Shown here: one piece after another, positions 1 to 64,000 of the stretch
Position numbering within the stretch: the first letter of the stretch is position 1
Layout: each line of letters begins with the position of its first letter
Source: a virus
IMG/VR virus record: IMGVR_UViG_3300033143_003083
Location: 13,173-77,172 of that record
Strand: one strand, 5' to 3'
DNA: 64,000 nucleotides
Program-made: the position numbers and the translations under genes
The notes under the pieces: generated by a model
The model's database searches: none
Told to the model about the DNA's origin: nothing
The model's input: only the letters and a program-made list of their open reading frames with translations

Positions 1-63
1 TTCTATAAGAAGCATGGGTTCGTGTCTGAAGGTGGTGATGTTATGCGTAGAGAACCTAAATGA
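1..63 (+). CDS. 3' end of a probable GNAT-fold acetyltransferase (partial)
   Basis: Frame 1 reads FYKKHGFVSEGGDVMRREPK*, the FYxxxGF GNAT motif; stop overlaps next ATG. Confidence 0.55.
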   Translation, partial: FYKKHGFVSEGGDVMRREPK

Positions 64-425
64 AACTCAATCTATTATTTGAGAATGTTGAATACCAAGC
101 ATTCAGTAAGTACATCACAAAGAAGTACAATGTAAGAACATTCTTCATCAATCAATCAGGGAATGACATTGAACTCAACAGCATAATCATAGCAAAAGAA
201 AATCAGAAAGAAGGTATCGGGTCTGATGTGATGAAAGAACTCATTAAGTTTGCTGATAGTAAGGGTAAGAGAATCATATTGGGTGTTGGTGTAAAGGATA
301 GCATTCATGGTACTACGTCCAGATCGCGTCTGGTTAAGTTCTATAAGCGGTTCGGATTCAAAGAGAACAAAGGGCGTAAGAAAGATTTCAGTGTATCTGC
401 CGGTATGATACGCAATCCAAAGTAA
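60..425 (+). CDS. GNAT-family acetyltransferase with MKLxxLFE leader
   Basis: QKEGIGS acetyl-CoA motif A, LVKFYKRFGF motif B. Confidence 0.8.
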   Translation: MKLNLLFENVEYQAFSKYITKKYNVRTFFINQSGNDIELNSIIIAKENQKEGIGSDVMKELIKFADSKGKRIILGVGVKDSIHGTTSRSRLVKFYKRFGFKENKGRKKDFSVSAGMIRNPK

Positions 426-680
426 TTATAATTTATTCATCAGCATAAGACTTTCACCCAGTTCAGATATCTTTATATGATTACGTTCAGAGCATAGTTG
501 TTGGGTGATAACCTGTGTTGAATCACCTAACGTCATTCCAATATCATCAGCAGTAACATAAACGATATACCCTGACTCCAAATGACTATACCATAACAAA
601 ACATTAGTTTTATAAGAATTACCAAGGTCAAACGCTTTGTTCAGATCAACAGTACTCCAAAAATCTAAGAAGTCTTTCAT
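426..680 (-). CDS. Small paralog family B (winged-helix-like), ends MNKL
   Basis: LESGYI...KISELG motif; start at ATGA overlap with upstream stop. Confidence 0.65.
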   Translation of the reverse strand: MKDFLDFWSTVDLNKAFDLGNSYKTNVLLWYSHLESGYIVYVTADDIGMTLGDSTQVITQQLCSERNHIKISELGESLMLMNKL

Positions 681-913
681 AACATCCACCACTCATGCAA
701 GTGTTCATTCTCAACAATGTAATTCCATGCGTCTTCATACGTAGTATAACTTCTGCGGCCTGATGGTGGTATCTTATGTTCCCTTATGAATTCAACTAAA
801 ATAGCTGCCCCACCATGATAATTTAGTTTACTAAAAACATTAGGGAACAGGTGCTCATTAAGTTTGGGGTATTGCCTCTCCACTTTTTCATGAAAATCTA
901 TACTCTTATTCAC
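677..913 (-). CDS. Small paralog family A (WWML)
   Basis: YPKL..HLF...WNYI..NEHLHEWWML; GTGA overlap start. Confidence 0.75.
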   Translation of the reverse strand: MNKSIDFHEKVERQYPKLNEHLFPNVFSKLNYHGGAAILVEFIREHKIPPSGRRSYTTYEDAWNYIVENEHLHEWWML

Positions 914-1146
914 AACATCCACCAGATATGTTTGTCTTCGTTGTCACAGATGTATTTCCATATAATTTCATACGTTAAATTATCTTTGGTTGGACAATTG
1001 CATTGGTGATTCACAAAATCAAGTACTAACGACAAGTTTTCAAAGGTATCATCTAATACATAAGAGTACCCTGCAAAAATGTGGTCATGCAATTCAGGGT
1101 AATAATCATACACTAATGATTTAAAATGGTCTAAATCTTTAATCAA
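910..1146 (-). CDS. Small paralog family A (WWML)
   Basis: YPELHDHIF...IWKYI..NEDKHIWWML. Confidence 0.75.
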   Translation of the reverse strand: MIKDLDHFKSLVYDYYPELHDHIFAGYSYVLDDTFENLSLVLDFVNHQCNCPTKDNLTYEIIWKYICDNEDKHIWWML

Positions 1147-1319
1147 CTTACTTACCTGTTATTTTCTCATACTGGTCAACAACATCAAAGAATAAATCAT
1201 ATGCGGCATCACCGGACGTGTCAGCAGCTTCACGTGCTTCTTTCGAACTCCCCCATTGATCTACCCATTCCATAGTTTTATCAAACCATTCAATTTTTTC
1301 TTCGTCTGTCATATATCAC

Positions 1320-1550
1320 CTATAATTCATCAAATAATTGTATACTGAGTTCAGCTTCAACCCTGTCATGAATTTCTTGTGCAGTACCTGCAATCGTCTT
1401 AAAGATCATTGTATTTTTTGCATATGAGTACACAGTACCCCCAACCCCACGAGTAAATTCAATGATGTTATAATTGCTGCCACCCACACTGTCAGTAATA
1501 ATATACTTTTTGTGCTGGTCATCTATAATTATTGGTTTGCCCAGACTCAT
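1320..1550 (-). CDS. Small protein family E, ends FDEL
   Basis: Paralog of 1550-1810 (TDS.gG..Y.I.E...AQ..HD..E). Confidence 0.65.
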   Translation of the reverse strand: MSLGKPIIIDDQHKKYIITDSVGGSNYNIIEFTRGVGGTVYSYAKNTMIFKTIAGTAQEIHDRVEAELSIQLFDEL

Positions 1551-1810
1551 TATAATTTTCTCATTAGACGTTTAGCATAAGTTTTTTCTATTTCATCATG
1601 TAGGAATTGTGCTGAATCATTACATTGTCTCATATAATTACCTTTGAGATCATATGCAACCCAATAATTATAAGGTAATATTAAAGGTGTTATCTTAAAA
1701 TTACCTTTATACTCACGTTCGACAATTTCATAATCATGACCGGCAAAACTATCTGTTACCTTATGATAGATTTTGCCCTTACGATGTTTAATTCGTCTGC
1801 CTAACATCAT
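1550..1810 (-). CDS. Small protein family E, ends MRKL
   Basis: Paralog of 1320-1550; ATGA-coupled start. Confidence 0.65.
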   Translation of the reverse strand: MMLGRRIKHRKGKIYHKVTDSFAGHDYEIVEREYKGNFKITPLILPYNYWVAYDLKGNYMRQCNDSAQFLHDEIEKTYAKRLMRKL

Positions 1811-2037
1811 AACTCCAATGTGATAAAAACTGATGTGGGGGCAAATATTACCTTGCCACAATTTGACCATGTTGCTAATTCTCTTACGACTGATACCGGA
1901 CGGTCTTCAGCAACATTCTTCCTGAAATGATTACAGTATGATAACCATATGTCCCACACACAAAATGTAGCAGACATACTGGAATCACTGACTATACCAC
2001 ACATACCCAGACCATTAACTGAGATTGAATTTCTCAT
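1807..2037 (-). CDS. Hypothetical protein, ends TLEL
   Basis: ORF in coupled minus-strand array. Confidence 0.5.
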   Translation of the reverse strand: MRNSISVNGLGMCGIVSDSSMSATFCVWDIWLSYCNHFRKNVAEDRPVSVVRELATWSNCGKVIFAPTSVFITLEL

Positions 2038-2166
2038 TATCCTTCCTCTCAATTTCGTCTAAACGGTCAGCAATACACTTCATCAGTACCGATTTGGTCA
2101 CAGGGTTCTGAGTATAGTGGTAATCGCGGAATAAGTCACCTAATGTTGCTGGATTTGCGTCCTTAC

Positions 2167-2511
2167 TCATAACTCACCCCATTCTTCATAAGCATCATAA
2201 AAAGCATATGCAAGTTCTGTAAATTTGAATTCAACAAAATAAACGGTTCTTTTAGGTTTAAGTTTTCTCCCACCGACACACTCAAATCTACCCTTAGTAG
2301 TTCTTTCATAGACATGAACATCAGACAAACACGAACCTGTACTAATATGAATAATTTCATCTGTGTGATTCATTTTAACGTTGTTTTCAAAACCATTTGC
2401 ATTAGTTTTCGTCATATAGATTCTGAACTTATTAGGTTCAATGACTGTGACACTCTTAGATGCATCACGGTCATGCATGAATTCACATAATTTACCAAGA
2501 TAATTACTCAT
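2167..2511 (-). CDS. Hypothetical protein, ends WGEL
   Basis: ORF in coupled array. Confidence 0.6.
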   Translation of the reverse strand: MSNYLGKLCEFMHDRDASKSVTVIEPNKFRIYMTKTNANGFENNVKMNHTDEIIHISTGSCLSDVHVYERTTKGRFECVGGRKLKPKRTVYFVEFKFTELAYAFYDAYEEWGEL

Positions 2512-2732
2512 AACATCCACCATTCATGTAGATCTTCATTGTCATTAATATACTGCCAGATAGTTTCGGGTGTGGTAAGATGCATCATATTGTTTTTCTT
2601 CAAAAATATTCTGAGTGCTGTGAATTCTAATACATTATTATCAAATATATGATTATAAAGTTCAGGATAATAGCGGCGCATATTAATCATTATATCACCG
2701 ACACCAATAACATGTTTACCCTTATATCTCAT
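2508..2732 (-). CDS. Small paralog family A (WWML)
   Basis: YYPELYNHIF...IWQYI..NEDLHEWWML. Confidence 0.8.
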   Translation of the reverse strand: MRYKGKHVIGVGDIMINMRRYYPELYNHIFDNNVLEFTALRIFLKKNNMMHLTTPETIWQYINDNEDLHEWWML

Positions 2733-2971
2733 AACATCCACCATGCATGTAAGTCTTCGTTATCTCTAATATATTGCCATATCTCAACATACTCGTTACC
2801 TGAATGTAGTGAGATACCTGATTTTAATCTTGTCTTCTTCATAAAGATTGTAAGTGATGTATATGGGGTACGACCTTCACCATATACATATATATAAAGT
2901 TCTGGATAATAATGTTTCATATTATTCAGTAAAGAAGTCATGGTAAGAACGGAGCCATCATCAAATGTCAT
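2729..2971 (-). CDS. Small paralog family A (WWML)
   Basis: YYPELY...IWQYIRDNEDLHAWWML. Confidence 0.8.
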   Translation of the reverse strand: MTFDDGSVLTMTSLLNNMKHYYPELYIYVYGEGRTPYTSLTIFMKKTRLKSGISLHSGNEYVEIWQYIRDNEDLHAWWML

Positions 2972-3189
2972 AACATCCACCAATCGTGTAATTCTCTGTT
3001 GCACCTGATATGATCCCATATAGCTTCAACTGAGGTAAGATGTATTATATTGTTTTTCTTCAAAAAAATTCTGAGTGCAGTATGAGGCAGATCATCATTA
3101 TCGAATATATGAGTATAAAGTTCAGGATAAAATGATTTTATACTATCCATTAACCCTCTTAGATGTATCACATGTTCGCCATTACTCAT
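2968..3189 (-). CDS. Small paralog family A (WWML)
   Basis: FYPELYTHIF...IWDHI..NRELHDWWML; closely similar to 2508-2732. Confidence 0.8.
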   Translation of the reverse strand: MSNGEHVIHLRGLMDSIKSFYPELYTHIFDNDDLPHTALRIFLKKNNIIHLTSVEAIWDHIRCNRELHDWWML

Positions 3190-3419
3190 AACATCCACCA
3201 ATCATGCTTATCTTTATTCACAACAATGAAATCCCAGATTTCTTGGTAATCCCATACCGACACCTTACCATCACCATGACTACTGATAAAGATGATAAGC
3301 GAGTCGTAAGGGTCATTACGACCACCAAATATGTATTTGTAAAGTTCTGGGTAATAATATTTCATACTATGTTTCAGTTCATCCATAATACGGACTGAAG
3401 ATGATGGTATTCTACTCAT
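3186..3419 (-). CDS. Small paralog family A (WWML)
   Basis: YYPELYKYIF...IWDFI..NKDKHDWWML. Confidence 0.8.
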   Translation of the reverse strand: MSRIPSSSVRIMDELKHSMKYYYPELYKYIFGGRNDPYDSLIIFISSHGDGKVSVWDYQEIWDFIVVNKDKHDWWML

Positions 3420-3649
3420 AACATCCACCAATCATGCATATCTTCCTTTGCAACAATGTACGCCCATATTTCATTATAAGACAACCTATTAATATCATAT
3501 GATATCTTATTCATAAAGATATCAAGTGCTTCATATGAGGCAGCATACCCAAAGAACACATGAGCATGAAGGTCAGGATAATAACGTGCCATATTATGCT
3601 TCAGGGCATTCACTGAGAAAATAGGCGCAGGATGCTTCGTATCATTCAT
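3416..3649 (-). CDS. Small paralog family A (WWML)
   Basis: YYPDLHAHVF...IWAYI..KEDMHDWWML. Confidence 0.8.
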   Translation of the reverse strand: MNDTKHPAPIFSVNALKHNMARYYPDLHAHVFFGYAASYEALDIFMNKISYDINRLSYNEIWAYIVAKEDMHDWWML

Positions 3650-4021
3650 TTAATCGACTGCTTCCAGTACTTCTATGTTCCAGAAGCGACACCCATGTAA
3701 GTCCCTGTCAAGCATCACAGCACCCTCACCATAATCTTTTATGTATGACACTATATGTGCAGTACGATGGTTGTCACGACCTTCAGGACAGCTATGGTTT
3801 AATTTAGACGGTGGTTGATTTAACTTAACCTTTGTTCCCACTGGGGTACGTTTAGCTCTTTCTGCCAGTTCCGCAATTTCAATTGCATAATTCAAAGCCC
3901 ATCGTAACTTTTTAGCTTCCTTAATGGAAACTCTAGTCTGAGAATTACCCCTGCTGAGAAGAATAGGTTTGTCAGGTCTGCTTTCTCGTGGTTTATGCTT
4001 TGCTGTGAATTCTTCTGGCAT
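3650..4021 (-). CDS. Hypothetical protein
   Basis: ORF with AGGAG RBS, downstream of tRNA-Cys. Confidence 0.65.
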   Translation of the reverse strand: MPEEFTAKHKPRESRPDKPILLSRGNSQTRVSIKEAKKLRWALNYAIEIAELAERAKRTPVGTKVKLNQPPSKLNHSCPEGRDNHRTAHIVSYIKDYGEGAVMLDRDLHGCRFWNIEVLEAVD

Positions 4022-4037
4022 CAGATTACTCCTAAGT

Positions 4038-4112
4038 TGGAAGGTGTGGGGGGATTCGAACCCCCATGCAACGGATTTGCAATCCGCGACCTAGCCGTTC
4101 GGTCACACACCT
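4038..4112 (-). tRNA. tRNA-Cys(GCA)
   Basis: Acceptor AGGTGTG/CACACCT, U73, encoded CCA, anticodon loop TT-GCA-AA, T-loop TTCGAAT. Confidence 0.93.
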
Positions 4113-4314
4113 ATAATTTTATAATAATTAGTAACATAATAAAAAATGACATTCCGAATATTAATGATCCAATCATTGCTAATGTTGTCATACTATTATC
4201 ATTTTTGATTAGTTTGTATACTACCGCAAGTCCAATTCCATAGACAGTACCACTGAATAATCCAGCTAATACCATTGATTGAAATATTATTAATAAAATC
4301 ATACTATTCTCCAA
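4111..4314 (-). CDS. Small membrane protein
   Basis: Two hydrophobic segments. Confidence 0.6.
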   Translation of the reverse strand: MENSMILLIIFQSMVLAGLFSGTVYGIGLAVVYKLIKNDNSMTTLAMIGSLIFGMSFFIMLLIIIKL

Positions 4315-4317
4315 TAA

Positions 4318-4668
4318 TTATAATAATTTAGCAATACTGTCAGAGAACACTTTCATTGCTTTCAATACAACATCACGTTCTTCTTCGTCTGGCATTGCTG
4401 CTGTTGGGTCTTCCATGAATTCACGCACACCCTGTGCAATTGTAGTCAGTGGTGAATCGAATAATGATTTTGTCTCAGCAGCACTTATTGCTTCATTGAA
4501 GCATTTAACGCGGGTAGCTGCCACACTTAATTTATGATGCACTTCAGGTAAATTATCAGTCCAATTACCCGTTACGTGTGATGCTGCATCTTGTACTTTA
4601 ATAACAAGAGCATCACGTTCAGCAGCAGCCTCATTACGCATTTTTGTAAGCAAAGTTAAAGTTGTCAT
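4318..4668 (-). CDS. Hypothetical early protein
   Basis: First ORF after sigma70 promoter 4695-4723; GGGAG RBS. Confidence 0.7.
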   Translation of the reverse strand: MTTLTLLTKMRNEAAAERDALVIKVQDAASHVTGNWTDNLPEVHHKLSVAATRVKCFNEAISAAETKSLFDSPLTTIAQGVREFMEDPTAAMPDEEERDVVLKAMKVFSDSIAKLL

Positions 4669-4694
4669 ATTTGTTCTCCCAGTTGATGAAGGGA

Positions 4695-4723
4695 ATTATA
4701 GATTGAAAACTTCCCTGTGTCAA
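4695..4723 (-). promoter_or_regulatory. Sigma70-consensus early promoter
   Basis: TTGACA-CAGGGAAGTTTTCAATC(17)-TATAAT. Confidence 0.9.
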
Positions 4724-4746
4724 ATCTTATTTCAATTGATATTAAC

Positions 4747-4752
4747 TAAATA
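4747..4752 (+). promoter_or_regulatory. T4-like late promoter core TAAATA
   Basis: CTAAATAC 5 nt before ATG 4758; same motif before other late-type genes. Confidence 0.6.
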
Positions 4753-4757
4753 CCACT

Positions 4758-5468
4758 ATGAATTTACTACAATTATTCGAAAATGTCCAAAATGTCAATC
4801 TGGATCAGCTATACCGGAAATTTAACCAGAAATACTTCAATGGTCAGTTACCAGTGGTCAAAACAAAATGGTCTAATAAGCGTAGGTCAATGGGGGCAGT
4901 AGTTGCCAACAGAGTCAAAGCAACTGGGGTAATATCAATCAAACATCTGGAAATTTCCAAGCATCTTGATATTGACGAAGAAAAATTGAGTGCATTAATG
5001 TTACATGAAATGATTCATGTGTATGTGTTATTCGTATTACAACTGAGTGAACGTAGTGGGGGTCACGGTACAGAGTTCCATAAGAAACGGGGAGAACTTA
5101 ATCGTAAGACTCCATTTGTGATTCCTGCATCTGAAGATTATAATGAGTTTGAGGTATCACCCCATATAAAAATTAAACCTACTGTGATCATTCTCAGAAC
5201 AGGTAGTGGTGGTACATGGGTACATGCCATATCAGAAAAAGGATTCCAGAAAGATTTCGAAAAGATTATTGGACGATTTGTTCAAGAACATGAATATGAA
5301 GTTTTTGTGTCTGCTGCAAGTAATATTACTAAGATACCTGTTGCACGTGTGCTCACAAAAAAAGGTATGCCGTATTATAGAATGAATGATAAAGAAATAC
5401 AGTTAATCAGGGACGGTATGACCAAGATGATTGTTAAAATAGACAAGAACGGAAATATATCATCATGA
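4758..5468 (+). CDS. SprT-like zinc metalloprotease with MNLLQLFE leader
   Basis: LYRKFNQKYFNGQLP, HEMIH and GHGTEF motifs. Confidence 0.85.
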   Translation: MNLLQLFENVQNVNLDQLYRKFNQKYFNGQLPVVKTKWSNKRRSMGAVVANRVKATGVISIKHLEISKHLDIDEEKLSALMLHEMIHVYVLFVLQLSERSGGHGTEFHKKRGELNRKTPFVIPASEDYNEFEVSPHIKIKPTVIILRTGSGGTWVHAISEKGFQKDFEKIIGRFVQEHEYEVFVSAASNITKIPVARVLTKKGMPYYRMNDKEIQLIRDGMTKMIVKIDKNGNISS

Positions 5469-5860
5469 AACTTAGTCATATAAAACAACCGGATCTGTTC
5501 GGTATTCAGACAAAACCTATGTCAATAGTAGGGGTATATGACCGGATGATCCTGAGAGTCATCGAACCAACGAATAAGAGCGCATTTAAGCAAGATTGCA
5601 CATGTCATAAGCTGAGTATCAACTATATCGTTAAACACGCCAAACCTTCTGACAGACTCGTTATGGTGGGGGTAGGTAATACTGTTACTCATAGCTTCGT
5701 GGTAAATATAAGTGGGAAGATAATTGCTGATACTAATATAAGTAATGATCCGACTTATGATGGAAAGACTTATACAGTGGGTAAGGATAAGTTTAAGCAC
5801 ATGTGGAATAAAACAGCACGTGATATCGCCAGAGATATTAAAGAGATATTAGTTAAATGA
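5465..5860 (+). CDS. Possible papain/transglutaminase-like fold protein
   Basis: CHKLS...HSFVV...IAD resembles a Cys-His-Asp triad. Confidence 0.4.
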   Translation: MKLSHIKQPDLFGIQTKPMSIVGVYDRMILRVIEPTNKSAFKQDCTCHKLSINYIVKHAKPSDRLVMVGVGNTVTHSFVVNISGKIIADTNISNDPTYDGKTYTVGKDKFKHMWNKTARDIARDIKEILVK

Positions 5861-6276
5861 AGTTAGAACAATTATTAGAAAGTGCAAGTAAAAATATGAT
5901 TAAGGCTGCGGCAAACGTCACTGAAAAATTATTAAAGATTGGTGGTGAGCGTGTTGTCAGGCCAGAAGAAGATGAAGACATCGTATTAATGTCCCAGAAA
6001 GGAAAGTTGTGGAAGCATAAGGCAACTAAATTGGATGGTGTACCATATAACGACTGCCACCGTGTTACCGCAAATGTATGTCAGGTAAATAAAAGATTTA
6101 GCGCAATAACGGGTTTTGCATTATCAAAGGATGGGTTATGGAGGCCACATTCTTTTATGTTTGATACTGTTGATAAATCAATACTAGAACCTACTCCAAT
6201 CATACGTGTTAAATATTGGGGGGTCTTAATGAGTGGTAAAGATGCTGAACGATTTATAAAGAGTAACGCCAGATGA
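5857..6276 (+). CDS. Possible papain/transglutaminase-like fold protein, MKLEQLLE leader
   Basis: NDCH...TGFALS.DGLWRPHSF...EPTP...YWG. Confidence 0.5.
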   Translation: MKLEQLLESASKNMIKAAANVTEKLLKIGGERVVRPEEDEDIVLMSQKGKLWKHKATKLDGVPYNDCHRVTANVCQVNKRFSAITGFALSKDGLWRPHSFMFDTVDKSILEPTPIIRVKYWGVLMSGKDAERFIKSNAR

Positions 6277-6593
6277 AGTTAGAACAATTATTTGAATCCC
6301 GCCAGAAACAATACGGCAGACCATTACCGGAAACTGGATATCAATATAAGAAGGTAGAAATTTTCAGAGCACTTGATGCTAATGAAGATTACTTCCTGCC
6401 AGAAGATTATGTGACCCGTCTGAAGAAGTTTGCAGTGGGTCATGCTGATCATAACGTTGTTGTACTGGAAACCCCTCAGAAAGTTATCAGGGCAATTGTG
6501 AATGCGTCTGATGTATATGAAGCAACGAATGCAGGTGAATACTTTTATGATGGTAAGAAAGTAAAGGGACGAGTAATTTATGAAACTGATTAA
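6273..6593 (+). CDS. Possible ADP-ribosyltransferase-fold protein, MKLEQLFE leader
   Basis: IFRA...DYVT....A..HA...VIRA.V...GEYFY fits the R-S/T-E ART pattern. Confidence 0.5.
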   Translation: MKLEQLFESRQKQYGRPLPETGYQYKKVEIFRALDANEDYFLPEDYVTRLKKFAVGHADHNVVVLETPQKVIRAIVNASDVYEATNAGEYFYDGKKVKGRVIYETD

Positions 6594-7191
6594 CCTATTC
6601 GAAAGTGCAAGTAAAAATCGTGACATGATTGTAATTGATGTACAACCATTCTATCACAACCATCACAAACATATCGTCCCAAGATTAATCGAACATGTGA
6701 ATCAGATGACAGGTGATGTCTTATGGTTTCATAATGGTTGTAATGTGGGGATTGAAGATACGGTACATGAACAAAAAATGTACCTGCTTGAAAATGGAAT
6801 GGACGAAGATAGATTAGACGAAATAACATTTGTAGAAAAAGATTATGCATTTTTCAGAGGTTGGATGGATAATGGTATTGATGAAGATATTATTATTGCT
6901 GCTGGTAAATACATGTACAAGAATCGTATTAATGACAGTCGTGATTTGGAAGTAGAAGATTTTGTGAAATTCTTACCCAGACCCGAACGTGATACATTCA
7001 CAGACGAAGATGAATTATATAAAAATGAAGATGCATTACATTGGCCTGACATTGATATTAATAAATTGAAAAGATACAACAACGCTTACTTAGTAGGTGG
7101 TGGCAGGGATGAATGTCTTGAAGAAATGAGATTACTTCTGGAAATGGTTGGGATGAAGTACAAATTATTAAATGAGTTTATATACGGATGA
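6580..7191 (+). CDS. Cysteine hydrolase (isochorismatase/nicotinamidase-like), MKLINLFE leader
   Basis: IVIDVQ, conserved Lys (VEKDY), LVGGGRDECL. Confidence 0.7.
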   Translation: MKLINLFESASKNRDMIVIDVQPFYHNHHKHIVPRLIEHVNQMTGDVLWFHNGCNVGIEDTVHEQKMYLLENGMDEDRLDEITFVEKDYAFFRGWMDNGIDEDIIIAAGKYMYKNRINDSRDLEVEDFVKFLPRPERDTFTDEDELYKNEDALHWPDIDINKLKRYNNAYLVGGGRDECLEEMRLLLEMVGMKYKLLNEFIYG

Positions 7192-8792
7192 AGTTAATAC
7201 AATTATTAGAGCAACTTGAATGGTTATTTGAAAATCGTAAGATTGAACTGATTGCCAAGAAGCAAGGCCAGAAGATTATGAAAGCGCATGGACGTGATCG
7301 TACTCATGATCAGCGACTTATTGATTCTATCTTTGGTATGACTCCCATTGTACATCGTGGTGGGGCGAAAGGTGGTGATGAATTAGTACAAGACAGTGCC
7401 AAGAAAATTATTGAATTCTTCCAAACTAAAATTCATAAGAAGTATGTCCAATGGATTGCCAACCGTTACATGAACCGAGAATTCCAATTGGAAGATTGGA
7501 AAACTATTAAGGACAACCTGAAAGATTTCGACCGTATTAAAAATAAATTATCTGTTAAAGATATCAATCAATACGACTCTATGGTTGCCTTGGATAACGC
7601 CATTGATTCCCTGAAAGATAAAGATGTCAGATCCAACAAACAAAAAGATAAAGAAGAACGTGCTCAATTATTCAAAGATAAAGAAGCTATCCTTTTCTAT
7701 AAAGATTCTGATATTAAGATTGAGATACCCAAGACTGAAGAAGCTGCATGTGTTCTGGGTAAGGGTACTCGCTGGTGTACATCAGCACGTAATCATAATC
7801 AGTTCGCCAATTATAACAGAGAGGGTGATCTATATATCATCACCACCAAAGACGGCAAGAAGTTCCAATTCCATTTACATACTAAGCAGTTCATGGATGA
7901 AGCAGACCACGAAATTAAGATGACTGAAGTACTTGAAGAATATCCTTCAATCCTTAAAGCAATACCAAAACTTGTTGACAGTTTGTCTATGTTCGACAGG
8001 GCAAATATAAATGATATGAGTCAGAATGAAGTTGAAGGTATGATTAAGGAATGGATTGATGACGGATTACACCAGATTGATATGCATGATGATACCACTG
8101 TAGTCATTGAATCATACCAAGACTTAGATAAATTCTTTCGCCAATATGATTTCATGGAATTGTCCAGTATGCTTTATTACATAGATGACCCAAGTACGTT
8201 AGAAGAAGAAATGGATACTGACAAAGCTAGAATGGACATTTCGAAATATCTTAATCAATCTATTATTGATTTGATACATGACCGATTATTAGATCAACCT
8301 CAACATGAATTATTTGATATTAACACCAATGACAAGGTATTCAATGCATTAAACAATTATACAACACTATCAAGACAGATCCTGAATGAAATTGTTGAAA
8401 ATATGACTGAGGAATCAGCAGAAGCAATGGAAAAATATCTTAAGGATGGTATGGAAGGTGAAGGATTCGATCATGGTGTCATGGGATTCTTATTTGATAC
8501 TGAACGTTCCCACTCAAGCGGATATTTACTTGTAACTGACGAGGCCAGAAATTTTTACGACAGTACTTATTCGATGTCAATGGAGTTATACGAACTTGCA
8601 ACTAACTTAACTGAAACTGGATGGGATGATATATCAGATGATGAATTTGAACATGAAATGAGAAGATTCTTCGGTGAAGAATTTGACCATAACCCAGATT
8701 TAAAATCCCCAAGTGATTTCTATCATACTCAGAACATGGATAATCTTGAAAATAGAATAGAAAGGGTTATGAAAGAGTGGAAAGGGTTATGA
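7188..8792 (+). CDS. Large phage protein with GTRWCT domain and acidic C-terminus; MKLIQLLE leader
   Basis: 534 aa ORF; KTEEAACVLGKGTRWCTS...LYII...KFQFH...FMDE. Confidence 0.7.
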   Translation: MKLIQLLEQLEWLFENRKIELIAKKQGQKIMKAHGRDRTHDQRLIDSIFGMTPIVHRGGAKGGDELVQDSAKKIIEFFQTKIHKKYVQWIANRYMNREFQLEDWKTIKDNLKDFDRIKNKLSVKDINQYDSMVALDNAIDSLKDKDVRSNKQKDKEERAQLFKDKEAILFYKDSDIKIEIPKTEEAACVLGKGTRWCTSARNHNQFANYNREGDLYIITTKDGKKFQFHLHTKQFMDEADHEIKMTEVLEEYPSILKAIPKLVDSLSMFDRANINDMSQNEVEGMIKEWIDDGLHQIDMHDDTTVVIESYQDLDKFFRQYDFMELSSMLYYIDDPSTLEEEMDTDKARMDISKYLNQSIIDLIHDRLLDQPQHELFDINTNDKVFNALNNYTTLSRQILNEIVENMTEESAEAMEKYLKDGMEGEGFDHGVMGFLFDTERSHSSGYLLVTDEARNFYDSTYSMSMELYELATNLTETGWDDISDDEFEHEMRRFFGEEFDHNPDLKSPSDFYHTQNMDNLENRIERVMKEWKGL

Positions 8793-9265
8793 AATTATCC
8801 CAATTCTTACAAGAAGCTATAAGAAATCGTACCCTAATCAAAGGACAGCCCCTCTCAGGCGATTACTCCCATTACATACGTAGTATTACCGAGTTAAAAG
8901 ACCTTCTTAAAGAGCATTACGGCAATTCTAAGATGACTTTAGACAATATTATCAAACTTTATGCTGAACATGACATGAAACTCACTGATAATTTGCTTGA
9001 ATTTGAGTTTACCGTTAAGGAACTTGATAAGTACAAGGAATGGAAGCGTACCAGAAACGATTCTAACCTTTCCACTGACGAATGGGATGAAATGAAAGCG
9101 GATATTAAGAAAAACGGTATACGGGATTACGGTGTGCTTGGTATGTATCAGAAAAGGAACGGTGATGTCCTTACTTATATCGGTGAAGGTAATCACAGGT
9201 TGGCAATCGCAAAAGAACTTGGCATTAAGAAGATGAAAATGCGTCTTTTTTACGGGAAAGCCTAA
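8789..9265 (+). CDS. ParB/Srx N-terminal domain protein, MKLSQFLQE leader
   Basis: DIKKNGI...IGEGNHRLAIAKELG. Confidence 0.7.
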   Translation: MKLSQFLQEAIRNRTLIKGQPLSGDYSHYIRSITELKDLLKEHYGNSKMTLDNIIKLYAEHDMKLTDNLLEFEFTVKELDKYKEWKRTRNDSNLSTDEWDEMKADIKKNGIRDYGVLGMYQKRNGDVLTYIGEGNHRLAIAKELGIKKMKMRLFYGKA

Positions 9266-9616
9266 ATGAAACTTGATGAACTGTTTGCATGTCATGAAGA
9301 AGTCTTACTGGAAGGTAAGATTGAACGAATAATTGAAAAACATCAGGTGGCAATCCTTAAAGCGTTCAGTAAAGAGTCACCGGATGTCGTTGGCAATGTA
9401 AATCATATAATGAATGAATTTAAAGAGACACATCCAAAATATATCCAATGGATCACCAATCGTTACATCAAAGGTGAGTTCATAATGGAAAATTTACCTG
9501 AACTTAAGATGAAATTAGAAGAATTTGATAAAATTAAAGACAAACTTCAGTCTAATGAGAAGGATATCAACCGTCACAAAACATTAGAGTCGTTTTATAA
9601 GGTTATCACAGGGTAA
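9266..9616 (+). CDS. Short paralog of the N-terminal domain of 7188-8792; MKLDELF leader
   Basis: KYIQWITNRY.KGEF vs KYVQWIANRY..REF; FD.IK.KL...KDIN shared. Confidence 0.7.
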   Translation: MKLDELFACHEEVLLEGKIERIIEKHQVAILKAFSKESPDVVGNVNHIMNEFKETHPKYIQWITNRYIKGEFIMENLPELKMKLEEFDKIKDKLQSNEKDINRHKTLESFYKVITG

Positions 9617-9857
9617 TCAATACCGTCTTATGGTTATCTGGTAATTTATCATCAATAAAGGGTAAGTATTCACCACTCAATCTATATTTCCCTCCCCTCC
9701 ACAGAATTTTACCAGTTTCATTATTCCTTTTGGTTAATATTACGTCTGTGCCAAACACAATTTCACCGTCAAACTCAACTGCAACATATCGTACACCAGT
9801 AAGATCAACATCCATTAAGTAAAACCATATCATTTCTATGAATTCATCGTCAGTCAT
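9606..9857 (-). CDS. Small paralog family C (AVDxDG)
   Basis: YVAVEFDGEIV...W...LITL. Confidence 0.75.
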   Translation of the reverse strand: MTDDEFIEMIWFYLMDVDLTGVRYVAVEFDGEIVFGTDVILTKRNNETGKILWRGGKYRLSGEYLPFIDDKLPDNHKTVLITL

Positions 9858-10135
9858 AATTTTATCATCACATTCTTATAATTTGGGGGGGTGTCATCTG
9901 GTGATCTGGTGAGATACGTACCAGTAAGAACCGATTCTGCATCATTTGAACGCCAAATGAAATGATGAGTGTTCTTATTATAACTGTTTGTCGTATTATG
10001 AATACCTCTTACTAATCTGTCACCATGTGATACTACAATCTCACCATCAAAATCTACTGCAAGATACTTTGCACCAGTTAAGTTGTAGTCAATTAGTTTG
10101 AATAATATTAATTGTTCGAAATCATCATCAGTCAT
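9854..10135 (-). CDS. Small paralog family C
   Basis: YLAVDFDGEIV...PPNYKNVMIKL. Confidence 0.75.
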   Translation of the reverse strand: MTDDDFEQLILFKLIDYNLTGAKYLAVDFDGEIVVSHGDRLVRGIHNTTNSYNKNTHHFIWRSNDAESVLTGTYLTRSPDDTPPNYKNVMIKL

Positions 10136-10407
10136 AATTTTATTAGCGTATCTTTCCAGTTAAGTGGTCTGGTCATTGTTGTTATCAATTGAAAGTTTGC
10201 TGCTGATGTCAACGCATCAGCTACTTCTTCTGCTGGCGTCCATTGACTTCTGAATGAGTTATTTTTTAGTTTTTGATTAATAGGTTCTAATCCGTACACA
10301 TACAAATTACCATCACTATCAACCGCAGCATAATTAAACCTGTCGATGTTATAATCACATAACAACAGATGAAATTTCATTAACTCTTTGTATTCAATGG
10401 TTGTCAT
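10132..10407 (-). CDS. Small paralog family C
   Basis: YKELMKFHLL...YAAVDSDG...PLNWKDTLIKL. Confidence 0.8.
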   Translation of the reverse strand: MTTIEYKELMKFHLLLCDYNIDRFNYAAVDSDGNLYVYGLEPINQKLKNNSFRSQWTPAEEVADALTSAANFQLITTMTRPLNWKDTLIKL

Positions 10408-10667
10408 AATTTAAAAAGCATTTCAGCGTAATTATCCATAACCGGATTCAAATATACATCAGTACAAAAAGGAATCATATGATCCGGTGGTGGTTTCCCA
10501 CCCCAAACCTTCTGACCGTTAGGGGGAATTGTGTTATCTTCAATTGTCATCAGATAACTACTTGTCACAATCTCACCATCATAATCAATACCAATGTATT
10601 TCACATTAGTTAAATCATAATCTATTAACTTATACATGATAAGTTCAAACCAATCATCCTTAGTCAT
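10404..10667 (-). CDS. Small paralog family C
   Basis: ELIMYKL...YIGIDYDGEIV...LFKL. Confidence 0.75.
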   Translation of the reverse strand: MTKDDWFELIMYKLIDYDLTNVKYIGIDYDGEIVTSSYLMTIEDNTIPPNGQKVWGGKPPPDHMIPFCTDVYLNPVMDNYAEMLFKL

Positions 10668-10668
10668 T

Positions 10669-10926
10669 CTATAATTTCCTGAACTTCAGCATTTCTATAC
10701 CTGCCTCGGTTATATAAATTTCAGCGTATTTCTGTGTGACTACATTAGGTACTAATTCCTTGCCACCAAACACATGATCAAGAATTATCCATCCTAATTC
10801 ATCCCATTCTTCCATGTACTCAGTATAAGTAAGAACAATCTTAGTGGTATGTGCAGGAGCATGGTAATAATGAATGACATGACGTGTCCTCAGATAAAAT
10901 TCGTCTAATGAAGTAATCATTTTCAT
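10669..10926 (-). CDS. Small paralog family B (wHTH-like)
   Basis: ELGWI...ITEAG.EMLKFRKL. Confidence 0.75.
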   Translation of the reverse strand: MKMITSLDEFYLRTRHVIHYYHAPAHTTKIVLTYTEYMEEWDELGWIILDHVFGGKELVPNVVTQKYAEIYITEAGIEMLKFRKL

Positions 10927-11123
10927 AATTCCCTGAATTCCAATACTGTCATACCCAGTTCAGTAATAGAATAAGTTTTTTCTTGGTTGTCAATAAATTC
11001 GATATAACCTAAACTCATATATGCCTTATACAATGGAGTATCAAAGTATACAAATTTTACGTAAGATGAATTGAGTGAATGCATCCTACCAAACCATTCA
11101 TCTATTGGTGTTGCCCTACTCAT
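10923..11123 (-). CDS. Small paralog family B
   Basis: LGYI...YSITELG..VLEFREL. Confidence 0.75.
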   Translation of the reverse strand: MSRATPIDEWFGRMHSLNSSYVKFVYFDTPLYKAYMSLGYIEFIDNQEKTYSITELGMTVLEFREL

Positions 11124-11347
11124 AATTCATCGAACGCCAATACGTCCAATCCAGTTTCTGTTATCTGTATATGATAAGCATCCCTACCATATATCGTTTT
11201 AAATGGGTTCGAAGCAACAATCCATCCTAATTCAACCCATGTTGGTATATCAACCGCAGCACAATTAAACTTACATTCAATTCTGCTTTTGGCTATTCTG
11301 TTTTCTCTGAATAAGAAACAGAATGTTTGTAAGTATTTTGAATTCAT
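11120..11347 (-). CDS. Small paralog family B
   Basis: ELGWI...ITETG..VLAFDEL. Confidence 0.75.
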   Translation of the reverse strand: MNSKYLQTFCFLFRENRIAKSRIECKFNCAAVDIPTWVELGWIVASNPFKTIYGRDAYHIQITETGLDVLAFDEL

Positions 11348-11616
11348 AATTTTATTAATGTCTTAGTCCAATCTTCTGGGTCAAGCATCCATATTATAAA
11401 TTTATAATTGGAAGATGACCATGCTTCTTTAGTTTCTTCTAATGGTGTCCATCCAGATGGGTGTGTCAGGGGGTCATATTGGTAAATACGTGGTTCAAAC
11501 TCATAGGTATGCAAAGCACCACCTTCATCAACCGCAGCATAATTCATACCAATTAAATTTTCATCACATAACAACAGATGGAATTTCATTAACTCTTTGT
11601 ATTCATCAAGATTCAT
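11344..11616 (-). CDS. Small paralog family C
   Basis: YKELMKFHLL...YAAVDEGG...WTKTLIKL. Confidence 0.8.
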   Translation of the reverse strand: MNLDEYKELMKFHLLLCDENLIGMNYAAVDEGGALHTYEFEPRIYQYDPLTHPSGWTPLEETKEAWSSSNYKFIIWMLDPEDWTKTLIKL

Positions 11617-11876
11617 AATTCATCAAATGCCAGTAAACTTTCACCATGTTCAGTTATACGAATATACAACTTACTCTCAACCATAGAATTAGTAATACGT
11701 CTTCTTAGGTTAAGGTAATCCCTGCCAATACAAGTACCGATATCATCCACTGTTATAAATTCAATAAGACCTTTCTCAAGGTATTGTTCATATCGTTTAG
11801 AAATTTCTCTGCGCCATATACCATTGGCATCTTCAAGGTCAAACATAAGAATGAAATATTTGTTTACATCATCCAT
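11613..11876 (-). CDS. Small paralog family B
   Basis: EKGLI...ITEHG.SLLAFDEL; TAATG-coupled start. Confidence 0.7.
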   Translation of the reverse strand: MDDVNKYFILMFDLEDANGIWRREISKRYEQYLEKGLIEFITVDDIGTCIGRDYLNLRRRITNSMVESKLYIRITEHGESLLAFDEL

Positions 11877-12148
11877 TATAATTTCACCAACGATTCTTTC
11901 CAATAAGGTTGTGGTATAAGGCATGTTACTAATTCGTACCCACAACTATGAATTTCATCATGGGCAAAATTATTATACCACATTCTAATTTTATTAATTT
12001 CGATATCAACATGTTTTATTGTAGGTTTATCTATATAAATATACAGTTCTCCATTCTTGTCAACAGCAGCATAATTAAATAACGTTAAGTCCATGCTTGT
12101 CATCAGTAAATGGAATTTCATTAAGGTTATGTATTCTTCTCGTGTCAT
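11876..12148 (-). CDS. Small paralog family C
   Basis: LMKFHLL...YAAVDKNG...WKESLVKL. Confidence 0.75.
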   Translation of the reverse strand: MTREEYITLMKFHLLMTSMDLTLFNYAAVDKNGELYIYIDKPTIKHVDIEINKIRMWYNNFAHDEIHSCGYELVTCLIPQPYWKESLVKL

Positions 12149-12175
12149 AATAATACCCAAAGTGTTCATAGTCCA

Positions 12176-12181
12176 TAAATA
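12176..12181 (+). promoter_or_regulatory. T4-like late promoter core TAAATA
   Basis: CATAAATAG upstream of GAGG RBS of 12213. Confidence 0.6.
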
Positions 12182-12212
12182 GTATTATAAACACTCAGAG
12201 GAAAATATCAAG

Positions 12213-13079
12213 ATGCCAGTATCATTAACACTACCTTCAGTCAAAGGTTCATTACTTGACCATCAGGAAATGGAAGATAACTTAACCGATCTTCAGGATG
12301 CGGTTAATATAGCACGAGTCGAAACAGTCACTGAAACGTCCGTATCAATCACTGCCAGTAATAAACGTGTAATCCTTTGTGATGCTACTGCCAACAATAT
12401 GACTGTCACACTGCCTCCTGCTGCGTCCTCATTAGACGAAATTTACTACATTAAGAAAGTAGACAGTACTACCAATACCATTACAATAACAGGTGACGGA
12501 TCTGAAGTTATTGATGATGAACTCACTCAGGTTATCCGTGATCAATATGAAGGTCTGGCAATGATATCAGATGGTGGTGAATGGTTCGTCATCACAAAGA
12601 AATCTAATGCCCCATTAACTGTCGGTGTTAAAACATCCACAACAACTGTTGCTAATACTGCCGCAGAAACATTAATCTATTCTTATAATTTTACTGCTGA
12701 TGCGTTTCTCCCCCATGAGAAAGTTATTGCTGAAGCATCTGGGTCTTATTCTAATGCAAGTCCAAATGATGATTTTCAAATTATCGTTAAGATGAATGGG
12801 GTGTTGATGCATTCACTTAGTCGTATCGGCACAGGTAAAACTGATGCAGGTTGGAAACTTAAAGTGGATGGCACAATCAGAACCATTGGTGCAGCAGGAA
12901 CATACGTTGATATCTCTGGACTGTCAGATGGTGACACCACATTCACTGAAGCACTCTCAACCGAAGTCGTAATTGATACTACCGTACCGATAACATATGA
13001 AGTATTTGTCAAATGGGATAATGCAGATGTCGGTAATATTTTTGCATGTACCCAAGGCAGAATCACACTGATCGTTTAA
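12213..13079 (+). CDS. Probable virion structural/fibre protein
   Basis: KGS.L.H.EMEDN N-terminus, DAT...TVTLPPA...IKK.D module, Thr/Val-rich; late promoter. Confidence 0.6.
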   Translation: MPVSLTLPSVKGSLLDHQEMEDNLTDLQDAVNIARVETVTETSVSITASNKRVILCDATANNMTVTLPPAASSLDEIYYIKKVDSTTNTITITGDGSEVIDDELTQVIRDQYEGLAMISDGGEWFVITKKSNAPLTVGVKTSTTTVANTAAETLIYSYNFTADAFLPHEKVIAEASGSYSNASPNDDFQIIVKMNGVLMHSLSRIGTGKTDAGWKLKVDGTIRTIGAAGTYVDISGLSDGDTTFTEALSTEVVIDTTVPITYEVFVKWDNADVGNIFACTQGRITLIV

Positions 13080-13231
13080 AGATTGTCAAAATCATTGAAG
13101 TCATTTATTATAGATTGAATTTCTTCAGGTGTTTTTCCTTCTGCTTCTAATTGGTCGAACATATGATATCGTTCAGACGAAGTACATATCATAATGTGTT
13201 CTTCTTGATAGTACCTACATAAATATTTCAT
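13076..13231 (-). CDS. 51-aa family D-like protein (not in ORF track), ends FDNL
   Basis: Hand translation: MKYLCRYY...EGKTPEEIQSIINDFNDFDNL*; ATGA coupling. Confidence 0.65.
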   Translation of the reverse strand: MKYLCRYYQEEHIMICTSSERYHMFDQLEAEGKTPEEIQSIINDFNDFDNL

Positions 13232-13452
13232 AACTTACTGAATGCCTTTAATGTCTTCCCTTCTTCAGTCAACTTCATTACTGCTGATGGGGGATGATCT
13301 TTTACTTCTACTACTGTTACCCAACCACGCTCAATCCAATTAAGTGTTATTGGGGATTGAGCAACATGAATGTCAGTCTCGTCATTATAATGGTTTACTA
13401 TTCTGATGAATGTTCTCATTGCATCAACATCATCTTCATAAAATTTCTTCAT
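13228..13452 (-). CDS. Small paralog family B
   Basis: ERGWV...LTEEG.TLKAFSKL. Confidence 0.75.
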   Translation of the reverse strand: MKKFYEDDVDAMRTFIRIVNHYNDETDIHVAQSPITLNWIERGWVTVVEVKDHPPSAVMKLTEEGKTLKAFSKL

Positions 13453-13664
13453 AATAACTCACCGTATATTGTCGCTCTCCCCAAATCAGTTAATTCCACT
13501 TGGACAAATGAATACTCTGACATTGGCATATCTATATTAACTTTGATATAACCTTTTTGTACCCACATATCACTAAAAAAATCTTGTCTGATGACAAAAA
13601 TATCTTTGTTCCACTTGATTGCAGTCTCAATGAATTTTTTTTCGATAGTTGTTGAATAAATCAT
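13449..13664 (-). CDS. Small paralog family B
   Basis: QKGYI...LTDLG...YGELL. Confidence 0.75.
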   Translation of the reverse strand: MIYSTTIEKKFIETAIKWNKDIFVIRQDFFSDMWVQKGYIKVNIDMPMSEYSFVQVELTDLGRATIYGELL

Positions 13665-13888
13665 AAGTTTGCAAAGACTATTACCGATCTGCCAAGGTCA
13701 GTAATACGAAGGTTAAGATGAAATTCTAACGATGGTTCTACAATTTCCAACCACCCAAGAGTAACAAACTCTCTGGTTGTACTTGTGTCATACAATACCA
13801 TAGATTCTTTCATGTCTCTGCCCCATAACATAGAGAAGAATGAAGATAAGGCAGTGTCGGTTATAGGGGAGTCATCATTAATCATCAT
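13661..13888 (-). CDS. Small paralog family B
   Basis: LGWL...ITDLG..VIVFANL. Confidence 0.75.
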   Translation of the reverse strand: MMINDDSPITDTALSSFFSMLWGRDMKESMVLYDTSTTREFVTLGWLEIVEPSLEFHLNLRITDLGRSVIVFANL

Positions 13889-14268
13889 AACAATAAGTAA
13901 CTTGCTACCATTTCAGGAGTCATACCTTCACCCACCAGAAGAATAATGTGTTTTTGTAAACCAGTTATTACTGGATTAAGATTAATAAATTCATCATGGT
14001 CATGAGTCATACAAAAATTGTACGAGGTAAATGTGGTATTCCGATCAGCCGTATAAAATTTAATAAGTTCATATGCATGTGTTGCATCATGAGAATACTT
14101 CTCACCTGAAGCACGAAATCCTTTCTGTGATAATTTGTAATAGATGAAACCATCACCATACTCAGTTTCTTGTTTGCCAAACACACTAAGACCGCACCCC
14201 ACCTTAAACATATGGTTTGGTACATTGGTCAACATCAGTCCTGAATACTCTTTGTATAAAATTGTCAT
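13885..14268 (-). CDS. Family D protein (GMxxExIxxYxxL end)
   Basis: EGMTPEMVASYLLL. Confidence 0.7.
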   Translation of the reverse strand: MTILYKEYSGLMLTNVPNHMFKVGCGLSVFGKQETEYGDGFIYYKLSQKGFRASGEKYSHDATHAYELIKFYTADRNTTFTSYNFCMTHDHDEFINLNPVITGLQKHIILLVGEGMTPEMVASYLLL

Positions 14269-14444
14269 AAGTTTATGTAATCTTGTATTTCTTCTTCAGA
14301 CATACCTTCCAAAACCATTTTTGCAATGACTTCCAATTTAGTATCATCCCTAAATGTAACAGACATCACATCTTCGTCCCCTATATAGAACGTGTGCTCT
14401 TTTCCACCCAATCCCCACTTCACATATGATATTTTTTTATTCAT
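14265..14444 (-). CDS. 59-aa family D protein (not in ORF track)
   Basis: Hand translation: MNKKISYVKW...EGMSEEEIQDYINL*; ATGA coupling on both sides. Confidence 0.7.
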   Translation of the reverse strand: MNKKISYVKWGLGGKEHTFYIGDEDVMSVTFRDDTKLEVIAKMVLEGMSEEEIQDYINL

Positions 14445-14671
14445 ATTTTTATCAATGTATCTTTCCAGTTAAGTGGCACAGGTAATTTAACAATGCTGTC
14501 AGCAGCAATCCCATCATTATTATCCCATATTTCAATTCCGACTGTGGGTTCGTCACTGTACCCCCACATGCTCCCATCAGAATCAACAGCAAAATGTGTG
14601 AATACACTTAAATCCTTATCTGATAACAACAGATGAAATTTCATTAACTCTTTGTAATCATCAAGTGTCAT
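14441..14671 (-). CDS. Small paralog family C
   Basis: YKELMKFHLL...FAVDSDG...PLNWKDTLIKI. Confidence 0.8.
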   Translation of the reverse strand: MTLDDYKELMKFHLLLSDKDLSVFTHFAVDSDGSMWGYSDEPTVGIEIWDNNDGIAADSIVKLPVPLNWKDTLIKI

Positions 14672-14946
14672 AATTTCAGCATTGCCATGTATTCTCTGTA
14701 CCCATCAAGTAACGTCACATCAATATACGATCTGACAATACCTGTCATACGTGATTCTGTTATACCCCTTCCGACAACGGAAAAAAAGTAATTATCCTTA
14801 TCCTTATTGTCGTTCATTCGATATATCAATTTATCCTGCACAAAAACCCTGTATGAGTTTTTGTACAGATACTCAGTCGAAGGATCGTGTTCAATTTTGT
14901 TGAATATCTCACGTTGAACAGATTCGTTCGGTGGTTGCTTCCTCAT
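14668..14946 (-). CDS. Hypothetical protein, ends MLKL
   Basis: Coupled ORF in array. Confidence 0.6.
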   Translation of the reverse strand: MRKQPPNESVQREIFNKIEHDPSTEYLYKNSYRVFVQDKLIYRMNDNKDKDNYFFSVVGRGITESRMTGIVRSYIDVTLLDGYREYMAMLKL

Positions 14947-15158
14947 TAAGTACGTTCTTTCATATGTGAAGGAAATCCAGAAAACGAACCAGAAGTAGGG
15001 AAAGTATTGTCATTCTTACTGCGACAGTCACACCCTGTACGACCCTCTACCGGAACGTTAGTGTTGGTGAATTGTGACATACCACCGCAACTAGTCCAAC
15101 CACCACAAATACCACAGGCAGCAACAGGAACGTTATTCATATCATTTTTATGGGTCAT
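14946..15158 (-). CDS. Small Cys-rich protein
   Basis: CGICGG...CDC; AGGAG RBS after promoter. Confidence 0.6.
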   Translation of the reverse strand: MTHKNDMNNVPVAACGICGGWTSCGGMSQFTNTNVPVEGRTGCDCRSKNDNTFPTSGSFSGFPSHMKERT

Positions 15159-15185
15159 AATCTTTCTCCTAAGTTGATGTAGGGA

Positions 15186-15214
15186 ATTATAGATTGAAAA
15201 CTTTCCATTGTCAA
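15186..15214 (-). promoter_or_regulatory. Sigma70-consensus early promoter
   Basis: TTGACA-ATGGAAAGTTTTCAATC(17)-TATAAT. Confidence 0.9.
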
Positions 15215-15220
15215 ATTTAT

Positions 15221-15451
15221 TTACAATTTGTAGTAGGCGTCAATGGCCTCAATGGACATCCCTGCATCCCACATATCACATATCTTCATATACAGGTACT
15301 CTTTGTGACCCTCCCACGAGATATCGAATCTTAATTCACCCATTTCATCACCGTTATTATACCAGATGACCACACATGACTTTTCAGGCGTGGCACGATG
15401 TTCCACACCGTACCCACAGAATTTTTCATGATGTAAATCAGGTTTACTCAT
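15221..15451 (-). CDS. Family D protein
   Basis: AGMSIEAIDAYYKL. Confidence 0.7.
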   Translation of the reverse strand: MSKPDLHHEKFCGYGVEHRATPEKSCVVIWYNNGDEMGELRFDISWEGHKEYLYMKICDMWDAGMSIEAIDAYYKL

Positions 15452-15717
15452 AATCTGGCGTAAGCAACTCTCATACTTATGAAATCCCTTATTCGATTTA
15501 ATCCCTTACCATCTTCTGCCAGCATATTACAATCTCTGCATATTTCACTCACTTCAACATTGTTTACAAAATGAGGAAGGTAGATTGTTTTAACTTTGTG
15601 TGTGTCGGTATATTGAAAATGATATATCTCAGGATCATACTGGTAGACTATTATGGCAGGTCTTCCATCTGGACGATCACCAACAGATCTTACTGTAAAT
15701 TTGTATATGTATTTCAT
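15448..15717 (-). CDS. Family D-like protein
   Basis: ICRDC...DGKG...AYARL. Confidence 0.65.
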   Translation of the reverse strand: MKYIYKFTVRSVGDRPDGRPAIIVYQYDPEIYHFQYTDTHKVKTIYLPHFVNNVEVSEICRDCNMLAEDGKGLNRIRDFISMRVAYARL

Positions 15718-15959
15718 AGTTCCATATAGTCCTTAATCATATCAAGTGGCATACCTTCATCATAAAGTTTTTTTACAGTATTAAAAATCTTTAAACCAGA
15801 CATTACCCCAAGATCAAGTTGTATCGTTAGTGTGCTGTCTGCTATCCTGTAAGCACCATCCCTCATACTATAAGGGATACTGACATAATCGCATAGTACA
15901 TCATCAATATAACCACGATATACATGGTATCCAAACTTGAAAACATCACCAGAGTTCAT
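15714..15959 (-). CDS. Family D protein
   Basis: EGMPLDMIKDYMEL. Confidence 0.7.
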   Translation of the reverse strand: MNSGDVFKFGYHVYRGYIDDVLCDYVSIPYSMRDGAYRIADSTLTIQLDLGVMSGLKIFNTVKKLYDEGMPLDMIKDYMEL

Positions 15960-16195
15960 AGTAACACATACGCCGCAACATCATCTATATCCATCTCAAC
16001 ATTATCATCATGCATTTGTTGAACATCCCTACAAAGTTGAGCAATTTCCTCGTATTCTAAACTGCCAGACACACTGATTCTTTTGACAAATGCACCTTGT
16101 GCGCCATTCCCCCCAATCCTAATTATTAACGATGACTTAGCACCAGCAATCGCATGATGATGACTAAACATTATGTAATACTTACTACAACTCAT
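15956..16195 (-). CDS. Family D-like protein
   Basis: MDIDDVAAYVLL. Confidence 0.65.
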   Translation of the reverse strand: MSCSKYYIMFSHHHAIAGAKSSLIIRIGGNGAQGAFVKRISVSGSLEYEEIAQLCRDVQQMHDDNVEMDIDDVAAYVLL

Positions 16196-16442
16196 AATAA
16201 TCCCTGAGCATTTCCCAACTCATACCATCTTTGTGTAGTTGTTCCATCCGTTGCAAAAGCATAATACCTTCTTCACTGGGACTTCTTTTCAGGTTATCAA
16301 GAAACTTATAATTGGTCACATCAACACTCAGACTATAACCTGCCTTATGAATTACCACCTTGCCGTAATCAACTACCTTACCATAAGTGGCATGATCGGT
16401 CACTGTTGGAAACTGAAGATTATATCCGTCATACGTAATCAT
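16185..16442 (-). CDS. Family D protein
   Basis: DGMSWEMLRDYYEL. Confidence 0.7.
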   Translation of the reverse strand: MITYDGYNLQFPTVTDHATYGKVVDYGKVVIHKAGYSLSVDVTNYKFLDNLKRSPSEEGIMLLQRMEQLHKDGMSWEMLRDYYEL

Positions 16443-16666
16443 AATTCAAGATACGCCTTGATTTCTTCCCAACTCATTCCCTTGTGTACCATCCTTATCA
16501 GTAATTTTTCAAGACCATTAAGATCTTGGTAATTACCAATATTAATTGTCAATTGAATATTATCATCAACAGACACATACAACGTATAATTAGGTGGCGC
16601 ACTCAAATCATTGCGGTCTTGTTCGCCAAAAACTTCAAGACTGAATTCATTAATCTTAACTGACAT
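16439..16666 (-). CDS. Family D protein
   Basis: KGMSWEEIKAYLEL; AGGAG RBS. Confidence 0.7.
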   Translation of the reverse strand: MSVKINEFSLEVFGEQDRNDLSAPPNYTLYVSVDDNIQLTINIGNYQDLNGLEKLLIRMVHKGMSWEEIKAYLEL

Positions 16667-16679
16667 TCTAAATACTCCT

Positions 16680-17123
16680 ATGGGCAAATTTGCACAAGGT
16701 GATTACACCGTAATCAACAAAGAAAAATATATGGGTAATATTCATAAGGTTCGCTATTTGTCCTCATGGGAACTTGTCTTGTTAAAATTCTTTGACATGA
16801 ATACTAGCATACTGGAATGGAATAGTGAAGATGTTATCGTCCCATACTATTCAAATGCTGATCAGAAGAAACGTAGGTACATGGTAGATTTCTATATCAA
16901 GTACAAGACGAAAGATGGAGTCATAAAAAAAGAGTTACTGGAAGTAAAACCGTATGCTCAAACATTACCCCCAACAAAAAGAGGAAGGAAGAAACAATCA
17001 ACCTTCCTCAAAGAAGTTTACACATACCAAGTGAATATTGATAAATGGAAAGCGGCAACTGCATTTGCAAAAGCACGTGGTATGGAATTCAGACTTATCA
17101 CTGAGCACGACATTTTTAAGTAG
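16680..17123 (+). CDS. Head completion nuclease (T4 gp4-like, TnsA-type)
   Basis: SSWE...EW.SE...PY...RY.VDFY...EVKP..QT.PP...N..KW.AA...ITE; TAAATA at 16669-16674. Confidence 0.88.
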   Translation: MGKFAQGDYTVINKEKYMGNIHKVRYLSSWELVLLKFFDMNTSILEWNSEDVIVPYYSNADQKKRRYMVDFYIKYKTKDGVIKKELLEVKPYAQTLPPTKRGRKKQSTFLKEVYTYQVNIDKWKAATAFAKARGMEFRLITEHDIFK

Positions 17124-17610
17124 ATTGTCTGTGTTCTACTAACTCACCCCATAACATTTTCATTTGATTGTTGTACTTGCTAATCATACTTTCGTTAATT
17201 GCTCTCATTACCAACCACACCATACCAATGATGAACATATCACCCCATAAAACGATAACAACTGATTCAGTGACATGTGTTAGGGAAGTCATACGTTCAT
17301 TAAATTTGGAACGATTCATTTCACAATAGGTAGCTTTGATTGTATTATCATTATACTTACGTTTTGTTATGTAATCTTTAATCTGATTTGGGTTACACAT
17401 GTACCCCAACATATTTTTTAAACCTGTGTATGCAATCAGATTAAAGACAATTAACACACCAATCAACCAATCAAGGTGGGCAATTGATAAGAATGTTACC
17501 CCAGCCAAACTTAGTAACATGCCGATCACAGCCTTGAACGTTACTTGCTTTGACTCAGCAAACAGTTCAAACATTACCTCTAAGTTTTTGAAGTACATTT
17601 CAGATTTCAT
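17116..17610 (-). CDS. Membrane protein
   Basis: Several hydrophobic segments. Confidence 0.6.
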   Translation of the reverse strand: MKSEMYFKNLEVMFELFAESKQVTFKAVIGMLLSLAGVTFLSIAHLDWLIGVLIVFNLIAYTGLKNMLGYMCNPNQIKDYITKRKYNDNTIKATYCEMNRSKFNERMTSLTHVTESVVIVLWGDMFIIGMVWLVMRAINESMISKYNNQMKMLWGELVEHRQST

Positions 17611-17951
17611 AGATACACATTTACCATATCTACTTGTTTTTTCATATTCTCAAGTTGTTTAATGTATGCTGGGTTATATGCAAAGCAATGTTTCTGGATG
17701 GCTATATTCATCATAATAAGACCAATAACTACTTCATCTTTATTGTCAGTATACGCTTTGCAATGTTCATTAGTTTTAACCCAAGTTTTAGCCAGATCGT
17801 CACCAACTGCGTACAGAATGTTTGCACAATTCTCAGCAGTCTTACCTAAACTAATTGCGTTATCAATTGGTGTACACAAAGTGGTTGCATACGCAGATCC
17901 AAAGGAAAGGGTTAATATTAATATCAATATGTTTTTCATGGGTTTCTCCAT
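17607..17951 (-). CDS. Secreted/periplasmic protein
   Basis: Signal peptide ending AYA; four Cys. Confidence 0.6.
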   Translation of the reverse strand: MEKPMKNILILILTLSFGSAYATTLCTPIDNAISLGKTAENCANILYAVGDDLAKTWVKTNEHCKAYTDNKDEVVIGLIMMNIAIQKHCFAYNPAYIKQLENMKKQVDMVNVYL

Positions 17952-17958
17952 TAGTTAG

Positions 17959-18363
17959 TTAGAATTCAATTCCAGCAGTAAGATCACTGTCTTCAATCAT
18001 TTTTGCAATCTCAACTTCAGCAAACGCTTCATCAAGTTGCCTGATAAGACGAATTGCAGGATCTTTTGATGATTCATCCCTGCCAGCAATCATTTTGGTG
18101 ATTGACATGACGTTTTCAACAAGGGTTTGTTCACGGTCAAATCTGCCAGTGTATATTTCACCATTTGCCATACGCTTATCAGTAATTTCTCTGGCGGTCT
18201 TACGGCAGAAGTTATCTTCGTCTGAGCAGATAGCACAAGAGAAAGTGATAACGTTGTTATCCTGATTCACATCAATTTTCAGTGCAATTTTTTTGACGTA
18301 GTGATACTTAGGTTTGTAATATCGGTAGTCGATAAAACCTTTTTCAGTGTCTTCATATGCCAT
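17959..18363 (-). CDS. Hypothetical phage protein
   Basis: AGGAG RBS; AICSDEDNFCRKTAR motif. Confidence 0.65.
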   Translation of the reverse strand: MAYEDTEKGFIDYRYYKPKYHYVKKIALKIDVNQDNNVITFSCAICSDEDNFCRKTAREITDKRMANGEIYTGRFDREQTLVENVMSITKMIAGRDESSKDPAIRLIRQLDEAFAEVEIAKMIEDSDLTAGIEF

Positions 18364-18400
18364 TAGAATGTCTCCTTTTAAACGTTCTAACTAAGTTAAA

Positions 18401-18628
18401 TTACTTTTTATCTTCGTCTTCAACTTCTTCGTCTTCTTCGTCTTTTTCCATATCAGACTTGTCAGATTTCTTTTTCTTTTTGTCTTTGCAATCACAGTTT
18501 TCTTTGTCTTTGCAATCACAATCAGACTCAGTTTTTTCATCAGATTCATCTTTTTCCATTTCTTTTTCAGATGCGTCCATTTCTGCCAATCTACTCATTT
18601 CTTCTTCTACTAATTGTTCAAAATTCAT
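18401..18628 (-). CDS. Highly charged late protein, possibly prohead core/internal (gp67-like)
   Basis: MNFEQLVEE leader, D/E/K-rich, TAAATA at 18653-18658. Confidence 0.5.
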   Translation of the reverse strand: MNFEQLVEEEMSRLAEMDASEKEMEKDESDEKTESDCDCKDKENCDCKDKKKKKSDKSDMEKDEEDEEVEDEDKK

Positions 18629-18642
18629 TTCAATACCCTCGG

Positions 18643-19041
18643 TTATACAGAGTATTTATGGTATTGTATTGATTGCTTGATGTACAGGATTTCAGAATAG
18701 TCAACATACCGCAAAGATTGGTTGTATTTCGCACCAAACTCAACGTCATTAAGTGTTTCGTTGTCTGATGATTCGATTATTGTTCGGTAATTCACAATAC
18801 GACCACCACCATCCAGCTTAACTTTTAATTTTACCCCACCAAACTTGTAGACTTCTCCATTTTTGAACACAACTTCATAACTATGATATGGTTCATCAAG
18901 AATATCACTGACAGCAGGACGTTTCGCCACCCCAGCATTGTATCCTTGGACTTCTGCTATTTTTTTGGTGGCATAGTATGTCACAATTAAGAATGCTATG
19001 AATGCACCTGTACCAATGATCATGATTGGGGTATATTCCAT
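18643..19041 (-). CDS. Membrane-anchored hypothetical protein
   Basis: N-terminal TM helix. Confidence 0.6.
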   Translation of the reverse strand: MEYTPIMIIGTGAFIAFLIVTYYATKKIAEVQGYNAGVAKRPAVSDILDEPYHSYEVVFKNGEVYKFGGVKLKVKLDGGGRIVNYRTIIESSDNETLNDVEFGAKYNQSLRYVDYSEILYIKQSIQYHKYSV

Positions 19042-19244
19042 TATGCCTCCAAATACTTAATAAACGCCATTGCCGCTAATACAACCATACCAACAGAACC
19101 AACAAGAATCATGGTGGTAACTATGCTGGTTTTGATGGCAACCCCAATAATAAACAGATCTAAAAAGATACTGAATGCTGCAATCTTTGGATTGGCAATC
19201 GCATACGCTTTAATTTTGCCCCACATCATAGGTCTATCAACCAT
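19041..19244 (-). CDS. Small membrane protein
   Basis: Two TM segments. Confidence 0.6.
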   Translation of the reverse strand: MVDRPMMWGKIKAYAIANPKIAAFSIFLDLFIIGVAIKTSIVTTMILVGSVGMVVLAAMAFIKYLEA

Positions 19245-19385
19245 TTAACGAAGACCACACATAATCCAACTACACCAGTAATAATCATGGTTGATAATAT
19301 GCCTATTTTAAACAGCAGACCAAAAAAAACCATACCACCTGATACTGCTGCTACTGCTAACATTGGATTTTCACCAGCGTACTTC

Positions 19386-19583
19386 TTAATTTTTTCCCAC
19401 ATTTTTATTTTCCTCTATTAAATCATCAATAATTTTTTCAACACTTAGTTTACCATTGCCACCCTGACACCAACAAGTAGTGCAGGTGAATTGGTCATCG
19501 TAAATACATCCACAATCAGGACAATCAACAGTGACCCCATCAAAGCAATCTTCTTCTTTTAACCTGTCGATTAATGAACCCAT
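19386..19583 (-). CDS. Small Zn-ribbon protein
   Basis: CPDC...CTTC. Confidence 0.6.
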   Translation of the reverse strand: MGSLIDRLKEEDCFDGVTVDCPDCGCIYDDQFTCTTCWCQGGNGKLSVEKIIDDLIEENKNVGKN

Positions 19584-20042
19584 TTACCTTTCCTCACAAC
19601 TTGGATGACCATATCGACTAAAGAATCTTAATGGTCGCATAAATTTACCTTTGACAAAAAATCCCCAGTTCTGAATCTTCCGTCCACAGAACAAGAGTGT
19701 AATCGTACCATGCTTCGGGTTCCCCACATAATGTGTATGATCTGCCTTACGGTATCTCACTGAACCAGTTGGCAGCAGTTCACAGTGTATGCCACCGTAT
19801 TCGCCTATTGATGCCACATCAGTGTAACCACCCCACAAAACGACTGTCAGGAAGTTAAACGCATGGTTGTGCATGTAACGCTTATCATCAGACCGATACC
19901 ACTGATGTATTCTTATTGAGAAGAAGTAAAAGTTAAATACCCATCTTCTCATATAGGGACATTCTTTATTCCCTAACTTTTCATTCCATCTGATACCAAA
20001 TGGCTTGATTCGTTTCTTGTCTGTATCAGCAGGATTAGACAT
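19584..20042 (-). CDS. Cupin-like protein
   Basis: IH...SDD.R..HNH.FNF...L.GGY...H...WGF. Confidence 0.6.
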   Translation of the reverse strand: MSNPADTDKKRIKPFGIRWNEKLGNKECPYMRRWVFNFYFFSIRIHQWYRSDDKRYMHNHAFNFLTVVLWGGYTDVASIGEYGGIHCELLPTGSVRYRKADHTHYVGNPKHGTITLLFCGRKIQNWGFFVKGKFMRPLRFFSRYGHPSCEER

Positions 20043-20045
20043 GAT

Positions 20046-20189
20046 TTATTTCTTACGTTTCTTAAAATACAGACCAGTAAGATAACCAGCAATGCCGATC
20101 ACTATCATCAACACAACAAACAAATCTGTTGCCATACTGAAATCAATACCGAAAATTGTTTTACCTATTTCTGTTTTACTTTCCATCAT
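20046..20189 (-). CDS. Small membrane protein
   Basis: GAGG RBS, one TM, basic tail; start trimmed out of tRNA-like element. Confidence 0.55.
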   Translation of the reverse strand: MMESKTEIGKTIFGIDFSMATDLFVVLMIVIGIAGYLTGLYFKKRKK

Positions 20190-20206
20190 ACTTTCCTCTT
20201 TAAATT

Positions 20207-20331
20207 TGGTCGCGGGGGGTCGCATCGAACAACCAACCTTCCTCATGTTAAACTCAGGTACACGTCTGCACTAACAGTACTAGCAACCGTCTGAGTCCTC
20301 AAGGACGCTCTGCCAATTGAGCTACCCCGCG
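20207..20331 (-). ncRNA. tRNA-like RNA with 49-nt structured insert in anticodon arm
   Basis: Acceptor CGCGGGG/CCCCGCG-A-CCA, D arm GCTC/GAGC, T arm GGTTG-TTCGATG-CGACC; anticodon stem TCCTT/GAGGA closes 56 nt. Confidence 0.8.
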
Positions 20332-20350
20332 TTATCAATAGTGTAACACA

Positions 20351-20725
20351 TCAATCAGAATTTTGCCACATCATCATATCACGTATAACCGTAATGTTGT
20401 TTGGATTATGTCGGTAATCTTCAGGATGCATAATGAAATACAACCATGCAGGTTCATCTACATCAACCAATGAAATTTCTTTACGTTCATAGAAACTACC
20501 ATTACTTTCAATCAAATCAAGTGTGGCTAATACATTATCATTAACTTCATATACTTCACCAAAGATATGTCCGGTGTCTATAGATTCAACCACAGCAGGA
20601 AAAGCACCCAATGAAAACATATGATACTTTTCTCTGGTGATAGTTTTTACAATCAGCTTACTATCATACAAATGATGATGATTAGGAAATCCCTTCATCA
20701 AAGAACCATATACAAAAATTTTCAT
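20351..20725 (-). CDS. Gamma-glutamylcyclotransferase (AIG2-like)
   Basis: IFVYGSL..GF.NH...GEVYEV...LD.IE...YER. Confidence 0.88.
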   Translation of the reverse strand: MKIFVYGSLMKGFPNHHHLYDSKLIVKTITREKYHMFSLGAFPAVVESIDTGHIFGEVYEVNDNVLATLDLIESNGSFYERKEISLVDVDEPAWLYFIMHPEDYRHNPNNITVIRDMMMWQNSD

Positions 20726-20726
20726 A

Positions 20727-21119
20727 TCATAACTCCACGAATGCTTGGTATTCTTCACTGAAGAAGTGTTGATGGTTTCTTACAATAACAGATCCAAGAC
20801 TGTACAAGTTAATCAGAAATTCAGTCATATCATCTTCTTTCAATCTACTCTGTGAATAACCTATTCTTTGATTAAATTCTATGCTATGACCAAAACGAGT
20901 TTTTATATAATTAGCTAAACAGAATTCTGATAACTCTTTAAACAGGGGTCTGTTATCAGCATATGTAATAGTCTGTGATATCACCACATACATTAAAGTT
21001 CTGAAACCATAATCATCACTATAACTTAAACGCTTGTGAAGTTTTTCAAACAAATCTTTGCTGCCATGCTTATCAGCCAGAACAATTATTTGTTTGATTT
21101 CTAATTCAATGAATGGCAT
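20727..21119 (-). CDS. Hypothetical protein, ends FVEL
   Basis: ORF, coupled. Confidence 0.6.
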   Translation of the reverse strand: MPFIELEIKQIIVLADKHGSKDLFEKLHKRLSYSDDYGFRTLMYVVISQTITYADNRPLFKELSEFCLANYIKTRFGHSIEFNQRIGYSQSRLKEDDMTEFLINLYSLGSVIVRNHQHFFSEEYQAFVEL

Positions 21120-21733
21120 TAAAGAAGTACCCAATCAAAGGTTGGGAATATACATTTACTATTCCATACAAGTACATCCCACATATGACATTGTGGTTCA
21201 TATAACCCATGTGCATAATCACTGCGTGAATCAGAAGAATCATATCCACCACTCACATATATTTCGTCAATGTTATAACCTGCTTTTAAATTTGTTTCAA
21301 TGATGCTGAGTAAATCAGATTTCGTTCCTTCCCAATTTGTCTCACCACAACGTTCACCCTCAAACATAAAGATCACTTCAGTTTCGCGTCTGAAAATAAA
21401 GCTGCTGATAGTTTCGAATGCACGTTCTTTTTTTATCTTATCGTTTAATTCTTTCATTGTGTTGTAGAACGGAAGGAAAGGTTTTTTGTTACCAAGTTGA
21501 ACCACCTGAACATTAACAACAGCCTGTCCGGTAAATCCTTTCCAATGTGCAATAAGACGTTCGCGGGGGGTGTCAGTAGGATTACCTATCAGTTTATGAG
21601 TTGATCCAGTTTCCTGATCGGACAACACATATTCAACCACACGTTTGTTGTCTTCAACTACTGCAACAAGAATAGAACTTCCTTCTTGTGCTAATACTTG
21701 AGTATCAAGCACACGTGAGTTCAAAGTCTTCAT
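21119..21733 (-). CDS. Hypothetical early protein, ends WVLL
   Basis: 204 aa ORF. Confidence 0.65.
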   Translation of the reverse strand: MKTLNSRVLDTQVLAQEGSSILVAVVEDNKRVVEYVLSDQETGSTHKLIGNPTDTPRERLIAHWKGFTGQAVVNVQVVQLGNKKPFLPFYNTMKELNDKIKKERAFETISSFIFRRETEVIFMFEGERCGETNWEGTKSDLLSIIETNLKAGYNIDEIYVSGGYDSSDSRSDYAHGLYEPQCHMWDVLVWNSKCIFPTFDWVLL

Positions 21734-22110
21734 AATGCATTCCTCGCAACAATGTCATCTTTGATCATTTGAATTTGACCTGCTTTAGTGGCAGGATATC
21801 CACGTGTCTTCATTTCGCGTTTGATTAATGCAGAAGGATGAAACCAACCTTTAGATTCCATAGCAGCTAATGGAGAAGATTCTTTTTCTAACTTGAAGTA
21901 TTCTTCTTGAGTGAAATTTTTAACCATGAAGTTAACCCAAGTCTTCCAAGGTTTACTACCATACTTAAAACGTGCTATGAATTTCATATCAGTATTTGAA
22001 AGGTAACGGTATCCAGACTCAGATTCAGTGAACCCGTTTGGTTGATACATCAGATACATACCATCCCAATTGAAGTGTTCTTTTACAAAAGATGTTGCTT
22101 GGTTTTCCAT
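21730..22110 (-). CDS. Hypothetical early protein
   Basis: First ORF after promoter 22134-22162. Confidence 0.7.
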   Translation of the reverse strand: MENQATSFVKEHFNWDGMYLMYQPNGFTESESGYRYLSNTDMKFIARFKYGSKPWKTWVNFMVKNFTQEEYFKLEKESSPLAAMESKGWFHPSALIKREMKTRGYPATKAGQIQMIKDDIVARNAL

Positions 22111-22133
22111 GACTTTTCCCCTAAGTTTTCAGT

Positions 22134-22162
22134 ATTATAGATTGAAAACTTAGGGATGTCAA
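22134..22162 (-). promoter_or_regulatory. Sigma70-consensus early promoter inside a 13-bp inverted repeat
   Basis: TTGACA-TCCCTAAGTTTTCAATC(17)-TATAAT; arms 22119-22131 and 22143-22155. Confidence 0.9.
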
Positions 22163-22171
22163 GTTATCAAT

Positions 22172-22414
22172 CTATTTCTTTGGATAGCAAGCCACACCAC
22201 TACTTTTAGTACCTGCGACAAATACACATGTGATGTTTTTGTTGTCTTTTGGTGTCCATTCGTAGACACGTGGACTGTTGCCACTGGTGTTCAACTTATA
22301 TTCGTGTTTTGGTTCAACTGACTCTTTACCCATTCCAGATAAAGTGTTCCAACCAAGTGCTGATGCGCTTAAGGGTAGCATCATTATTGCCCCAATTACT
22401 AATAACTTTTTCAT
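22172..22414 (-). CDS. Small secreted protein
   Basis: Signal peptide ending ASA; two Cys. Confidence 0.65.
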   Translation of the reverse strand: MKKLLVIGAIMMLPLSASALGWNTLSGMGKESVEPKHEYKLNTSGNSPRVYEWTPKDNKNITCVFVAGTKSSGVACYPKK

Positions 22415-23133
22415 TACTTAAACTCCTTATAACTATCTTTAAGAACTTTCCACGAGGTAGGCCATATCTCACTGAGCATTTCGTCAATGGCATTAGCATA
22501 CACCCGTATTTCGTATTGTGCGTCCTGAGACTCCCTGAGAACCCAGAATCCGAACCAATTGCGTAATGATGCAGTTGCATACATTTCAGAGTAATTGCCC
22601 ACAGGGATTACTACACGAGCCTGTTCACGACACACTCCCAGCGATTGCAGGTCATGATATGATTTCAGTGCATGTTCATATGCAGATTTAAGACATGCAT
22701 TTGCTTTCCACTTAAGATGTTCTTCTATATTACCGGAACTTGATTGCTTGTCTCTGGATGCCTGTTGTCTCCATTCTTCCGGTACAAAAAATTTACCTAC
22801 AGGATCATCAGTGTATCGCATACTCATTTCATTGTATGCTTGTGTACGGTGTCTATGCCATTCTCTGAATACGAATAGTGGAGCAACAACCCTGAAGGTT
22901 GCCGATTGATGTTCGAATGGGGTCATGTGTCGATGGTCTGCTAAGAAACGCATCAGCTTTGTGTCAGCAGATTCCGTATCACCTGTCTTACCGGATTGTG
23001 CATGACTTACTCTGGCAGCAAGTGCTGGCATTTGATCTGCTGAAAACTTCTCACTGTGTACTTGTGTACTGGCAATTAGTTCAATTACTGAATATGGATC
23101 TTGTTCTCCATATGGTTTTAAAATTTTACTCAC
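22414..23133 (-). CDS. thyX: FAD-dependent thymidylate synthase
   Basis: H.TPFEH, RHRTQAYNEMSMRY ThyX motif, AQYEIR. Confidence 0.95.
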   Translation of the reverse strand: MSKILKPYGEQDPYSVIELIASTQVHSEKFSADQMPALAARVSHAQSGKTGDTESADTKLMRFLADHRHMTPFEHQSATFRVVAPLFVFREWHRHRTQAYNEMSMRYTDDPVGKFFVPEEWRQQASRDKQSSSGNIEEHLKWKANACLKSAYEHALKSYHDLQSLGVCREQARVVIPVGNYSEMYATASLRNWFGFWVLRESQDAQYEIRVYANAIDEMLSEIWPTSWKVLKDSYKEFK

Positions 23134-23210
23134 TTAGTATATCTCCTTAAAAAATCGTTCTACCACCATAAAAAGCATGATAGAACTATTCATTAACCGT
23201 CAGCTTTATT

Positions 23211-23468
23211 CTAGTCTGACCGTTCAATCATCCATACACGATAACCACCATCAAGTGTTCGTGTTGCTATGGTATGTTTTTTTGTTGCGGCATATGCTAA
23301 TAGACCTGCACGATAAGCAGTGGTGTCTGCTCGATTGCCATTATTAACCTTAATAAAAAATGAGTCTCCATTTTTCATATCATCAATAATACCATAACGA
23401 TCTTTTGCTATGGTTTTTCTTGGTGGCATTGCCACGTTTTGCTCTAGCTGTATTTGCTCTTGGTACAT
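23211..23468 (-). CDS. Small probable DNA-binding protein
   Basis: MK.GDSFFI...YRVW. Confidence 0.5.
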   Translation of the reverse strand: MYQEQIQLEQNVAMPPRKTIAKDRYGIIDDMKNGDSFFIKVNNGNRADTTAYRAGLLAYAATKKHTIATRTLDGGYRVWMIERSD

Positions 23469-23498
23469 TTTACTACTCTCCTTTGTTAAAAATTTTAT

Positions 23499-23972
23499 TT
23501 AGTGTATCTCTTTACCCGTAGTATAAAACACATTTTTCATTTCATCAACCATCATTGACATGGAACGAGTCATATCATCATACACCAATTCATCAACAAA
23601 ATAAACATCATCTTTCGCCACTTCAAAATATATATCATATGGTACATCAATGTATATGATTTCTTGGAAGAAATCTGGATCATGATGGAGTACATCATTC
23701 CATAATGAGAAATCATTGTGTAGTCCATATAACATGGGGTTAATGAATGTACCCCCCTTCCTTATCATGGTGTATTGATGTGTTGACACCCCATTGAAAA
23801 ATTCTTCGTTGAGTGATTCAGGATCATTCTTTAATATCTCTGGTATAACAATATCTCCAAAAAATTCCCAACTCTTATGACCAACTTTGGCATTGATAAA
23901 CTTCTTCATAATTGGTTTATCTAAATGGTGTGCAATGTGACTGTTAACATATATCAAAATTTTAGGTTTCAT
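23499..23972 (-). CDS. Hypothetical protein
   Basis: ORF coupled to helicase. Confidence 0.6.
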   Translation of the reverse strand: MKPKILIYVNSHIAHHLDKPIMKKFINAKVGHKSWEFFGDIVIPEILKNDPESLNEEFFNGVSTHQYTMIRKGGTFINPMLYGLHNDFSLWNDVLHHDPDFFQEIIYIDVPYDIYFEVAKDDVYFVDELVYDDMTRSMSMMVDEMKNVFYTTGKEIH

Positions 23973-25282
23973 TTTTTCTTCTTTTTATCGAGTATATCTT
24001 TAAGTTTCTCACTGCTTCCACTTTTGCTAACTGGATTAGTTTTACTTAATTTCTTGTGTCCATGTAACTCACTTATCTTAAGTGTTTTACTGTCCCAATG
24101 CAACACAACAGGTTTAGTTGAAAATTCACTGTTACGCATCTTCAATGCCTGAAGATGTATTTCGTTATTATCAATCTGTTCTTCATTACGGATGATTGCC
24201 CAGACAACATCACTTACATTAATCTTTGATAGACCCCCTGCAATATGTGCATGACTCTTATGCTCTGTGTCAACGGAATCCCTGTTCAACTGACTTGCGC
24301 TAAACAAGAAAGCATTATAATCAACACCAATCTCTCTGAGTTCTTCGGTCTTTGCATCATCAACATCAAACGCATTACCGTTAACCTTTTCGTTAGTACC
24401 CATCCTATCAAGATAATCAACACAAATGAAATCAGGTTTGTAACCAAATTGTATTTCGTATTCTGTTAGGTATGCTCTGATGTCATTCGAATTACTTTTA
24501 ACTGGCATCTTCTTAACATACAACTCACCATATGTTGTTTCTTTGGTTGATAATATTTTAACGATGTCATCTATGGAATCATATACTTCTTTGGTGTTGA
24601 CACCTGTTATGATGGAGTCCATACGTTTTGAGATCAGATCATCACCTAACTCCAATGATATAACAATACCATTTTTACCTACTTCTAACATGTTCTGTGC
24701 AACGTTCGCAAGCATAACAGACTTACCTGAACCGGATGCACCTGCAAACAACACAAGTTCACCACGTCTACATCCTTCAGTTATCATATCAATACTTGGA
24801 TAACCGATGGGTGTGGTATCAACATGTAATTGCATCTGCATCAGACGCATTGCAGGATCACCAAAATAATTGATACCCATATCCTTATCAATGGATATCA
24901 TCAATGCATCACGTACCAAATTATTAATCTTACCAAAGTCAGAACTATCTTCATTTTCACTGATGATATCTGACCCTTTGATTATTGCCATTCGCATAGC
25001 AGAAATCTGACAATGACTTTCAATTTCGTCAGTGATGTAATCCATTTCTGCACTGGTCAGTTCATGTTCGTCAATTTTAAATTCTGTTTCGGCATATACA
25101 ATCTTAGCATCAGGTAAATCGTGATACTTGTGTACATAGTCCAAAGTAAATTTTATAACTGAATCAAGTGGTGTATCAAAGTACTCAGGCTTTAAAATAC
25201 TACCACATTTGATGAAAAGTTCTTTACTGCATAATAGAAGTTCGACTAATAATTTTTCTTTTGCGTCTACTGTTTCTGACAA
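23969..25282 (-). CDS. Replicative DnaB-like helicase (T4 gp41-like)
   Basis: GASGSGKS Walker A, SLEL, CVDYLD, SASQLNR, KMRN. Confidence 0.92.
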   Translation of the reverse strand: MSETVDAKEKLLVELLLCSKELFIKCGSILKPEYFDTPLDSVIKFTLDYVHKYHDLPDAKIVYAETEFKIDEHELTSAEMDYITDEIESHCQISAMRMAIIKGSDIISENEDSSDFGKINNLVRDALMISIDKDMGINYFGDPAMRLMQMQLHVDTTPIGYPSIDMITEGCRRGELVLFAGASGSGKSVMLANVAQNMLEVGKNGIVISLELGDDLISKRMDSIITGVNTKEVYDSIDDIVKILSTKETTYGELYVKKMPVKSNSNDIRAYLTEYEIQFGYKPDFICVDYLDRMGTNEKVNGNAFDVDDAKTEELREIGVDYNAFLFSASQLNRDSVDTEHKSHAHIAGGLSKINVSDVVWAIIRNEEQIDNNEIHLQALKMRNSEFSTKPVVLHWDSKTLKISELHGHKKLSKTNPVSKSGSSEKLKDILDKKKKK

Positions 25283-25292
25283 CCTTAACCCC

Positions 25293-25538
25293 TTATAATA
25301 ATAATTTGAATCTTACATAATCTGTGTGTTCACTGATAGTTCGATGTGCATACATTCTCAATACATGTTTTGACAATTTACCACTGGTTGAACCATAATG
25401 TTCCAACGTATTTATATAGTAACGAGTTTTCATTTCATCTTCGAAGAACTTAACACATCTGTATTGTTCATCCCTAACGACATCAATGAACTCTGGATAG
25501 TCTCTATCTATAAAACGTTTTAATTTTTCTACTCTCAT
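25293..25538 (-). CDS. Divergent family A protein, ends FKLLL
   Basis: RDYPEF... pattern. Confidence 0.6.
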   Translation of the reverse strand: MRVEKLKRFIDRDYPEFIDVVRDEQYRCVKFFEDEMKTRYYINTLEHYGSTSGKLSKHVLRMYAHRTISEHTDYVRFKLLL

Positions 25539-25807
25539 AATAACCAAAACTCCAACATGATTCCACCATTCTTTTGTATGTGCTTAAGTAACTCATTTAA
25601 AAATCCAAAATATGTATCATCATTCATAGATATTATATATTGGTTTGTGATTGGCGTATCAGAACGAAACCCGACTACTGTTGATAAATCAACAAGACTA
25701 ACATTATGTTCCATATACATGTTATGGCTACCACATCGTTCGGTTAATGATGGGTACTCCCTGTACAACCTATCATTAAACTCCATCTTGGATTCAATTC
25801 GTTCCAT
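25535..25807 (-). CDS. Divergent family A protein, ends FWLL
   Basis: REYPSL...HIQKN...EFWLL. Confidence 0.65.
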   Translation of the reverse strand: MERIESKMEFNDRLYREYPSLTERCGSHNMYMEHNVSLVDLSTVVGFRSDTPITNQYIISMNDDTYFGFLNELLKHIQKNGGIMLEFWLL

Positions 25808-26079
25808 TATAATAACCAAAAATCTATCATATCTTCGTGTTCTTCTATATATGCGATCACACTCTTAAACCACTCAGAGGTTTCTTCGTCTGTGCGGGAT
25901 AATATTTCTGTTGCAGTGACAGGAGGGAAATTGATAAATTTTAAGAACGAATATGTATACAATGCTCTGTATGTTACCCCCTTGTATACTTCACTGTTAG
26001 TAAAAATTTGAGCATCATATAAACGTTTCCACCTGCGCTCTATGGTTCTATTAAATTCAAATCCATCCATTTTGCCCAT
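25807..26079 (-). CDS. Divergent family A protein, ends FWLL
   Basis: YIEEHEDMIDFWLL. Confidence 0.65.
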   Translation of the reverse strand: MGKMDGFEFNRTIERRWKRLYDAQIFTNSEVYKGVTYRALYTYSFLKFINFPPVTATEILSRTDEETSEWFKSVIAYIEEHEDMIDFWLL

Positions 26080-26912
26080 CAGAAGTTAGTCAATAATACT
26101 TCCGTAACAGGGTAACGATTCTTTTTAGTTTGCCCGACACTATACCTGTGTTCTTTTGTGTGCATGTTTAAATCACCCCACAGTGTGTTAACATACTCAT
26201 TAGTTTCACCATTCGCTTTATACCATGTCGATAACACCACACGTGCTTTTGTGTACTTTACAAATTCGTGGAGTTCACGTTCATCAGCGTCTGTCCAACT
26301 ACCATAATAACCAGACTCACGATCAATGTATGGCGGATCAAGATATATTAGGTCTGATCCATTAACATTTTCAAACGCTTCTCTATAGTCCCCAGAACGG
26401 AATCCCCACATTTTGGTGATCTCTTTTGCGTCAACTATTTTCTTAACAAGTTGTTCACGATAAGATTCAGTTAATTTATTATCATTCTTACCATAGGGTA
26501 CATTGAACTTGCCTTTCTTATTGAAACGCATCACACCATTGAAGCATGTATGATTAAGAAACAGTAATGTGTTTGGGTGGAAATTATCATTGAAATGATC
26601 TCTCATTTTATAATAGTATGCTTCACCATATCTTTGAAGTTGTTCGTCATGACTTTTTAGTGTTGCAACAATACCTTCAACGAAATAAGAATTTTCATTC
26701 ATCATTTCAAACATACGAATAACATGAGGGTTGATATCATTTACAACTGCCCACTTAGGTACAAGGTTAAGTGCAACAACACCACTACCCAAGAATGGTT
26801 CAATCCATTGTTGTACCGCAGGGTCAAATTGTGCAACTTCCTTTATCCAAGGAATAAGTTTCAGTTTACTACCCTGATACTTTAGTGGTGATCTGATTAC
26901 TTTGTCTTCCAT
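26079..26912 (-). CDS. dam: Dam-family DNA adenine methyltransferase
   Basis: LKYQGSK, EPFLGSG, FNG..RFNKKGKFNVPYG, DPPY. Confidence 0.92.
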   Translation of the reverse strand: MEDKVIRSPLKYQGSKLKLIPWIKEVAQFDPAVQQWIEPFLGSGVVALNLVPKWAVVNDINPHVIRMFEMMNENSYFVEGIVATLKSHDEQLQRYGEAYYYKMRDHFNDNFHPNTLLFLNHTCFNGVMRFNKKGKFNVPYGKNDNKLTESYREQLVKKIVDAKEITKMWGFRSGDYREAFENVNGSDLIYLDPPYIDRESGYYGSWTDADERELHEFVKYTKARVVLSTWYKANGETNEYVNTLWGDLNMHTKEHRYSVGQTKKNRYPVTEVLLTNF

Positions 26913-27826
26913 AAGTTTAACTTAACCTCTGCTTTTAACATGTTATCTTGTATGCCGTCATGAATCATCTTCATTGTAACAAATTTCCCATACGTTTGTA
27001 TAGCGGCATTCGCATCTTTAACTTTCCATTCTGGTATAGATATTCTCCATCCATACCGCTTGGCAATTTTTATAAAATCAGAATCCTTTCTGTCTGGTAG
27101 TAGTATTGGGTCATGACCTTTTAACAGGTATGCTTGCTTCTTGCTGACACTGTTACCAAGTATGGCAATGGCATCCGGTATGCTTGCCGCATCCATTATA
27201 CCTTCAACAACAATAGGGTTCTTCTTGATGTACCCATTGTGGTTATTTATGAACATAAGATCTGTGTTGTCACCACTAGTAAGATAAAATGTCTTGCCAT
27301 CAAATACACTGACCCCCTGCCACCCGATTAACTTACCATGATAGTAGAATGGAATTATCAATTTATTTTTCCATGTATCTTCTTTGCCCACATACAAATC
27401 TTGAGTGAAGGTTACATGACGGCTTTTCAGAAAATCGTCAAACCAATAATGATAATCAGGGTGATACTGAACAAAGTCGCTGGGTATTTCGATAGTGCTA
27501 TACGAATGTTTTTCATAAATGTCCTCGTTTAGTTTATCAAATATTTTTGGTTTCTTATTGTATACCTTTAATTCTATTGGGACATCAACACCCAGTACAT
27601 CCATAAGATGTCTGAAACGTTTAGGCATGTATGCATCATACTTGTATTCAGTGGATGCATCACACTTACCCCTGAAACAATTGTATGCAATACGATCAGG
27701 GAAGAACGCGAATCCACCACGTACTTTTGTGTCGTTACACACAGGGCATTTCATGGTGTGAAATCCACTGGCAGTAACCTCGTGAAAGGTCACTGAAGAT
27801 TTTATGATATCTTCTATTTCTGACAT
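26897..27826 (-). CDS. DNA primase (T4 gp61-like)
   Basis: CPVC...CF..C Zn finger, IIPFY, VVEG.MDA TOPRIM, PDR...KDAN. Confidence 0.85.
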   Translation of the reverse strand: MSEIEDIIKSSVTFHEVTASGFHTMKCPVCNDTKVRGGFAFFPDRIAYNCFRGKCDASTEYKYDAYMPKRFRHLMDVLGVDVPIELKVYNKKPKIFDKLNEDIYEKHSYSTIEIPSDFVQYHPDYHYWFDDFLKSRHVTFTQDLYVGKEDTWKNKLIIPFYYHGKLIGWQGVSVFDGKTFYLTSGDNTDLMFINNHNGYIKKNPIVVEGIMDAASIPDAIAILGNSVSKKQAYLLKGHDPILLPDRKDSDFIKIAKRYGWRISIPEWKVKDANAAIQTYGKFVTMKMIHDGIQDNMLKAEVKLNLWKTK

Positions 27827-27833
27827 GTTAATT

Positions 27834-28139
27834 CTAAAGTTGTAGAAATTTTATATAGTTTGTTATTTTGTCTGCGGTCTTTAAGTCTCGCATCTGGTTT
27901 ATAAAATTATCAGTATCGACAATTATCTCTAATACTCGGTCATCAATTTGTATGACATAATCATCATCGGTTATCCAGACAAAATCTCTGTCTGGGGACA
28001 TAGCATATTCATCAAGGAAGTATAAACGATTCCTATACGTTTTACGATCTATTTTTATCAATTTATTGGTGGAAGTATACGTCAACCTGAAACGCTGTTG
28101 TGTTGATATATCATATACATTCTCTTTGATAATTTTCAT
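27834..28139 (-). CDS. Small protein, ends FLQL
   Basis: Shares IQID motif with 28136-28456. Confidence 0.6.
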   Translation of the reverse strand: MKIIKENVYDISTQQRFRLTYTSTNKLIKIDRKTYRNRLYFLDEYAMSPDRDFVWITDDDYVIQIDDRVLEIIVDTDNFINQMRDLKTADKITNYIKFLQL

Positions 28140-28456
28140 AAGTATGCAAACGCTTTGATTAACTCTATATCGTCCAGATCCCTTATCATATGATAGCTGT
28201 CACATAGGAATTTGCACAGAGGGTAATCACTACCATCAATCTGTATTATCTTATTTGGTTTGATGATAATATAGAATGAGTGTATTCCATCTTTCCAGCA
28301 TATCAATAACCTGCCATATAAATCAGTGAAGATACCACTATAGACAGTAGTTCCATTGAATGTCAAGACGAAGTGATTGGATGGGTCAGCAACGTAGTTG
28401 CATGAATCCCCTAAACTTTCTATATTTTCCACAATGGAAAAACTGGAAGTAATCAT
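28136..28456 (-). CDS. Small protein, ends FAYL
   Basis: Shares IQID motif with 27834-28139. Confidence 0.6.
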   Translation of the reverse strand: MITSSFSIVENIESLGDSCNYVADPSNHFVLTFNGTTVYSGIFTDLYGRLLICWKDGIHSFYIIIKPNKIIQIDGSDYPLCKFLCDSYHMIRDLDDIELIKAFAYL

Positions 28457-28472
28457 CAATAAATAACCGTAT

Positions 28473-28799
28473 ATGTCATACAATTATTTATTAAACACAA
28501 TAACACTAAAGGATGGACGAAAGTTACTGGGGATTGTAGATTTTGTTACAACAAAGCAATTATACTTCTTTGACTTCACCAATGAACACACAATAGACTA
28601 TGTTACGCTGTCTATCTTATGGAAGGGGAATCATGCTGAAATGCGGTTCTCGGTATTTTGTACTGTGGAGTATCCCGATATCAGACTGCCGAAGGTGATA
28701 CTGATACCACAGACTAATGTGGAAGATATTACAGGGAAGTTACCAAATCATAAGAAACCGAAGCAAAAGAAGCGACTGATAAAAATTATAGATTTATAA
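28473..28799 (+). CDS. Hypothetical late protein
   Basis: Isolated plus-strand ORF with TAAATA at 28460-28465. Confidence 0.6.
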   Translation: MSYNYLLNTITLKDGRKLLGIVDFVTTKQLYFFDFTNEHTIDYVTLSILWKGNHAEMRFSVFCTVEYPDIRLPKVILIPQTNVEDITGKLPNHKKPKQKKRLIKIIDL

Positions 28800-28997
28800 T
28801 TCACTAAACTCTAAATACTGTTTGCCTAACTCAGTTACTCTGAAATATCCCTTGACATCTTTTGCTATAAAAGAAACTCGTTCACCAGATATATAACCAA
28901 GGGTTATCATCTTTTTGATTTTTCCATCAGGATCAAAATAGCTTGTATAAGTGTAGTCACTTAACAAAAGTCTGTTAAGGGCATCAGCATAATCCAT
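28794..28997 (-). CDS. Small paralog family B
   Basis: LGYI...VTELG..YLEFSEL. Confidence 0.75.
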   Translation of the reverse strand: MDYADALNRLLLSDYTYTSYFDPDGKIKKMITLGYISGERVSFIAKDVKGYFRVTELGKQYLEFSEL

Positions 28998-28998
28998 T

Positions 28999-29205
28999 TT
29001 ACAACATTGCCATCTTAACTTTTGCGTGTAGTTCTTCTACACACTCGTCACATATTGATACTTTGAGTCCACCACCCCTTTCATTTTGGAGTGTTGATAC
29101 CATTTTATATGGATAGTTTAAATCTGTACCAGTAGGGGTCATTTGACTCTTATCGCAGAAGTTACATGACCCTAATACACGTCTTAACCCTCGTTCTACT
29201 TTCAT
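28999..29205 (-). CDS. Small Zn-binding protein
   Basis: CNFC...ICDEC. Confidence 0.6.
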   Translation of the reverse strand: MKVERGLRRVLGSCNFCDKSQMTPTGTDLNYPYKMVSTLQNERGGGLKVSICDECVEELHAKVKMAML

Positions 29206-29206
29206 A

Positions 29207-29806
29207 TCAGTACACCAATAATCCCATTACGTCACGCTTGTTCATCAGGCACACTATCTGATGGGCGTAAGCAATTGCATGTGCTTTTTTAAACATGTAC
29301 CCACCTTTACCCTTACGGTAGAGGTTAGGTCTTACCCTGACCCTGTTGGTAATGTAGTTCTCAATAAGATGTTTCTTATCAGGACGTATCAATGCTAACA
29401 CATCAGCAAGTTCCTGTATACTTTGTGGTTTTATTAATTCAACCAAGTCGAAGTGCTTCCCTACTTGTGGTAACTTCATGACGAAAGATTCATCCCTTAG
29501 TAATTTCCAATCAGGATTCTTCAGAGCATCCAGAACCTCTTGTTTGGTCTTGAATGAGTCGTATGCAGTTGCAGTCAGTAAATCTATCTTACTGAATCCC
29601 AGTTCCTCTGAGTTCTTGTACTCGATTGCTGCCATACCTGTCTCATTATCAACTGGTATGTTTGTGTCAACATAGTAACCGGATGGGTGTGGTTTTATTC
29701 TGTGCTTGTCATCATCATAGATTATTGCTCTGACACCATATACACTTTTGTCTGTACGAGACTGTACATCAATATCAATGTCACCAATAGATTTGTTATT
29801 GGACAC
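29207..29806 (-). CDS. Mini DnaE (Pol III alpha)-like protein
   Basis: DIDID, HPSG, GFSKIDLL, LALIRP, FKKAHA.AY motifs of family C polymerases. Confidence 0.8.
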   Translation of the reverse strand: MSNNKSIGDIDIDVQSRTDKSVYGVRAIIYDDDKHRIKPHPSGYYVDTNIPVDNETGMAAIEYKNSEELGFSKIDLLTATAYDSFKTKQEVLDALKNPDWKLLRDESFVMKLPQVGKHFDLVELIKPQSIQELADVLALIRPDKKHLIENYITNRVRVRPNLYRKGKGGYMFKKAHAIAYAHQIVCLMNKRDVMGLLVY

Positions 29807-30443
29807 TTTCTAAGAACCGTTCGAATCTGTCATATTCTAATGGTGATAACTTCCCGACAAATTCATCAAAACTAATTTCTTCAAAAAGTGATGTGTAGCT
29901 GATGTCACCTTTCTCAAGTGAACGTAATGCAAACACCGTATCTCTGTGTAACTGTCTCAGATGCTTACTTAAGAATATTGCACTCTTATGTTCGTCTACG
30001 TACTTGCCAACGTTTCTTCTGTAACGGGCAAACATTAACTCAGTCTTACCATGATTGAGTGCTGAGTTTAATGGTTCAAATCTGAATTCATGAATTATAA
30101 ATTTGAAGTAATCTGTCATATCACTTATGTTATGATCCATGCAAAAATTATAGAATGTGACAATGCCTGAATACTGTGATGATGTTCTGAACTTCTTCAT
30201 GGTGTACCCACGTGATCCACTTAATGCAGCAGATAACGTGTACCACTTATAAAATAATTCTTCTGTTGGAGTATTACCAAACACATGGTGATATTTGAAA
30301 CAGTCTTGTTTATCAAAATGATCATTGATGTTTTTTTCTTTCTTGTACTTTTTATCGCACACAGAACACACATAGTATTCTTCATCACGCAGAATACCTT
30401 TGCTGTAAATTTCTTCTATTGTATTAAAGCGTTTTAGTTTCAT
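29796..30443 (-). CDS. Zn-finger protein in replication cluster
   Basis: CSVCDKKY...H; start at MKLKRF. Confidence 0.65.
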   Translation of the reverse strand: MKLKRFNTIEEIYSKGILRDEEYYVCSVCDKKYKKEKNINDHFDKQDCFKYHHVFGNTPTEELFYKWYTLSAALSGSRGYTMKKFRTSSQYSGIVTFYNFCMDHNISDMTDYFKFIIHEFRFEPLNSALNHGKTELMFARYRRNVGKYVDEHKSAIFLSKHLRQLHRDTVFALRSLEKGDISYTSLFEEISFDEFVGKLSPLEYDRFERFLESVQ

Positions 30444-30556
30444 TCTTCGTGTCTTCTTTCTTGTATTTGTAATGAACCATTTGACCATGCAACACCAAAT
30501 TGTTAGCCTTTTCATAAAAAAAAGAATCTTGTAGTGAGTCAATCATTTTAATTAGG

Positions 30557-31024
30557 TTAAATCGTTTTAGTTTCATTCTTCAACTTCTTCATGTCTTCTT
30601 TTTCGTAACCGAGTTCTTCACCGATGGTCAGGATAGCTTCTGCTGTCAGTAATGGAATTATATCAGATGCGTGTCGTTCATCATACTCATAATATTTCAT
30701 TAAAGTTTTCAATGTAAAATTATTGGTACTCGTTTTAGTTTTCTTCTGGTAATAGAATCTGGTGTCTCGACCAAACCCATTCGAATAACATAACAATCTA
30801 TAAAGTAGTTTTGGGTGATCACCTAATGAAAACATATAAGGATTGGCAAACTCATTAGTCAGCACCAATCTGTTCTCAAGATTATTGTCTGCACCCTTAA
30901 CCCACATCTGTAAGACGTAAGGGGATACCGACTTAAGTTCTACTTCTGACAGGTTATCTAATGCATCCATCTTATTAGATGCCATGTCACTCAACAGTTT
31001 AAATATGTCTACTTTATAATTCAT
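30557..31024 (-). CDS. Probable clamp-loader small subunit (gp62-like)
   Basis: SPYVL..W...NE..N...F.L..HPKL.Y.LL. Confidence 0.65.
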   Translation of the reverse strand: MNYKVDIFKLLSDMASNKMDALDNLSEVELKSVSPYVLQMWVKGADNNLENRLVLTNEFANPYMFSLGDHPKLLYRLLCYSNGFGRDTRFYYQKKTKTSTNNFTLKTLMKYYEYDERHASDIIPLLTAEAILTIGEELGYEKEDMKKLKNETKTI

Positions 31025-31268
31025 ATTTGAACTTGTATGCTTCTTTCACAGTATCAGAAGGATTGATTATCATATGATAAATATCTTTGTCTTTTAGTAT
31101 TTCCCTGATAATTTCTTCATCGGTGATGTCACCCATATTCAGTTTGATGGCTAACAATATCCTACGATCTATTTCCAGACGCATTTGGGTAGACAGTTCG
31201 TTTTCTAATGTATTCCCAACAGGTTTGATAGTAGTCGTGTATGTACCCGCGTTGTTGATGATTGCCAT
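31014..31268 (-). CDS. Small protein, ends FKYEL
   Basis: ORF. Confidence 0.6.
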   Translation of the reverse strand: MAIINNAGTYTTTIKPVGNTLENELSTQMRLEIDRRILLAIKLNMGDITDEEIIREILKDKDIYHMIINPSDTVKEAYKFKYEL

Positions 31269-31271
31269 AAT

Positions 31272-31487
31272 TTATTCTGCTAATTTAGTAAGTCTTATAT
31301 CCCCAACGTGTAAAGCGTTAGTGGGGAAAATTATATCACCGTCAATCGTATTCTTCAACGTGTACTTTGCTGTGGCATTCACTTCATCTGCAATGATGTT
31401 CTGAACTTCAGATAAACTAGCTGCTTCTTCGTAACCGATATATGCAACACTCATGAATGTTATATGCACTTTGATCAAAAATCCCAA
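31272..31487 (-). CDS. Hypothetical protein
   Basis: ORF coupled to nrdB. Confidence 0.5.
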   Translation of the reverse strand: MGFLIKVHITFMSVAYIGYEEAASLSEVQNIIADEVNATAKYTLKNTIDGDIIFPTNALHVGDIRLTKLAE

Positions 31488-32479
31488 CCTTCAATTGATT
31501 CACTTCTGTCATATGATGTAACAGTTGTCTCAAAAAAGTTTTCACGCTTAACCTGTTCCAGATGTTTGTATGGGTTTTTTACTACTTCTGGATATAACGG
31601 GTCAATACCGATACGACCCAATCTGTCATTCGCCAGAAACTTAACATATTGTTCTGATGATTTTTGATTGATGCCAAGGATCTTGTCACCGTATACATGA
31701 TTAGCCCATTCAATTTCTTGTTGGACTGCAACATCAAACATATACCGGATCATATCATGATCTTCCTCAGTGAATAACTCTTTGATGATGTTGGTGAAGA
31801 TACCAATATGAGTCATTTCATCTGTGCGAATGTAATCAATAATCTTTGATGATTGTACTAACTTATTACGTGATGCCAGTTGATCAAAGAACATAAACCC
31901 CTGATAAAAATAGATAGACTCCAATAATAGATTCATAATAATGATCTTCTTGAAGTTGTCTAACGTTGGTTCATCTTTAAACTCCTGACCGATATCAGCA
32001 ACATACTTAATGCGCTTCAGTAACTCAGGATTTTCACGCCATTTGTTATAGATACTTTCTCTGGTCATCAATGGATAGAGCGCATCTAACATATACTGAT
32101 AACTTTGTGAGTGTATAACTTCCTGATACTGCTGGATGATAATTAAGTTAGCGACATTAGGTGCAGTGATATACTCGTGGATGTTACCAAGATTGTTACA
32201 CTGAAAACTATCCAAAAAAATAAGGAACGATAATGTATTTTTTGTTGCTTCATCTTCTGCATCCGTAAGTTCGTTAATGGTTGTTTTATCATCTGCCATA
32301 GATACCTTTTCTGGAATCCAAAAGTTTGAGGTCATGATACGATAGAGTGAATTACTCCATTTGTATTTGTTCTCATTCAGATTACTGATGCCAGTAGGTG
32401 ATCCATTAATCAGTTGTTGTTGTTCTGGTGAGTCATCACCACGTTCGTCAAAAAGTGTTATTGTTTTTAAGTCTGTCAT
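31475..32479 (-). CDS. nrdB: Ribonucleotide reductase class I beta subunit
   Basis: FW.PEKV, QEVIHSQSY, LES..FY.GF, DEMTH, NFFE. Confidence 0.95.
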   Translation of the reverse strand: MTDLKTITLFDERGDDSPEQQQLINGSPTGISNLNENKYKWSNSLYRIMTSNFWIPEKVSMADDKTTINELTDAEDEATKNTLSFLIFLDSFQCNNLGNIHEYITAPNVANLIIIQQYQEVIHSQSYQYMLDALYPLMTRESIYNKWRENPELLKRIKYVADIGQEFKDEPTLDNFKKIIIMNLLLESIYFYQGFMFFDQLASRNKLVQSSKIIDYIRTDEMTHIGIFTNIIKELFTEEDHDMIRYMFDVAVQQEIEWANHVYGDKILGINQKSSEQYVKFLANDRLGRIGIDPLYPEVVKNPYKHLEQVKRENFFETTVTSYDRSESIEGWDF

Positions 32480-32491
32480 TATTATTTTCTC

Positions 32492-34684
32492 CTATCCACT
32501 ACATCCAGCACATACTGCTTCACCACCAGTAATCACATCAATGTTCTCGCCTTTCTTAATTGACCTGATGTAATACACCGCTTTTGTTTTTTCTTTCCAT
32601 GCTGTCACAATCAAATCAAACAGATCCTTTGCTTCAAATCCTTCTTGATTCAAATCAAAAAGATACTCGGCACTGATACCAGTGTCAACAAATTTTTGTA
32701 GACCGCCTACCATCTTGGCAAGTATCTTCTGATCTATTCTTGATTGAGTTCTTTCATATGCCATCGGAAATTCTTTCAGGTACATTCCATACACCGAGAA
32801 TTTACCTGTCTTGTTATCTTCATTAAAGAATGCACTGTACACTGGCATGACACCAGCAGCAGCATCCATAAAAATAGAAGTACTTGTGTTGGGTGCAGGT
32901 GATGTCAATTGAGAATTACGGATACCATTTTTGTTCATATCCTTTTGTAATGCATCCCAGTTAAGATTTGATTTTGAATTCTTCTTGAACATATCAATCA
33001 TTTCACCAGTGTCCCATTTAGAACCTTCAAACGCTGGATACTTGCCACGTATTTTTGCAAGTTCAATTGATTTTCTGACTGCACCATACTCAATGAGTTC
33101 AGCAACATGAGCAATTGCAGTGGTGTCTTCCCATTGGATACCATACTTTGCAAGGTAATCATGCAGACCCTGAATACCTACTCCAACCGTTCTATAACGT
33201 TCATTATGTGCTTTGCTTTCTTTGATTGGGGGATTAGTCAATGCAATACCATTATCAAGTATATGAGTTGCTAATTCAGCAAGGGATATCATTTCTTCGT
33301 CTGACTCCACACGCCCTGCAACGATGCTTAAGAGGTTACAGGTGTGAGCATACAAGTCTGCTATCAAGTTACTGAACGACTCTGTACAGAGGTTAGCACA
33401 CGGTATGCTACCATCATGTGCATTAGGGTTCGTTGCATTGATATGGTCAATAAAAGTTAAGTATGGAAGACCAGTTTCAAATTGAGTCTTCATACTAATC
33501 TTAATTAAATCTCTGGCGTTATACGTCCCCACATTAGTAAGTGTACCTGCCTTAAATGCATTGACACATGTTTTGTAAGCGGCGTTAAATTCTTTGTTGT
33601 ACTTACCATGAAGTTCAACATTCAACACAGACTTAACTTCGTGTGGGCAGAATGTGTACCATGTCCCACCATCGTCTTTAAGTGCTTCTTTCATGAATAG
33701 ATCATGCAGACTTATCTGTGGGAAGATATCAAATGCTTTCTTGCGGAAGTCACCATTCTCACTTTGTATTTCAAGGAAGTCTTCAATGTCTCTGTGCCAG
33801 ATAGGAAGATGTACTGTGAATGCCCCTGCACGTTTCCCACCTTGATCAACTGCAACTGCAATATCATTAAACACTTTAGTCCATGATGGTGTGCCTTTAG
33901 ATGCATTTCGTACACCATTAACTGCTGCACCTTTGGCGCGAATCTTTGACATATCAATACCAAGACCCCCACCAAACTTAGAAATCATTGCAGCATTTTT
34001 CCAGTTATCTGCAATAGATTCCATAGAGTCGTTGACACCGATAATGAAACAACTAGAAATGTTTTTATTCGCACGAAGGTTTGATAACCAAGGCGTAGCA
34101 AGTGATAACTTGCGTAATGACAAAGCATCATATATTGATTTAGCGAACTCAAGTCGTTCTCCTTTGGGATCAACAGATGCAATAATCATGGCGTTAACCA
34201 TGTGCATTTGTTGTATACACTCACCATCAGAAAGATATTTTTTGGTTGCGGTAAGTACTGAACCATATGAGTGATCCAGATCACGGTTCTGAACAATATG
34301 TTCACCCAGATCGATTAGTTCACGCTTAGTCCATTTCTTAATGGCAGTATGTTTATACGTGCCTTTGCTTAATTGTTCTTGTATGTAGTACTGGAAAGTT
34401 TTTTCAAAGATTTGAGTGTTCTTCCATCGAAGCATAGTCTCAAGTCTTCCTGCAACGATAGACCATTCAGGTTCTTCTGGGACACATAATATTCTGGCAT
34501 GGTATATCAGATTCTTTTGAATGTCATTCGTTGAGATATCTTCTTTTATGAATTCATCGAACTTTGATTCGAGTACTAATGGGTTTACGTCTAACCCTTC
34601 TGTGCCCCAACCAATCACATTCTTAATTTTTTCTACATCGAAATTTTCTTTTCTGCCGTCACGTTTCTCTACAAAACCTGTCAT
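32492..34684 (-). CDS. nrdA: Ribonucleotide reductase class I alpha subunit with ATP cone
   Basis: VEKRDG, SSCF, GG.G.D, NLCTE, APNTSTS, YYIRS, CAGC. Confidence 0.96.
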   Translation of the reverse strand: MTGFVEKRDGRKENFDVEKIKNVIGWGTEGLDVNPLVLESKFDEFIKEDISTNDIQKNLIYHARILCVPEEPEWSIVAGRLETMLRWKNTQIFEKTFQYYIQEQLSKGTYKHTAIKKWTKRELIDLGEHIVQNRDLDHSYGSVLTATKKYLSDGECIQQMHMVNAMIIASVDPKGERLEFAKSIYDALSLRKLSLATPWLSNLRANKNISSCFIIGVNDSMESIADNWKNAAMISKFGGGLGIDMSKIRAKGAAVNGVRNASKGTPSWTKVFNDIAVAVDQGGKRAGAFTVHLPIWHRDIEDFLEIQSENGDFRKKAFDIFPQISLHDLFMKEALKDDGGTWYTFCPHEVKSVLNVELHGKYNKEFNAAYKTCVNAFKAGTLTNVGTYNARDLIKISMKTQFETGLPYLTFIDHINATNPNAHDGSIPCANLCTESFSNLIADLYAHTCNLLSIVAGRVESDEEMISLAELATHILDNGIALTNPPIKESKAHNERYRTVGVGIQGLHDYLAKYGIQWEDTTAIAHVAELIEYGAVRKSIELAKIRGKYPAFEGSKWDTGEMIDMFKKNSKSNLNWDALQKDMNKNGIRNSQLTSPAPNTSTSIFMDAAAGVMPVYSAFFNEDNKTGKFSVYGMYLKEFPMAYERTQSRIDQKILAKMVGGLQKFVDTGISAEYLFDLNQEGFEAKDLFDLIVTAWKEKTKAVYYIRSIKKGENIDVITGGEAVCAGCSG

Positions 34685-34729
34685 TGTCGTTCCTTATTAT
34701 TATTATTATTTTTGTACTGGTCAACATAT

Positions 34730-34978
34730 TTATAACTTGTCGAATTCCAGCATTTGTTCACCAAGTTCTGTCAAGGTAAAATCTATCCTTGTTCCATCCA
34801 CTCTTTCTGTTATATCTGTTATTTTTATCCAACCACTAGTATCAAACATTTGCATCCATATTGCAATATATGATCCGAGATATAATGAATATGGGTTCCC
34901 TTCTGGTTTTATTTTATGCAGATCGCATATTCTGGCGAATGTTTTTACTTCGCTGAAGCTGACATTTTTTTGTCTCAT
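34730..34978 (-). CDS. Small paralog family B
   Basis: SGWI...LTELG..MLEFDKL. Confidence 0.75.
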   Translation of the reverse strand: MRQKNVSFSEVKTFARICDLHKIKPEGNPYSLYLGSYIAIWMQMFDTSGWIKITDITERVDGTRIDFTLTELGEQMLEFDKL

Positions 34979-36225
34979 TAGTCAATCTTCATGAACTCAG
35001 GGATATTATCAATTGAAACTTTGCCAAGTCCGATGTCGTGTTCTACAATCCATCGTGTGCCATCTTTATTAGGGTGGAACGTGATATCATCACTGTTGTA
35101 TTCATGCCCTACATGCACGTGTACGTCCTCCTGAACGTGCTTAAAGATGTCAGTTAACTTATCAGGATGATCCATACTTTCATAGATAACCCCATTCAGG
35201 TCACGCTTAGACATCTTCTGTCCGGTGGCAACGCCTGATGTGACCCCAGCATGAACAAAATAGTGCAGACCATTAGATTTTTCAACCATCAGGTAAGGAT
35301 GTGAAGTTTCATAATAGTTGACGAATCTCAAACAGTAATGATCCATATCATCAGGATTCAATGAATAGAATTCAGCAATCGTTTTGTCTAAACCATGTGC
35401 AACACTCATTCCATATTTGGCATCATGACCTTCCGTCCAATAAAATGTATTATACTTATAGTCTGCTTCATCAGCATTCCACTTTTTCAACCAGCGATAG
35501 AACTTATTGTCGTGGTTACTGATGACGTTATCCATCTTGCCATCGGCAATCAAATCAAAAACTAGATTGAAAGTTTTGTATGATGATTCACCCCTGTCAA
35601 CGATGTCACCCAGACTAATGAATTTTACATTGTCATCATCTTTATACATTTCAACATATCGTTCAAGCACACGATACTCCCCATGCAGATCTGGAATCAC
35701 CACATAAGAATATTGTGAGTCGAGCGTATGTGCATCAGAATATTTTTCGTAATTGATATAAACACCGTCATCAGCGTTTAAATTGTACACAGTGTATTCA
35801 TCAGGAATCGTTTGGTTACTGATACGCTCAACCTGTCGTTTGTAAATGTTCTTGTACTTCCAACGATGTGCCAGACGTTCTTCTGTGAACTCAGATGAAA
35901 GTAATTCAGGGAACACAATGGCAACCAACGGTCTGTTATATTTCTTGGCAATAACCCTTGTCTGATCCAGAACATTCTGATTACCAGTAGAATCCAATAC
36001 AGTAAGGATACCGGCCTTTGCCCTTGCTTCAATTGTTGCATAGAAAATTTCAAATGTGGCAGAGTTGTAATCTTGATTTTCAAAATCACCAGACAACTGT
36101 TCACGAATGAAATCACTTTCAACAACATGGTGTTTTGCAAAATGGTGTTTTGCAAACGTAGACTTACCTGTTGCCATTGCCCCAATGAATACAATCAATG
36201 CATCTTGTTCAATTTTAATTTTCAT
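34978..36225 (-). CDS. Polynucleotide kinase-phosphatase
   Basis: GAMATGKSTFA P-loop; DLHG, LGDIVDRG, SNHD, VHAG metallophosphoesterase. Confidence 0.85.
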   Translation of the reverse strand: MKIKIEQDALIVFIGAMATGKSTFAKHHFAKHHVVESDFIREQLSGDFENQDYNSATFEIFYATIEARAKAGILTVLDSTGNQNVLDQTRVIAKKYNRPLVAIVFPELLSSEFTEERLAHRWKYKNIYKRQVERISNQTIPDEYTVYNLNADDGVYINYEKYSDAHTLDSQYSYVVIPDLHGEYRVLERYVEMYKDDDNVKFISLGDIVDRGESSYKTFNLVFDLIADGKMDNVISNHDNKFYRWLKKWNADEADYKYNTFYWTEGHDAKYGMSVAHGLDKTIAEFYSLNPDDMDHYCLRFVNYYETSHPYLMVEKSNGLHYFVHAGVTSGVATGQKMSKRDLNGVIYESMDHPDKLTDIFKHVQEDVHVHVGHEYNSDDITFHPNKDGTRWIVEHDIGLGKVSIDNIPEFMKID

Positions 36226-36643
36226 TCAATTCACCTAAATATTTTAACCGTTTAGCTTCTAACTTATCACTGTCAACTTCTGAACATGCACTGTCATAAG
36301 TTATGTCGATGTCTGTTTTATCAAAGAACACCATAGGTTTATCAAAATCATATGTCACGATACACTGGAATTTTTTATGTTCTGTTGTTGTCCTGACACC
36401 GTTCTCTGTTACCTTTGATATTTCCTCATGCCAACCTTTTTCTCTGGCATAAACCGAAACATCATATTTACCGAAGTATTCAATACATAAGTACATTGAC
36501 AAAAATGCAATGGCGGCAGCAATCATTGTACCAATTGGAATTATCTCACCCAGTATACCAGATGATGTGTTACTGGCATCAGCAAATAACACCGCAGCAA
36601 TGATCAAGAAAACTATAAACAAAAATATCAGTATTATGTCCAC
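36215..36643 (-). CDS. Membrane protein
   Basis: Two N-terminal TM segments. Confidence 0.6.
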   Translation of the reverse strand: MDIILIFLFIVFLIIAAVLFADASNTSSGILGEIIPIGTMIAAAIAFLSMYLCIEYFGKYDVSVYAREKGWHEEISKVTENGVRTTTEHKKFQCIVTYDFDKPMVFFDKTDIDITYDSACSEVDSDKLEAKRLKYLGELNEN

Positions 36644-36651
36644 ATCAGTAC

Positions 36652-37092
36652 CTATAATTTATGAATGAAATCATGTAACGCTTTTGCTTCTTCGCTTATG
36701 TCATGAATATATATATGAGCATCAACAAATCGTCTTACTAAATTTAGCTCTTGTTCTTTTGGTACAACAATATCAGAGTAAGAATAATGGGTAAGCATCG
36801 CCATACCAGATCTATCAGAACTTATCACCGCATCACATACCGCATCATTCCAACATCTTAGAATATCCGTAATCTTGAACAATGAAATAAAATCATCATG
36901 GTATTCCTGTAATAGTACATCAATTGCGTCATCATGTAAAAATCTTGTTATGTATTTCACTGAACTAATATTATACTTTACAATACGAACATCATATTTG
37001 GTTGGTATGGAATTCATGTATTCACACATGTATTCACGTGAGACAAACACCGCAACCATTGGCGAAAAAGAAATCTTTAAGTAGCTAATCAT
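36652..37092 (-). CDS. Hypothetical protein, ends FIHKL
   Basis: ORF, ATGA-coupled. Confidence 0.6.
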   Translation of the reverse strand: MISYLKISFSPMVAVFVSREYMCEYMNSIPTKYDVRIVKYNISSVKYITRFLHDDAIDVLLQEYHDDFISLFKITDILRCWNDAVCDAVISSDRSGMAMLTHYSYSDIVVPKEQELNLVRRFVDAHIYIHDISEEAKALHDFIHKL

Positions 37093-37235
37093 AGTTCAAT
37101 GTTACGCTCACATAACATATGCATCAACACGAAATAATTAGACCATGCACCACGCTGTGCTAATTTCCCTAATTCCTTTTCAACACTTCGTAAGAAATTC
37201 TTTTTATCTATTTCATTGGCATCACTAGTATTCAT
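37089..37235 (-). CDS. 48-aa ORF (not in track), ends NIEL
   Basis: Hand translation; ATGA overlaps on both sides. Confidence 0.55.
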   Translation of the reverse strand: MNTSDANEIDKKNFLRSVEKELGKLAQRGAWSNYFVLMHMLCERNIEL

Positions 37236-38338
37236 TCATCTTGCTCCCCTATAAACATTTCAAAATGTTTTTTGGCAAATGCTTTGTAGTCATTTACTTT
37301 ACCAGTATACATGTTCATGTACAACCCCATAAGACCATCATCCAAGTCTCTTGCCTTAATCGCATAATCTTTGCGGGTAAGATGCTTATTGGTTTCATGA
37401 TACAACTCAACCGTTGCAATCATATGGTTGAATATAGGATTTACCAGTGCAATCATATCATTGATGATCTTGACTGCAACCTTATCTTCTTCGAACATTA
37501 CAATGATGTCATCAATTTCTTCACCGATAATTGCCCTGAACAATCTCTTGGGGGAATTGATTGAGTCCTTTGCTCTGTGTCGTGCCAAATACCAATCAGT
37601 CTTAATCTTAATCATCTGATCATCATCAAGTCGCAGGACATAACCTTCTATACCATTTATCTGAGGAATCTGATCAACATATCGTCCAATGTCTACTATG
37701 CCACTGATACAATCCACCACAGCATACTTTTGTATCACCGATGGATAAAGATCATGAGGCATGTACTCCCCAGTGAAGTTGTTCCTGACGTTCAGCACAA
37801 CAAGACCATCATCTTCATATCCTAATACAATACGATTGTTCGGTGATGTCCATTCAAAATTAACTGTCCAACCCTGCAACCCTAATATATAAGACTCACC
37901 ACGTAACCTCTTATGATCTTCTTCTGCTAACCATTTCATAGCAGCAACTGCCTGATCAGAATCCAGACTACCTTTGGTCTTGAGTCTTACATCATTCATA
38001 TGTAAATAAGTTGAGATTAAGCTACCATCTTCCTTAACCATACAATGAGTTATTTTTGAAAAATCCACATTCTCGGTGAATGGGTTTTCTTTGTAATTGA
38101 AAAACTTAGTCATTGGTCGTGACGCAATATCAACGACATACCCATCACCATGAACTTCAAACATGATACCCCTACATTCAAGCGCAGAAGGTAACAAGAA
38201 ATCTGAATAAGAACATAGTCGATAATTGAAGATACGAAAAATCGTACCCATCAGTACGACATCTTTAAAGAAAAATGATTCTGAACTTTCAACCAGTGCC
38301 ATTAAGTCTGCGTAAATTTCAGTAAAATGTTTACTCAT
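37232..38338 (-). CDS. rnlA: RNA ligase 1 (T4 Rnl1-like)
   Basis: ECRG, KFFN, KEDGSL, FE..SP.NRIV, EGYV, KIKT.WY. Confidence 0.93.
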   Translation of the reverse strand: MSKHFTEIYADLMALVESSESFFFKDVVLMGTIFRIFNYRLCSYSDFLLPSALECRGIMFEVHGDGYVVDIASRPMTKFFNYKENPFTENVDFSKITHCMVKEDGSLISTYLHMNDVRLKTKGSLDSDQAVAAMKWLAEEDHKRLRGESYILGLQGWTVNFEWTSPNNRIVLGYEDDGLVVLNVRNNFTGEYMPHDLYPSVIQKYAVVDCISGIVDIGRYVDQIPQINGIEGYVLRLDDDQMIKIKTDWYLARHRAKDSINSPKRLFRAIIGEEIDDIIVMFEEDKVAVKIINDMIALVNPIFNHMIATVELYHETNKHLTRKDYAIKARDLDDGLMGLYMNMYTGKVNDYKAFAKKHFEMFIGEQDE

Positions 38339-38609
38339 TGATATCTCTCCAAAAAAGTATCAAACCTAAGTCTGGTACTTTTTTTATTGTCCATAACGGA
38401 TTGCCACCAGCAGATTTTTCAACATCATAATTTTTTTCAACATAACGCCATAGTGCTTGTTGGGTATATTTTTTATGCTGGTCTAATCGCTTATACCCTT
38501 TAGACTTAAATAATTGACACCATGTACCGTCCAACTTATGAGCAGCAAAAAATCTACGAGTATACTTGTCCAGTATCTTATCGTTCTTCAATCTTATACA
38601 TTTCATCAC
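38331..38609 (-). CDS. Hypothetical protein
   Basis: Coupled ORF. Confidence 0.55.
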   Translation of the reverse strand: MMKCIRLKNDKILDKYTRRFFAAHKLDGTWCQLFKSKGYKRLDQHKKYTQQALWRYVEKNYDVEKSAGGNPLWTIKKVPDLGLILFWRDINE

Positions 38610-38833
38610 TTGTGCCCTTCTGTGTTTTTGATGCGGGTATGTTTACAAAACAATTTTTGTGTAAGTGCAGCACATGTTTGTGCTGTAGAATTACTATTCT
38701 TTAAACAACCTTCAAATGATTCTTTTATCAATTGCTTATTAGCGGCATCACCACAATCAATATTTGTGTGATAATTAGCTGCGTCACATGCAGTCAAGAG
38801 TAGTAATGATAATGCCAGTAGTATAGTTTTCAT
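38606..38833 (-). CDS. Small lipoprotein
   Basis: MKTILLALSLLLLTAC lipobox. Confidence 0.7.
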   Translation of the reverse strand: MKTILLALSLLLLTACDAANYHTNIDCGDAANKQLIKESFEGCLKNSNSTAQTCAALTQKLFCKHTRIKNTEGHK

Positions 38834-38834
38834 T

Positions 38835-39197
38835 TTATAACATCCAGAATTCATGTAAGTGTTCGTTATCAATAATGTGATTCTTTAAATCGGCTTGCCA
38901 TTTTTTAAAATTATCATGGGCAAGTTCATTCCCACCAAACCCAAAAAAGAAATCATCAGCTTTGTATTTTTCTTTACCTGCTAAAACAGAAGCAATGTAA
39001 GGATAGTATCTTTGACGATTTTCTTCTTGGGTTTCAGTAACAATATTTTTTATACCATTGTATAGATATGGATAGGATTTTATCACACCAAACAAAGACA
39101 TGACTCGCCTTAGACCATTATGAATATTATCATCTTTCATGATAGCTTCATAAGTTTCGATGGTGATTTCTTGTGGGGGATTTTGTATAATACCCAT
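38835..39197 (-). CDS. Family A protein, ends FWML
   Basis: YPYLY...HIIDNEHLHEFWML. Confidence 0.7.
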   Translation of the reverse strand: MGIIQNPPQEITIETYEAIMKDDNIHNGLRRVMSLFGVIKSYPYLYNGIKNIVTETQEENRQRYYPYIASVLAGKEKYKADDFFFGFGGNELAHDNFKKWQADLKNHIIDNEHLHEFWML

Positions 39198-39439
39198 TAC
39201 AGTATCCACCATGCTAACATATGTTCATTTTTTTGAATGTGTTTGATGATACCATCAAAGGTATTAACACCATCATACCCAATAGTTTTTTTCAAAAAGG
39301 TACGTATTGATCTAGACCCTTTAGGTCTTGATTTATCGTTAATAATATACACGTACAATGTAGGCCAACGTAATTCTATATGGTCAAAGATGTGCCAAAT
39401 GTAATCGGCATCATCCATAATTTTATCTGCTTCACTCAC
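39197..39439 (-). CDS. Family A protein, ends WWIL
   Basis: WPTLY...FLKK...HIQKNEHMLAWWIL. Confidence 0.7.
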   Translation of the reverse strand: MSEADKIMDDADYIWHIFDHIELRWPTLYVYIINDKSRPKGSRSIRTFLKKTIGYDGVNTFDGIIKHIQKNEHMLAWWIL

Positions 39440-39493
39440 GGCACACCCCCAAGTTAAAAAATGGAACGTCCTTGTTCCCCTTAACGTACTCTT

Positions 39494-40780
39494 TTATGCA
39501 GCTTCTTTCTCAGTCATGAATAACACTTCACCGTTATCCAACTTAAGATCCTGATTACCAGAAGATGTCACGATGACAATACATTGAACGTCCTCTACTT
39601 CATCATCAAGTGCTGCTTCTGGGATATACCCATCAGTAATGATAATGCATACAGCAGGTTCTTCTTCCTTCTCGTTAGCATATTCAAGCATCGGTGACAT
39701 TTCAGTACCACCACCACCAACCAAGTCAGTATTAATAGAACCAAATTCATCACCTTCTTCTGAACTGTACTCACCAATCAGGTGAGCATTAGTATCACAT
39801 GAGATAAGATCAACGTTCCAGTTATCAAATTCTTCACAGATGCTGTGTAACTCAGTTAACGCTTCTGCTAAGTCTGTGTTAGACATTGAACCTGATGTGT
39901 CCACACCAAATACCAATTCAATGTTATCGCCTGTCATAGTAGGGAAGATGATACGTGAATGGTAAGACTTACGCGAAGGACGGTTATATGTATAACGGTT
40001 CTTTGAAGTCTGTGTGATGAATTCACGTAACACAGTCTGCCAAGGAATCTTACTGTCAAGCAAGTCTTCGAACTGGCGAATCAAATCAGCATAACCTTCG
40101 CCCATGTTCTTCATTTTTTCCATGTCGTTCTGACCCATAGCAGATGCAATCTTCTGACGATTCTCAGTACGTTGAGCATCAGTCATTGATTCGCGGCTTA
40201 ATGCATCATAAGGACATTGACCATCTTTGTTTGGTTCACCGGCACTACCAAATTTACTTGCTGCCTTTTTAGCATCATTATCATTTTCTTTAAGTAAGAT
40301 ATGATAGATTTGATCGGCACTCATTTTTTTGTACTTTTCCTCATACAAACCAATCTTGGGCATAGCAATACGTGATTCTTTTAACTCTGTTAAATATGAG
40401 TTAATACAGAAGTCAGTACAAACATTCCACAACTCATGGTTGTAATTATGGTCTGTCTGTCTGCCGATATGTTCAAGGAAGATATGAAGCATTTCATGTG
40501 CAATAACAAACGCACGTTCTTTACGATTCATACCATTAAGGAATTCTTCATTCACATAAATTTTGTTTCCACCAACAGTAGTTGCTGCCATTGTCGGAAG
40601 ATCTTTTGTGAAGTAATATTCAGTTGACATAATTAAGAAACTGAAGAATGGGAAGATTCTTACTAAGTCAATTTTAGAAGTGGTAAGGTTAGATTTACTT
40701 TTGGCAGAAAAGTTTTTAACTGTACTCGGCAATCTGCCGCGTAACTGTTCTGACATTTCATTTTTCGTTTCTTCTGACAT
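39494..40780 (-). CDS. Metallopeptidase + vWA domain protein (DUF2201-like)
   Basis: HEMLH, W...D..IN, VDTSGSM MIDAS, GGGGT, ITDG. Confidence 0.88.
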   Translation of the reverse strand: MSEETKNEMSEQLRGRLPSTVKNFSAKSKSNLTTSKIDLVRIFPFFSFLIMSTEYYFTKDLPTMAATTVGGNKIYVNEEFLNGMNRKERAFVIAHEMLHIFLEHIGRQTDHNYNHELWNVCTDFCINSYLTELKESRIAMPKIGLYEEKYKKMSADQIYHILLKENDNDAKKAASKFGSAGEPNKDGQCPYDALSRESMTDAQRTENRQKIASAMGQNDMEKMKNMGEGYADLIRQFEDLLDSKIPWQTVLREFITQTSKNRYTYNRPSRKSYHSRIIFPTMTGDNIELVFGVDTSGSMSNTDLAEALTELHSICEEFDNWNVDLISCDTNAHLIGEYSSEEGDEFGSINTDLVGGGGTEMSPMLEYANEKEEEPAVCIIITDGYIPEAALDDEVEDVQCIVIVTSSGNQDLKLDNGEVLFMTEKEAA

Positions 40781-40811
40781 GTTATTCTCCTAAGTTTTCA
40801 ATTGAGAATTA

Positions 40812-40847
40812 TACACTATCCACCAGAGTTGTCCAGTGGATAGTGTA
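40812..40847. other. 12-bp inverted repeat between AAA and vWA genes, overlapping a possible promoter
   Basis: TACACTATCCAC...GTGGATAGTGTA; minus strand TGGACA-16-TATAAT. Confidence 0.5.
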
Positions 40848-40852
40848 ATTAA

Positions 40853-41977
40853 TTACGCCTCAACGTCACCTTGTTTGATGTAATCAGAAACTTTCTTGAA
40901 AGTAGTCATAGTATTCATAAGGATACTAGTGATTGCCTTATCAGACTGTTCATTCTTACGACCATCAAAAAGAGTCTTAACAGTTTTGTAAGTCATGATT
41001 AAGAAATCATCTTCAAGTTGAACCATGATTTTTTCAAGGTTCTTAACTTTCTTAACATCAGTTGCATTCTCAACAAGGTTAACAATCAAACTTGAAACCA
41101 ATGCGAATACTACACCGTTGTCATGTTGTGGAACTTTATAGTCTAGTTCACCTGACATGATTTTCTGGAAGTCTGGTAATACACCATAGAACTTACGGAA
41201 AGACATGAATGAAGATGCAACTTTATCACCGACACAACCACCAATAACATGTGCTAATTCTTCGTCATTGTAACCAACCTCAAGAAGATTACCGACTTGT
41301 TCCCATGAACGTGGTGTAGCAAAAGATACATCATTACGTTTAGGGTCGAAGTTATAAAGCATTGATGCATCAAAGTTTAAGAAACCAATAACTTGTTTAT
41401 TCAAACCAGTGTCAAATGCATAGACAGTGAAATCAGTTAAGTTAGATTTGATTTCAAGATGCATTGCATAACGATTAGCCAATGCAGGTGCAACACCTTT
41501 AGCACCTGTTTTATCTGATTTCATGTTACCAGCAGATACGATTGCCCAACCTTCAGCAAGTTCAACACCACGATGGATTTCACGATCAAGTACTATACGG
41601 TATGCTGAATGTTGTACTGGAACTGGTGCGTTACTCATTTCGTCCATAAACAAGATACCCTGTTCAGGGAACAGACCTGCTTTAACACGTTCTTTTGAAG
41701 GAAACCATTCTGGCACAGAAACTTTCATCGTTTCATGTTCATCATTTTCAGAACGTCCCACGTATGGAATACCAGCAACATCTGCTTGTTCCATTTGTGC
41801 CAGACGAACATCTTCAAAACCAATATTAAGTTCCTTGGTTACTTGTCTGATGATTGCTGATTTGCCGATACCCGGCGAACTATGCATATAGATAGGCATA
41901 TGAACGCCATGTTCGAGTTCGTGTAGAACTGCTTTGATTACATACTGCTTTGCTGCACTAATTGTAGTAGTAGGCAT
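40853..41977 (-). CDS. MoxR-like AAA+ ATPase
   Basis: SPGIGKS, DVRL, LFMDEM, AGN, PALANR, TPRSWE. Confidence 0.88.
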   Translation of the reverse strand: MPTTTISAAKQYVIKAVLHELEHGVHMPIYMHSSPGIGKSAIIRQVTKELNIGFEDVRLAQMEQADVAGIPYVGRSENDEHETMKVSVPEWFPSKERVKAGLFPEQGILFMDEMSNAPVPVQHSAYRIVLDREIHRGVELAEGWAIVSAGNMKSDKTGAKGVAPALANRYAMHLEIKSNLTDFTVYAFDTGLNKQVIGFLNFDASMLYNFDPKRNDVSFATPRSWEQVGNLLEVGYNDEELAHVIGGCVGDKVASSFMSFRKFYGVLPDFQKIMSGELDYKVPQHDNGVVFALVSSLIVNLVENATDVKKVKNLEKIMVQLEDDFLIMTYKTVKTLFDGRKNEQSDKAITSILMNTMTTFKKVSDYIKQGDVEA

Positions 41978-42037
41978 TTTTGGTACTCCCAAAATTGTTA
42001 GAGTTAAGGTTAAGGATCATTCCCAATCCATAGGCAT

Positions 42038-42084
42038 ATAGTATTATAGATTGAGTATTCTGTCAACTCTATAAGTCATTGATT
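42038..42084 (-). promoter_or_regulatory. Sigma70-type promoter with upstream IHF-consensus site
   Basis: TTGACA(42066-42061)-17-TACTAT, CAATCTATAAT in spacer; AATCAATGACTTA at 42084-42072. Confidence 0.65.
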
Positions 42085-42116
42085 TCATTGGATTATGGAA
42101 ATTGGTTAAAAAAGCA

Positions 42117-42305
42117 TCAGAAGATTTCACGCTTTTGCATATAATCTTCTAATATTTCTAGGACATCTGTTATTGATTTGGTTACAGCAGGTGATCCTGT
42201 TGTAAGATTGATCTTGGTTACTAATGTATCTTGAAGCGCAATAAGTTCTTTGTCAGTCAGTGACTTCCAAATGTTAATGTAATCTGTTTGTAATAAATAA
42301 TTCAT
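42117..42305 (-). CDS. Hypothetical protein
   Basis: ORF; start trimmed out of terminator hairpin. Confidence 0.5.
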   Translation of the reverse strand: MNYLLQTDYINIWKSLTDKELIALQDTLVTKINLTTGSPAVTKSITDVLEILEDYMQKREIF

Positions 42306-42309
42306 AGTT

Positions 42310-42337
42310 AAAAAAGGAGGGATCATTTCTGATCCCT
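42310..42337 (-). terminator. Intrinsic terminator after SSB gene
   Basis: AGGGATCA-GAAA-TGATCCCT then CC and T-run. Confidence 0.7.
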
Positions 42338-42357
42338 ATCCCCCCTATCAAATCGTC

Positions 42358-43242
42358 TTACTCTTTGTTTTTATCTTTATTTTTCAAACGATTCAACAAC
42401 GAACTTGCTGACGATTTTTTCTTTTCTGGCGAACCATCAGCTTCGTTACTGCTATCACCATCACTGCTATCATCTGCATCACCACTTGATGAATCATCAG
42501 AACGACTCGTAGAACGTCTTGACGCTTTGGTATCAACTTCAATTGCTTTGTCTAACCATTTGTCCATATCTTCAGTCGTAGTTACGTCTGGTGATTCTGC
42601 AAACAAATCAAACAACACAAGTTCACCACTGTCGAATGCTTCAAAAATTTCATCACTCAATGGTTCTTCTTTTCTTGCAAAGTAAGATTTATCATATGCT
42701 GGATAACCATTACTACCAATGGTACGTTTGATAATGAAATCAGTATCCATTATTTCATCGACTTGTTGTTCAATGACAGCTTCTTTTAAAATTTCATAAA
42801 CAGCATACGGAAGGTTAATCAATTTGATTGGATTACCATCATCTGTTTCGTTAACTTCAATTGGTGAATCCATCACAATGCACTGGGCAAGATGTTTTGA
42901 ATTACTTCTCCAACGTTTTGCTTCTTCTTTGTTGCCATCATTGTGATAACCCCAAGAATGTTGGCACACCGGACAATCTTCACCGCTAGAACTATAAGAA
43001 CAATTGATGTTATCAAGCCCACGTAGTTTCAGACCACCACCATGAATTTCGTACTCTGACCAGTACTCACCTGTATCACCAGCATCAGGTAATAAACGAA
43101 TAGTCATTTTGCCATTTTCTTTAAGGTCAAAGTAATTTAGGAAACGTTTGTCCCCACCACCTTTCTTGCTTTTCTTTTCTTCATCGTCCTTCAGTAATTT
43201 CTCACGAAGTTTTGCCGAACTTGCTCTATCTTTAAGACTCAT
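42358..43242 (-). CDS. Single-stranded DNA-binding protein (gp32-like)
   Basis: IRLLP, H...C...CPVC, DF.IK...G...YDKS.F, acidic Ser-rich tail. Confidence 0.82.
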   Translation of the reverse strand: MSLKDRASSAKLREKLLKDDEEKKSKKGGGDKRFLNYFDLKENGKMTIRLLPDAGDTGEYWSEYEIHGGGLKLRGLDNINCSYSSSGEDCPVCQHSWGYHNDGNKEEAKRWRSNSKHLAQCIVMDSPIEVNETDDGNPIKLINLPYAVYEILKEAVIEQQVDEIMDTDFIIKRTIGSNGYPAYDKSYFARKEEPLSDEIFEAFDSGELVLFDLFAESPDVTTTEDMDKWLDKAIEVDTKASRRSTSRSDDSSSGDADDSSDGDSSNEADGSPEKKKSSASSLLNRLKNKDKNKE

Positions 43243-43316
43243 AATATTTTTTCTCCTGTAATTATCTGTTATCTTATTTTTTTATTGTAGTCTTTTTATT
43301 AAGAAGACTTAAAAAC

Positions 43317-44018
43317 TTATTGTACTTGAGGCATTACCATGAATATGAGTTCATTTACTTCGATGTAAAGGATACCCATATCACCAACTCCAAGTTCAAC
43401 CGAGTCATTGTTTTTGATAGCATGACGAAGTAATCTCATTACGCTATCTGTTCGCCAATCGTAAGACCATTCACCACTACATTGATCAGCGATCACATCG
43501 GTAAATGAATCAGAACCATCATCAAACATTTCAATGACTGTTTCGTTATTTATGCCTGTTATAGAAAGTATGTTTGAGTTCATTGCCTGATTAGCTTTGA
43601 TTAAGTTTGTGATGTATTCTTTTGTTAATGTTATAACATTATTAACAGCATCATCAATAGTACCAGACGGAACATTTATAGTTTGTGGATTGGCAAAGGT
43701 GAATGAAACTTTCTTTCTGCTTTCTTTGAATGTCACAGACTTGACATAATCTTCTACTTCAACCTGTGACACTTTTGTTTTACTCAAATCAAATAGATTC
43801 ATTCTGCCGAGCATCACTGGTACACGTGTGATACCCATAGTGGTGTCAACTATGTTACTGTCAACTTCTGATACTAAAACGATGGACGGTCTTTCTTCAT
43901 CACTGGTACTGTCAGCACCACGAATCACTACCCCGTCTTCTTTCTTTTCAATAATAATTTCTTTGATGCCAGCAACATTAATAGTTTCTAACACGCTATG
44001 TAAACGTTCGATGTTCAT
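43317..44018 (-). CDS. Probable sliding clamp (gp45-like)
   Basis: 233 aa acidic, two-domain beta-rich pattern, between Pol and SSB. Confidence 0.55.
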   Translation of the reverse strand: MNIERLHSVLETINVAGIKEIIIEKKEDGVVIRGADSTSDEERPSIVLVSEVDSNIVDTTMGITRVPVMLGRMNLFDLSKTKVSQVEVEDYVKSVTFKESRKKVSFTFANPQTINVPSGTIDDAVNNVITLTKEYITNLIKANQAMNSNILSITGINNETVIEMFDDGSDSFTDVIADQCSGEWSYDWRTDSVMRLLRHAIKNNDSVELGVGDMGILYIEVNELIFMVMPQVQ

Positions 44019-44032
44019 TGTGGTTTCCTCTT

Positions 44033-44488
44033 TTATAACTTCTTAAATTCTTCGTGTGCTTCTAACAGTTGAAGAATGTTATTATAACTTTTTCTATTAC
44101 ATGCATCAACATTATTGGTTTCATCTGTAGAATATATTAACTGCCTAAGACAACGTAAATCTTTTTTTACAATAGTTGAGTCTTGGTTGTTATATCTGTC
44201 CAACCAATCTTGTGCCTCATTGTATACATTTATAATAGTTGATGCATTTTCATCATTGAACTTACATCCTTCTATATATTCTGCTATGTCTCTCCATGAA
44301 CTACCTGAATTCAATCTATCACATATGATGCAATCTTTTAAAACTTCATCATCAAGAAATTTACTAAAATCGTTTACGTATTCAATCACCATTTTATAAT
44401 GAAAAAACTTATCGACATGAGAATCATATGGCATACTTATATACCACGATCCATCACGTCTGTGCCGTACACTAAAGTTATAACTCAC
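44033..44488 (-). CDS. Hypothetical protein, ends FKKL
   Basis: ORF. Confidence 0.6.
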   Translation of the reverse strand: MSYNFSVRHRRDGSWYISMPYDSHVDKFFHYKMVIEYVNDFSKFLDDEVLKDCIICDRLNSGSSWRDIAEYIEGCKFNDENASTIINVYNEAQDWLDRYNNQDSTIVKKDLRCLRQLIYSTDETNNVDACNRKSYNNILQLLEAHEEFKKL

Positions 44489-45026
44489 CAGTAGTTAACT
44501 CATAAAACTTTTCCAGAAATTTCATTTCTGCGTCTTGGGGTGTCATACATTCAAGTTCGATGTCAGGTAACGGTGTTGTTATTATTTTGTTTATTGCCCA
44601 ACCCTCACCTTTAGAATGCATCAACCGTTTTATCTCAATTCGTAATGCATTCATATCAGCAAGATGAACTTCTTCTGGGAAGGGTTCGGTTAACTCATAT
44701 TTGGTGTAGATGGCATTCATCACTTTACATTCCATCATTTTATAATTTTGAAGGAATGGTTTGATTGGGCTTGCCACATCAGTCAGATATGCTTCACTTG
44801 CATCATGTAGTAACCCATACAACTTAAATTCATCTGGGCATAACTCAGTGACTAACAAGCAATGTTCTGCTATAGAATAAAACTCAGAACAATGTCCTGT
44901 ATAACGGCATTGCATTGATAACGAATGTGCAATGTCAGTTATGTTAATTTGTTCAGAAATTGGGTTCAAAAAATCAAACTTGATGCCACTGTATGTTTCA
45001 ATGTAATTATCTATTTTGTTGTCCAT
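44478..45026 (-). CDS. HD-domain phosphohydrolase (5'-deoxynucleotidase-like)
   Basis: DIAHSLS..CRY.GH..FYSIAEH, LLHDASEAY.D. Confidence 0.88.
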   Translation of the reverse strand: MDNKIDNYIETYSGIKFDFLNPISEQINITDIAHSLSMQCRYTGHCSEFYSIAEHCLLVTELCPDEFKLYGLLHDASEAYLTDVASPIKPFLQNYKMMECKVMNAIYTKYELTEPFPEEVHLADMNALRIEIKRLMHSKGEGWAINKIITTPLPDIELECMTPQDAEMKFLEKFYELTTGEL

Positions 45027-45033
45027 AATATAC

Positions 45034-45915
45034 CTAATATTTTAGTAAAGATGAAGTTAATGCATTCTGTCTGGACTTCCGGTCATAACCGATAGGAGTC
45101 AAAAATATATTAACTTTCTTCAACACGGTGTTCCATTGTGATTTCCAATCAACTTCAAGTTGGTCTATGAAGTCGGGTAACACTTCTGCATCAACAGGAA
45201 CAGCAATATACTTAAACGTTGGATGGTTAAGGTACACAATACGCACCTTGTCACCAGACATAATTTTAGTATCACTTGAACCACACAAAGAGTTATAATT
45301 CATAGACGCTCTTACGTGGTAGGGGAATCCTTTCATATTCTTGGCACTTTCGTACTTCACTTCATACTTCTTCAAACTCTTAACTGCTTTTGGATTTCCA
45401 ATATCAAGGAAAGACATATCATGATATTCTTCTTCAAAGGTGTCAACAAATATTTTCACTTCTTCGTAACTTTTTTTATCCATTAACAATTCAACAAGAT
45501 CCGTCAACATACTTTGTATAATTTTAGGTGTGTCTGATTTCTTAATGGCAACACCCATGATCTTCAGCTTATCAACTTCAACACCTTCCATGTCAACCAG
45601 ATGCATCACATACATCTTCTTACCAAGGAAGTATGCTTTGTCTGCTACTGCTTCTCTGTCTGTTTGTATCACACGTGAACGATTCCAATCAGAGTTAAAC
45701 ACGTCCTTCATGAATTGGGGGAATGCATCATTTGCTTCCTTACCAATCATATCAGCAAACTCAATAACTTCTTTCTTGTCTGCATCTTTATCAAACTTAC
45801 ACGATAGATCTATGTAAGCTGAATCGGTATCACCTGCTATGATGTGTTTAGGGTGGTATTTGATATACTCATTGATAACCCCCGTAAACACAAATGTATT
45901 AAAATTCTTACTCAT
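45034..45915 (-). CDS. Family B DNA polymerase, C-terminal part
   Basis: AGDTDS motif C, KKMY, KIMG..K.SDTP, HVRA..NYN. Confidence 0.9.
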   Translation of the reverse strand: MSKNFNTFVFTGVINEYIKYHPKHIIAGDTDSAYIDLSCKFDKDADKKEVIEFADMIGKEANDAFPQFMKDVFNSDWNRSRVIQTDREAVADKAYFLGKKMYVMHLVDMEGVEVDKLKIMGVAIKKSDTPKIIQSMLTDLVELLMDKKSYEEVKIFVDTFEEEYHDMSFLDIGNPKAVKSLKKYEVKYESAKNMKGFPYHVRASMNYNSLCGSSDTKIMSGDKVRIVYLNHPTFKYIAVPVDAEVLPDFIDQLEVDWKSQWNTVLKKVNIFLTPIGYDRKSRQNALTSSLLKY

Positions 45916-46099
45916 TCTTATCCACTATTAATTGTATTTCTTCTGCTAACGTATCAGCATGATTCACTAAGTCTATCATATCAGAATTACTTTCAGTCAG
46001 ATCAAGATTTCGATGCATCTTAATAAACACTCTGCGTAAATTTTTGATATGAGCACTTATCGTAATTTTACTCAATCTATAATTCCTTATAACTATCAA
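45908..46099 (-). CDS. Small ORF between polymerase halves
   Basis: ORF; start uncertain. Confidence 0.5.
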   Translation of the reverse strand: MIVIRNYRLSKITISAHIKNLRRVFIKMHRNLDLTESNSDMIDLVNHADTLAEEIQLIVDKNE

Positions 46100-46301
46100 T
46101 CATAGTTATTATGTCATGACCTGCTTCGGTCAACTCATACAGTCCATCATTGAATACCACTAACCCATCTTCCATCAGTACCATCATGTATTCCAGATCA
46201 GATGATGCCAACATAAAATCACCAAAATATAATTTAGAATGTGGTTGTGTCATTGCTTTATGACATTTGTACAACCACACATGTGAGTTGTTAAAAATCA
46301 T
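46077..46301 (-). CDS. Family B protein between polymerase halves
   Basis: EDGLV...YELTEAG...YKEL. Confidence 0.7.
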   Translation of the reverse strand: MIFNNSHVWLYKCHKAMTQPHSKLYFGDFMLASSDLEYMMVLMEDGLVVFNDGLYELTEAGHDIITMIDSYKEL

Positions 46302-48013
46302 GCTGCTTCCACTATCTGATCTGCTTTCCACATCTGGAACTTTTCAATCTGTTGTCCTGTGTGAGTTACACTTGATGCTAATGATATTGAATAGAACCTA
46401 CTGTATTGATTACTGATTGCTCCGTACAGACTGTTCAGGTAAAGTTTCCTGATGTTCTGCATCATATCATAGTAATCACCTTCAGCTTTGTTACCTGCCT
46501 TATAGAACTTTTTAGATTTAGCTTTAAGTGCTTTACGTTCATCAAACCATAATCCGAGTACTTCAGGTATGATACCCAGTTCTTGATTGAAAATACTTCC
46601 GTATGCAGATATTGTATAATTCATATCTCGTAACATTTCGAATACTTCAAATCCTTTCATGGTGATCACTTCACCAGTTGATACGAATACCAAATCTATA
46701 TCATCAGTACTTTGTTCAACCACCTTAACAAAATCATGTTCATTACCATCACACTGAAACATATGTGTCTCTGGTGAAATGTTAATTGCTCTGATGACTG
46801 ATGGGTACAATGCAGTTAAATCAATGCTGCTACACCACCCGTATGCTGATGCTGTTGTATCAAGTACATAACCACCTTCAAATTCTTCTTTGGTGTTGTC
46901 ACCCTTATCAGGCATTATCAATTTATCTTCTCTGTCGAAATGACAGTAGTTGATAATGGTGTGTTCCAGATTCTTAATTGAACCAAACACATCAGTAAAT
47001 TTGGTTGTTGCACGTGCCGTTACAGTCACACACAATTCCATAAAATGCAACTTGTCATCTAACATCTTAAGCAGACGTGAATCATGCAAACTGTATTCAA
47101 AGAATGTCTTAGGATCTGAACGATAGAGATCACCTAAGTCACCTCTGTATGCAAGTTTCTTAGATTTCAATTCATATTCTGCTATGGCATCCAATGCATA
47201 CGATTCTCTTTCACCAAATGTAAACTTCTTATAGAGTTGCATGTAATCAACATGGGAACGTCCCACAAGAGTGTAGTGTACATATTTGTTACCGAAGTCA
47301 TCCAGCTTCTCATAAAATCTGACAGAGTGACCATTACGACACATCTTTCTCAGACCTTCTGTCTCACCATAAATTTTGATACACCTTTCATAGATGTAAC
47401 CAACATCGTACTTGTCACCGTTCCATGCTGAAAGTATATCTATGTCCTTTATCAACTTCAGGAATGTGTCTATGACCTGACGTTCGGTTACACAGTGATG
47501 TACGGTTAAGTTCTCACCTTCTTCACAATCAATTTCAACTGAGTCATGAAGTACAACCATATGAAATTCATCTTTGTATCTGTCGTAAAGTGATACTGAA
47601 TTGATTTCACCATAAGGATTCTCAGGTGTTGGATATCCGATACCATCAGATAAATCATAATCAACTTCAATATCGTACAACCCAACGTTAACAGTAAGGT
47701 CATCGTCCTGATAGAAATTGTTAGATAGGTATTTGTAAACGGGACTGATATCAGATTCAAATATATTCTTATGTGACTTTGTGTAGTTATTAAATTTCAA
47801 CCTGTTGTCAAATTCTTGTTTGGATAAACTGTCACCAAATAGTGACGTATGTGTACAGTTGTTCTCATTACGTCTGTAGCAATAATACGGTGCATTTTCT
47901 TCGATGTAATGTAACTCATTACTACCGTCACGATACCAACACCGGATCATGTTATTACGTTCTATTGCATCTATATAAATCTTAATTCTCCTTTTGATTA
48001 TAATTATAGGCAT
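46298..48013 (-). CDS. Family B DNA polymerase, N-terminal part (true start may be ATT at 47980)
   Basis: YDIEV ExoI, WNGDKYD ExoII, YSLHD ExoIII, DLTALYPS motif A, KLYLNSLYG motif B. Confidence 0.92.
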   Translation of the reverse strand: MPIIIIKRRIKIYIDAIERNNMIRCWYRDGSNELHYIEENAPYYCYRRNENNCTHTSLFGDSLSKQEFDNRLKFNNYTKSHKNIFESDISPVYKYLSNNFYQDDDLTVNVGLYDIEVDYDLSDGIGYPTPENPYGEINSVSLYDRYKDEFHMVVLHDSVEIDCEEGENLTVHHCVTERQVIDTFLKLIKDIDILSAWNGDKYDVGYIYERCIKIYGETEGLRKMCRNGHSVRFYEKLDDFGNKYVHYTLVGRSHVDYMQLYKKFTFGERESYALDAIAEYELKSKKLAYRGDLGDLYRSDPKTFFEYSLHDSRLLKMLDDKLHFMELCVTVTARATTKFTDVFGSIKNLEHTIINYCHFDREDKLIMPDKGDNTKEEFEGGYVLDTTASAYGWCSSIDLTALYPSVIRAINISPETHMFQCDGNEHDFVKVVEQSTDDIDLVFVSTGEVITMKGFEVFEMLRDMNYTISAYGSIFNQELGIIPEVLGLWFDERKALKAKSKKFYKAGNKAEGDYYDMMQNIRKLYLNSLYGAISNQYSRFYSISLASSVTHTGQQIEKFQMWKADQIVEAA

Positions 48014-48102
48014 ACCATAGTGATATGCCTATAATCTTGGTCATTGACTCATATATGAGTCATAACACGGCGTTATGCACCGTATATGAGTCAGTTCTTA
48101 AA

Positions 48103-48381
48103 CTATGCTTCTGGGTTGTGTGAGTATATCCCAAGTTCTTCTGCAAGATCCAGTAACTCAGTAACATCAGCATTAACTTTATCAGCATTGTTCTTGTATG
48201 CCAGTTTAGATAACTTCTTAAAAGTTACAGGCATCATTTCAAGTTGTGCTTTTACGTTTTCGCAAATGGTTTTTTGAAGGTCGTGTTCTGCTTGCACACG
48301 GTAATGGGAGTTAACCATTTCCTGTACGTTTTCTTTTAACTTTTGTGTTTTCTCCGTTGGAGACATTGTTTCGCTTGACAT
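48103..48381 (-). CDS. Probable dsDNA-binding protein (T4 DsbA-like)
   Basis: R..AE.DL.K.I...K..L...FKKL.KL.YK pattern. Confidence 0.55.
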   Translation of the reverse strand: MSSETMSPTEKTQKLKENVQEMVNSHYRVQAEHDLQKTICENVKAQLEMMPVTFKKLSKLAYKNNADKVNADVTELLDLAEELGIYSHNPEA

Positions 48382-48405
48382 GGTACTATTTCCTTTTTGT
48401 TGTTG

Positions 48406-48768
48406 TTATTTTGTTAACATTTTAGATGCATACATGTTGTTGATTGAATTCGTCATTCCTGCCCAATGCCATTCATCATTAACATACTGATCATATTCAC
48501 CAGAATTCAATTCAATTTCAGTTTCAGTAGCAAGTTCAAGCATACCGATAATTCTGTCATAATCTTTGATGTTGTGTTGTGGCACTGACATATCAAGATT
48601 GGTAATGTACTTTTCACCACATGATGCTTTACGTAATGCATCTTCAAGTTTTTCACGCACTTCTGCATGATAACCAAGGATTGCTTCGTTATAAAGTTCT
48701 TCGTGTTTAGTTTTGTTTTCTTTTAATATTTTGATAAGTTCATTCTTATCCACATTGATACTATGCAT
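48406..48768 (-). CDS. Hypothetical phage protein
   Basis: ORF with RBS. Confidence 0.65.
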   Translation of the reverse strand: MHSINVDKNELIKILKENKTKHEELYNEAILGYHAEVREKLEDALRKASCGEKYITNLDMSVPQHNIKDYDRIIGMLELATETEIELNSGEYDQYVNDEWHWAGMTNSINNMYASKMLTK

Positions 48769-48787
48769 TTCGTTTCCCCTTTGTGTT

Positions 48788-48864
48788 TGGTTGCAGGGGG
48801 TGGATTTGAACCACCGACCTTCGGGTTATGAACCCGACAAGCTACCTGACTGCTCCACCCTGCT
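48788..48864 (-). tRNA. Initiator tRNA-fMet(CAT)
   Basis: CAT anticodon, three G-C pairs in anticodon stem, 1:72 mismatch, encoded CCA. Confidence 0.93.
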
Positions 48865-48869
48865 ATTGT

Positions 48870-49166
48870 TTACCTACGCTTAACACGTTTCAACTTACGT
48901 CTTTGGCGTAACCTTGTTGAACGTTTGAAGTTCCTGCGTCTTGCTGATTTGCCTTTTCTGGCAGCTTTGCGACCTGCACGTTTTCTTCGTATCCGTTCTT
49001 TAGAACCTTGTTTCTTACATCTTGTTCCAGACAATGTGTAACCATGAGGGCATTTCCGCTTACGTACTACCTTACCCTTACGTACTCGCCTGACTCGTCT
49101 TGCTGTAACTTCAACGATAAGGTCAAGTTCTACCTGCTCTGATTCCAATATGTCTGTGAAACTCAT
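48870..49166 (-). CDS. Arg-rich late protein, probable prohead core (gp68-like)
   Basis: MSFTDILESE acidic leader, RVRKGKVVRKRKCP.GY.L.G.RC...RKAARK; TAAATA at 49191-49196. Confidence 0.6.
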   Translation of the reverse strand: MSFTDILESEQVELDLIVEVTARRVRRVRKGKVVRKRKCPHGYTLSGTRCKKQGSKERIRRKRAGRKAARKGKSARRRNFKRSTRLRQRRKLKRVKRR

Positions 49167-49193
49167 GTAATAAATTCTCCGTGTTAGAAGTAT

Positions 49194-49451
49194 TTATCGC
49201 ATTTGTCTTGCTAATGCTTCGAGTTCGATCATCTTGTCATTCAGATAATGTGCTGCGAAGAATTTGAATCCATAATCTTCTATATTCTTGATTAAATGGA
49301 TACCATCAGTCTCCAATTTCTTATCATTGTCAGATTGATGGTTGTGATTGTATCGGTGTTTTCTCAGTATTGAGTATTTAAGTCTGTTGAATTTTACTTC
49401 AATCCAATGGAGTTCAGTTGGATCGTACTTCTTCTTATGCTGAAAAGACAT
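49194..49451 (-). CDS. Hypothetical protein
   Basis: ORF with RBS. Confidence 0.55.
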   Translation of the reverse strand: MSFQHKKKYDPTELHWIEVKFNRLKYSILRKHRYNHNHQSDNDKKLETDGIHLIKNIEDYGFKFFAAHYLNDKMIELEALARQMR

Positions 49452-49483
49452 ATCGACTTTCCCCTTTTTTTATTATTATTATT

Positions 49484-49512
49484 AAAAAACCCCTCCCTCT
49501 ATGGGGAGGGGG
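49484..49512 (-). terminator. Intrinsic terminator after SPFH gene
   Basis: CCCCTCCC...GGGAGGGG then T6. Confidence 0.8.
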
Positions 49513-49541
49513 TACGCCTATACTACTTCGGTGTTACTTTA

Positions 49542-50783
49542 CTACTTTGTACCCATCTTCATATCTAACGACAAATCTTTTGCAGCTTTGATACTTAAAA
49601 GGTCAATCATATCTTGAGCACCATTCTGACCTGATGATCCTTTAGCACCACCCATTTGGATTCGTGATACCCAATCGCCTTTGTAATCAGCTATAGCATC
49701 TGCGTACTTCGCATTAACTTGAACATATGCTGCAAGTTTTTGCTTTAACGCGCCATCAGCTTGGAAGATTAAACGTTTCTTTTCAGCAAGACCCTGACCA
49801 CGTGCAATATCACGTTTCTTGATTTCAAACGCTGCAAGTTTCTTTTCTACTGCTTCAAGTTTAACTTGTTTGGCAACACTAACCTTTTGCTTTGCAGCAA
49901 TGACTGCCACTTCCGCTTTACGTTGAGCAATAACCACTTGTTTAATCTTGACAACTTCTTCTTTGTACTGGGCTTTCTTCACATCAGCCTTACCTTGTTC
50001 TTCTGCGGTAATAGCATCTTGTTTAGCACGTAATGCGTTTGCTTTAGATGTGATAACTGCCATCGTTGCTTCACGCTTCAATGAAATCTGCTTCAATGTT
50101 TTCTTTTCAAATGTCCAGTTAGTAATCTGTGCAGTTGAAATAGCCACACCGTAATCATCAAGTGGGTTCTTAGCATGAAGTGGCATACCCTTAACCACTT
50201 TGATTTTAGGCACATTCTTAGTCACTTTCTTACCAGTAGCAATGTCGATATCAGTTACTTTTTCCAGTACCGTTATGAAACGACCATTAGAAATTTGCGA
50301 CTGAACCCATTCAATATACGTTGAACGTTTTTCTGCATATGCTGCTTCAGAAGTCATAAGACCAGCAGTAAGATTATGAGACTGTTTTACTAAAGGACGA
50401 ATCAGACGATTTGCAAATCCAGCATTAGAACGGAATTCACGATGTAACGCCAGTTGTTGTTTAGGATCTAACGGTAAACGGAAACGATCTTTACCGAATA
50501 CAGTACCAGTACCACCATCTTGATAACGAACTTTAACACCATTATCTGCGATTGTACCTTCTGCTTCACCACCGTCATAATCATATGTGATTACATCGTT
50601 GTACGTGGTAGTTTTGCCAAACCATTTCATATACCAACCCGCATCAAACTTAACACGCATTGTACCATTTGGATATTGGATAACGGTACGATAACCTGCA
50701 TCATTAATACCAAAACCACCCATGATAACAATAACCACACCAATAATTAATGCACCTAATGTACCTGTTGTTTTATTTAACAT
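49542..50783 (-). CDS. SPFH/band-7 membrane protein
   Basis: N-terminal TM, G.R.VIQ..G...GWY.KWFG, AE/AK-rich coiled coil. Confidence 0.75.
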   Translation of the reverse strand: MLNKTTGTLGALIIGVVIVIMGGFGINDAGYRTVIQYPNGTMRVKFDAGWYMKWFGKTTTYNDVITYDYDGGEAEGTIADNGVKVRYQDGGTGTVFGKDRFRLPLDPKQQLALHREFRSNAGFANRLIRPLVKQSHNLTAGLMTSEAAYAEKRSTYIEWVQSQISNGRFITVLEKVTDIDIATGKKVTKNVPKIKVVKGMPLHAKNPLDDYGVAISTAQITNWTFEKKTLKQISLKREATMAVITSKANALRAKQDAITAEEQGKADVKKAQYKEEVVKIKQVVIAQRKAEVAVIAAKQKVSVAKQVKLEAVEKKLAAFEIKKRDIARGQGLAEKKRLIFQADGALKQKLAAYVQVNAKYADAIADYKGDWVSRIQMGGAKGSSGQNGAQDMIDLLSIKAAKDLSLDMKMGTK

Positions 50784-51000
50784 CTTTTACTTTCTCCTGT
50801 TTAGATTTAAGTTCTTTCTTACGTTCTTCTAACGCAAGCCCACGATCAACAATCTGTTCTTCAATATCAAAAACAGCCTCGTCTTCTGCGACCTTACTTA
50901 ATTCATCTTGCTTATCTTTAACACGTTTGGACTTTATCACACCCATCACCAAAAAAGCAAACATTAATATCGTTAATATTGCGGCTATTACCTGTATCAT
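50773..51000 (-). CDS. Small TM + coiled-coil protein upstream of SPFH
   Basis: Hydrophobic N-terminus, charged tail. Confidence 0.65.
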   Translation of the reverse strand: MIQVIAAILTILMFAFLVMGVIKSKRVKDKQDELSKVAEDEAVFDIEEQIVDRGLALEERKKELKSKQEKVKDVK

Positions 51001-51009
51001 AACTTTCTC

Positions 51010-51990
51010 CTATAGTTGTTTATATGCATTGTACCCAACACATGCTTCTTTGTGTTGACGTGCAATGGTATTAGCATATGTTTTGTTTATGCTACGTAGC
51101 TTCAAAACAAAATCATCTAAATCTTCAAGTTCATCATCGTTAAACTGTTTTATACTGTTGCCAATCTTCTGCTTCAATGATGTGTTGATTCGAGTTTTTT
51201 TACATTTACTTGAAAGTGTGTCGATTAGCAGTTCTATGTTAGATTTGTTAACAAACTTCTTACAAAACCTAACATTGTAATTGATACCGGAATTTATCAC
51301 ATCAATAAGATATGGTATCTTTTCTTTAAGTTCAAGCGTCACAGTAAAACTATCATGTAGTTTATTGGGTCTTCGTGCTGGTTTAACAGGTGAGGCAGCA
51401 GTGTACCCAACCCATGTTGTGTAGTTACTAGCACCAGTGAAATTACCATAAAACATGTTATACACATAACCACTGAGATATACACCTTTGATGCTGGTAC
51501 TTCCAATCAATTTTGAATTGAGTATTGGTGTACCACACAATTCAATCATGTTATCAAGGTACTCTCTTTTCGAGATATATTTATGCTCATACATGTAACT
51601 TTGAAGATACACTTTGTATGTGTCATTGAACATATGGTATAACTCGTCATTTATAAATTGCGGCAGAGCGTTTCTGGTAATGACTTCTATCAAGGCATCT
51701 GCGTTAAAGGTGTCTTTACCAATTCTGATAAATCTCTGTAACTGATTTGTGACAAGATATGTATAAAATCTATTGGTACTGAAGGACATCATTATGCGCT
51801 TATAGTATTTTACTATAACTTGCTCTCTGGAATAATTTTCGCCGTACATTAATGCATCAATGAATTCTTTTACTTCCATATTCAGTACTTCCTCAGATTT
51901 AGTTGGGGTAATTTCAACATATGTGTATGCATCGGGGGTACGGTGTTCCTGCATATAGTCGTGCCAAAATTCATAATCATTATTACTCAA
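51010..51990 (-). CDS. Hypothetical protein, ends YKQL
   Basis: Long ORF; probable TTG start. Confidence 0.6.
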   Translation of the reverse strand: MSNNDYEFWHDYMQEHRTPDAYTYVEITPTKSEEVLNMEVKEFIDALMYGENYSREQVIVKYYKRIMMSFSTNRFYTYLVTNQLQRFIRIGKDTFNADALIEVITRNALPQFINDELYHMFNDTYKVYLQSYMYEHKYISKREYLDNMIELCGTPILNSKLIGSTSIKGVYLSGYVYNMFYGNFTGASNYTTWVGYTAASPVKPARRPNKLHDSFTVTLELKEKIPYLIDVINSGINYNVRFCKKFVNKSNIELLIDTLSSKCKKTRINTSLKQKIGNSIKQFNDDELEDLDDFVLKLRSINKTYANTIARQHKEACVGYNAYKQL

Positions 51991-52135
51991 AGTCTTTACC
52001 CTTGTGTTTTGATTTACGTTTGTACTTTGTTTTGTCCGTGAAAGTTGCACACCTATTAAACAAGTGTGCAACTTTAGCAACAAGATTGTTAATAGTGATT
52101 TTCTTCTTGGGTTTCTTCTTTTTCCGCTTGCTCAT
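51983..52135 (-). CDS. Small basic protein
   Basis: NNLVAK...FNR...DKTKYKRKSKHK. Confidence 0.6.
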   Translation of the reverse strand: MSKRKKKKPKKKITINNLVAKVAHLFNRCATFTDKTKYKRKSKHKGKDFE

Positions 52136-52766
52136 AAAATGTACCCCGTACATTCTGCCGTAATTCATCTAATGTAAGGACTGTATCAAACAAGAAATGT
52201 CTGACCACTTCTTCAAGTTTAACATTGTCTTCAATGCCATCTTGAATCTTGACATAAGTGCCATCCTTATACCCCTGATCTTGTCTGATAAAATTCAATT
52301 CAGATTTGGCAGTATATATGGCTGAGACTTCTTCTGCAAGTAATCCCAGAGAATTAAACAAGTCATCAATGGCAACAGGGTTATTGTTGGTTAATACCGC
52401 ACAAGCCTTATTGATAAACACATTACGGTCAATCATACCGTCATTAATCATGTAGTTATTGGTTGTGTTGTACATACCCAGTATCAAATCTTCTGATGGT
52501 TTAGCGGTATTTTGCATAATATAGATTGATAATGCGAAGTGTAAAATGTCGATTGCTTCAACCTTCAAGTTCCAGTAGTCCACTTCTACCTTTTTGTTAG
52601 ACCACCATTTCCAGTGTGATGAATTCAATAGCTCACTCAATTCATCAAACATTGCAGTTTTGAAATCATTTGCATTAAGGGTTTTTCGCCAATTAGTAAC
52701 AGTGTGTTCGTTAAGTTGATCTTGGATGTCCACCATTTCTTTTAATGTAAGGTATCTTTTAGTCAT
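52089..52766 (-). CDS. Dimeric (all-alpha) dUTPase
   Basis: E..EL...WKWW, VEAIDILHF.LS, K..LNF.RQD.GYK.GTY. Confidence 0.88.
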   Translation of the reverse strand: MTKRYLTLKEMVDIQDQLNEHTVTNWRKTLNANDFKTAMFDELSELLNSSHWKWWSNKKVEVDYWNLKVEAIDILHFALSIYIMQNTAKPSEDLILGMYNTTNNYMINDGMIDRNVFINKACAVLTNNNPVAIDDLFNSLGLLAEEVSAIYTAKSELNFIRQDQGYKDGTYVKIQDGIEDNVKLEEVVRHFLFDTVLTLDELRQNVRGTFYEQAEKEETQEENHY

Positions 52767-52767
52767 A

Positions 52768-53007
52768 CTATTCTCCGTATATTTCAAGACGTTCGATTTC
52801 TGCTTCGATGTAATACTTAATCTTCTTGGCATCACGTAGCTTTTCGGAATGTGCAACTTCTCCATAACGATATACTGCTCTGAAGATTTCACCCATTTGT
52901 GCATTCATATTTTTATATGAAATCAGATGCTGAAGTTCAGATACACCTTCGGGTAGTTCATAATACTTTGCGGTACTGCCATCACTCTTAGATTTATTCT
53001 TGTCCAC
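52768..53007 (-). CDS. DUF3310-like small protein
   Basis: YY...GEIFRAVYRYG...RDAKKIKYY. Confidence 0.55.
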   Translation of the reverse strand: MDKNKSKSDGSTAKYYELPEGVSELQHLISYKNMNAQMGEIFRAVYRYGEVAHSEKLRDAKKIKYYIEAEIERLEIYGE

Positions 53008-53269
53008 TTTCTTTATCCTTTTTAATTTTGATAGTCTTGAATGGTTTAGTGAGGTATCGTCTGAATGGTTTGTGTTCCAATGCCACCATCATACCAAAAA
53101 ACGAAAACATACACGCAGTGATATAACCCCCTGCTGACCCTACGATTAGTATAAGTATCGTAACCCAACTTATTCTAACTTCCGAGTTTGTTTCTGTTAT
53201 GGCAATCAATGCTAACAACCCACAACTAAACACAAACCCAGTTACCAACCACAAAAATACGTACATCAT
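52994..53269 (-). CDS. Small membrane protein
   Basis: Two TM segments. Confidence 0.6.
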   Translation of the reverse strand: MMYVFLWLVTGFVFSCGLLALIAITETNSEVRISWVTILILIVGSAGGYITACMFSFFGMMVALEHKPFRRYLTKPFKTIKIKKDKESGQE

Positions 53270-53278
53270 TCTTATCCT

Positions 53279-53503
53279 TTATAATTTATCATTACAATGA
53301 TTTAACTCAACTTCAAGACTTGGAGTTACCACATCACCTTCTGTAATTTCAAGTGATGATTTCATGAAGGTATAATCAAAAACTTCATCATCAACTTTTA
53401 TGTCAATGGCAACAGTACGTTGATCACCTGCTAAATTAGGTGGTTTTTTGGTCATACGTCTGCACCCACCCTTATCCATAACAATGTAAATAGTTTCTTC
53501 CAC
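53279..53503 (-). CDS. Hypothetical protein
   Basis: ORF. Confidence 0.55.
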   Translation of the reverse strand: MEETIYIVMDKGGCRRMTKKPPNLAGDQRTVAIDIKVDDEVFDYTFMKSSLEITEGDVVTPSLEVELNHCNDKL

Positions 53504-54435
53504 TATGATAACTTCCTGTCCCAACGACCATCAGATTTCTTCACAAGAGGAAGTAACTTCGCCTGACCATTGAGAATGATGCCACACCCAATGATAGGCC
53601 GGTCAGTTGTGTTCTTGTTGTACGAGAATGCTAATGCATCATCGTCTATAAGACATCCTACTGCCATACCAAAGTACAATCCTTTAGTGTTAGACCAATG
53701 GTCTACTTTAAATTTAGAATGGTAATGACCTTGTACTGCACTCATACCAGCACGTTGACTCAGTACTAATGCATCAGAAACTTTACCATGATGAAAGTAT
53801 ACGCTCATTCCATCAGACATTTCAAGTGTAAGATCAAAATGCCAACGCCATCCATCACCAACACCTAATAATTTGTTGTAGGATACCAATGCTTCTCTGG
53901 GGATGCCATTACTTTTAGCTTTGCGATAGAACAATGAACCGTGATTACTGTCAACCAGATCCACATTAGGAAATATTTTTTCAACTTCTTTGATGACTTC
54001 TCTGGCGCGTTTCAATTCATAACCGGCACTGTACACATCAGGATCACTATCATGATAACTCATAGCATGGTTATCAAGTTCATCACCGATACATATGATC
54101 CGGTCTGGATTGTATTTTTTCTTGACTGCTTTGAAGTAGGCAAGCATATCCTGATGATGATATGGAATGTGCATATCGGATATTACAAAGATGCTGCTGT
54201 TCTTTTCGTTTCGTTTTTTTGGTACACGATACTCAGGAACGGTTGCTAAGATTTTAGCAGTTTCATCTTTCTTATATGACGTGGATCTGTTTGCAAGTTT
54301 CACACCTGCTTCACGTAACCTTGTAGCTTGTTTTCCAACAGTACGACCATGTATACCTAATTTAGCCGCAACTTTTGCAATCGTAGGATATTTTACAATA
54401 TCATTGTAGATCTTTTCAAATTTAACTTCGTCCAT
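53503..54435 (-). CDS. Calcineurin-like metallophosphoesterase with N-terminal HTH
   Basis: SDMHIP, GDELD, SNH, HHG, GHYH. Confidence 0.85.
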   Translation of the reverse strand: MDEVKFEKIYNDIVKYPTIAKVAAKLGIHGRTVGKQATRLREAGVKLANRSTSYKKDETAKILATVPEYRVPKKRNEKNSSIFVISDMHIPYHHQDMLAYFKAVKKKYNPDRIICIGDELDNHAMSYHDSDPDVYSAGYELKRAREVIKEVEKIFPNVDLVDSNHGSLFYRKAKSNGIPREALVSYNKLLGVGDGWRWHFDLTLEMSDGMSVYFHHGKVSDALVLSQRAGMSAVQGHYHSKFKVDHWSNTKGLYFGMAVGCLIDDDALAFSYNKNTTDRPIIGCGIILNGQAKLLPLVKKSDGRWDRKLS

Positions 54436-54480
54436 AGTAACCCCTTTTATTATTATTATGGTCTAACTTTTTTTATTACA

Positions 54481-54759
54481 TTAGTAGTAATTATAGTCTC
54501 TTGATTGATTAGTCATTACAACCAATGGATTAGGTGTATCTTGTGTCAAATGATATTCACTTTCATAAAATTCATAATCAAGTGATAACAATCTTATAAC
54601 TAAATATTTAGTTTCAGATTTATCTACCATTAACAACTCTGTACTAGACCCATTATCAATTATACCATCACAATAAATCTCTTGTGATACTTTGTCCATC
54701 ACAAACAAATGTGATTTAGGCATAACGTTTTTTATGTAAATGACATTAGGATCTTTCAT
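54481..54759 (-). CDS. Hypothetical protein
   Basis: ORF. Confidence 0.55.
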   Translation of the reverse strand: MKDPNVIYIKNVMPKSHLFVMDKVSQEIYCDGIIDNGSSTELLMVDKSETKYLVIRLLSLDYEFYESEYHLTQDTPNPLVVMTNQSRDYNYY

Positions 54760-54766
54760 TTTATTT

Positions 54767-55204
54767 TTATAGTGCTTCTAAATCAAACTCCAATATGCTC
54801 ATATCTTCTGCTTCAGCCAATTCTAATTCTTGTTGTGACTGATCACCACCACCAACTTTTAAAAACACATCAATGGTGTCTATAAAAACTTGACTTTCAT
54901 CACCGAAGTTTTCACCTTCGTATATGATTTCGTCTACGTTGTATAATTCATATTCGTCTGCTTCTTCTGGTGCAATACCCATTGTATCGTAACCACGATC
55001 ATCAGCAATTTCATATGCAATTTTTGGTATACCTAAATTGGTAAGACCAGAAACAACAGTGATCTTTTCGTAATCACCATTCTCAACGTATTCATCTTCA
55101 ATGTCATCGAATGCTTCTTCAATGATTTCTCGTGCTTCAGCTTCATCGAACTTCTGGCCTGAGTAACCAACAACCCCAATGTACAATATGTCTTCTTCGT
55201 TCAT
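54767..55204 (-). CDS. SLOG-superfamily protein
   Basis: IGVVGYS, VVSG..LGIP.IAY..A...G..T.GI.P, VGGG.QS..E; TAAATA at 55228-55233. Confidence 0.65.
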   Translation of the reverse strand: MNEEDILYIGVVGYSGQKFDEAEAREIIEEAFDDIEDEYVENGDYEKITVVSGLTNLGIPKIAYEIADDRGYDTMGIAPEEADEYELYNVDEIIYEGENFGDESQVFIDTIDVFLKVGGGDQSQQELELAEAEDMSILEFDLEAL

Positions 55205-55244
55205 AAATAGTCTCCTATAACTACGACTATTTATGAACCTTAAT

Positions 55245-56402
55245 TTATATCCCTATGGTTATCTTATCTTTGGATCTGGTGATAGCTGTATACCTGAATT
55301 TACCCCTGTCAACAAAGTATGAAACGTCTTCATCGACAAACATAAGGTTCTGGTATTCTGAACCCTGACTTTTCCATACTGTGACCGCATACCCAAAATC
55401 AAACTTATTAAGAGTCCGTTTCTCACTCTTTTCAAGGTACTCGTTGTACTCAAATATGTACTTTAAATACGCCTCACCATTGCCCCAGACATCATCATGT
55501 ACCAACACAGAATGATAGAAATCATTGTTGTCCTTAATGACATACTTCGTCATTTCTTGTTTGATGTCCTTCACTTTGTATTCGTATGGGTATTGCTTAT
55601 GTACCTTAAACATTTCACCATTGAAGATGCCTTGGTTCTTATCATTTTGTAAATTGATAATACGCTCACCATCCATAGGTAGTTGTCCATGATAGTCATA
55701 CACTGACCGCATACGTTTGTTTAATGTGTTACGTACTTTGTTAGTGCCACACAAAATAATCTCATAATCCTTACCATGTTTCTCTAAGTGAGTTTTAAGT
55801 TGGTTGCGTTTGGTGAATCTGATGTGTTCTGATTCGAAACGTTTAGGGAGAGATCCATATTCAAGTATGTGCTGTGATAACATAATGATTGGATTCCCTT
55901 CAGCCAGACGATGTATTTCTTCAAGTCTGAAATTGCTTTCTTCCATTATGTTAAAGTTAGTTTTGGAAATGGGGGGCAACTGATTTACATCACCAACAAC
56001 AAGTATCTTCTTGCCCAAGTTGTAGACATCTTCAAAAATTTCTTCGTTTACCATTGAACCTTCGTCAATGATAATAAAATCTTCTGTTAATTCTGATGGG
56101 GCAATTGGTTCAAACCCAACCAGATTATCATGGATATCAACTATCGGAGTATACATATAACTATGTATAGTTTGAGCACCGATGATTCCTTTATCTTTAA
56201 GAGTTGATACTGCCTTACCTGTTAACGTTATTACCGCAACAGTGTTGCCATACTCTGATTTGAGCATATTATTTATTTCATTGATGATAGTGGACTTGCC
56301 GCTACCCGCAACACCAGAGAAGATATAAATTTCTTCGTCTGATTCCAGAAAAAAGTGCATAATCTCGTCAAAGACTTCTTGTTGTTTTGATGAAAATTTC
56401 AT
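55245..56402 (-). CDS. SF1B helicase (RecD/Dda-like)
   Basis: GVAGSGKS, TIHS, DEGSM, GD..QLPPI, YAVTV.KSQGSEY, YTAITR. Confidence 0.9.
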   Translation of the reverse strand: MKFSSKQQEVFDEIMHFFLESDEEIYIFSGVAGSGKSTIINEINNMLKSEYGNTVAVITLTGKAVSTLKDKGIIGAQTIHSYMYTPIVDIHDNLVGFEPIAPSELTEDFIIIDEGSMVNEEIFEDVYNLGKKILVVGDVNQLPPISKTNFNIMEESNFRLEEIHRLAEGNPIIMLSQHILEYGSLPKRFESEHIRFTKRNQLKTHLEKHGKDYEIILCGTNKVRNTLNKRMRSVYDYHGQLPMDGERIINLQNDKNQGIFNGEMFKVHKQYPYEYKVKDIKQEMTKYVIKDNNDFYHSVLVHDDVWGNGEAYLKYIFEYNEYLEKSEKRTLNKFDFGYAVTVWKSQGSEYQNLMFVDEDVSYFVDRGKFRYTAITRSKDKITIGI

Positions 56403-56899
56403 AATTTTTTTAGTTCCCGTTTTGCCATAATCAATTCTCTGAGTTCATCTAAAGGTTTGTGCCTGTAAGTGTAAGTAAGATTTATAAAATCTTCAAACAT
56501 ATCCCTGACTTCCCATATAAATTTCCATTCTAATTTATCATGTTCTGTTGAATCAATATAATTATCAACTTTGTACCATCCATCAAAGCGTTCAATGTAC
56601 AGGGGATCATTGTGATCACCATCCATGCTTTTTTTGTAAAAGATGTTTTTACGACAATGACCATTTCGTACTTTGTCTGGGGCATTACGTGGGGTGTATC
56701 TCCCCCAATCACTCTTTTTAACAAAAGCCTTGAACTTCTCAAATGGAAAATCTTTCCATTCTATTTTAGTGATGATTATAGTGTCGGCTGTATCTATAGT
56801 TTTTATTTTTGTTTTTATTATCATGCGCGTCATAAAGTGCTTGATTCTATATTTGTATATAATATATGTTCGGATTATTGTGTGTTTTATAATACCCAT
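56399..56899 (-). CDS. Hypothetical protein, ends LKKL
   Basis: ORF; start uncertain. Confidence 0.55.
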   Translation of the reverse strand: MGIIKHTIIRTYIIYKYRIKHFMTRMIIKTKIKTIDTADTIIITKIEWKDFPFEKFKAFVKKSDWGRYTPRNAPDKVRNGHCRKNIFYKKSMDGDHNDPLYIERFDGWYKVDNYIDSTEHDKLEWKFIWEVRDMFEDFINLTYTYRHKPLDELRELIMAKRELKKL

Positions 56900-56903
56900 A
56901 ATG

Positions 56904-56935
56904 AAAAATGCCAGTGAATATTACACTGGCATTTT
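56904..56935. terminator. Intrinsic terminator, possibly bidirectional
   Basis: AAAAATGCCAGTG-loop-CACTGGCATTTT. Confidence 0.75.
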
Positions 56936-56958
56936 ATAGAGTTCAACTGTTGTCAAGT

Positions 56959-57900
56959 TTATTTTTTCAACTTATTCAACTGTTTTTGGATTGCACGTGT
57001 TGCGCTATCTTTAAACTTCTGTTTGGTGTCTTGCATGTCACCCATTTCATCATCGAAGTATTGGTTAAGTGTCATGTTGATACGATACAATGAATCAGAT
57101 TCATCATTCGTTTTAACAGAACCAGACTGATACAATGATGTGATGTTAGCAAGATGGCGTTCACCAATCTTAGAATCTTTACAGATACCAGCAATCAAAT
57201 CTAATGCAACGTTACGATTGAATTTACAATCAAACATCAAAGACATCGTTGGCATAATGACATCATTCCAATTTTCAATCATGCTGTTGATAGTTGGGAT
57301 GTAGTAAGCAGAACGTTTACCGATAGTTTTGGTATGACGTGCTGATAAAGTGTAGTTGCCACCATATGCATGGATGTCAGTATCACTTTTAACATTATGA
57401 ATAATCATTGATAATGAATGTGCTTTCGTTCCGTCAACTGATGTATCAAGACGAATCATCATAACCAATTCATCTGGCACACCTTCCATAGAAATCATAT
57501 CGTTTAGTTTGATAGTAAGCTGATGCATACCACCGTTACTTGTAACGAAAAGACGAGTTACGTCATGGTTGGTTTCTGATAATACTAATTCTTGATGTAA
57601 TTGGTGATATACATCTTTAGTAGATAAAGAACCGTATGTATCTGAAACAGTTGCAATAACCTGCTTGTCGTTATCACGATACTTGTCAACAACAACTAAA
57701 CAGAAATTCTTATCACGACCAGTATTTGTCTTGCCATTGGCATTAACAAATTCATTGATGTCATCATCTTTGTAAAATGCTGGGGTGATCCACACAGGGT
57801 AGTCAACAGCATCTTTTGCTGCATCCCATTTGTTTGTAACATTCTTTAATTCAACTAACCCAGTGGCTGTTGCATTAAGTAATAAGGTGTTTGTGGTCAT
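56959..57900 (-). CDS. DUF932-like early protein
   Basis: TVSDTY, TSVDGT, RHTK pattern; AGGAG RBS. Confidence 0.5.
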   Translation of the reverse strand: MTTNTLLLNATATGLVELKNVTNKWDAAKDAVDYPVWITPAFYKDDDINEFVNANGKTNTGRDKNFCLVVVDKYRDNDKQVIATVSDTYGSLSTKDVYHQLHQELVLSETNHDVTRLFVTSNGGMHQLTIKLNDMISMEGVPDELVMMIRLDTSVDGTKAHSLSMIIHNVKSDTDIHAYGGNYTLSARHTKTIGKRSAYYIPTINSMIENWNDVIMPTMSLMFDCKFNRNVALDLIAGICKDSKIGERHLANITSLYQSGSVKTNDESDSLYRINMTLNQYFDDEMGDMQDTKQKFKDSATRAIQKQLNKLKK

Positions 57901-57985
57901 GTGTATCTCCTAATTTCAATTGATAATTTCAATATCAGAAGTATACATCATAACAATTATAAATCAAGAACTTTATTTCTTTATA

Positions 57986-58026
57986 AATCAATAACTTAGA
58001 AAAACACCTTATGTATCAATAACTTA
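57986..58026. promoter_or_regulatory. Two IHF-consensus sites
   Basis: AATCAATAACTTA (57986-57998) and TATCAATAACTTA (58014-58026) match WATCAANNNNTTR. Confidence 0.55.
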
Positions 58027-58869
58027 TATCATGGTTTTTTCTAGTTTGATTAACTTATTATACTTATAAGTAATGACTTTGAAGTAACCATTGGCAGGAT
58101 TGATACCATTCCTCATGAGACTTGATACGCGCCTGTGTCCACGATTATAAGACAATAGTGCTAATCTGCGTACATTAAAGTCTTTCTTGTACCCACGGCC
58201 TTTCCAGTAGTTCTTATAGTGATTGTATATGTATGCGCCAGCTTGGATGCTCTTAACCGGATCAAGCAAGTCTTCACGACTGAATACTTTGACAGTGGTA
58301 GAAAAATCATCATTCTTTAACCATAACGGCATAATTTGCATTACCCCCGTTGCACCCACAACTGATTTGCTCTTAGGTCTGAATCTGCTTTCGTGCCATG
58401 CTGTAGCAATAAGTTCTCTGGAATCAATATTGTATTCGACACCAGCATCATAAAATGCACCTGCAATCTTTCGAACGTAATCTTGATCTAACTTTGTATA
58501 TGACAGGTAGTTAATGAACATGATGTTCTTGCGCTTACCTTCAATACGATCAAGTGATGCCAGATTGTCATTGTAATCTTTGGCAATACCCTTCTCATAG
58601 ATGCTGTAATTTTCACCTACTTTGTAGAATTTAGTTTCTAATACTTTGACCTTGGCAGTAAGAATCTGGTTAACTTCAATCTGAGATTTAGCTATAGCAC
58701 CTAACTGTTTGGTTGCATCTTTGTAATAAGATAGATTGGCGAGTAATACCCCAACAACAAACATCATTACTAATGAGAAGCTGTATGACGCTCTTGCCAT
58801 AACTTCTGGGTGGTACTTAACGTAGTGTACAAATCGTTCAAATAAGTCTTTCATCATTGTGTTTCCCAT
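58024..58869 (-). CDS. Membrane-anchored lytic transglycosylase (SLT)
   Basis: HESRF, GATGVMQIMP, AL.SYN.G; N-terminal TM and coiled coil. Confidence 0.85.
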   Translation of the reverse strand: MGNTMMKDLFERFVHYVKYHPEVMARASYSFSLVMMFVVGVLLANLSYYKDATKQLGAIAKSQIEVNQILTAKVKVLETKFYKVGENYSIYEKGIAKDYNDNLASLDRIEGKRKNIMFINYLSYTKLDQDYVRKIAGAFYDAGVEYNIDSRELIATAWHESRFRPKSKSVVGATGVMQIMPLWLKNDDFSTTVKVFSREDLLDPVKSIQAGAYIYNHYKNYWKGRGYKKDFNVRRLALLSYNRGHRRVSSLMRNGINPANGYFKVITYKYNKLIKLEKTMI

Positions 58870-58896
58870 AAAAATAATCCCCTAAAGCGGGGATTA
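58870..58896 (-). terminator. Intrinsic terminator
   Basis: TAATCCCC...GGGGATTA then T-run. Confidence 0.6.
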
Positions 58897-58924
58897 TACA
58901 GTACATTGAAAAATAAATCTACAA

Positions 58925-59275
58925 TTAAGATTTAGCTTTATTTTTCGAACCAGCAGGTCTGCCACGTCCTTTACGACTAGGTTTATCATCTGGTACAACA
59001 TCTTTCTTTTCAGTTTTGACTTCAGCTACTTTTTTAGCTTTTGGTACATCAAGGTCAACTAACATATCAGCATACATCACCAATGCATTAACGCCATTGT
59101 CCAGTGTGGTATCACGCATGACACGCATCAACTCACCACCTTGTTTTTCCATATCAAAGAAACGTTTCTTATCAATGTCTGCCAAATTATCGTATGGTAC
59201 TACGATATCTTTCACTGTACCCTTTTTTACCACGAAGCATAATTTCTTAAGTGCTCCAATTTTAAACTCTTGCAT
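58925..59275 (-). CDS. Hypothetical protein with AT-hook-like tail
   Basis: KGRGRPAGSKNK. Confidence 0.65.
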   Translation of the reverse strand: MQEFKIGALKKLCFVVKKGTVKDIVVPYDNLADIDKKRFFDMEKQGGELMRVMRDTTLDNGVNALVMYADMLVDLDVPKAKKVAEVKTEKKDVVPDDKPSRKGRGRPAGSKNKAKS

Positions 59276-59290
59276 TTCTGATTTCTCCTT

Positions 59291-60148
59291 TTATGAGATA
59301 TAATGTTTCCTAAATATTTCTTTATGCTTTAAGAATTCATCAGCGATACCTTTCATATCGTGTTTGCCGATAAATCTAAGCACTTTAGTCCCGTTGTACT
59401 TATTTATCGTTAAATTTTTAAGTGCATTAGTTATATTTAGTCTTACATAATCAGGTTGCAGAGACAGGTCAATCAGTTTCTTATTGAACAGATAACCATC
59501 TTTTACCTTCTTACCTTCCTTTGTTGTTGATTCAAGTAAATTAATCATTCTATAATTGTCTTCCCATGCAGCATGTAGTACTGTTGCACGTACACGTGGG
59601 TATGCTGATTTGATATTATCACCATTATCACCCCTGATGCATTTCTCAAATAGGTCATACCCAACATCATCACACATTCGTTCAGTCTTTTGACTTGGTG
59701 AATACAGTGTGACATTTTCTCGTAGTAACTGCTTGAAATCCTTATCACTAGAGATAATGACAGTGCGTATGTCGGACTTTTGTGTTGCCACCGCAATGAT
59801 GTCATCTGCCTCACAACGCTCCACAGACAGTGCAGGGATGCTTGTCTGTTCGTTAAAGAAGTCTTTGACCTGAATCATTGCATCCTTCACATCTTCATAA
59901 TATGGATCACGTGATTCTTTCCGGTTAGCTTTGTAATCTGGGTAGATGTCCTTACGCCATACATTAGGGGAATCACATGCAATCAGTACACCATCTGCTT
60001 TATACTTCTTGGAAATAAGTTTGATGAAGTTGATTGTCTTAAAGATAAGATAATTCTTGTTGAAGTTTTTTACTTTCTTCAGTAACGAGAAGTGAGTAAC
60101 AAATGTGACATTAGACAAATCTATAATAACATTAGTCTCCATCTTCAT
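59291..60148 (-). CDS. rnh: T4 RNase H-like 5'-3' exonuclease
   Basis: IIDLS, WRK..YPDYKANR, EADD, SSDKDF.QL, GD.GDNI. Confidence 0.9.
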   Translation of the reverse strand: MKMETNVIIDLSNVTFVTHFSLLKKVKNFNKNYLIFKTINFIKLISKKYKADGVLIACDSPNVWRKDIYPDYKANRKESRDPYYEDVKDAMIQVKDFFNEQTSIPALSVERCEADDIIAVATQKSDIRTVIISSDKDFKQLLRENVTLYSPSQKTERMCDDVGYDLFEKCIRGDNGDNIKSAYPRVRATVLHAAWEDNYRMINLLESTTKEGKKVKDGYLFNKKLIDLSLQPDYVRLNITNALKNLTINKYNGTKVLRFIGKHDMKGIADEFLKHKEIFRKHYIS

Positions 60149-60545
60149 TCACCCCTTCAATTATTTGTTCGGTTGCTTCATTGGCAATCAGTATAAAGGC
60201 GAACTGGATTGTATTTTCGTCTGCTGCATGTTCAGCATTGATGTACTTTTCGTCAATGAGTTTCGCTATAATTTCTTCATTGATGCGACTCTTGACTGTA
60301 ATAGAAAGTTCGTTATCGATCTCAAAGATCACAGATGAATTTCCGTCTTTGATTGATGCTGTTCCTGAACCTTTCAGTGACTTTACTTCTTCTTGTAAAC
60401 TGGTAATAGTTTTACCAAGTTCGACACGTTCTATATCAATTGTATCAATTGCGTATTCTAAAGTTTCACGATCACCCAGAAGATATTTGTTTTTATCCGT
60501 TATCTCTTTATAGAGTTTTGATTGTTTGAAAAAGTATTCGAACAT
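60132..60545 (-). CDS. Hypothetical coiled-coil protein
   Basis: AGGAGG RBS. Confidence 0.65.
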   Translation of the reverse strand: MFEYFFKQSKLYKEITDKNKYLLGDRETLEYAIDTIDIERVELGKTITSLQEEVKSLKGSGTASIKDGNSSVIFEIDNELSITVKSRINEEIIAKLIDEKYINAEHAADENTIQFAFILIANEATEQIIEGVNEDGD

Positions 60546-60558
60546 GACTTCCTCCTTT

Positions 60559-60594
60559 AAAAAAAATGCTCACTAGTATTTAGTGAGCATTTTT
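60559..60594. terminator. Bidirectional terminator-like hairpin containing TAAATA
   Basis: AAAAATGCTCACTA-GTATT-TAGTGAGCATTTTT. Confidence 0.7.
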
Positions 60595-60639
60595 GGCACT
60601 GCTGTAGATATTTTTACTTAGGAGATATTATATCTACTA

Positions 60640-60996
60640 TTACGACCAGTTATAACCATCCATCTTGCGACTTGATGCTATAGCTTTTGTAATTCTTTTG
60701 GCACTGATTGCTGTCATTTTTGCTGCGAATTCTGGTGTAGAGTATACTGCAACGATGTTACCGTCAAGATCAGTTTGTCGAACACCAAGAGTTCGTGCTG
60801 TCAATGGTGATAATGCAGCAGGTGCATTTTTCCAGATGAATCCACCAGCAGTTTTGCGTTTGCCGCTTGCTACTTTACCGATGTGTGCCACTTGTGTTTC
60901 TGACCAGTATGCTGCTTCTGTAATAGATGCATACTTGGCTAGAAGTTCGCCGTTTTTGTTATACTGTGCAATCTGCACATTTTTTTTATTTAACAT
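60640..60996 (-). CDS. Stand-alone NUMOD1-repeat DNA-binding protein
   Basis: Two copies of Q...G..L..Y.S..EAA...I...GKRKTAGGF.W. Confidence 0.7.
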   Translation of the reverse strand: MLNKKNVQIAQYNKNGELLAKYASITEAAYWSETQVAHIGKVASGKRKTAGGFIWKNAPAALSPLTARTLGVRQTDLDGNIVAVYSTPEFAAKMTAISAKRITKAIASSRKMDGYNWS

Positions 60997-61012
60997 GAAA
61001 TTATTTCCTCGT

Positions 61013-61411
61013 TTATGTTATTATATCACATGTACGCATATACAGCTTGTCTTGTATTGCGACAATGAACTCTGATTTTTCAACAGGTATTTTTTTATCT
61101 GCTGTCACAAATGAATCTAAATAGAATGGATTGTAAGTCACTTCTGTGAACAAGTCATTATTGAGTACATTAACTCCAATGCTCATTCCTCTATCATCAC
61201 CAAAATCATATGATTCGTAATTATCAGCACATACATACGCATGTACATTACGTTGCTGATTCTTTATTGCCCGTTTTCTTCCTGCGTCACTTACTCGGAA
61301 TTCAGCATCAGTCATGCTGAACATAAGAGTACGATCACATACTATACCTTTATTCTTGATTGAGAATCCGTTGGTATGCAGATTTCGATAAGCGTAATAT
61401 AATGCAGTCAT
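61013..61411 (-). CDS. Hypothetical phage protein
   Basis: YRNLH...FSI...NVHAYV...YNP. Confidence 0.65.
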   Translation of the reverse strand: MTALYYAYRNLHTNGFSIKNKGIVCDRTLMFSMTDAEFRVSDAGRKRAIKNQQRNVHAYVCADNYESYDFGDDRGMSIGVNVLNNDLFTEVTYNPFYLDSFVTADKKIPVEKSEFIVAIQDKLYMRTCDIIT

Positions 61412-62193
61412 TACATCAATTCCTGTTCAGTAAGAACCAGTTTCAATCTGGAACTCATTCTGCCAATTTCATCATCGTACTTTTTCTTACCTTCATCAGT
61501 ATCCAGAAACTCAACGAACTCTCTGTAGAATTTCATAACATTGTTGTTGCTGATCTTCTTGTCTTTGGCAAAACGTTTGAACATTTTGTCTCTGGCACAC
61601 AGTTCTGTTCTGTCAGTAATTGACGGAATCTCTTTCATAACATCTTGAATTTTTGGGATGATGGTTGTTTGTTCTTGTATGACACTATAAGTGAAACCAG
61701 CAAGTGAGGGAACTCCACCAGCAGGTTCTAATAGTACTTCCCACTTTGCTTCACGTTCCTTCCATTCTTCGTCTGTGTATATGTCAGGGCGTTCTGAATG
61801 GTTGAACCATATGTACTCACTGACAAGATCATTATCAGACCACAGATTGACAAAATCGACTTGCTCTGTGTAGAACAACCCGTAAAATTTATCATCAGTT
61901 GGAATAATAGATATGGAGAATTGGAAATCAACGGATGGATCTCTGACTGCTTTGACCCTGACTTCATCTTGTTTTTCGATGAACTGTTGATAAATTTCGT
62001 TGAAGACACCATGACTTTTTTTGTTGTCGATAGTGTTGTAATCATATTTTGCTGCACATTCGTCAGCAAAATATTGAACAGTCTTATCATAGACTAATGG
62101 TTGTAACTGTTTGCGAAATTCTGCAATGGCATTATGGATTTCCATAATATCGGTTGTGTTAAACACAAACCCATTTGATATGTTCTTACTCAT
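61411..62193 (-). CDS. Hypothetical protein
   Basis: 260 aa ORF. Confidence 0.65.
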   Translation of the reverse strand: MSKNISNGFVFNTTDIMEIHNAIAEFRKQLQPLVYDKTVQYFADECAAKYDYNTIDNKKSHGVFNEIYQQFIEKQDEVRVKAVRDPSVDFQFSISIIPTDDKFYGLFYTEQVDFVNLWSDNDLVSEYIWFNHSERPDIYTDEEWKEREAKWEVLLEPAGGVPSLAGFTYSVIQEQTTIIPKIQDVMKEIPSITDRTELCARDKMFKRFAKDKKISNNNVMKFYREFVEFLDTDEGKKKYDDEIGRMSSRLKLVLTEQELM

Positions 62194-62549
62194 TAATCTT
62201 TGTCCTTCTTAAACACATGAGCATACTGTCTCTTTACATCATCCCATTCTTCAGCTATATATACAATCAGGTTGTTAATTGCCAATGGAATTCTTATAAG
62301 GATTAGTAGTATCACTGCCATAACTTCCAATAATAATATCTTAAAGAAAAATACTCCGATGGATAATACCCATGTGATTTGCCCACCAGTATTATGTACT
62401 GTTGCCGCAAAGATTATTCCACCAACACCTATCACAACAATCATCACAACAACGGTAATTGCCATAGCTATTTGTAGTGCTTCTAAATTCATTATGAATC
62501 GTGAGAAGACATCCCACTGTTTAAATTTTGTTACCCATTTTTCGTTCAT
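62193..62549 (-). CDS. Membrane protein
   Basis: Two long TM segments. Confidence 0.6.
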   Translation of the reverse strand: MNEKWVTKFKQWDVFSRFIMNLEALQIAMAITVVVMIVVIGVGGIIFAATVHNTGGQITWVLSIGVFFFKILLLEVMAVILLILIRIPLAINNLIVYIAEEWDDVKRQYAHVFKKDKD

Positions 62550-62643
62550 GTTATTTCCTTTGAATTAGGGGACACGTGCTGGGTGTGCTAATATTTGAGT
62601 GAATAAGGAATATTACCAGCACGTATCCGCAGAGTGGTATCAG

Positions 62644-62907
62644 TTAAGGTGATATAACTCTGGGATGAACCTTATAATAGAAAATTATAGATGTCAACAC
62701 CAAGTTGATAATATAATTAGTGAGTAGTGGTAAGTCCCCTGTAGGCCATACATAGATTGTCATAAAGATTTCACCTAGTAACCAGAAGATAAGGAATAAC
62801 CACGACAGCCCATGACTGTGACCTTCTTGTAAACTTTGCCATGCTTGTGGTATAGCACAAATTGCAAAGAAGAATGCACCTAACCAACCAATTGTATCAA
62901 GTAACAT
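62644..62907 (-). CDS. PQ-loop/SemiSWEET-type transporter
   Basis: IGW.G...FA...IPQA...GLS...P...NY; three TMs. Confidence 0.8.
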   Translation of the reverse strand: MLLDTIGWLGAFFFAICAIPQAWQSLQEGHSHGLSWLFLIFWLLGEIFMTIYVWPTGDLPLLTNYIINLVLTSIIFYYKVHPRVISP

Positions 62908-63739
62908 TTCGTTTCACTCCTTCAACCACAACCATACCATAATTGTTTACACCTTTGGGTATGACAAGTCCTTCTCTTTTTATCAATCTATTTTTCTTAA
63001 ATGATTTATAGTTAACCTGATGATGCCATCTGTTAAACCGCCAAACAACTTTAGCTACATCTGGGTGTTGTTCCACTAATGATTCAGCCATTTTCTTTCT
63101 GCCATCATCAGCATAAAGTTCTTCGGTGTTACCACCTTTCATTCTCATAGTGGTAACTTTACCTGCAAGAAATGCATTGAATAGTATTGTACACCATCCG
63201 TCCTTCAGAACCCTAATACTTAAATCAGTGTCTTCATTATATCTGCCTCTCCATCTATGAGGTATCATGTTGTTGATCAGTATGCATGAATAGATTCTGG
63301 TGTTGGTGTTATATGGTTTTGTTTTTGATGTTGACTTACAAAACGAATAGTAATTGAATCCTGCAAGTGCAACATTTTCATATCGACCAACAAAGTCTTC
63401 TGCTGCTTTGAATATTGCTCCGGTGTCAACTTCCAATTTCATATTACGATTGAGTCTGTTGAATGCTTCAATGTTATCATCAAGTATCCAATGTTTTTTG
63501 TATCCTTTTCTATATGAATGATCCCATACCCAATTACGAGCAGGAATAGACCCCTCACCAAGATTACTAAATGGAAGTGACAATACTTTTTCATGATCTA
63601 TGACAGCAGCATAATGCTCATACTCTTGTGGTTCAACCACAATGTAGTAAGGAACGTTCATACGTTCTAATGCTCTTGCTGTTAATGGGTTATCCCATCT
63701 ACCTTTTGATATGATGTATACAGGGTAACTAGGATTCAT
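62897..63739 (-). CDS. GREB1/TET-associated glycosyltransferase-like protein
   Basis: YIISKGR, VVEPQE, ARN, LDDNI, RYNEDTDL, KGGNT. Confidence 0.75.
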   Translation of the reverse strand: MNPSYPVYIISKGRWDNPLTARALERMNVPYYIVVEPQEYEHYAAVIDHEKVLSLPFSNLGEGSIPARNWVWDHSYRKGYKKHWILDDNIEAFNRLNRNMKLEVDTGAIFKAAEDFVGRYENVALAGFNYYSFCKSTSKTKPYNTNTRIYSCILINNMIPHRWRGRYNEDTDLSIRVLKDGWCTILFNAFLAGKVTTMRMKGGNTEELYADDGRKKMAESLVEQHPDVAKVVWRFNRWHHQVNYKSFKKNRLIKREGLVIPKGVNNYGMVVVEGVKRNVT

Positions 63740-63950
63740 CCCTGTACCTTTTGTGTGAGTGTTTCCCTCTGACTAACTTGGGATGCCAGATGCTTTTAGT
63801 TTTGGGTGTTAACTTCTGACCGATAAGTTCAGAGAACTCATTCAGATCTTCTTCAGTTTCAAACCTTACTATAATTTTACTGAATGGTTTTTGTTCTTCC
63901 TGAACGAATTCAGGCATACCATCCCAATCAATATCATTTTCTTTTTTCAT
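63729..63950 (-). CDS. Small protein coupled to the glycosyltransferase
   Basis: W.GMPEF.Q...VRFE..ED..EF...IGQ..T..TKSIW.P. Confidence 0.6.
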   Translation of the reverse strand: MKKENDIDWDGMPEFVQEEQKPFSKIIVRFETEEDLNEFSELIGQKLTPKTKSIWHPKLVRGKHSHKRYRDES

Positions 63951-64000
63951 ACTTGCCTCATTTACGCCAGTAGTGGAATATACATAAATAACATAATTGG

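What the first reader, a model, noticed from the sequence alone, without database searches (positions are those of the whole stretch)
60..9616. Late enzyme genes with a shared MKLxxL[FL]E leader: probable capsid-packaged effector set
Seen: leaders MKLNLLFEN (60), MNLLQLFEN (4758), MKLEQLLES (5857), MKLEQLFES (6273), MKLINLFES (6580), MKLIQLLEQ..LFEN (7188), MKLSQFLQEA (8789) and MKLDELF..LLEG (9266) on otherwise unrelated proteins, with TAAATA before 4758. Known: T4 internal proteins carry a ~10-aa capsid-targeting leader that gp21 cleaves after Glu. GNAT, zincin, papain-like, ART and ParB-N domains typify injected polyvalent proteins. Inference: a polyvalent-type payload split into separately addressed genes and injected with the DNA to modify host proteins or counter defence.
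Basis: partly seen in the sequence, partly recalled or inferred. Interest (0 to 1): 0.8.

Follow-up and report, generated by a model that had tools for sequence, protein, structure and literature searches.

The report
Shared capsid-address leader on phage enzymes
In a fragment of an uncultured giant T4-related phage, thirteen otherwise unrelated genes start with the same eight-residue tag (MKLxxLFE), which copies the start of the capsid-protein precursor of related giant phages. The tag most likely loads these enzymes into the phage head for delivery with the DNA, a larger and differently spelled version of the T4 internal-protein system.

Summary
All eight leaders lie at the stated coordinates. 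The set is larger than reported: 13 plus-strand genes in two blocks, five of them upstream of the window.

- **Specificity.** 12 of 13 carry the leader, against 0 of 130 other ORFs (p about 1e-16). Synonymous codon variation shows that selection acts on the peptide.
- **Resemblance to capsid precursors.** The tag ends in the L-x-E Glu site used by T4-type gp21 prohead proteases. It copies the N-terminus of the major capsid precursor of PA5oct-like giant phages (MxxKLFES in 117 of 120; also ALLEG and VVFEN).
- **Other phages.** Salicola phage SCTP-2, which has a gp21 protease, shows the same tag on about a dozen genes and on its capsid protein.
- **Dialects.** Homologues of two cargo proteins in other phages carry other dialects, some nearly the proven T4 tag (MKTFKQF...).
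- **Virion evidence.** One cargo homologue is a mass-spectrometry-detected PA5oct virion protein.
- **Cargo domains.** The GNAT domain also occurs inside DarB-like giant virion proteins, and the ART-like family occurs as a domain of proteins up to 2,300 aa. GNAT (two genes) and SprT zincin are confirmed. ParB-N, ART-like and isochorismatase-like are leads. Papain-like is not supported.
- **Not shown.** Packaging, cleavage, injection and late timing. The protease and capsid genes are not on this contig.

Verdict: probable T4-type capsid-targeting system, a new variant of a known kind. The scan had noted this same stretch before, from another window.

The parts
60..425 (+). GNAT acetyltransferase (121 aa) with leader MKLNLLFE|N. 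It is the last gene of leader block 1, which starts upstream of the window at contig 8940.
   Evidence: Pfam Acetyltransf_7 and Acetyltransf_1 score above their cut-offs. phrog_10691 positions 2684-2797 of 3925, E 8e-30, aligned from residue 9. tblastn hits lie inside DarB-like, PLxRFG and methylase giant proteins.
4695..4723 (-). Perfect sigma-70 promoter (TTGACA-17-TATAAT) driving the minus-strand early block (426-4668) that separates the two leader blocks. It is not part of the payload set.
   Evidence: 12 of 12 consensus match.
4746..4753 (+). CTAAATAC, a near-match to the T4-type late -10 element, 5 nt before the first gene of block 2. The same octamer lies 28 nt before block 1 (contig 8906).
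   Evidence: The canonical (C/T)ATAAATAG lies upstream of structural genes.
4758..5468 (+). SprT-like zincin (HEMIH), 236 aa, leader MNLLQLFE|N.
   Evidence: PF10263 E 1e-12, residues 16-117. Orthologues at 50-87% identity keep the leader: MNLLQLFEG, MKLVNLFEA, MNLEQLFEE.
5465..5860 (+). 131-aa protein of unknown function. It starts MKL but has no L-F-E, and is the one exception in the blocks.
   Evidence: No Pfam or PHROG hit.
5857..6276 (+). 139-aa basic protein of unknown function, leader MKLEQLLE|S.
6273..6593 (+). 106-aa protein, leader MKLEQLFE|S. It matches the C-terminal part of a ParB-family PHROG.
   Evidence: phrog_2579 positions 395-469 of 472, E 4e-8.
6580..7191 (+). 203-aa protein, leader MKLINLFE|S. 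Possibly an isochorismatase-like hydrolase fold (a lead only).
   Evidence: Atlas features and structure. A homologue at 35% identity in another giant-phage contig aligns from residue 15 and carries a different leader, MDFKKWLLAE.
7188..8792 (+). 534-aa protein with a double leader, MKLIQLLEQLEWLFE|N, and a conserved GTRWCT (distantly PcfJ-like) domain. It is a paralogue of the 505-aa gene upstream of the window.
   Evidence: 45% identity to PA5oct EST35_0205, annotated 'structural protein, ESI-MS/MS', which starts MKLFEVFTLYE. AF2 pLDDT 86, no PDB fold match, weak BFVD PcfJ-like matches.
8789..9265 (+). 158-aa basic protein, leader MKLSQFLQE|A, ParB-N-like (GEGNHRLAIAKELG).
   Evidence: Atlas ParB_N clusters by features and by structure. 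Weak PHROG ParB hit. Pfam is negative.
9266..9616 (+). 116-aa protein, long leader MKLDELFACHEEVLLE|G. It is an N-terminal-domain-only paralogue of the 534- and 505-aa proteins, and the last gene of block 2.

Best explanation
The MKLxxL[FL]E peptide, and its longer form ending in L[LT]EG, is most likely a capsid-targeting propeptide of the T4 type.

Proposed mechanism (all steps inferred):
1. The 13 proteins are made late.
2. The tag imitates the N-terminus of the phage's own major-capsid precursor. It docks each protein on the scaffolding core inside the assembling prohead.
3. The gp21-family prohead protease then cuts after the Glu.
4. This frees mature proteins that stay in the head with the DNA and enter the host with it. 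They comprise two GNATs, a SprT-type zincin, an ART-like protein, ParB-like proteins, an isochorismatase-like protein, PcfJ-like proteins and several of unknown function.
5. In the host they most likely modify host proteins or nucleic acids, or counter defence.

Shown: the shared tag, its restriction to these genes, its peptide-level conservation, its identity with capsid-precursor N-termini in relatives, and the kinship of the cargo with virion and polyvalent proteins.

Inferred: docking, cleavage, packaging, ejection and the targets.
For: 1. **Specificity.** 12 of 13 block genes against 0 of 130 other ORFs. The neighbouring tail and neck genes lack the tag.
2. **Peptide-level selection.** Leader codons vary synonymously.
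3. **T4 grammar.**
   - The T4 record gives ipII/ipIII MKTYQEFIAE, alt MELITELFDE and gp24 MAKINELLRE. gp23 and gp22 contain LLEG, IFEN and IFES.
   - The review PMC9026906 describes propeptides of 10-19 residues. Residues 4 and 7 are needed for targeting and residues 8 and 10 for processing.
4. **Capsid-precursor mimicry.**
   - 117 of 120 PA5oct-clade capsid proteins start MxxKLFESNW..ALLEG..VVFEN.
   - The PA5oct capsid protein reads MSNRLFES..ALTEGLKGQRK. Our 596-aa protein reads ..TLTEGLKFGRKE.
   - The SCTP-2 capsid protein starts MANLFEN.
5. **SCTP-2.** It has a Peptidase_S77 protease. L[FLY]E[SN] lies at residues 3-14 in 13 of its ORFs, against 0-2 in internal control windows.
6. **Same cargo, other dialects.**
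   - The 203-aa homologue carries MDFKKWLLAE in a contig with about 9 genes of the MKTWKTFLEE type.
   - Of 102 stand-alone homologues of the 196-aa protein, 76 have [LIF]xE at residues 4-14, against 5-37 in control windows. Some start MKTFKQF.
   - Glu8 is nearly invariant in that family.
7. **The tag is outside the folds.** GNAT homology starts at residue 9, SprT at 16 and the 203-aa protein at 15. AF2 residues 1-5 have pLDDT below 50.
8. **Virion links.**
   - PA5oct EST35_0205 was detected by MS in virions.
   - The GNAT lies within DarB-like and PLxRFG proteins.
   - The 196-aa domain also sits inside proteins of 300-2300 aa.
9. **Promoters.** No sigma-70 promoter precedes the blocks, whereas the interposed early block has a perfect one.
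Against: - No protease, scaffold or capsid gene is on this contig, which is about 24% of the genome. The phage's own cleavage grammar is therefore unknown.
- There are no proteomic or N-terminal data for this phage, or for any MKLxxLFE protein.
- No paper that I read or queried for processing terms reports processing of the PA5oct or SCTP-2 capsid N-terminus. RaK2's capsid protein only migrates slightly low on a gel (PMC3622015).
- The promoter-like element before the blocks (CTAAATAC) differs from the (C/T)ATAAATAG found before structural genes.
- PA5oct itself has no expanded leader family.
- Several mature cargo proteins are acidic (pI about 4.9), unlike the basic T4 internal proteins.
- Two cargo proteins hold internal LLES or LLEN sites.
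- One block gene lacks the motif.
Confidence: 0.65

Rival explanations
1. The tag is a prohead-protease or assembly signal, but the proteins are structural or assembly accessories. They would be inner-head, core or decoration components, or factors degraded during maturation. They would not be effectors ejected into the host.
For: - The same motif is on the capsid precursor and on core and scaffold proteins, which are not effectors.
- The PA5oct homologue is annotated only as 'structural protein'.
- The large acidic 596-, 534- and 505-aa proteins (pI 4.9) look more like core components than DNA-bound internal proteins.
Against: - Most cargo are small enzymes with intact catalytic motifs: GNAT, HEMIH zincin, R..ExE. 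Homologues are domains of DarB-like and polyvalent proteins, which the cited literature holds or predicts to be delivered.
- T4 Alt sets the precedent for a tagged enzyme that is injected.
Confidence: 0.15
2. The tag is an address or control element unrelated to the capsid. Possibilities are a docking peptide for a phage chaperone or protease hub, a degron that times the life of these proteins, or a signal for another site such as the tail lumen or the membrane.
For: - Nothing here shows physical location.
- The capsid protein could share the tag because it uses the same chaperone (T4 gp23 needs GroEL-gp31; from general knowledge).
- The block promoters are not canonical late ones.
Against: - The motif matches the gp21 cleavage grammar and the proven T4 tag dialects.
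- Tail and neck proteins on the contig lack it.
- It is acidic and too short for secretion.
- A homologue is in PA5oct virions.
Confidence: 0.12
3. The shared N-terminus is a relic of gene duplication or of recombination at a common 5' cassette boundary or translation-initiation context. The peptide itself would have no function.
For: - Most genes overlap by ATGA, which forces an A at the start of codon 2.
- Three of the genes (534, 505 and 116 aa) are true paralogues.
Against: - Codons vary synonymously.
- The other cargo proteins are unrelated folds.
- The leader is kept in orthologues at 50-87% identity and in distant SCTP-2.
- Minus-strand genes with ATGA overlaps start MT, MS or MN and show no such motif.
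Confidence: 0.04

Closest known systems
T4 capsid-targeting sequence on internal proteins IPI-III and on Alt (Mullaney and Black 1996; reviews PMC9026906, PMC3012670)
   Same: - A short N-terminal tag begins M-K/E, has hydrophobic residues at spaced positions and ends in (L/I)-x-Glu.
- The tag is the only feature shared by otherwise unrelated proteins.
- Cargo includes an enzyme (Alt, an ART) and anti-restriction proteins.
- The T4 literature describes the tagged internal proteins as highly diverse between related phages.
   Different: - The consensus differs: MKLxxLFE[SN], 8 residues, or 15-16 with a second LLEG or LFEN site, against MKTYQEFIAE.
- There are 13 genes in two operon-like blocks, not 3-4 scattered genes.
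- The cargo is mostly recognisable enzyme domains, and several are acidic.
- The lineage is a giant phage far from T4 (about 30% identity in gp15).
- None of the functional steps has been tested.
N-terminal propeptides of T4 gp24 and gp23, and the capsid precursors of PA5oct-like giant phages
   Same: - The motifs are the same: LFES/LFEN, LLEG, VFEN.
- T4 gp24 starts MAKINELLRE|S.
- PA5oct-clade capsid proteins start MxxKLFES (117 of 120).
   Different: - Here the motif sits on non-capsid enzymes.
- Cleavage of the giant-phage capsid N-terminus at these sites has not been mapped.
Ejection and inner-body proteins of phiKZ, 201phi2-1 and SPN3US, cut by a gp21-related protease (PMC5694885, PMC9026906)
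   Same: - Many head-internal proteins are processed after Glu at a three-residue motif.
- Propeptides can hold several sites.
- Paralogues share identical N-termini.
   Different: - Their motif is S/A/G-x-E.
- Their propeptides are mostly longer than 100 residues.
- The lineage is different (nucleus-forming phages).
Polyvalent proteins and P1 DarB (Iyer et al. 2017, PMC5512222; PMC9024508)
   Same: - The domain repertoire overlaps: GNAT, zincin, ART, ParB-like.
- The GNAT here is homologous to a segment of DarB-like and PLxRFG giant proteins.
- The 196-aa domain also occurs inside proteins of 300-2300 aa.
- DarB has an N-terminal packaging signal.
   Different: - Here each gene carries one domain, each with its own tag, so by definition these are not polyvalent proteins.
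- The direction of evolution (split or accretion) is unknown. Iyer et al. favour accretion from solo versions.

Membership tests
T4-type CTS-tagged head-internal proteins | A short N-terminal peptide (about 10-19 aa) shared by otherwise unrelated proteins of one phage | tested here: met
   12 of 13 genes against 0 of 130 others. The cargo includes GNAT, SprT and unrelated unknowns.
T4-type CTS-tagged head-internal proteins | The tag ends in the gp21 cleavage grammar, hydrophobic-x-Glu | tested here: met
   LFE, LLE or LQE at residues 6-9, or L[LT]E at 14-16, in 12 of 13. T4 sites were read from the T4 record.
T4-type CTS-tagged head-internal proteins | The phage encodes a gp21-family (Peptidase_S77) prohead protease | tested here: inconclusive
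   Not on this contig, which is about 24% of the genome. Present in PA5oct and SCTP-2. The contig has T4-type gp15 and tail-tube genes.
T4-type CTS-tagged head-internal proteins | The proteins are present in the mature head with the tag removed | not testable with these tools
   Only indirect evidence: PA5oct homologue EST35_0205 is MS-detected in virions.
T4-type CTS-tagged head-internal proteins | The tag is sufficient to package a foreign protein | not testable with these tools
   Needs a leader-reporter fusion in a culturable relative.
T4-type CTS-tagged head-internal proteins | Late expression | tested here: inconclusive
   CTAAATAC lies before both blocks. The canonical (C/T)ATAAATAG lies before structural genes. 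No sigma-70 promoter precedes the blocks.
Polyvalent proteins (Iyer et al. 2017) | Two or more effector domains in one polypeptide | tested here: not met
   Each gene carries one recognisable domain.
Polyvalent proteins (Iyer et al. 2017) | Domains homologous to those in polyvalent or DarB-like proteins | tested here: met
   The GNAT matches phrog_10691 (profile of 3925 positions) and lies inside DarB-like and PLxRFG proteins. The 196-aa domain lies inside proteins of 300-2300 aa.
GNAT acetyltransferase | Pfam match above the curated cut-off | tested here: met
   Window 60-425: PF13508 at 29.1 bits (cut-off 27) and PF00583 at 25.8 (cut-off 20.7). The second GNAT, at contig 12831, scores below the cut-off.
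SprT-like zincin | Pfam match plus the HExxH motif | tested here: met
   PF10263 at 48.3 bits (cut-off 25.6). HEMIH is present.
ParB N-terminal domain | Profile match or the ParB-N fold | tested here: inconclusive
   Pfam is negative. PHROG ParB E 0.04. Atlas ParB_N clusters score 0.92 by features and TM 0.44-0.60 by structure.
ADP-ribosyltransferase | ART fold with an R/H - S/Y - E triad | tested here: inconclusive
   196-aa protein (upstream of the window): R92, W116 and E161xE163 are invariant. AF2 pLDDT 92. Top PDB hits are IcmQ, PARP12-15 and Certhrax, but at E 0.02-3.
Papain-like peptidase | Papain fold with a Cys-His dyad | tested here: not met
   The GTRWCT domain model (pLDDT 86) has no PDB match at E <= 0.001. 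The top rows are unrelated folds. BFVD gives distant PcfJ-like matches.

The most novel reading that the evidence does not exclude
A clade of mostly uncultured giant T4-related phages uses a readable address code: a copy of the first residues of its own capsid-precursor propeptide (KLFES, then LLEG). Any protein carrying it is loaded into the head. Lineage-specific dialects of the code (MKLxxLFES, MKVKHILFEN, MKTWKTFLEE, the T4 type MKTFKQF) are swapped onto a shared pool of enzyme modules that in other phages are fused into polyvalent giants. If so, the whole injected protein set of an uncultured phage could be predicted from sequence alone.
Probability: 0.45. Interest if true: 0.7.

Novelty: new variant of a known kind. 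Interest (0 to 1): 0.6.

Why it matters
Proteins injected with phage DNA act before any phage gene is expressed, so they decide the first round of the contest with host defences. Outside T4, P1, N4 and the phiKZ group they are hard to recognise.

If this tag is a capsid address, three things follow.
- It gives a sequence-only way to list the injected enzymes of uncultured giant phages.
- It shows that the domains fused in DarB-like polyvalent proteins can also be delivered as separately tagged single-domain genes.
- It suggests how such tags arise, by copying the capsid precursor's own propeptide.

The tag could also serve as a packaging handle for cargo in culturable relatives such as SCTP-2.

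Tried and rejected
**Searches that found nothing**
- Near-identity DNA search against GenBank phages: no match.
- A metagenome-contig scan with the 534-aa family: nothing.
- Sequencing-run search: none was listed, and no RNA holder was listed.
- PDB sequence searches for the 158-aa and 203-aa proteins found nothing. The 534-aa family profile gave only two chance-level rows, E 0.21 and 0.29.
- tblastn of the 106-aa protein: no match. The 596-aa protein gave one weak SCTP-2 hit.

The 133,743-base ENA contig that holds orthologues P0003 and P0342 could therefore not be read for its capsid and protease genes.
- The pdb_via and pdb_via_wide libraries were not available.

**Readings tested and dropped**
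- Papain-like reading of the GTRWCT domain: rejected, no fold match.
- Nucleotide-level repeat or translation-signal origin of the leader: rejected, because the codons vary.
- CTAAATAC as a genome-wide promoter motif: its total count on the contig is at chance (about 5 expected, 5 seen). Only its position before both blocks is notable.

**Tests that were uninformative**
- Depletion of internal cleavage motifs in the cargo: not seen, and the numbers are too small.
- A PA5oct-wide test of leader against MS detection: dropped. PA5oct has no expanded leader family (7 N-terminal hits against 1-5 in control windows).
- Tenacibaculum phage PTm1 SprT homologue: it lies among early-type genes, and its annotated start is uncertain.
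- Pfam on SCTP-2 leader proteins: almost nothing.

Full report
**What the DNA is.** The window is bases 13173-77172 of a 77,172-base linear IMG/VR contig that CheckV rates as about 24% complete. That implies a genome near 300 kb. The contig has about 36% G+C. It encodes a T4-type gp15 tail-sheath stabiliser (PF16724, E 9e-32), tail-tube-like proteins and a virion protein on the minus strand at its left end. The rest looks like a long run of minus-strand early and replication-type genes, judging from ORF sizes and N-termini. Only the tail and virion genes and the payload genes were run against family libraries. The best tblastn relatives of gp15 are giant phages at about 30% identity: PA5oct and its kin, RsoM2USA, XacN1, PBECO4 and Phosso. 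No near-identical phage record exists.

**The observation.** Thirteen plus-strand genes form two translationally coupled blocks, at contig 8940-13597 and 17930-22788. In window coordinates, block 1 begins upstream of the window and ends at 425, and block 2 is 4758-9616.
- Twelve of the thirteen start M-K/N-L-x-x-(L/V/F)-(F/L). Nine of these have Glu at position 8, and one (window 8789) has it at position 9.
- Four have a longer leader with a second site: ..ILLEG, ..VLLEG, ..TLTEG and ..EWLFEN.
- The 131-aa gene at 5465 is the exception.
- None of 130 other ORFs on the contig has the motif. This includes the eight tail and neck genes next door (Fisher p 4e-13 strict, 1e-16 loose).
- The tetrapeptide L[FL]E[SNG] occurs only 0.11 times per 1000 residues in the contig's other proteins.
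- Leu, Phe and Glu codons differ freely between leaders. The conserved object is therefore the peptide, not a DNA repeat or a ribosome signal. ATGA overlaps explain an A at the start of codon 2 at most.

**The gap between the blocks.** The 4.3 kb between the blocks (window 426-4757) is a minus-strand early block. It holds a tRNA-Cys and a perfect TTGACA-17-TATAAT promoter at 4723-4695.

**The tag is an add-on.**
- GNAT homology to PHROG 10691 starts at residue 9.
- SprT homology starts at residue 16.
- The 203-aa protein aligns to its homologue from residue 15.
- In the AlphaFold model of the 196-aa protein, residues 1-5 have pLDDT below 50 while the rest averages above 90.

**Match to T4.** Read from the T4 record itself:
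- ipII and ipIII start MKTYQEFIAE.
- ipI starts MKTFKEFTSTTTPVSTITE.
- alt starts MELITELFDE.
- gp24 starts MAKINELLRE.
- gp23 and gp22 contain PLLEG, KIFEN and SIFES.

The review PMC9026906 states three relevant points. These propeptides are 10-19 residues long. Residues 4 and 7 of the IPIII tag carry targeting, and residues 8 and 10 carry processing. The tag may be a general way for T4-like phages to load varied proteins. PMC3012670 says the tag is the only conserved part of the very diverse T-even internal proteins. The leaders here have the same grammar and even the same tetrapeptides.

**The new link: capsid-precursor mimicry.**
- In PA5oct the 'precursor of major head subunit' starts MSNRLFESNWAATKSALTEGLKGQRKSTMDAVMEN. 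The small core protein next to the portal starts MKINDIITEG.
- In Salicola phage SCTP-2 the gp23 homologue starts MANLFEN..LSEG..VVLEN. The acidic core protein starts MSKVTLEQVFEQ, and the scaffold holds VFEN, LFEA, LLEG and VLEN.
- Among the 120 best database homologues of the PA5oct capsid protein, 117 start MxxKLFES (or a close variant), followed by ALLEG and VVFEN.
- Both PA5oct and SCTP-2 encode a Peptidase_S77 (gp21) protease.
- The short leader here equals the first capsid motif, and the long leaders add the second.
- The 596-aa protein's ..TLTEGLKFGRKE resembles PA5oct's ..ALTEGLKGQRKS beyond the motif.
- RaK2's capsid protein runs slightly below its predicted mass. Its authors read this as N-terminal processing (PMC3622015).
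- I found no mapped cleavage site for this clade.

**The same tag, and other dialects, elsewhere.**
- SCTP-2 has MRLNNLFES, MKIKQLFES, MKIKQLLES, MRLAKLYES, (V)KITELFES, MKVKHILFEN, MKIRHLYEN and six paralogues with MKVKHITQYLFES. That is 13 ORFs with L[FLY]E[SN] at residues 3-14, against 0-2 in internal windows.
- Orthologues of the SprT and 534-aa genes at 50-87% identity keep the leader.
- The homologue of the 203-aa protein lies in IMG/VR contig 3300006750_000005, another giant-phage fragment. It carries MDFKKWLLAE instead. That contig has about nine genes with MKTWKTFLEE, MKTWKTFVEG, MKFKLWLEN, MQKFSTFLEN, MIKNFKEWLAEE and similar.
- The 196-aa protein belongs to a family of 563 detectable members. 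Of 102 stand-alone members, 76 have [LIF]xE at residues 4-14, against 5-37 in control windows. Dialects include MKLEQLFEA, MKHLKHIFEN, MKYIKLFEN, MIKNFNQFLNES and the T4-like MKTFKQFLINE and MKTFKQYILQE. Glu8 is nearly invariant across 60 aligned members although the other leader positions vary.
- The same cargo with lineage-specific tags that all end in hydrophobic-x-Glu is what a capsid address matched to each phage's own core and protease would look like.

**Cargo and virion links.**
- Confirmed: GNAT (window 60-425) and SprT-like zincin (4758-5468).
- The second GNAT (contig 12831) is a below-threshold match.
- The GNAT matches positions 2684-2797 of a PHROG profile of 3925 positions. It lies inside proteins annotated DarB-like antirestriction, PLxRFG and N6-methylase in Serratia, Pseudomonas, Klebsiella and Vibrio phages.
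- The 534-aa protein is 45% identical over its central domain to PA5oct EST35_0205. That protein was found in virions by ESI-MS/MS and starts MKLFEVFTLYE.
- Its GTRWCT domain models well (pLDDT 86) but has no PDB fold match. It is distantly like PcfJ-like phage proteins. The papain-like call is therefore not supported.
- Leads only:
  - ParB-N for the 158-aa protein.
  - The C-terminal part of a ParB-family PHROG for the 106-aa protein.
  - An isochorismatase-like fold for the 203-aa protein.
  - An ART-like fold for the 196-aa protein: invariant R92 and E161xE163, with best PDB rows IcmQ, PARP12-15 and Certhrax at E 0.02-3.
- Thirty-two of 150 listed relatives of the 196-aa protein are domains of proteins of 300-2300 aa.
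- Iyer et al. (PMC5512222) describe GNAT, ART, zincin and DdrB-like ParB domains in polyvalent proteins, and note solo versions next to late genes.

**Timing.**
- (C/T)ATAAATAG, the T4-type late element, lies upstream of three structural genes and one plus-strand gene.
- The two leader blocks are each preceded by CTAAATAC, 28 and 5 nt from the start codon. This is a near-match whose total count on the contig is at chance.
- The blocks have no good sigma-70 promoter.
- Late expression is plausible but unproven.

**Weighing.**
- The capsid-address reading explains four things: the restriction of the tag to these genes, its grammar, its identity with capsid-precursor N-termini, its dialects, and the virion and polyvalent kinship of the cargo. 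I put it at about 0.65.
- Ejection and anti-host action are a further inference by analogy with Alt, the internal proteins and DarB.
- The main rival keeps the head location but makes the proteins assembly or core components (0.15).
- A non-capsid address or degron gets 0.12.
- A functionless relic is nearly excluded (0.04).
- Evidence against the best reading:
  - There are no head genes on the contig.
  - There are no proteomics for any MKLxxLFE protein.
  - The promoter is non-canonical.
  - Several cargo proteins are acidic.
  - PA5oct has only one such gene apart from its head proteins.

**Novelty.** The mechanism class is known from T4. Four things are new.
- The consensus is different.
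- The set is larger and enzymatic, in a giant-phage lineage.
- The tag matches the capsid propeptide.
- A shared pool of modules appears either singly tagged or fused into polyvalent giants.

I rate it a new variant of a known kind. Earlier notes of this scan on the same stretch (e1-6103447) proposed the same reading from sequence alone. The evidence above is independent of that note.

Noticed in passing
window 677-3649 (-): An array of small paralogous genes ends in ..WWML. The terminal codons TGGTGGATGTTATGA hold an SD-like GGTGGA and the ATGA start of the next gene. The 'MVDVM' N-termini in the ORF list are GTG artefacts of this overlap.
   Followed up: partly
window 4038-4112 (-) and 48788-48864 (-): tRNA-Cys(GCA) and tRNA-Met(CAT) genes. 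The tRNA-Cys sits in the early block between the two leader blocks.
   Followed up: no
window 4695-4723 (-): A perfect sigma-70 consensus promoter (TTGACA-17-TATAAT) faces away from the SprT gene.
   Followed up: partly
window 16668-17123 (+): A 147-aa plus-strand ORF (P0070) is preceded by CTAAATACTCCTATG, very like the CTAAATACCACTATG before the SprT gene. It has no leader.
   Followed up: no
window 48870-49166 (-): A 98-aa ORF starts MSFTDILES. It is the only leader-like N-terminus outside the two blocks.
   Followed up: no
L001 2227-5700 (-) and 6897-7394 (-): A 1157-aa protein has a C-terminal domain (residues 1009-1150) that matches the same tail-tube PHROG (4542) as the free-standing 165-aa tube protein nearby.
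   Followed up: partly
L001 1702, 2218, 6851 (-); window 12213 (+): (C/T)ATAAATAG, a T4-type late promoter element, lies 6-40 nt upstream of these genes.
   Followed up: partly
L056-L059 (IMGVR_UViG_3300006750_000005): A second giant-phage fragment (CheckV 14%) has about nine genes with T4-like N-termini: MKTWKTFLEE, MKTWKTFVEG, MKFKLWLEN, MQKFSTFLEN, MIKNFKEWLAEE, MDFKKWLLAE. They are scattered, not clustered.
   Followed up: partly
L028-L051 (Salicola phage SCTP-2, MF360958): Six paralogues of a DUF4116-related family at 29-42 kb all start MKVKHITQYLFES. Further leader genes lie at 209.7, 243.4, 251.8 and 376-378 kb.
   Followed up: partly
L002 (IMGVR_UViG_3300004369_000488): An 11-kb T4-like contig has two GTRWCT-family genes, a ParB-like gene, an HExxH gene and a 65-aa gene just upstream of the DNA polymerase. 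Their N-termini are MRARHFIVE, MKAREIIQE, MLVLDLFE and MKIQDILQE.
   Followed up: partly

What the first reader, a model, noticed from the sequence alone, without database searches (positions are those of the whole stretch)
20207..20331. tRNA-like RNA with a 49-nt structured insertion at the anticodon loop
Seen: intact acceptor stem with CCA, D arm and T arm. The anticodon stem (TCCTT/GAGGA) encloses 56 nt that can fold as GACTCAG/CTGAGTT plus ACG/CGT and TGC/GCA stems. This is far too short for a group I intron. The last 7 nt (TT-AAC-AT) would make a canonical-looking loop if the rest were excised. Known: the window encodes Pnkp and Rnl1, which heal and seal anticodon-loop breaks. Inference: either a protein-spliced tRNA intron, which is unusual for a bacterial virus, or a tRNA mimic/decoy for anticodon nucleases, synthetases or ribosomes.
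Basis: partly seen in the sequence, partly recalled or inferred. Interest (0 to 1): 0.72.

Follow-up and report, generated by a model that had tools for sequence, protein, structure and literature searches.

The report
Phage valine-tRNA look-alike beside cupin
This 125-base RNA gene looks like a valine tRNA whose decoding loop is blocked by a folded 49-base insert; it belongs to a widespread phage family of such look-alikes that sit just before one small metal-enzyme (cupin) gene, found in no paper I searched, and it most likely works unspliced.

Summary
On the minus strand at 20331-20207 lies a 125-nt RNA gene with a full tRNA cloverleaf, A73-CCA, and 56 nt between the anticodon-stem strands. 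Standard tRNA finders miss it; ARAGORN in intron mode calls tRNA-Val(AAC) with a 49-nt intron.

The insert is a three-way junction. It is conserved with compensatory changes in two other T4-like phages, Paraglaciecola phage GD1 and one IMG/VR phage.

No single cutting rule gives a normal 7-nt loop with U33 in all three. No BHB motif, EndA gene, group I core or known ribozyme is present.

The gene just downstream (19584-20042) encodes a cupin-fold protein. In 62 of 79 IMG/VR loci holding a homologue, a tRNA or tRNA-like gene lies within 1.1 kb upstream on the same strand.

Thirty-nine distinct members share C1:G72 and A73. Where the anticodon stem could be parsed, an NAC triplet usually precedes its 3' strand. 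Inserts range from 0 to about 148 nt, and insert-free members mostly have abnormal loops.

Best reading (about 0.6): an unspliced valine-tRNA look-alike that works with the cupin. A protein-spliced tRNA-Val remains possible (about 0.2).

The scan noted this family before on other DNA. I found no paper on it.

The parts
20207..20331 (-). tRNA-Val-like RNA gene, 125 nt. It has a full cloverleaf, a C1:G72 first pair and A73-CCA, with 56 nt between the anticodon-stem strands.
   Evidence: Sequence. ARAGORN intron mode calls Val(AAC) plus 49 nt. Model R1 scores 120 bits. Covariation.
20301..20305 (-). Anticodon-stem 5' strand UCCUU. It pairs with 20240-20244.
   Evidence: Two pairs changed on both sides among the three homologues (helix 3).
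20240..20244 (-). Anticodon-stem 3' strand GAGGA.
   Evidence: helix 3.
20298..20300 (-). 5' side of the internal loop: GAG here, GAA in GD1, UUA in the third phage.
   Evidence: Alignments.
20251..20297 (-). Three-way-junction insert. P1 is GACUCAG/CUGAGUU. P2 is ACGGU-[UGCUAGU]-ACUGU. P3 is GUGCA-[GACG]-UGUAC.
   Evidence: Suboptimal fold shared with GD1. Pairs changed on both sides: 3 in P1, 2 in P2, 1 in P3. The insert-only model R2 finds it only in GD1 and G034 among the 50 records searched.
20245..20250 (-). 3' side of the internal loop, UAACAU. It holds the valine-type A35-C36 (NAC) directly before the 3' strand of the stem.
   Evidence: AACAU, GACAA and AACAU in the three homologues. 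NAC, mostly as NACA(U/A), recurs in the family members whose anticodon stem could be parsed.
20046..20189 (-). Small ORF of 47 aa, probably a membrane peptide, lying between the RNA and the cupin gene. A Shine-Dalgarno-like AAGAGGAAAGU lies right after the CCA.
   Evidence: Only a weak Pfam DUF4731 hit. It is not conserved in GD1.
19584..20042 (-). Cupin-fold protein of 152 aa (P0001), the conserved partner gene of the RNA family. Its start lies 3 bases after the stop of the small ORF.
   Evidence: 58% identical to GD1 gp194. PHROG 4786. 133 homologues. AlphaFold model pLDDT 90. Cupin hits in the PDB. A tRNA or tRNA-like gene lies upstream in 62 of 79 loci.
20351..20758 (-). Upstream gene encoding a GGACT/AIG2-like gamma-glutamyl cyclotransferase. 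It ends 19 nt before the RNA, and no promoter-like site was found between them.
   Evidence: Pfam PF06094, E = 6e-24. Promoter and terminator scan.
37232..38338 (-). Rnl1-type RNA ligase with the tRNA-specificity C-terminal domain. This is context, not shown to act on the RNA.
   Evidence: PF09511 plus PF20819.
34978..36225 (-). Polynucleotide kinase plus metallophosphoesterase, a Pnkp-like end-healing enzyme. This is context.
   Evidence: AAA_33 plus Metallophos. No HAD_PNKP domain in the contig.

Best explanation
The gene encodes a stable, unspliced valine-tRNA look-alike that works together with the cupin-fold metalloprotein encoded just downstream.

Shown:
- The RNA keeps everything needed to fold as an L-shaped tRNA: U8, A14, G18G19, the T-loop UUCGA and 7 + 5 bp of stacked helices.
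- It keeps an acceptor end with A73-CCA and the A35-C36 pair that, with A73, defines valine identity.
- The place of the decoding loop is filled by a conserved 47-nt three-way junction.
- The gene sits in a minus-strand gene string of GGACT, RNA, small ORF and cupin, with no terminator-like site found in the scanned stretch 20000-20600.

Inferred:
- It is released from the transcript by RNase P and 3' trimming.
- It is recognised, and probably charged with valine, by the host ValRS through A73 and the exposed NAC.
- It cannot decode on the ribosome.
- It serves as substrate, carrier or cofactor for the cupin enzyme, which has a conserved histidine cluster (H46, H58, H60, H102, H104) and many invariant arginines.

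The 49-nt insert is this lineage's version of a variable expansion domain seen throughout the family.
For: 1. The body and the insert are both under selection. Across three phages 97% of cells pair and 9 pairs changed on both sides (0 of 500 shuffles reached this; slid controls gave 0-1). The flanks are not alignable, since the BLAST hit is limited to the RNA.
2. The cupin gene follows the RNA in all three phages carrying this insert type. G004 and G005 also have a tRNA-like RNA with a long insert upstream of the cupin homologue.
3. In 79 IMG/VR loci fetched by the cupin alone, 62 have a tRNA or tRNA-like gene on the same strand within 1.1 kb upstream, and 49 of these are distinct. Model R1 adds more in loci that ARAGORN missed.
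4. Thirty-nine distinct members, counting the three homologues, share C1:G72 plus A73. Only 9 of 153 ordinary tRNAs in five related phages do, and 8 of those 9 are tRNA-Pro.
5. In the members whose anticodon stem could be parsed, NAC, mostly as NACA(U/A), sits directly before the 3' anticodon-stem strand. A35, C36 and A73 are the valine identity set (PMC9976931).
6. Inserts range from 0 to about 148 nt. Most insert-free members have loops of 6, 8, 9 or 10-12 nt, or lack U33: L320 AGAACAU, L332 AUACAU, L329 8 nt, L307 9 nt. Only L334 is near-canonical. That is not what decoding tRNAs look like.
7. No single cut rule yields U33 in the three close homologues (analysis).
8. The protein is a confident cupin fold: pLDDT 90, Foldseek probability 1.0 to metal cupins and thiol dioxygenases. 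Its histidines and arginines are invariant.
Against: Nothing here shows expression, RNA size, aminoacylation or any contact between the RNA and the cupin. The link rests on gene order alone.

In the window and in GD1, the last 7 nt before the stem read as perfect valine loops (UUAACAU, UUGACAA). In the third phage, a UU on the 5' side would restore one. This could be a trace of selection for a spliced decoding tRNA.

The two changes between the window and GD1 in these 7 nt fall on the wobble base and on position 38, which keeps valine.

In GD1 and the third phage the RNA lies between Rnl1 and Pnkp genes, within about 0.6-4 kb.

The cupin's chemistry is unknown, and many cupin loci sit in tRNA-rich regions, which inflates simple adjacency.
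Confidence: 0.6

Rival explanations
1. It is a true tRNA-Val gene with a 49-nt intron. An unidentified endonuclease cuts on both sides of the insert, and the phage Pnkp-like enzyme and Rnl1 heal and seal the anticodon loop to give a decoding tRNA-Val(AAC).
For: ARAGORN intron mode gives clean Val cloverleaves with canonical UU-NAC-AN loops in the window and in GD1. The window encodes Rnl1 with the tRNA-specific C domain and a kinase-phosphoesterase. In GD1 and G034 the RNA lies between Rnl1 and Pnkp. No other tRNA-Val was called in GD1 or in the 77-kb contig. Related jumbo phages carry A34 tRNAs such as Leu(AAG). Short unexplained introns in phage tRNAs have a published precedent (PMC6784885).
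Against: - A canonical loop needs a cut at 31/32 in two phages but at 33/34 in the third (otherwise G33). The 3' cut differs by one base relative to P1 between the window and GD1.
- There is no BHB motif, and no EndA in the complete GD1 genome or in five other records.
- No known ribozyme or group I match.
- An RNase P/Z-type cut at the ends of P1 gives GA at positions 32-33 or 8-nt loops.
- Most insert-free members of the wider family have abnormal loops.
- Rnl1 and Pnkp are common T4-like genes and lie 15-17 kb away in the window.
Confidence: 0.2
2. It is a decoy or sponge that works without the cupin. The uncleavable tRNA-shaped RNA would soak up a host tRNA-targeting defence nuclease, or bind ValRS or other tRNA-binding proteins, to protect or retune translation during infection.
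For: The tRNA body and valine identity bases are kept while the normal anticodon-loop geometry, the usual target of anticodon nucleases, is replaced. The phages carry RNA-repair genes, which points to pressure from tRNA-cutting defences.
Against: This does not explain the strict gene order with the cupin across dozens of lineages. It also does not explain the Pro-type C1:G72 end shared by the family. No nuclease that targets tRNA-Val is linked here.
Confidence: 0.1
3. It is a cis-acting leader for the downstream operon. A tRNA-shaped punctuation or sensor element would be cut by RNase P, or bound by ValRS, to set the 5' end, the stability or the translation of the small-ORF and cupin mRNA.
For: The gap to the cupin gene is only -20 to 25 nt in many loci, for example 4 nt in L320 and L328. 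In the window a Shine-Dalgarno-like sequence follows the CCA directly. No terminator-like site lies between the RNA and the ORFs.
Against: In other loci the gap is 0.3-1 kb. G004 and G005 have strong sigma-70-like promoters just upstream of the RNA. The encoded CCA and the conserved valine identity bases are not needed for mere punctuation.
Confidence: 0.06
4. The insert is a small self-cleaving ribozyme or a degenerate mobile element, or the gene is a decaying tRNA pseudogene.
For: GD1 and G034 carry CUGACGAG, which resembles the hammerhead box. The insert size is in the range of small ribozymes.
Against: The window has CAGACGUG at that place, which breaks two invariant hammerhead bases. That stretch forms the covarying P3 hairpin. 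No ribozyme family matches at E <= 10. The insert model finds no second copy in the 50 phage records searched, so there is no sign of mobility. Compensatory changes in the cloverleaf and insert stems argue against decay.
Confidence: 0.03

Closest known systems
Valine-accepting tRNA-like structures (TLS-Val) of plant and insect RNA viruses, e.g. TYMV (PMC7749636, PMC9976931)
   Same: A viral RNA that mimics tRNA-Val. It keeps A35/C36-type anticodon bases and a CCA end, and it is not used for decoding.
   Different: TLS-Val is the 3' end of an RNA genome and has a pseudoknotted acceptor arm. The RNA here is a free-standing gene of a DNA phage with a true cloverleaf, a Pro-type C1:G72 end, an expansion domain inside the anticodon loop and a dedicated cupin neighbour. 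Valylation is not shown here.
'Enigmatic' introns in tRNA genes of Lak megaphages (Devoto et al. 2019, PMC6784885)
   Same: Short inserts without a group I core in the anticodon loop of phage-encoded tRNA genes, with no known way of being spliced.
   Different: The Lak inserts were reported as introns, with excision points re-evaluated by aligning genes with and without the insert. Here most insert-free relatives have abnormal loops, no consistent excision rule exists, and the RNA travels with a cupin gene.
Phage T4 stable RNAs rnaC and rnaD (species 1 and 2 RNA) in the tRNA gene cluster (AF158101 annotation)
   Same: Small stable RNAs of T4-type phages of unknown function. rnaC has a T arm and an acceptor-like end plus extra long hairpins.
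   Different: No sequence likeness by eye. I did not align them or score T4 with the R1 model. rnaC lacks a normal D arm, and no cupin neighbour is annotated. Homology is not shown.
Bacterial YrlA (Y RNA-like) tRNA mimics bound by Rsr/Ro60 (cited from my own knowledge; mentioned in PMC7824862)
   Same: A non-coding RNA with a tRNA-like module that works with a dedicated protein partner and is often found near RNA-repair genes, including in phages.
   Different: In YrlA the RNA ends lie in the Ro-binding stem and the acceptor stem is closed by a loop, which is a permuted topology. The partner is a TROVE protein, not a cupin. No Rfam match here.
Group I introns in bacterial tRNA anticodon loops (tRNA-Leu(UAA), tRNA-fMet; PMC3984707)
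   Same: They interrupt the anticodon loop of a tRNA gene in bacteria and phages.
   Different: From my own knowledge they are 200 nt or longer and have a catalytic core. The insert here is 47-50 nt with no Rfam intron match.

Membership tests
Canonical decoding tRNA-Val | Cloverleaf with conserved tertiary bases: U8, A14, G18G19, T-loop UUCRA | tested here: met
   Read from the sequence. All four stems pair in three homologues.
Canonical decoding tRNA-Val | 7-nt anticodon loop with U33, recognised by tRNA models | tested here: not met
   56 nt lie between the stem strands. RF00005 and default ARAGORN do not call it. A canonical loop appears only after a hypothetical excision whose position differs between homologues.
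Canonical decoding tRNA-Val | Valine identity bases A35, C36 and A73 (PMC9976931) | tested here: met
   AAC, GAC and AAC plus A73 in the three homologues. A73 is shared by all 39 family members counted, and NAC precedes the stem in the members that could be parsed. The minor determinant G20 is C in the window.
Archaeal/eukaryal protein-spliced tRNA intron (BHB type) | Bulge-helix-bulge motif at the two splice sites | tested here: not met
   By hand on the sequence: there is no 4-bp helix flanked by two 3-nt bulges in either register around 31/32 or the 3' site.
Archaeal/eukaryal protein-spliced tRNA intron (BHB type) | EndA/Sen-type splicing endonuclease encoded | tested here: not met
   PF01974 is absent from the contig, the complete GD1 genome, G034, G002, G003 and G005. 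The controls were detected. A host enzyme cannot be excluded.
Group I intron | Catalytic core, length of 200 nt or more, Rfam Intron_gpI match | tested here: not met
   The insert is 47-50 nt, and no match was found at E <= 10.
Small self-cleaving ribozymes (hammerhead, twister, pistol, hatchet, HDV-like) | Match to the family model and conserved core bases | tested here: not met
   No Rfam match at E <= 10. The CUGANGA-like box of GD1 and G034 is CAGACGU in the window and lies in a covarying hairpin.
tRNA-shaped mini-introns cut by RNase P and RNase Z (a lead from earlier scan notes) | Insert ends coincide with the 5' end of an acceptor-like helix and a discriminator base, and the product has a canonical loop | tested here: not met
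   P1 is 6-7 bp and starts with G in all three. Cuts at its ends would leave GA-GAC-AU or GA-AAC-AA, or 8-nt loops. The tail after P1 is 2, 1 and 2 nt (analysis).
Phage valine-tRNA look-alike plus cupin module (family defined here and in earlier scan notes) | Pro-type acceptor end: C1:G72 with A73 | tested here: met
   Window: CGCGGGG...CCCCGCG-A-CCA. Shared by 39 distinct family members, against 9 of 153 ordinary phage tRNAs.
Phage valine-tRNA look-alike plus cupin module (family defined here and in earlier scan notes) | NAC directly 5' of the 3' anticodon-stem strand, with a variable expansion or abnormal loop on its 5' side | tested here: met
   Window...UAACAU|GAGGA with a 47-nt junction upstream. 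In the family, inserts range from 0 to about 148 nt.
Phage valine-tRNA look-alike plus cupin module (family defined here and in earlier scan notes) | Cupin-fold protein gene (PHROG 4786) downstream on the same strand | tested here: met
   Window 19584-20042, 165 nt after the RNA. A tRNA or tRNA-like gene lies upstream of the cupin in 62 of 79 loci, with further cases found by the CM.
Phage valine-tRNA look-alike plus cupin module (family defined here and in earlier scan notes) | RNA and cupin interact, or the RNA is valylated | not testable with these tools
   No tool for RNA-protein complexes was available, and no RNA run holds the stretch.
Viral TLS-Val | 3'-terminal element of an RNA genome with a pseudoknotted acceptor arm | tested here: not met
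   It is a free-standing gene in a DNA phage with a normal 7-bp acceptor stem.

The most novel reading that the evidence does not exclude
The RNA is a dedicated amino-acid carrier. Host ValRS loads valine onto a tRNA look-alike that the ribosome cannot use. The cupin metalloenzyme then oxidises or otherwise transforms the tethered valine, or a base of the RNA. That would be a tRNA-borne analogue of carrier-protein-bound amino-acid tailoring, run by large phages during infection.
Probability: 0.15. Interest if true: 0.9.

Novelty: new variant of a known kind. Interest (0 to 1): 0.7.

Why it matters
If this reading is right, many large phages carry an RNA-enzyme pair found in no paper I searched. 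The RNA is a tRNA mimic that keeps the marks for valine loading but is barred from decoding. The enzyme is a small metalloprotein of unknown chemistry.

That would add a new use of tRNA mimicry in DNA viruses. It would also give a function to a widespread protein family currently annotated as 'cysteine dioxygenase'.

It also warns that 'intron-containing tRNA' calls in phage genomes can be something else.

The window's subfamily is the most compact version at 125-127 nt. It occurs in a cultured phage with a known host, Paraglaciecola phage GD1 on strain IceBac 372, so the question can be tested directly at the bench.

Tried and rejected
**Homologue searches that found little or nothing**
- Exact-pattern scans of IMG/VR for the insert core or the acceptor ends and of JGI metagenomes found only chance matches, plus the one extra phage (3300037320, contigs _000070 and _000105).
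- INPHARED blastn gave only GD1.
- Model R1 over 50 Rnl1-bearing phage records found one full homologue, ordinary tRNAs, and two other 104-nt insert-bearing genes.
- The insert-only model R2 found no further copy.
- No intron-free orthologue of this tRNA was found that would fix the insertion point.

**Expression data**
- Sequencing runs: no RNA holder is listed, and there is one small-share DNA run.

**Tools**
I used the search for related loci instead.

**Readings rejected**
- Hammerhead: the core is not conserved.
- HDV-like: no P1 partner for the first bases.
- K-turn or C/D-box guide: no C box and no partner proteins. The SNORD96 and U30 matches upstream are far below threshold and lie in coding sequence.
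- RNase III staggered cut: the geometry does not fit.
- Mini-ORF in the insert: not conserved.
- CUAG as a family-wide loop motif: 10 of 34 members have it, against about 10 expected.

**The cupin protein**
- No Pfam or NCBIfam family and no sequence match in the PDB.
- The ESM Atlas gave only phage hypothetical clusters, with CDO-like clusters as a weak lead.

**Literature**
- Searches found no paper on this RNA-cupin pair.

Full report
**1. What is there**

The feature lies on the minus strand, window 20331..20207, and is 125 nt long. It reads:
- CGCGGGG (acceptor), UA, GCUC-AAUUGGCA-GAGC (D arm), G;
- UCCUU (anticodon stem, 5' strand), then 56 nt, then GAGGA (anticodon stem, 3' strand);
- AGGUU (variable loop), GGUUG-UUCGAUG-CGACC (T arm), CCCCGCG (acceptor), A73, CCA.

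Default ARAGORN and Rfam's tRNA model do not report it. A permissive Rfam scan of the 351 nt around it gave only two sub-threshold snoRNA matches in the neighbouring coding sequence.

ARAGORN in intron mode calls tRNA-Val(AAC) with a 49-nt intron at 31/32. In that mode it made no other call in the 77-kb contig or in a 150-kb relative, so the call is not noise.

**2. Homologues and structure of the insert**

A blastn search of cultured phages found one hit, confined to the RNA. It is an unannotated stretch of Paraglaciecola Antarctic GD virus 1 (GD1), a T4-like phage.

Fetching loci around Rnl1 homologues gave a third copy, in IMG/VR 3300037320 (called G034/L184 here).

Pattern scans of IMG/VR and of JGI metagenomes found nothing more, so this insert type is rare.

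The three RNAs are 71-74% identical. Folding and comparison show that the insert is a three-way junction:
- P1 is 6-7 bp: GACUCAG/CUGAGUU in the window.
- P2 is a hairpin with a 7-nt loop, U(G/U)CUAG(U/A).
- P3 is a hairpin with a GACG loop.

On a model-based alignment, 97% of cells pair. Nine pairs changed on both sides: 3 in P1, 2 in P2, 1 in P3, 2 in the anticodon stem and 1 in the T stem. No shuffle out of 500 reached this, and slid controls gave 0-1. The structure was derived from these sequences, which favours it somewhat. Still, the compensatory changes are plain in the raw alignment.

Both the tRNA body and the insert are therefore under selection. This is not a decayed gene.

**3. Is it an intron?**

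Several points speak for splicing:
- The last 7 nt before the 3' stem strand read UUAACAU in the window and UUGACAA in GD1, which are perfect valine loops.
- The window encodes Rnl1 with its tRNA-specific C domain and a kinase-metallophosphoesterase.
- In GD1 and G034 the RNA lies between Rnl1 and Pnkp genes.
- Short unexplained tRNA introns have been reported in Lak megaphages (PMC6784885).

More points speak against it:
- In G034 the same 7 nt read UGAACAU, with G33. A canonical loop there needs the UU that lies on the 5' side, which means a junction at 33/34 instead of 31/32.
- Between the window and GD1, the 3' junction shifts by one base relative to P1.
- I tabulated every split of 7 loop bases between the two sides. 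No single rule gives U33 in all three.
- A rule tied to the ends of P1, which is what RNase P/Z-type cutting would follow (a lead from earlier scan notes), leaves GA at positions 32-33 or 8-nt loops.
- There is no bulge-helix-bulge motif.
- No EndA homologue was found in the contig, in the complete GD1 genome or in four other relatives, while the controls were detected.
- No ribozyme or group I match was found. The hammerhead-like CUGACGAG of two members is CAGACGUG in the window and sits in a covarying hairpin.
- The insert-only model found no second copy in the 50 phage records searched, so the insert does not behave as a mobile element.

**4. The turning point: the neighbour gene**

I compared the GD1 genes around the RNA with the other genomes. 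Only one gene besides Rnl1 is shared with the window's contig, and it is the gene immediately downstream of the RNA. This is GD1 gp194 (annotated 'cysteine dioxygenase'), which is 58% identical to window 19584-20042 and 91% identical to the G034 homologue.

In the window a 47-aa ORF lies between the two. The cupin start follows that ORF's stop by 3 bases.

Two jumbo relatives, G004 and G005, also have a tRNA-like RNA upstream of their homologue. Each has a C-G first pair, ACCA, and a long insert behind a strong promoter.

The protein has the following properties:
- No Pfam or NCBIfam family.
- It belongs to PHROG 4786.
- It has 133 homologues in metagenomes, many on contigs of 100-380 kb.
- Invariant residues include H46, H58, H60, H102, H104 and several arginines.
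- Its AlphaFold model is confident (pLDDT 90) and matches metal-binding cupins, among them thiol and ergothioneine dioxygenases.

**5. A large RNA family defined by that neighbour**

I fetched 79 IMG/VR loci using the cupin alone and ran ARAGORN on them.
- 62 have a tRNA or tRNA-like gene on the same strand within 1.1 kb upstream, often only -20 to 25 nt away. Forty-nine of these are distinct.
- Model R1 found further members where ARAGORN had failed.
- Thirty-nine distinct members, counting the window, GD1 and G034, share a 7-bp acceptor stem that begins with C1:G72 and is followed by A73, with free covariation at the other six pairs.
- Among 153 ordinary tRNAs of five related phages, only 9 have that end, and 8 of those are tRNA-Pro.
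- Where the anticodon stem could be parsed, the members show NAC (UAC, AAC, GAC or CAC), mostly as NACA(U/A), directly before the 3' strand of the anticodon stem.
- A35, C36 and A73 are the main valine identity elements (PMC9976931).

On the 5' side of NAC the family is free. Inserts run from none to about 148 nt, and two members carry theirs in the D loop. Most insert-free members have loops of 6, 8, 9 or 10-12 nt, or a 7-nt loop without U33 (L320 AGAACAU). Only L334 is near-canonical.

The base at the '33' place is U, G or A across the family. That is not the pattern of a decoding tRNA with or without an intron. It is the pattern of a tRNA look-alike that must keep its upper half, its 3' end and the valine marks, and may carry any expansion in the loop.

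The window's 49-nt junction is the most compact expansion seen here. Its CUAG loop motif is not family-wide.

**6. Most likely mechanism**

Shown:
- A conserved tRNA fold and a conserved insert fold.
- Valine identity bases, a Pro-type end and an encoded CCA.
- A fixed gene order with a cupin.
- No terminator-like site and no promoter-like site around the RNA in the window, which points to co-transcription with its neighbours.

Inferred:
- RNase P and 3' trimming release the RNA.
- Host ValRS binds it and probably charges it.
- The ribosome cannot use it.
- The cupin acts on it or with it.

I put this at about 0.6. The spliced tRNA-Val reading keeps about 0.2, because of the neat UU-NAC-AN strings in two of the three phages and the nearby repair genes. 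A cupin-independent decoy, a cis-acting leader, and a ribozyme or pseudogene share the rest.

**7. Comparison with the known, and novelty**

It works like the valine-accepting tRNA-like structures of RNA viruses and like protein-partnered tRNA mimics such as YrlA. It fails the defining features of each: genome 3' end and pseudoknot for TLS-Val, permuted topology and Ro partner for YrlA.

It resembles the Lak 'enigmatic introns' in form only.

T4's own stable RNAs rnaC and rnaD are a loose analogue. I saw no sequence likeness by eye, but I did not align them.

Literature searches found no paper on a phage tRNA-like RNA paired with a cupin.

Earlier notes of this scan describe the same family on other genomes. 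I reached the cupin link independently before reading them, and my tests agree with them.

**8. Limits**

- No expression data could be had.
- The link between RNA and protein rests on gene order.
- The automated parsing of anticodon stems in long-insert members is rough.
- Some loci are tRNA-rich, so plain adjacency overstates the link. The C1:G72/A73 and NAC signature is what makes it specific.

Noticed in passing
L207:1501-1604 (-) = G002:C1:47175-47278; also G002:C1:41282-41399 (-): Two further tRNA-like genes with anticodon-loop inserts, in a jumbo relative whose Rnl1 is 45% identical to the window's. One has a 27-nt insert that forms a 14-bp hairpin burying a UUUUAAG loop. The other is Lys(UUU)-like, with a 32-nt hairpin after CUUUUA and a long variable arm. 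These are a different insert type from the window's. Earlier scan notes describe 27-nt hairpin introns elsewhere.
   Followed up: partly
L221:1501-1604 (-) = G003:C1:26464-26567: A 104-nt tRNA gene with a 29-nt insert. It reads as Gly(UCC) if the insert is cut at 36/37, or as Val(AAC) if cut at 33/34. Its acceptor is Val-like (GGGUGGU...A73). G003 has 52 standard tRNAs but no tRNA-Val in the 183 kb held.
   Followed up: partly
G003:C1:37023-37151 (-) and G003:C1:44379-44491 (-): Two paralogous long tRNA-like RNAs, 75% identical over 114 nt. Their acceptor stems are fully covarying (AGUCAGA/UCUGACU versus GGAGUUU/AAACUCC) and about 75 nt lie between the D and T arms. Function unknown.
   Followed up: no
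G002-G005 (whole records): The jumbo T4-like relatives carry 30-53 tRNA genes. G003 and G005 also carry a tmRNA gene, and G003, G004 and G005 carry tRNA(CUA) amber-suppressor-type genes. Many class I tRNAs in these genomes are 84-92 nt long and have extra variable arms.
   Followed up: no
window 34978-36225 (-): The end-healing enzyme next to Rnl1 is a kinase (AAA_33) fused to a calcineurin-like metallophosphoesterase, like bacterial Clostridium-type Pnkp. It is not the HAD-phosphatase Pnkp of T4, GD1 and G034.
   Followed up: partly
window 20274-20285 (-); GD1 L001:3050-3061; L184:13492-13503: The 3' part of the P2 loop and stem is a 6-base palindrome in all three phages: AGUACU in the window and GD1, AGAUCU in G034. 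The swap of UA to AU keeps the self-complementarity. CUAG in the loop is also palindromic. This could allow loop-loop dimers or mark a protein site. It was not tested.
   Followed up: no
window 20351-20758 (-): A GGACT/AIG2-like gamma-glutamyl cyclotransferase gene ends 19 nt before the RNA. It is not part of the conserved module, being absent at that place in GD1 and G034.
   Followed up: partly
G005:C1:15600-16330 (-) and G004:C1:145300-146070 (-): In both jumbo relatives the tRNA-like RNA has a near-consensus TTGACA-N17-TATAAT promoter just upstream. It is followed by 0.5-0.7 kb before the cupin gene, which is mostly non-coding in G005. That stretch may hold further structured RNA.
   Followed up: no
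L310:2390-2562 and L333:2513-2684: Two family members carry their roughly 80-nt expansion in the D loop instead of the anticodon loop. Both have 8-nt loops, AUUUACAU and AUUUACUU. The expansion site is therefore not fixed within the family.
   Followed up: no
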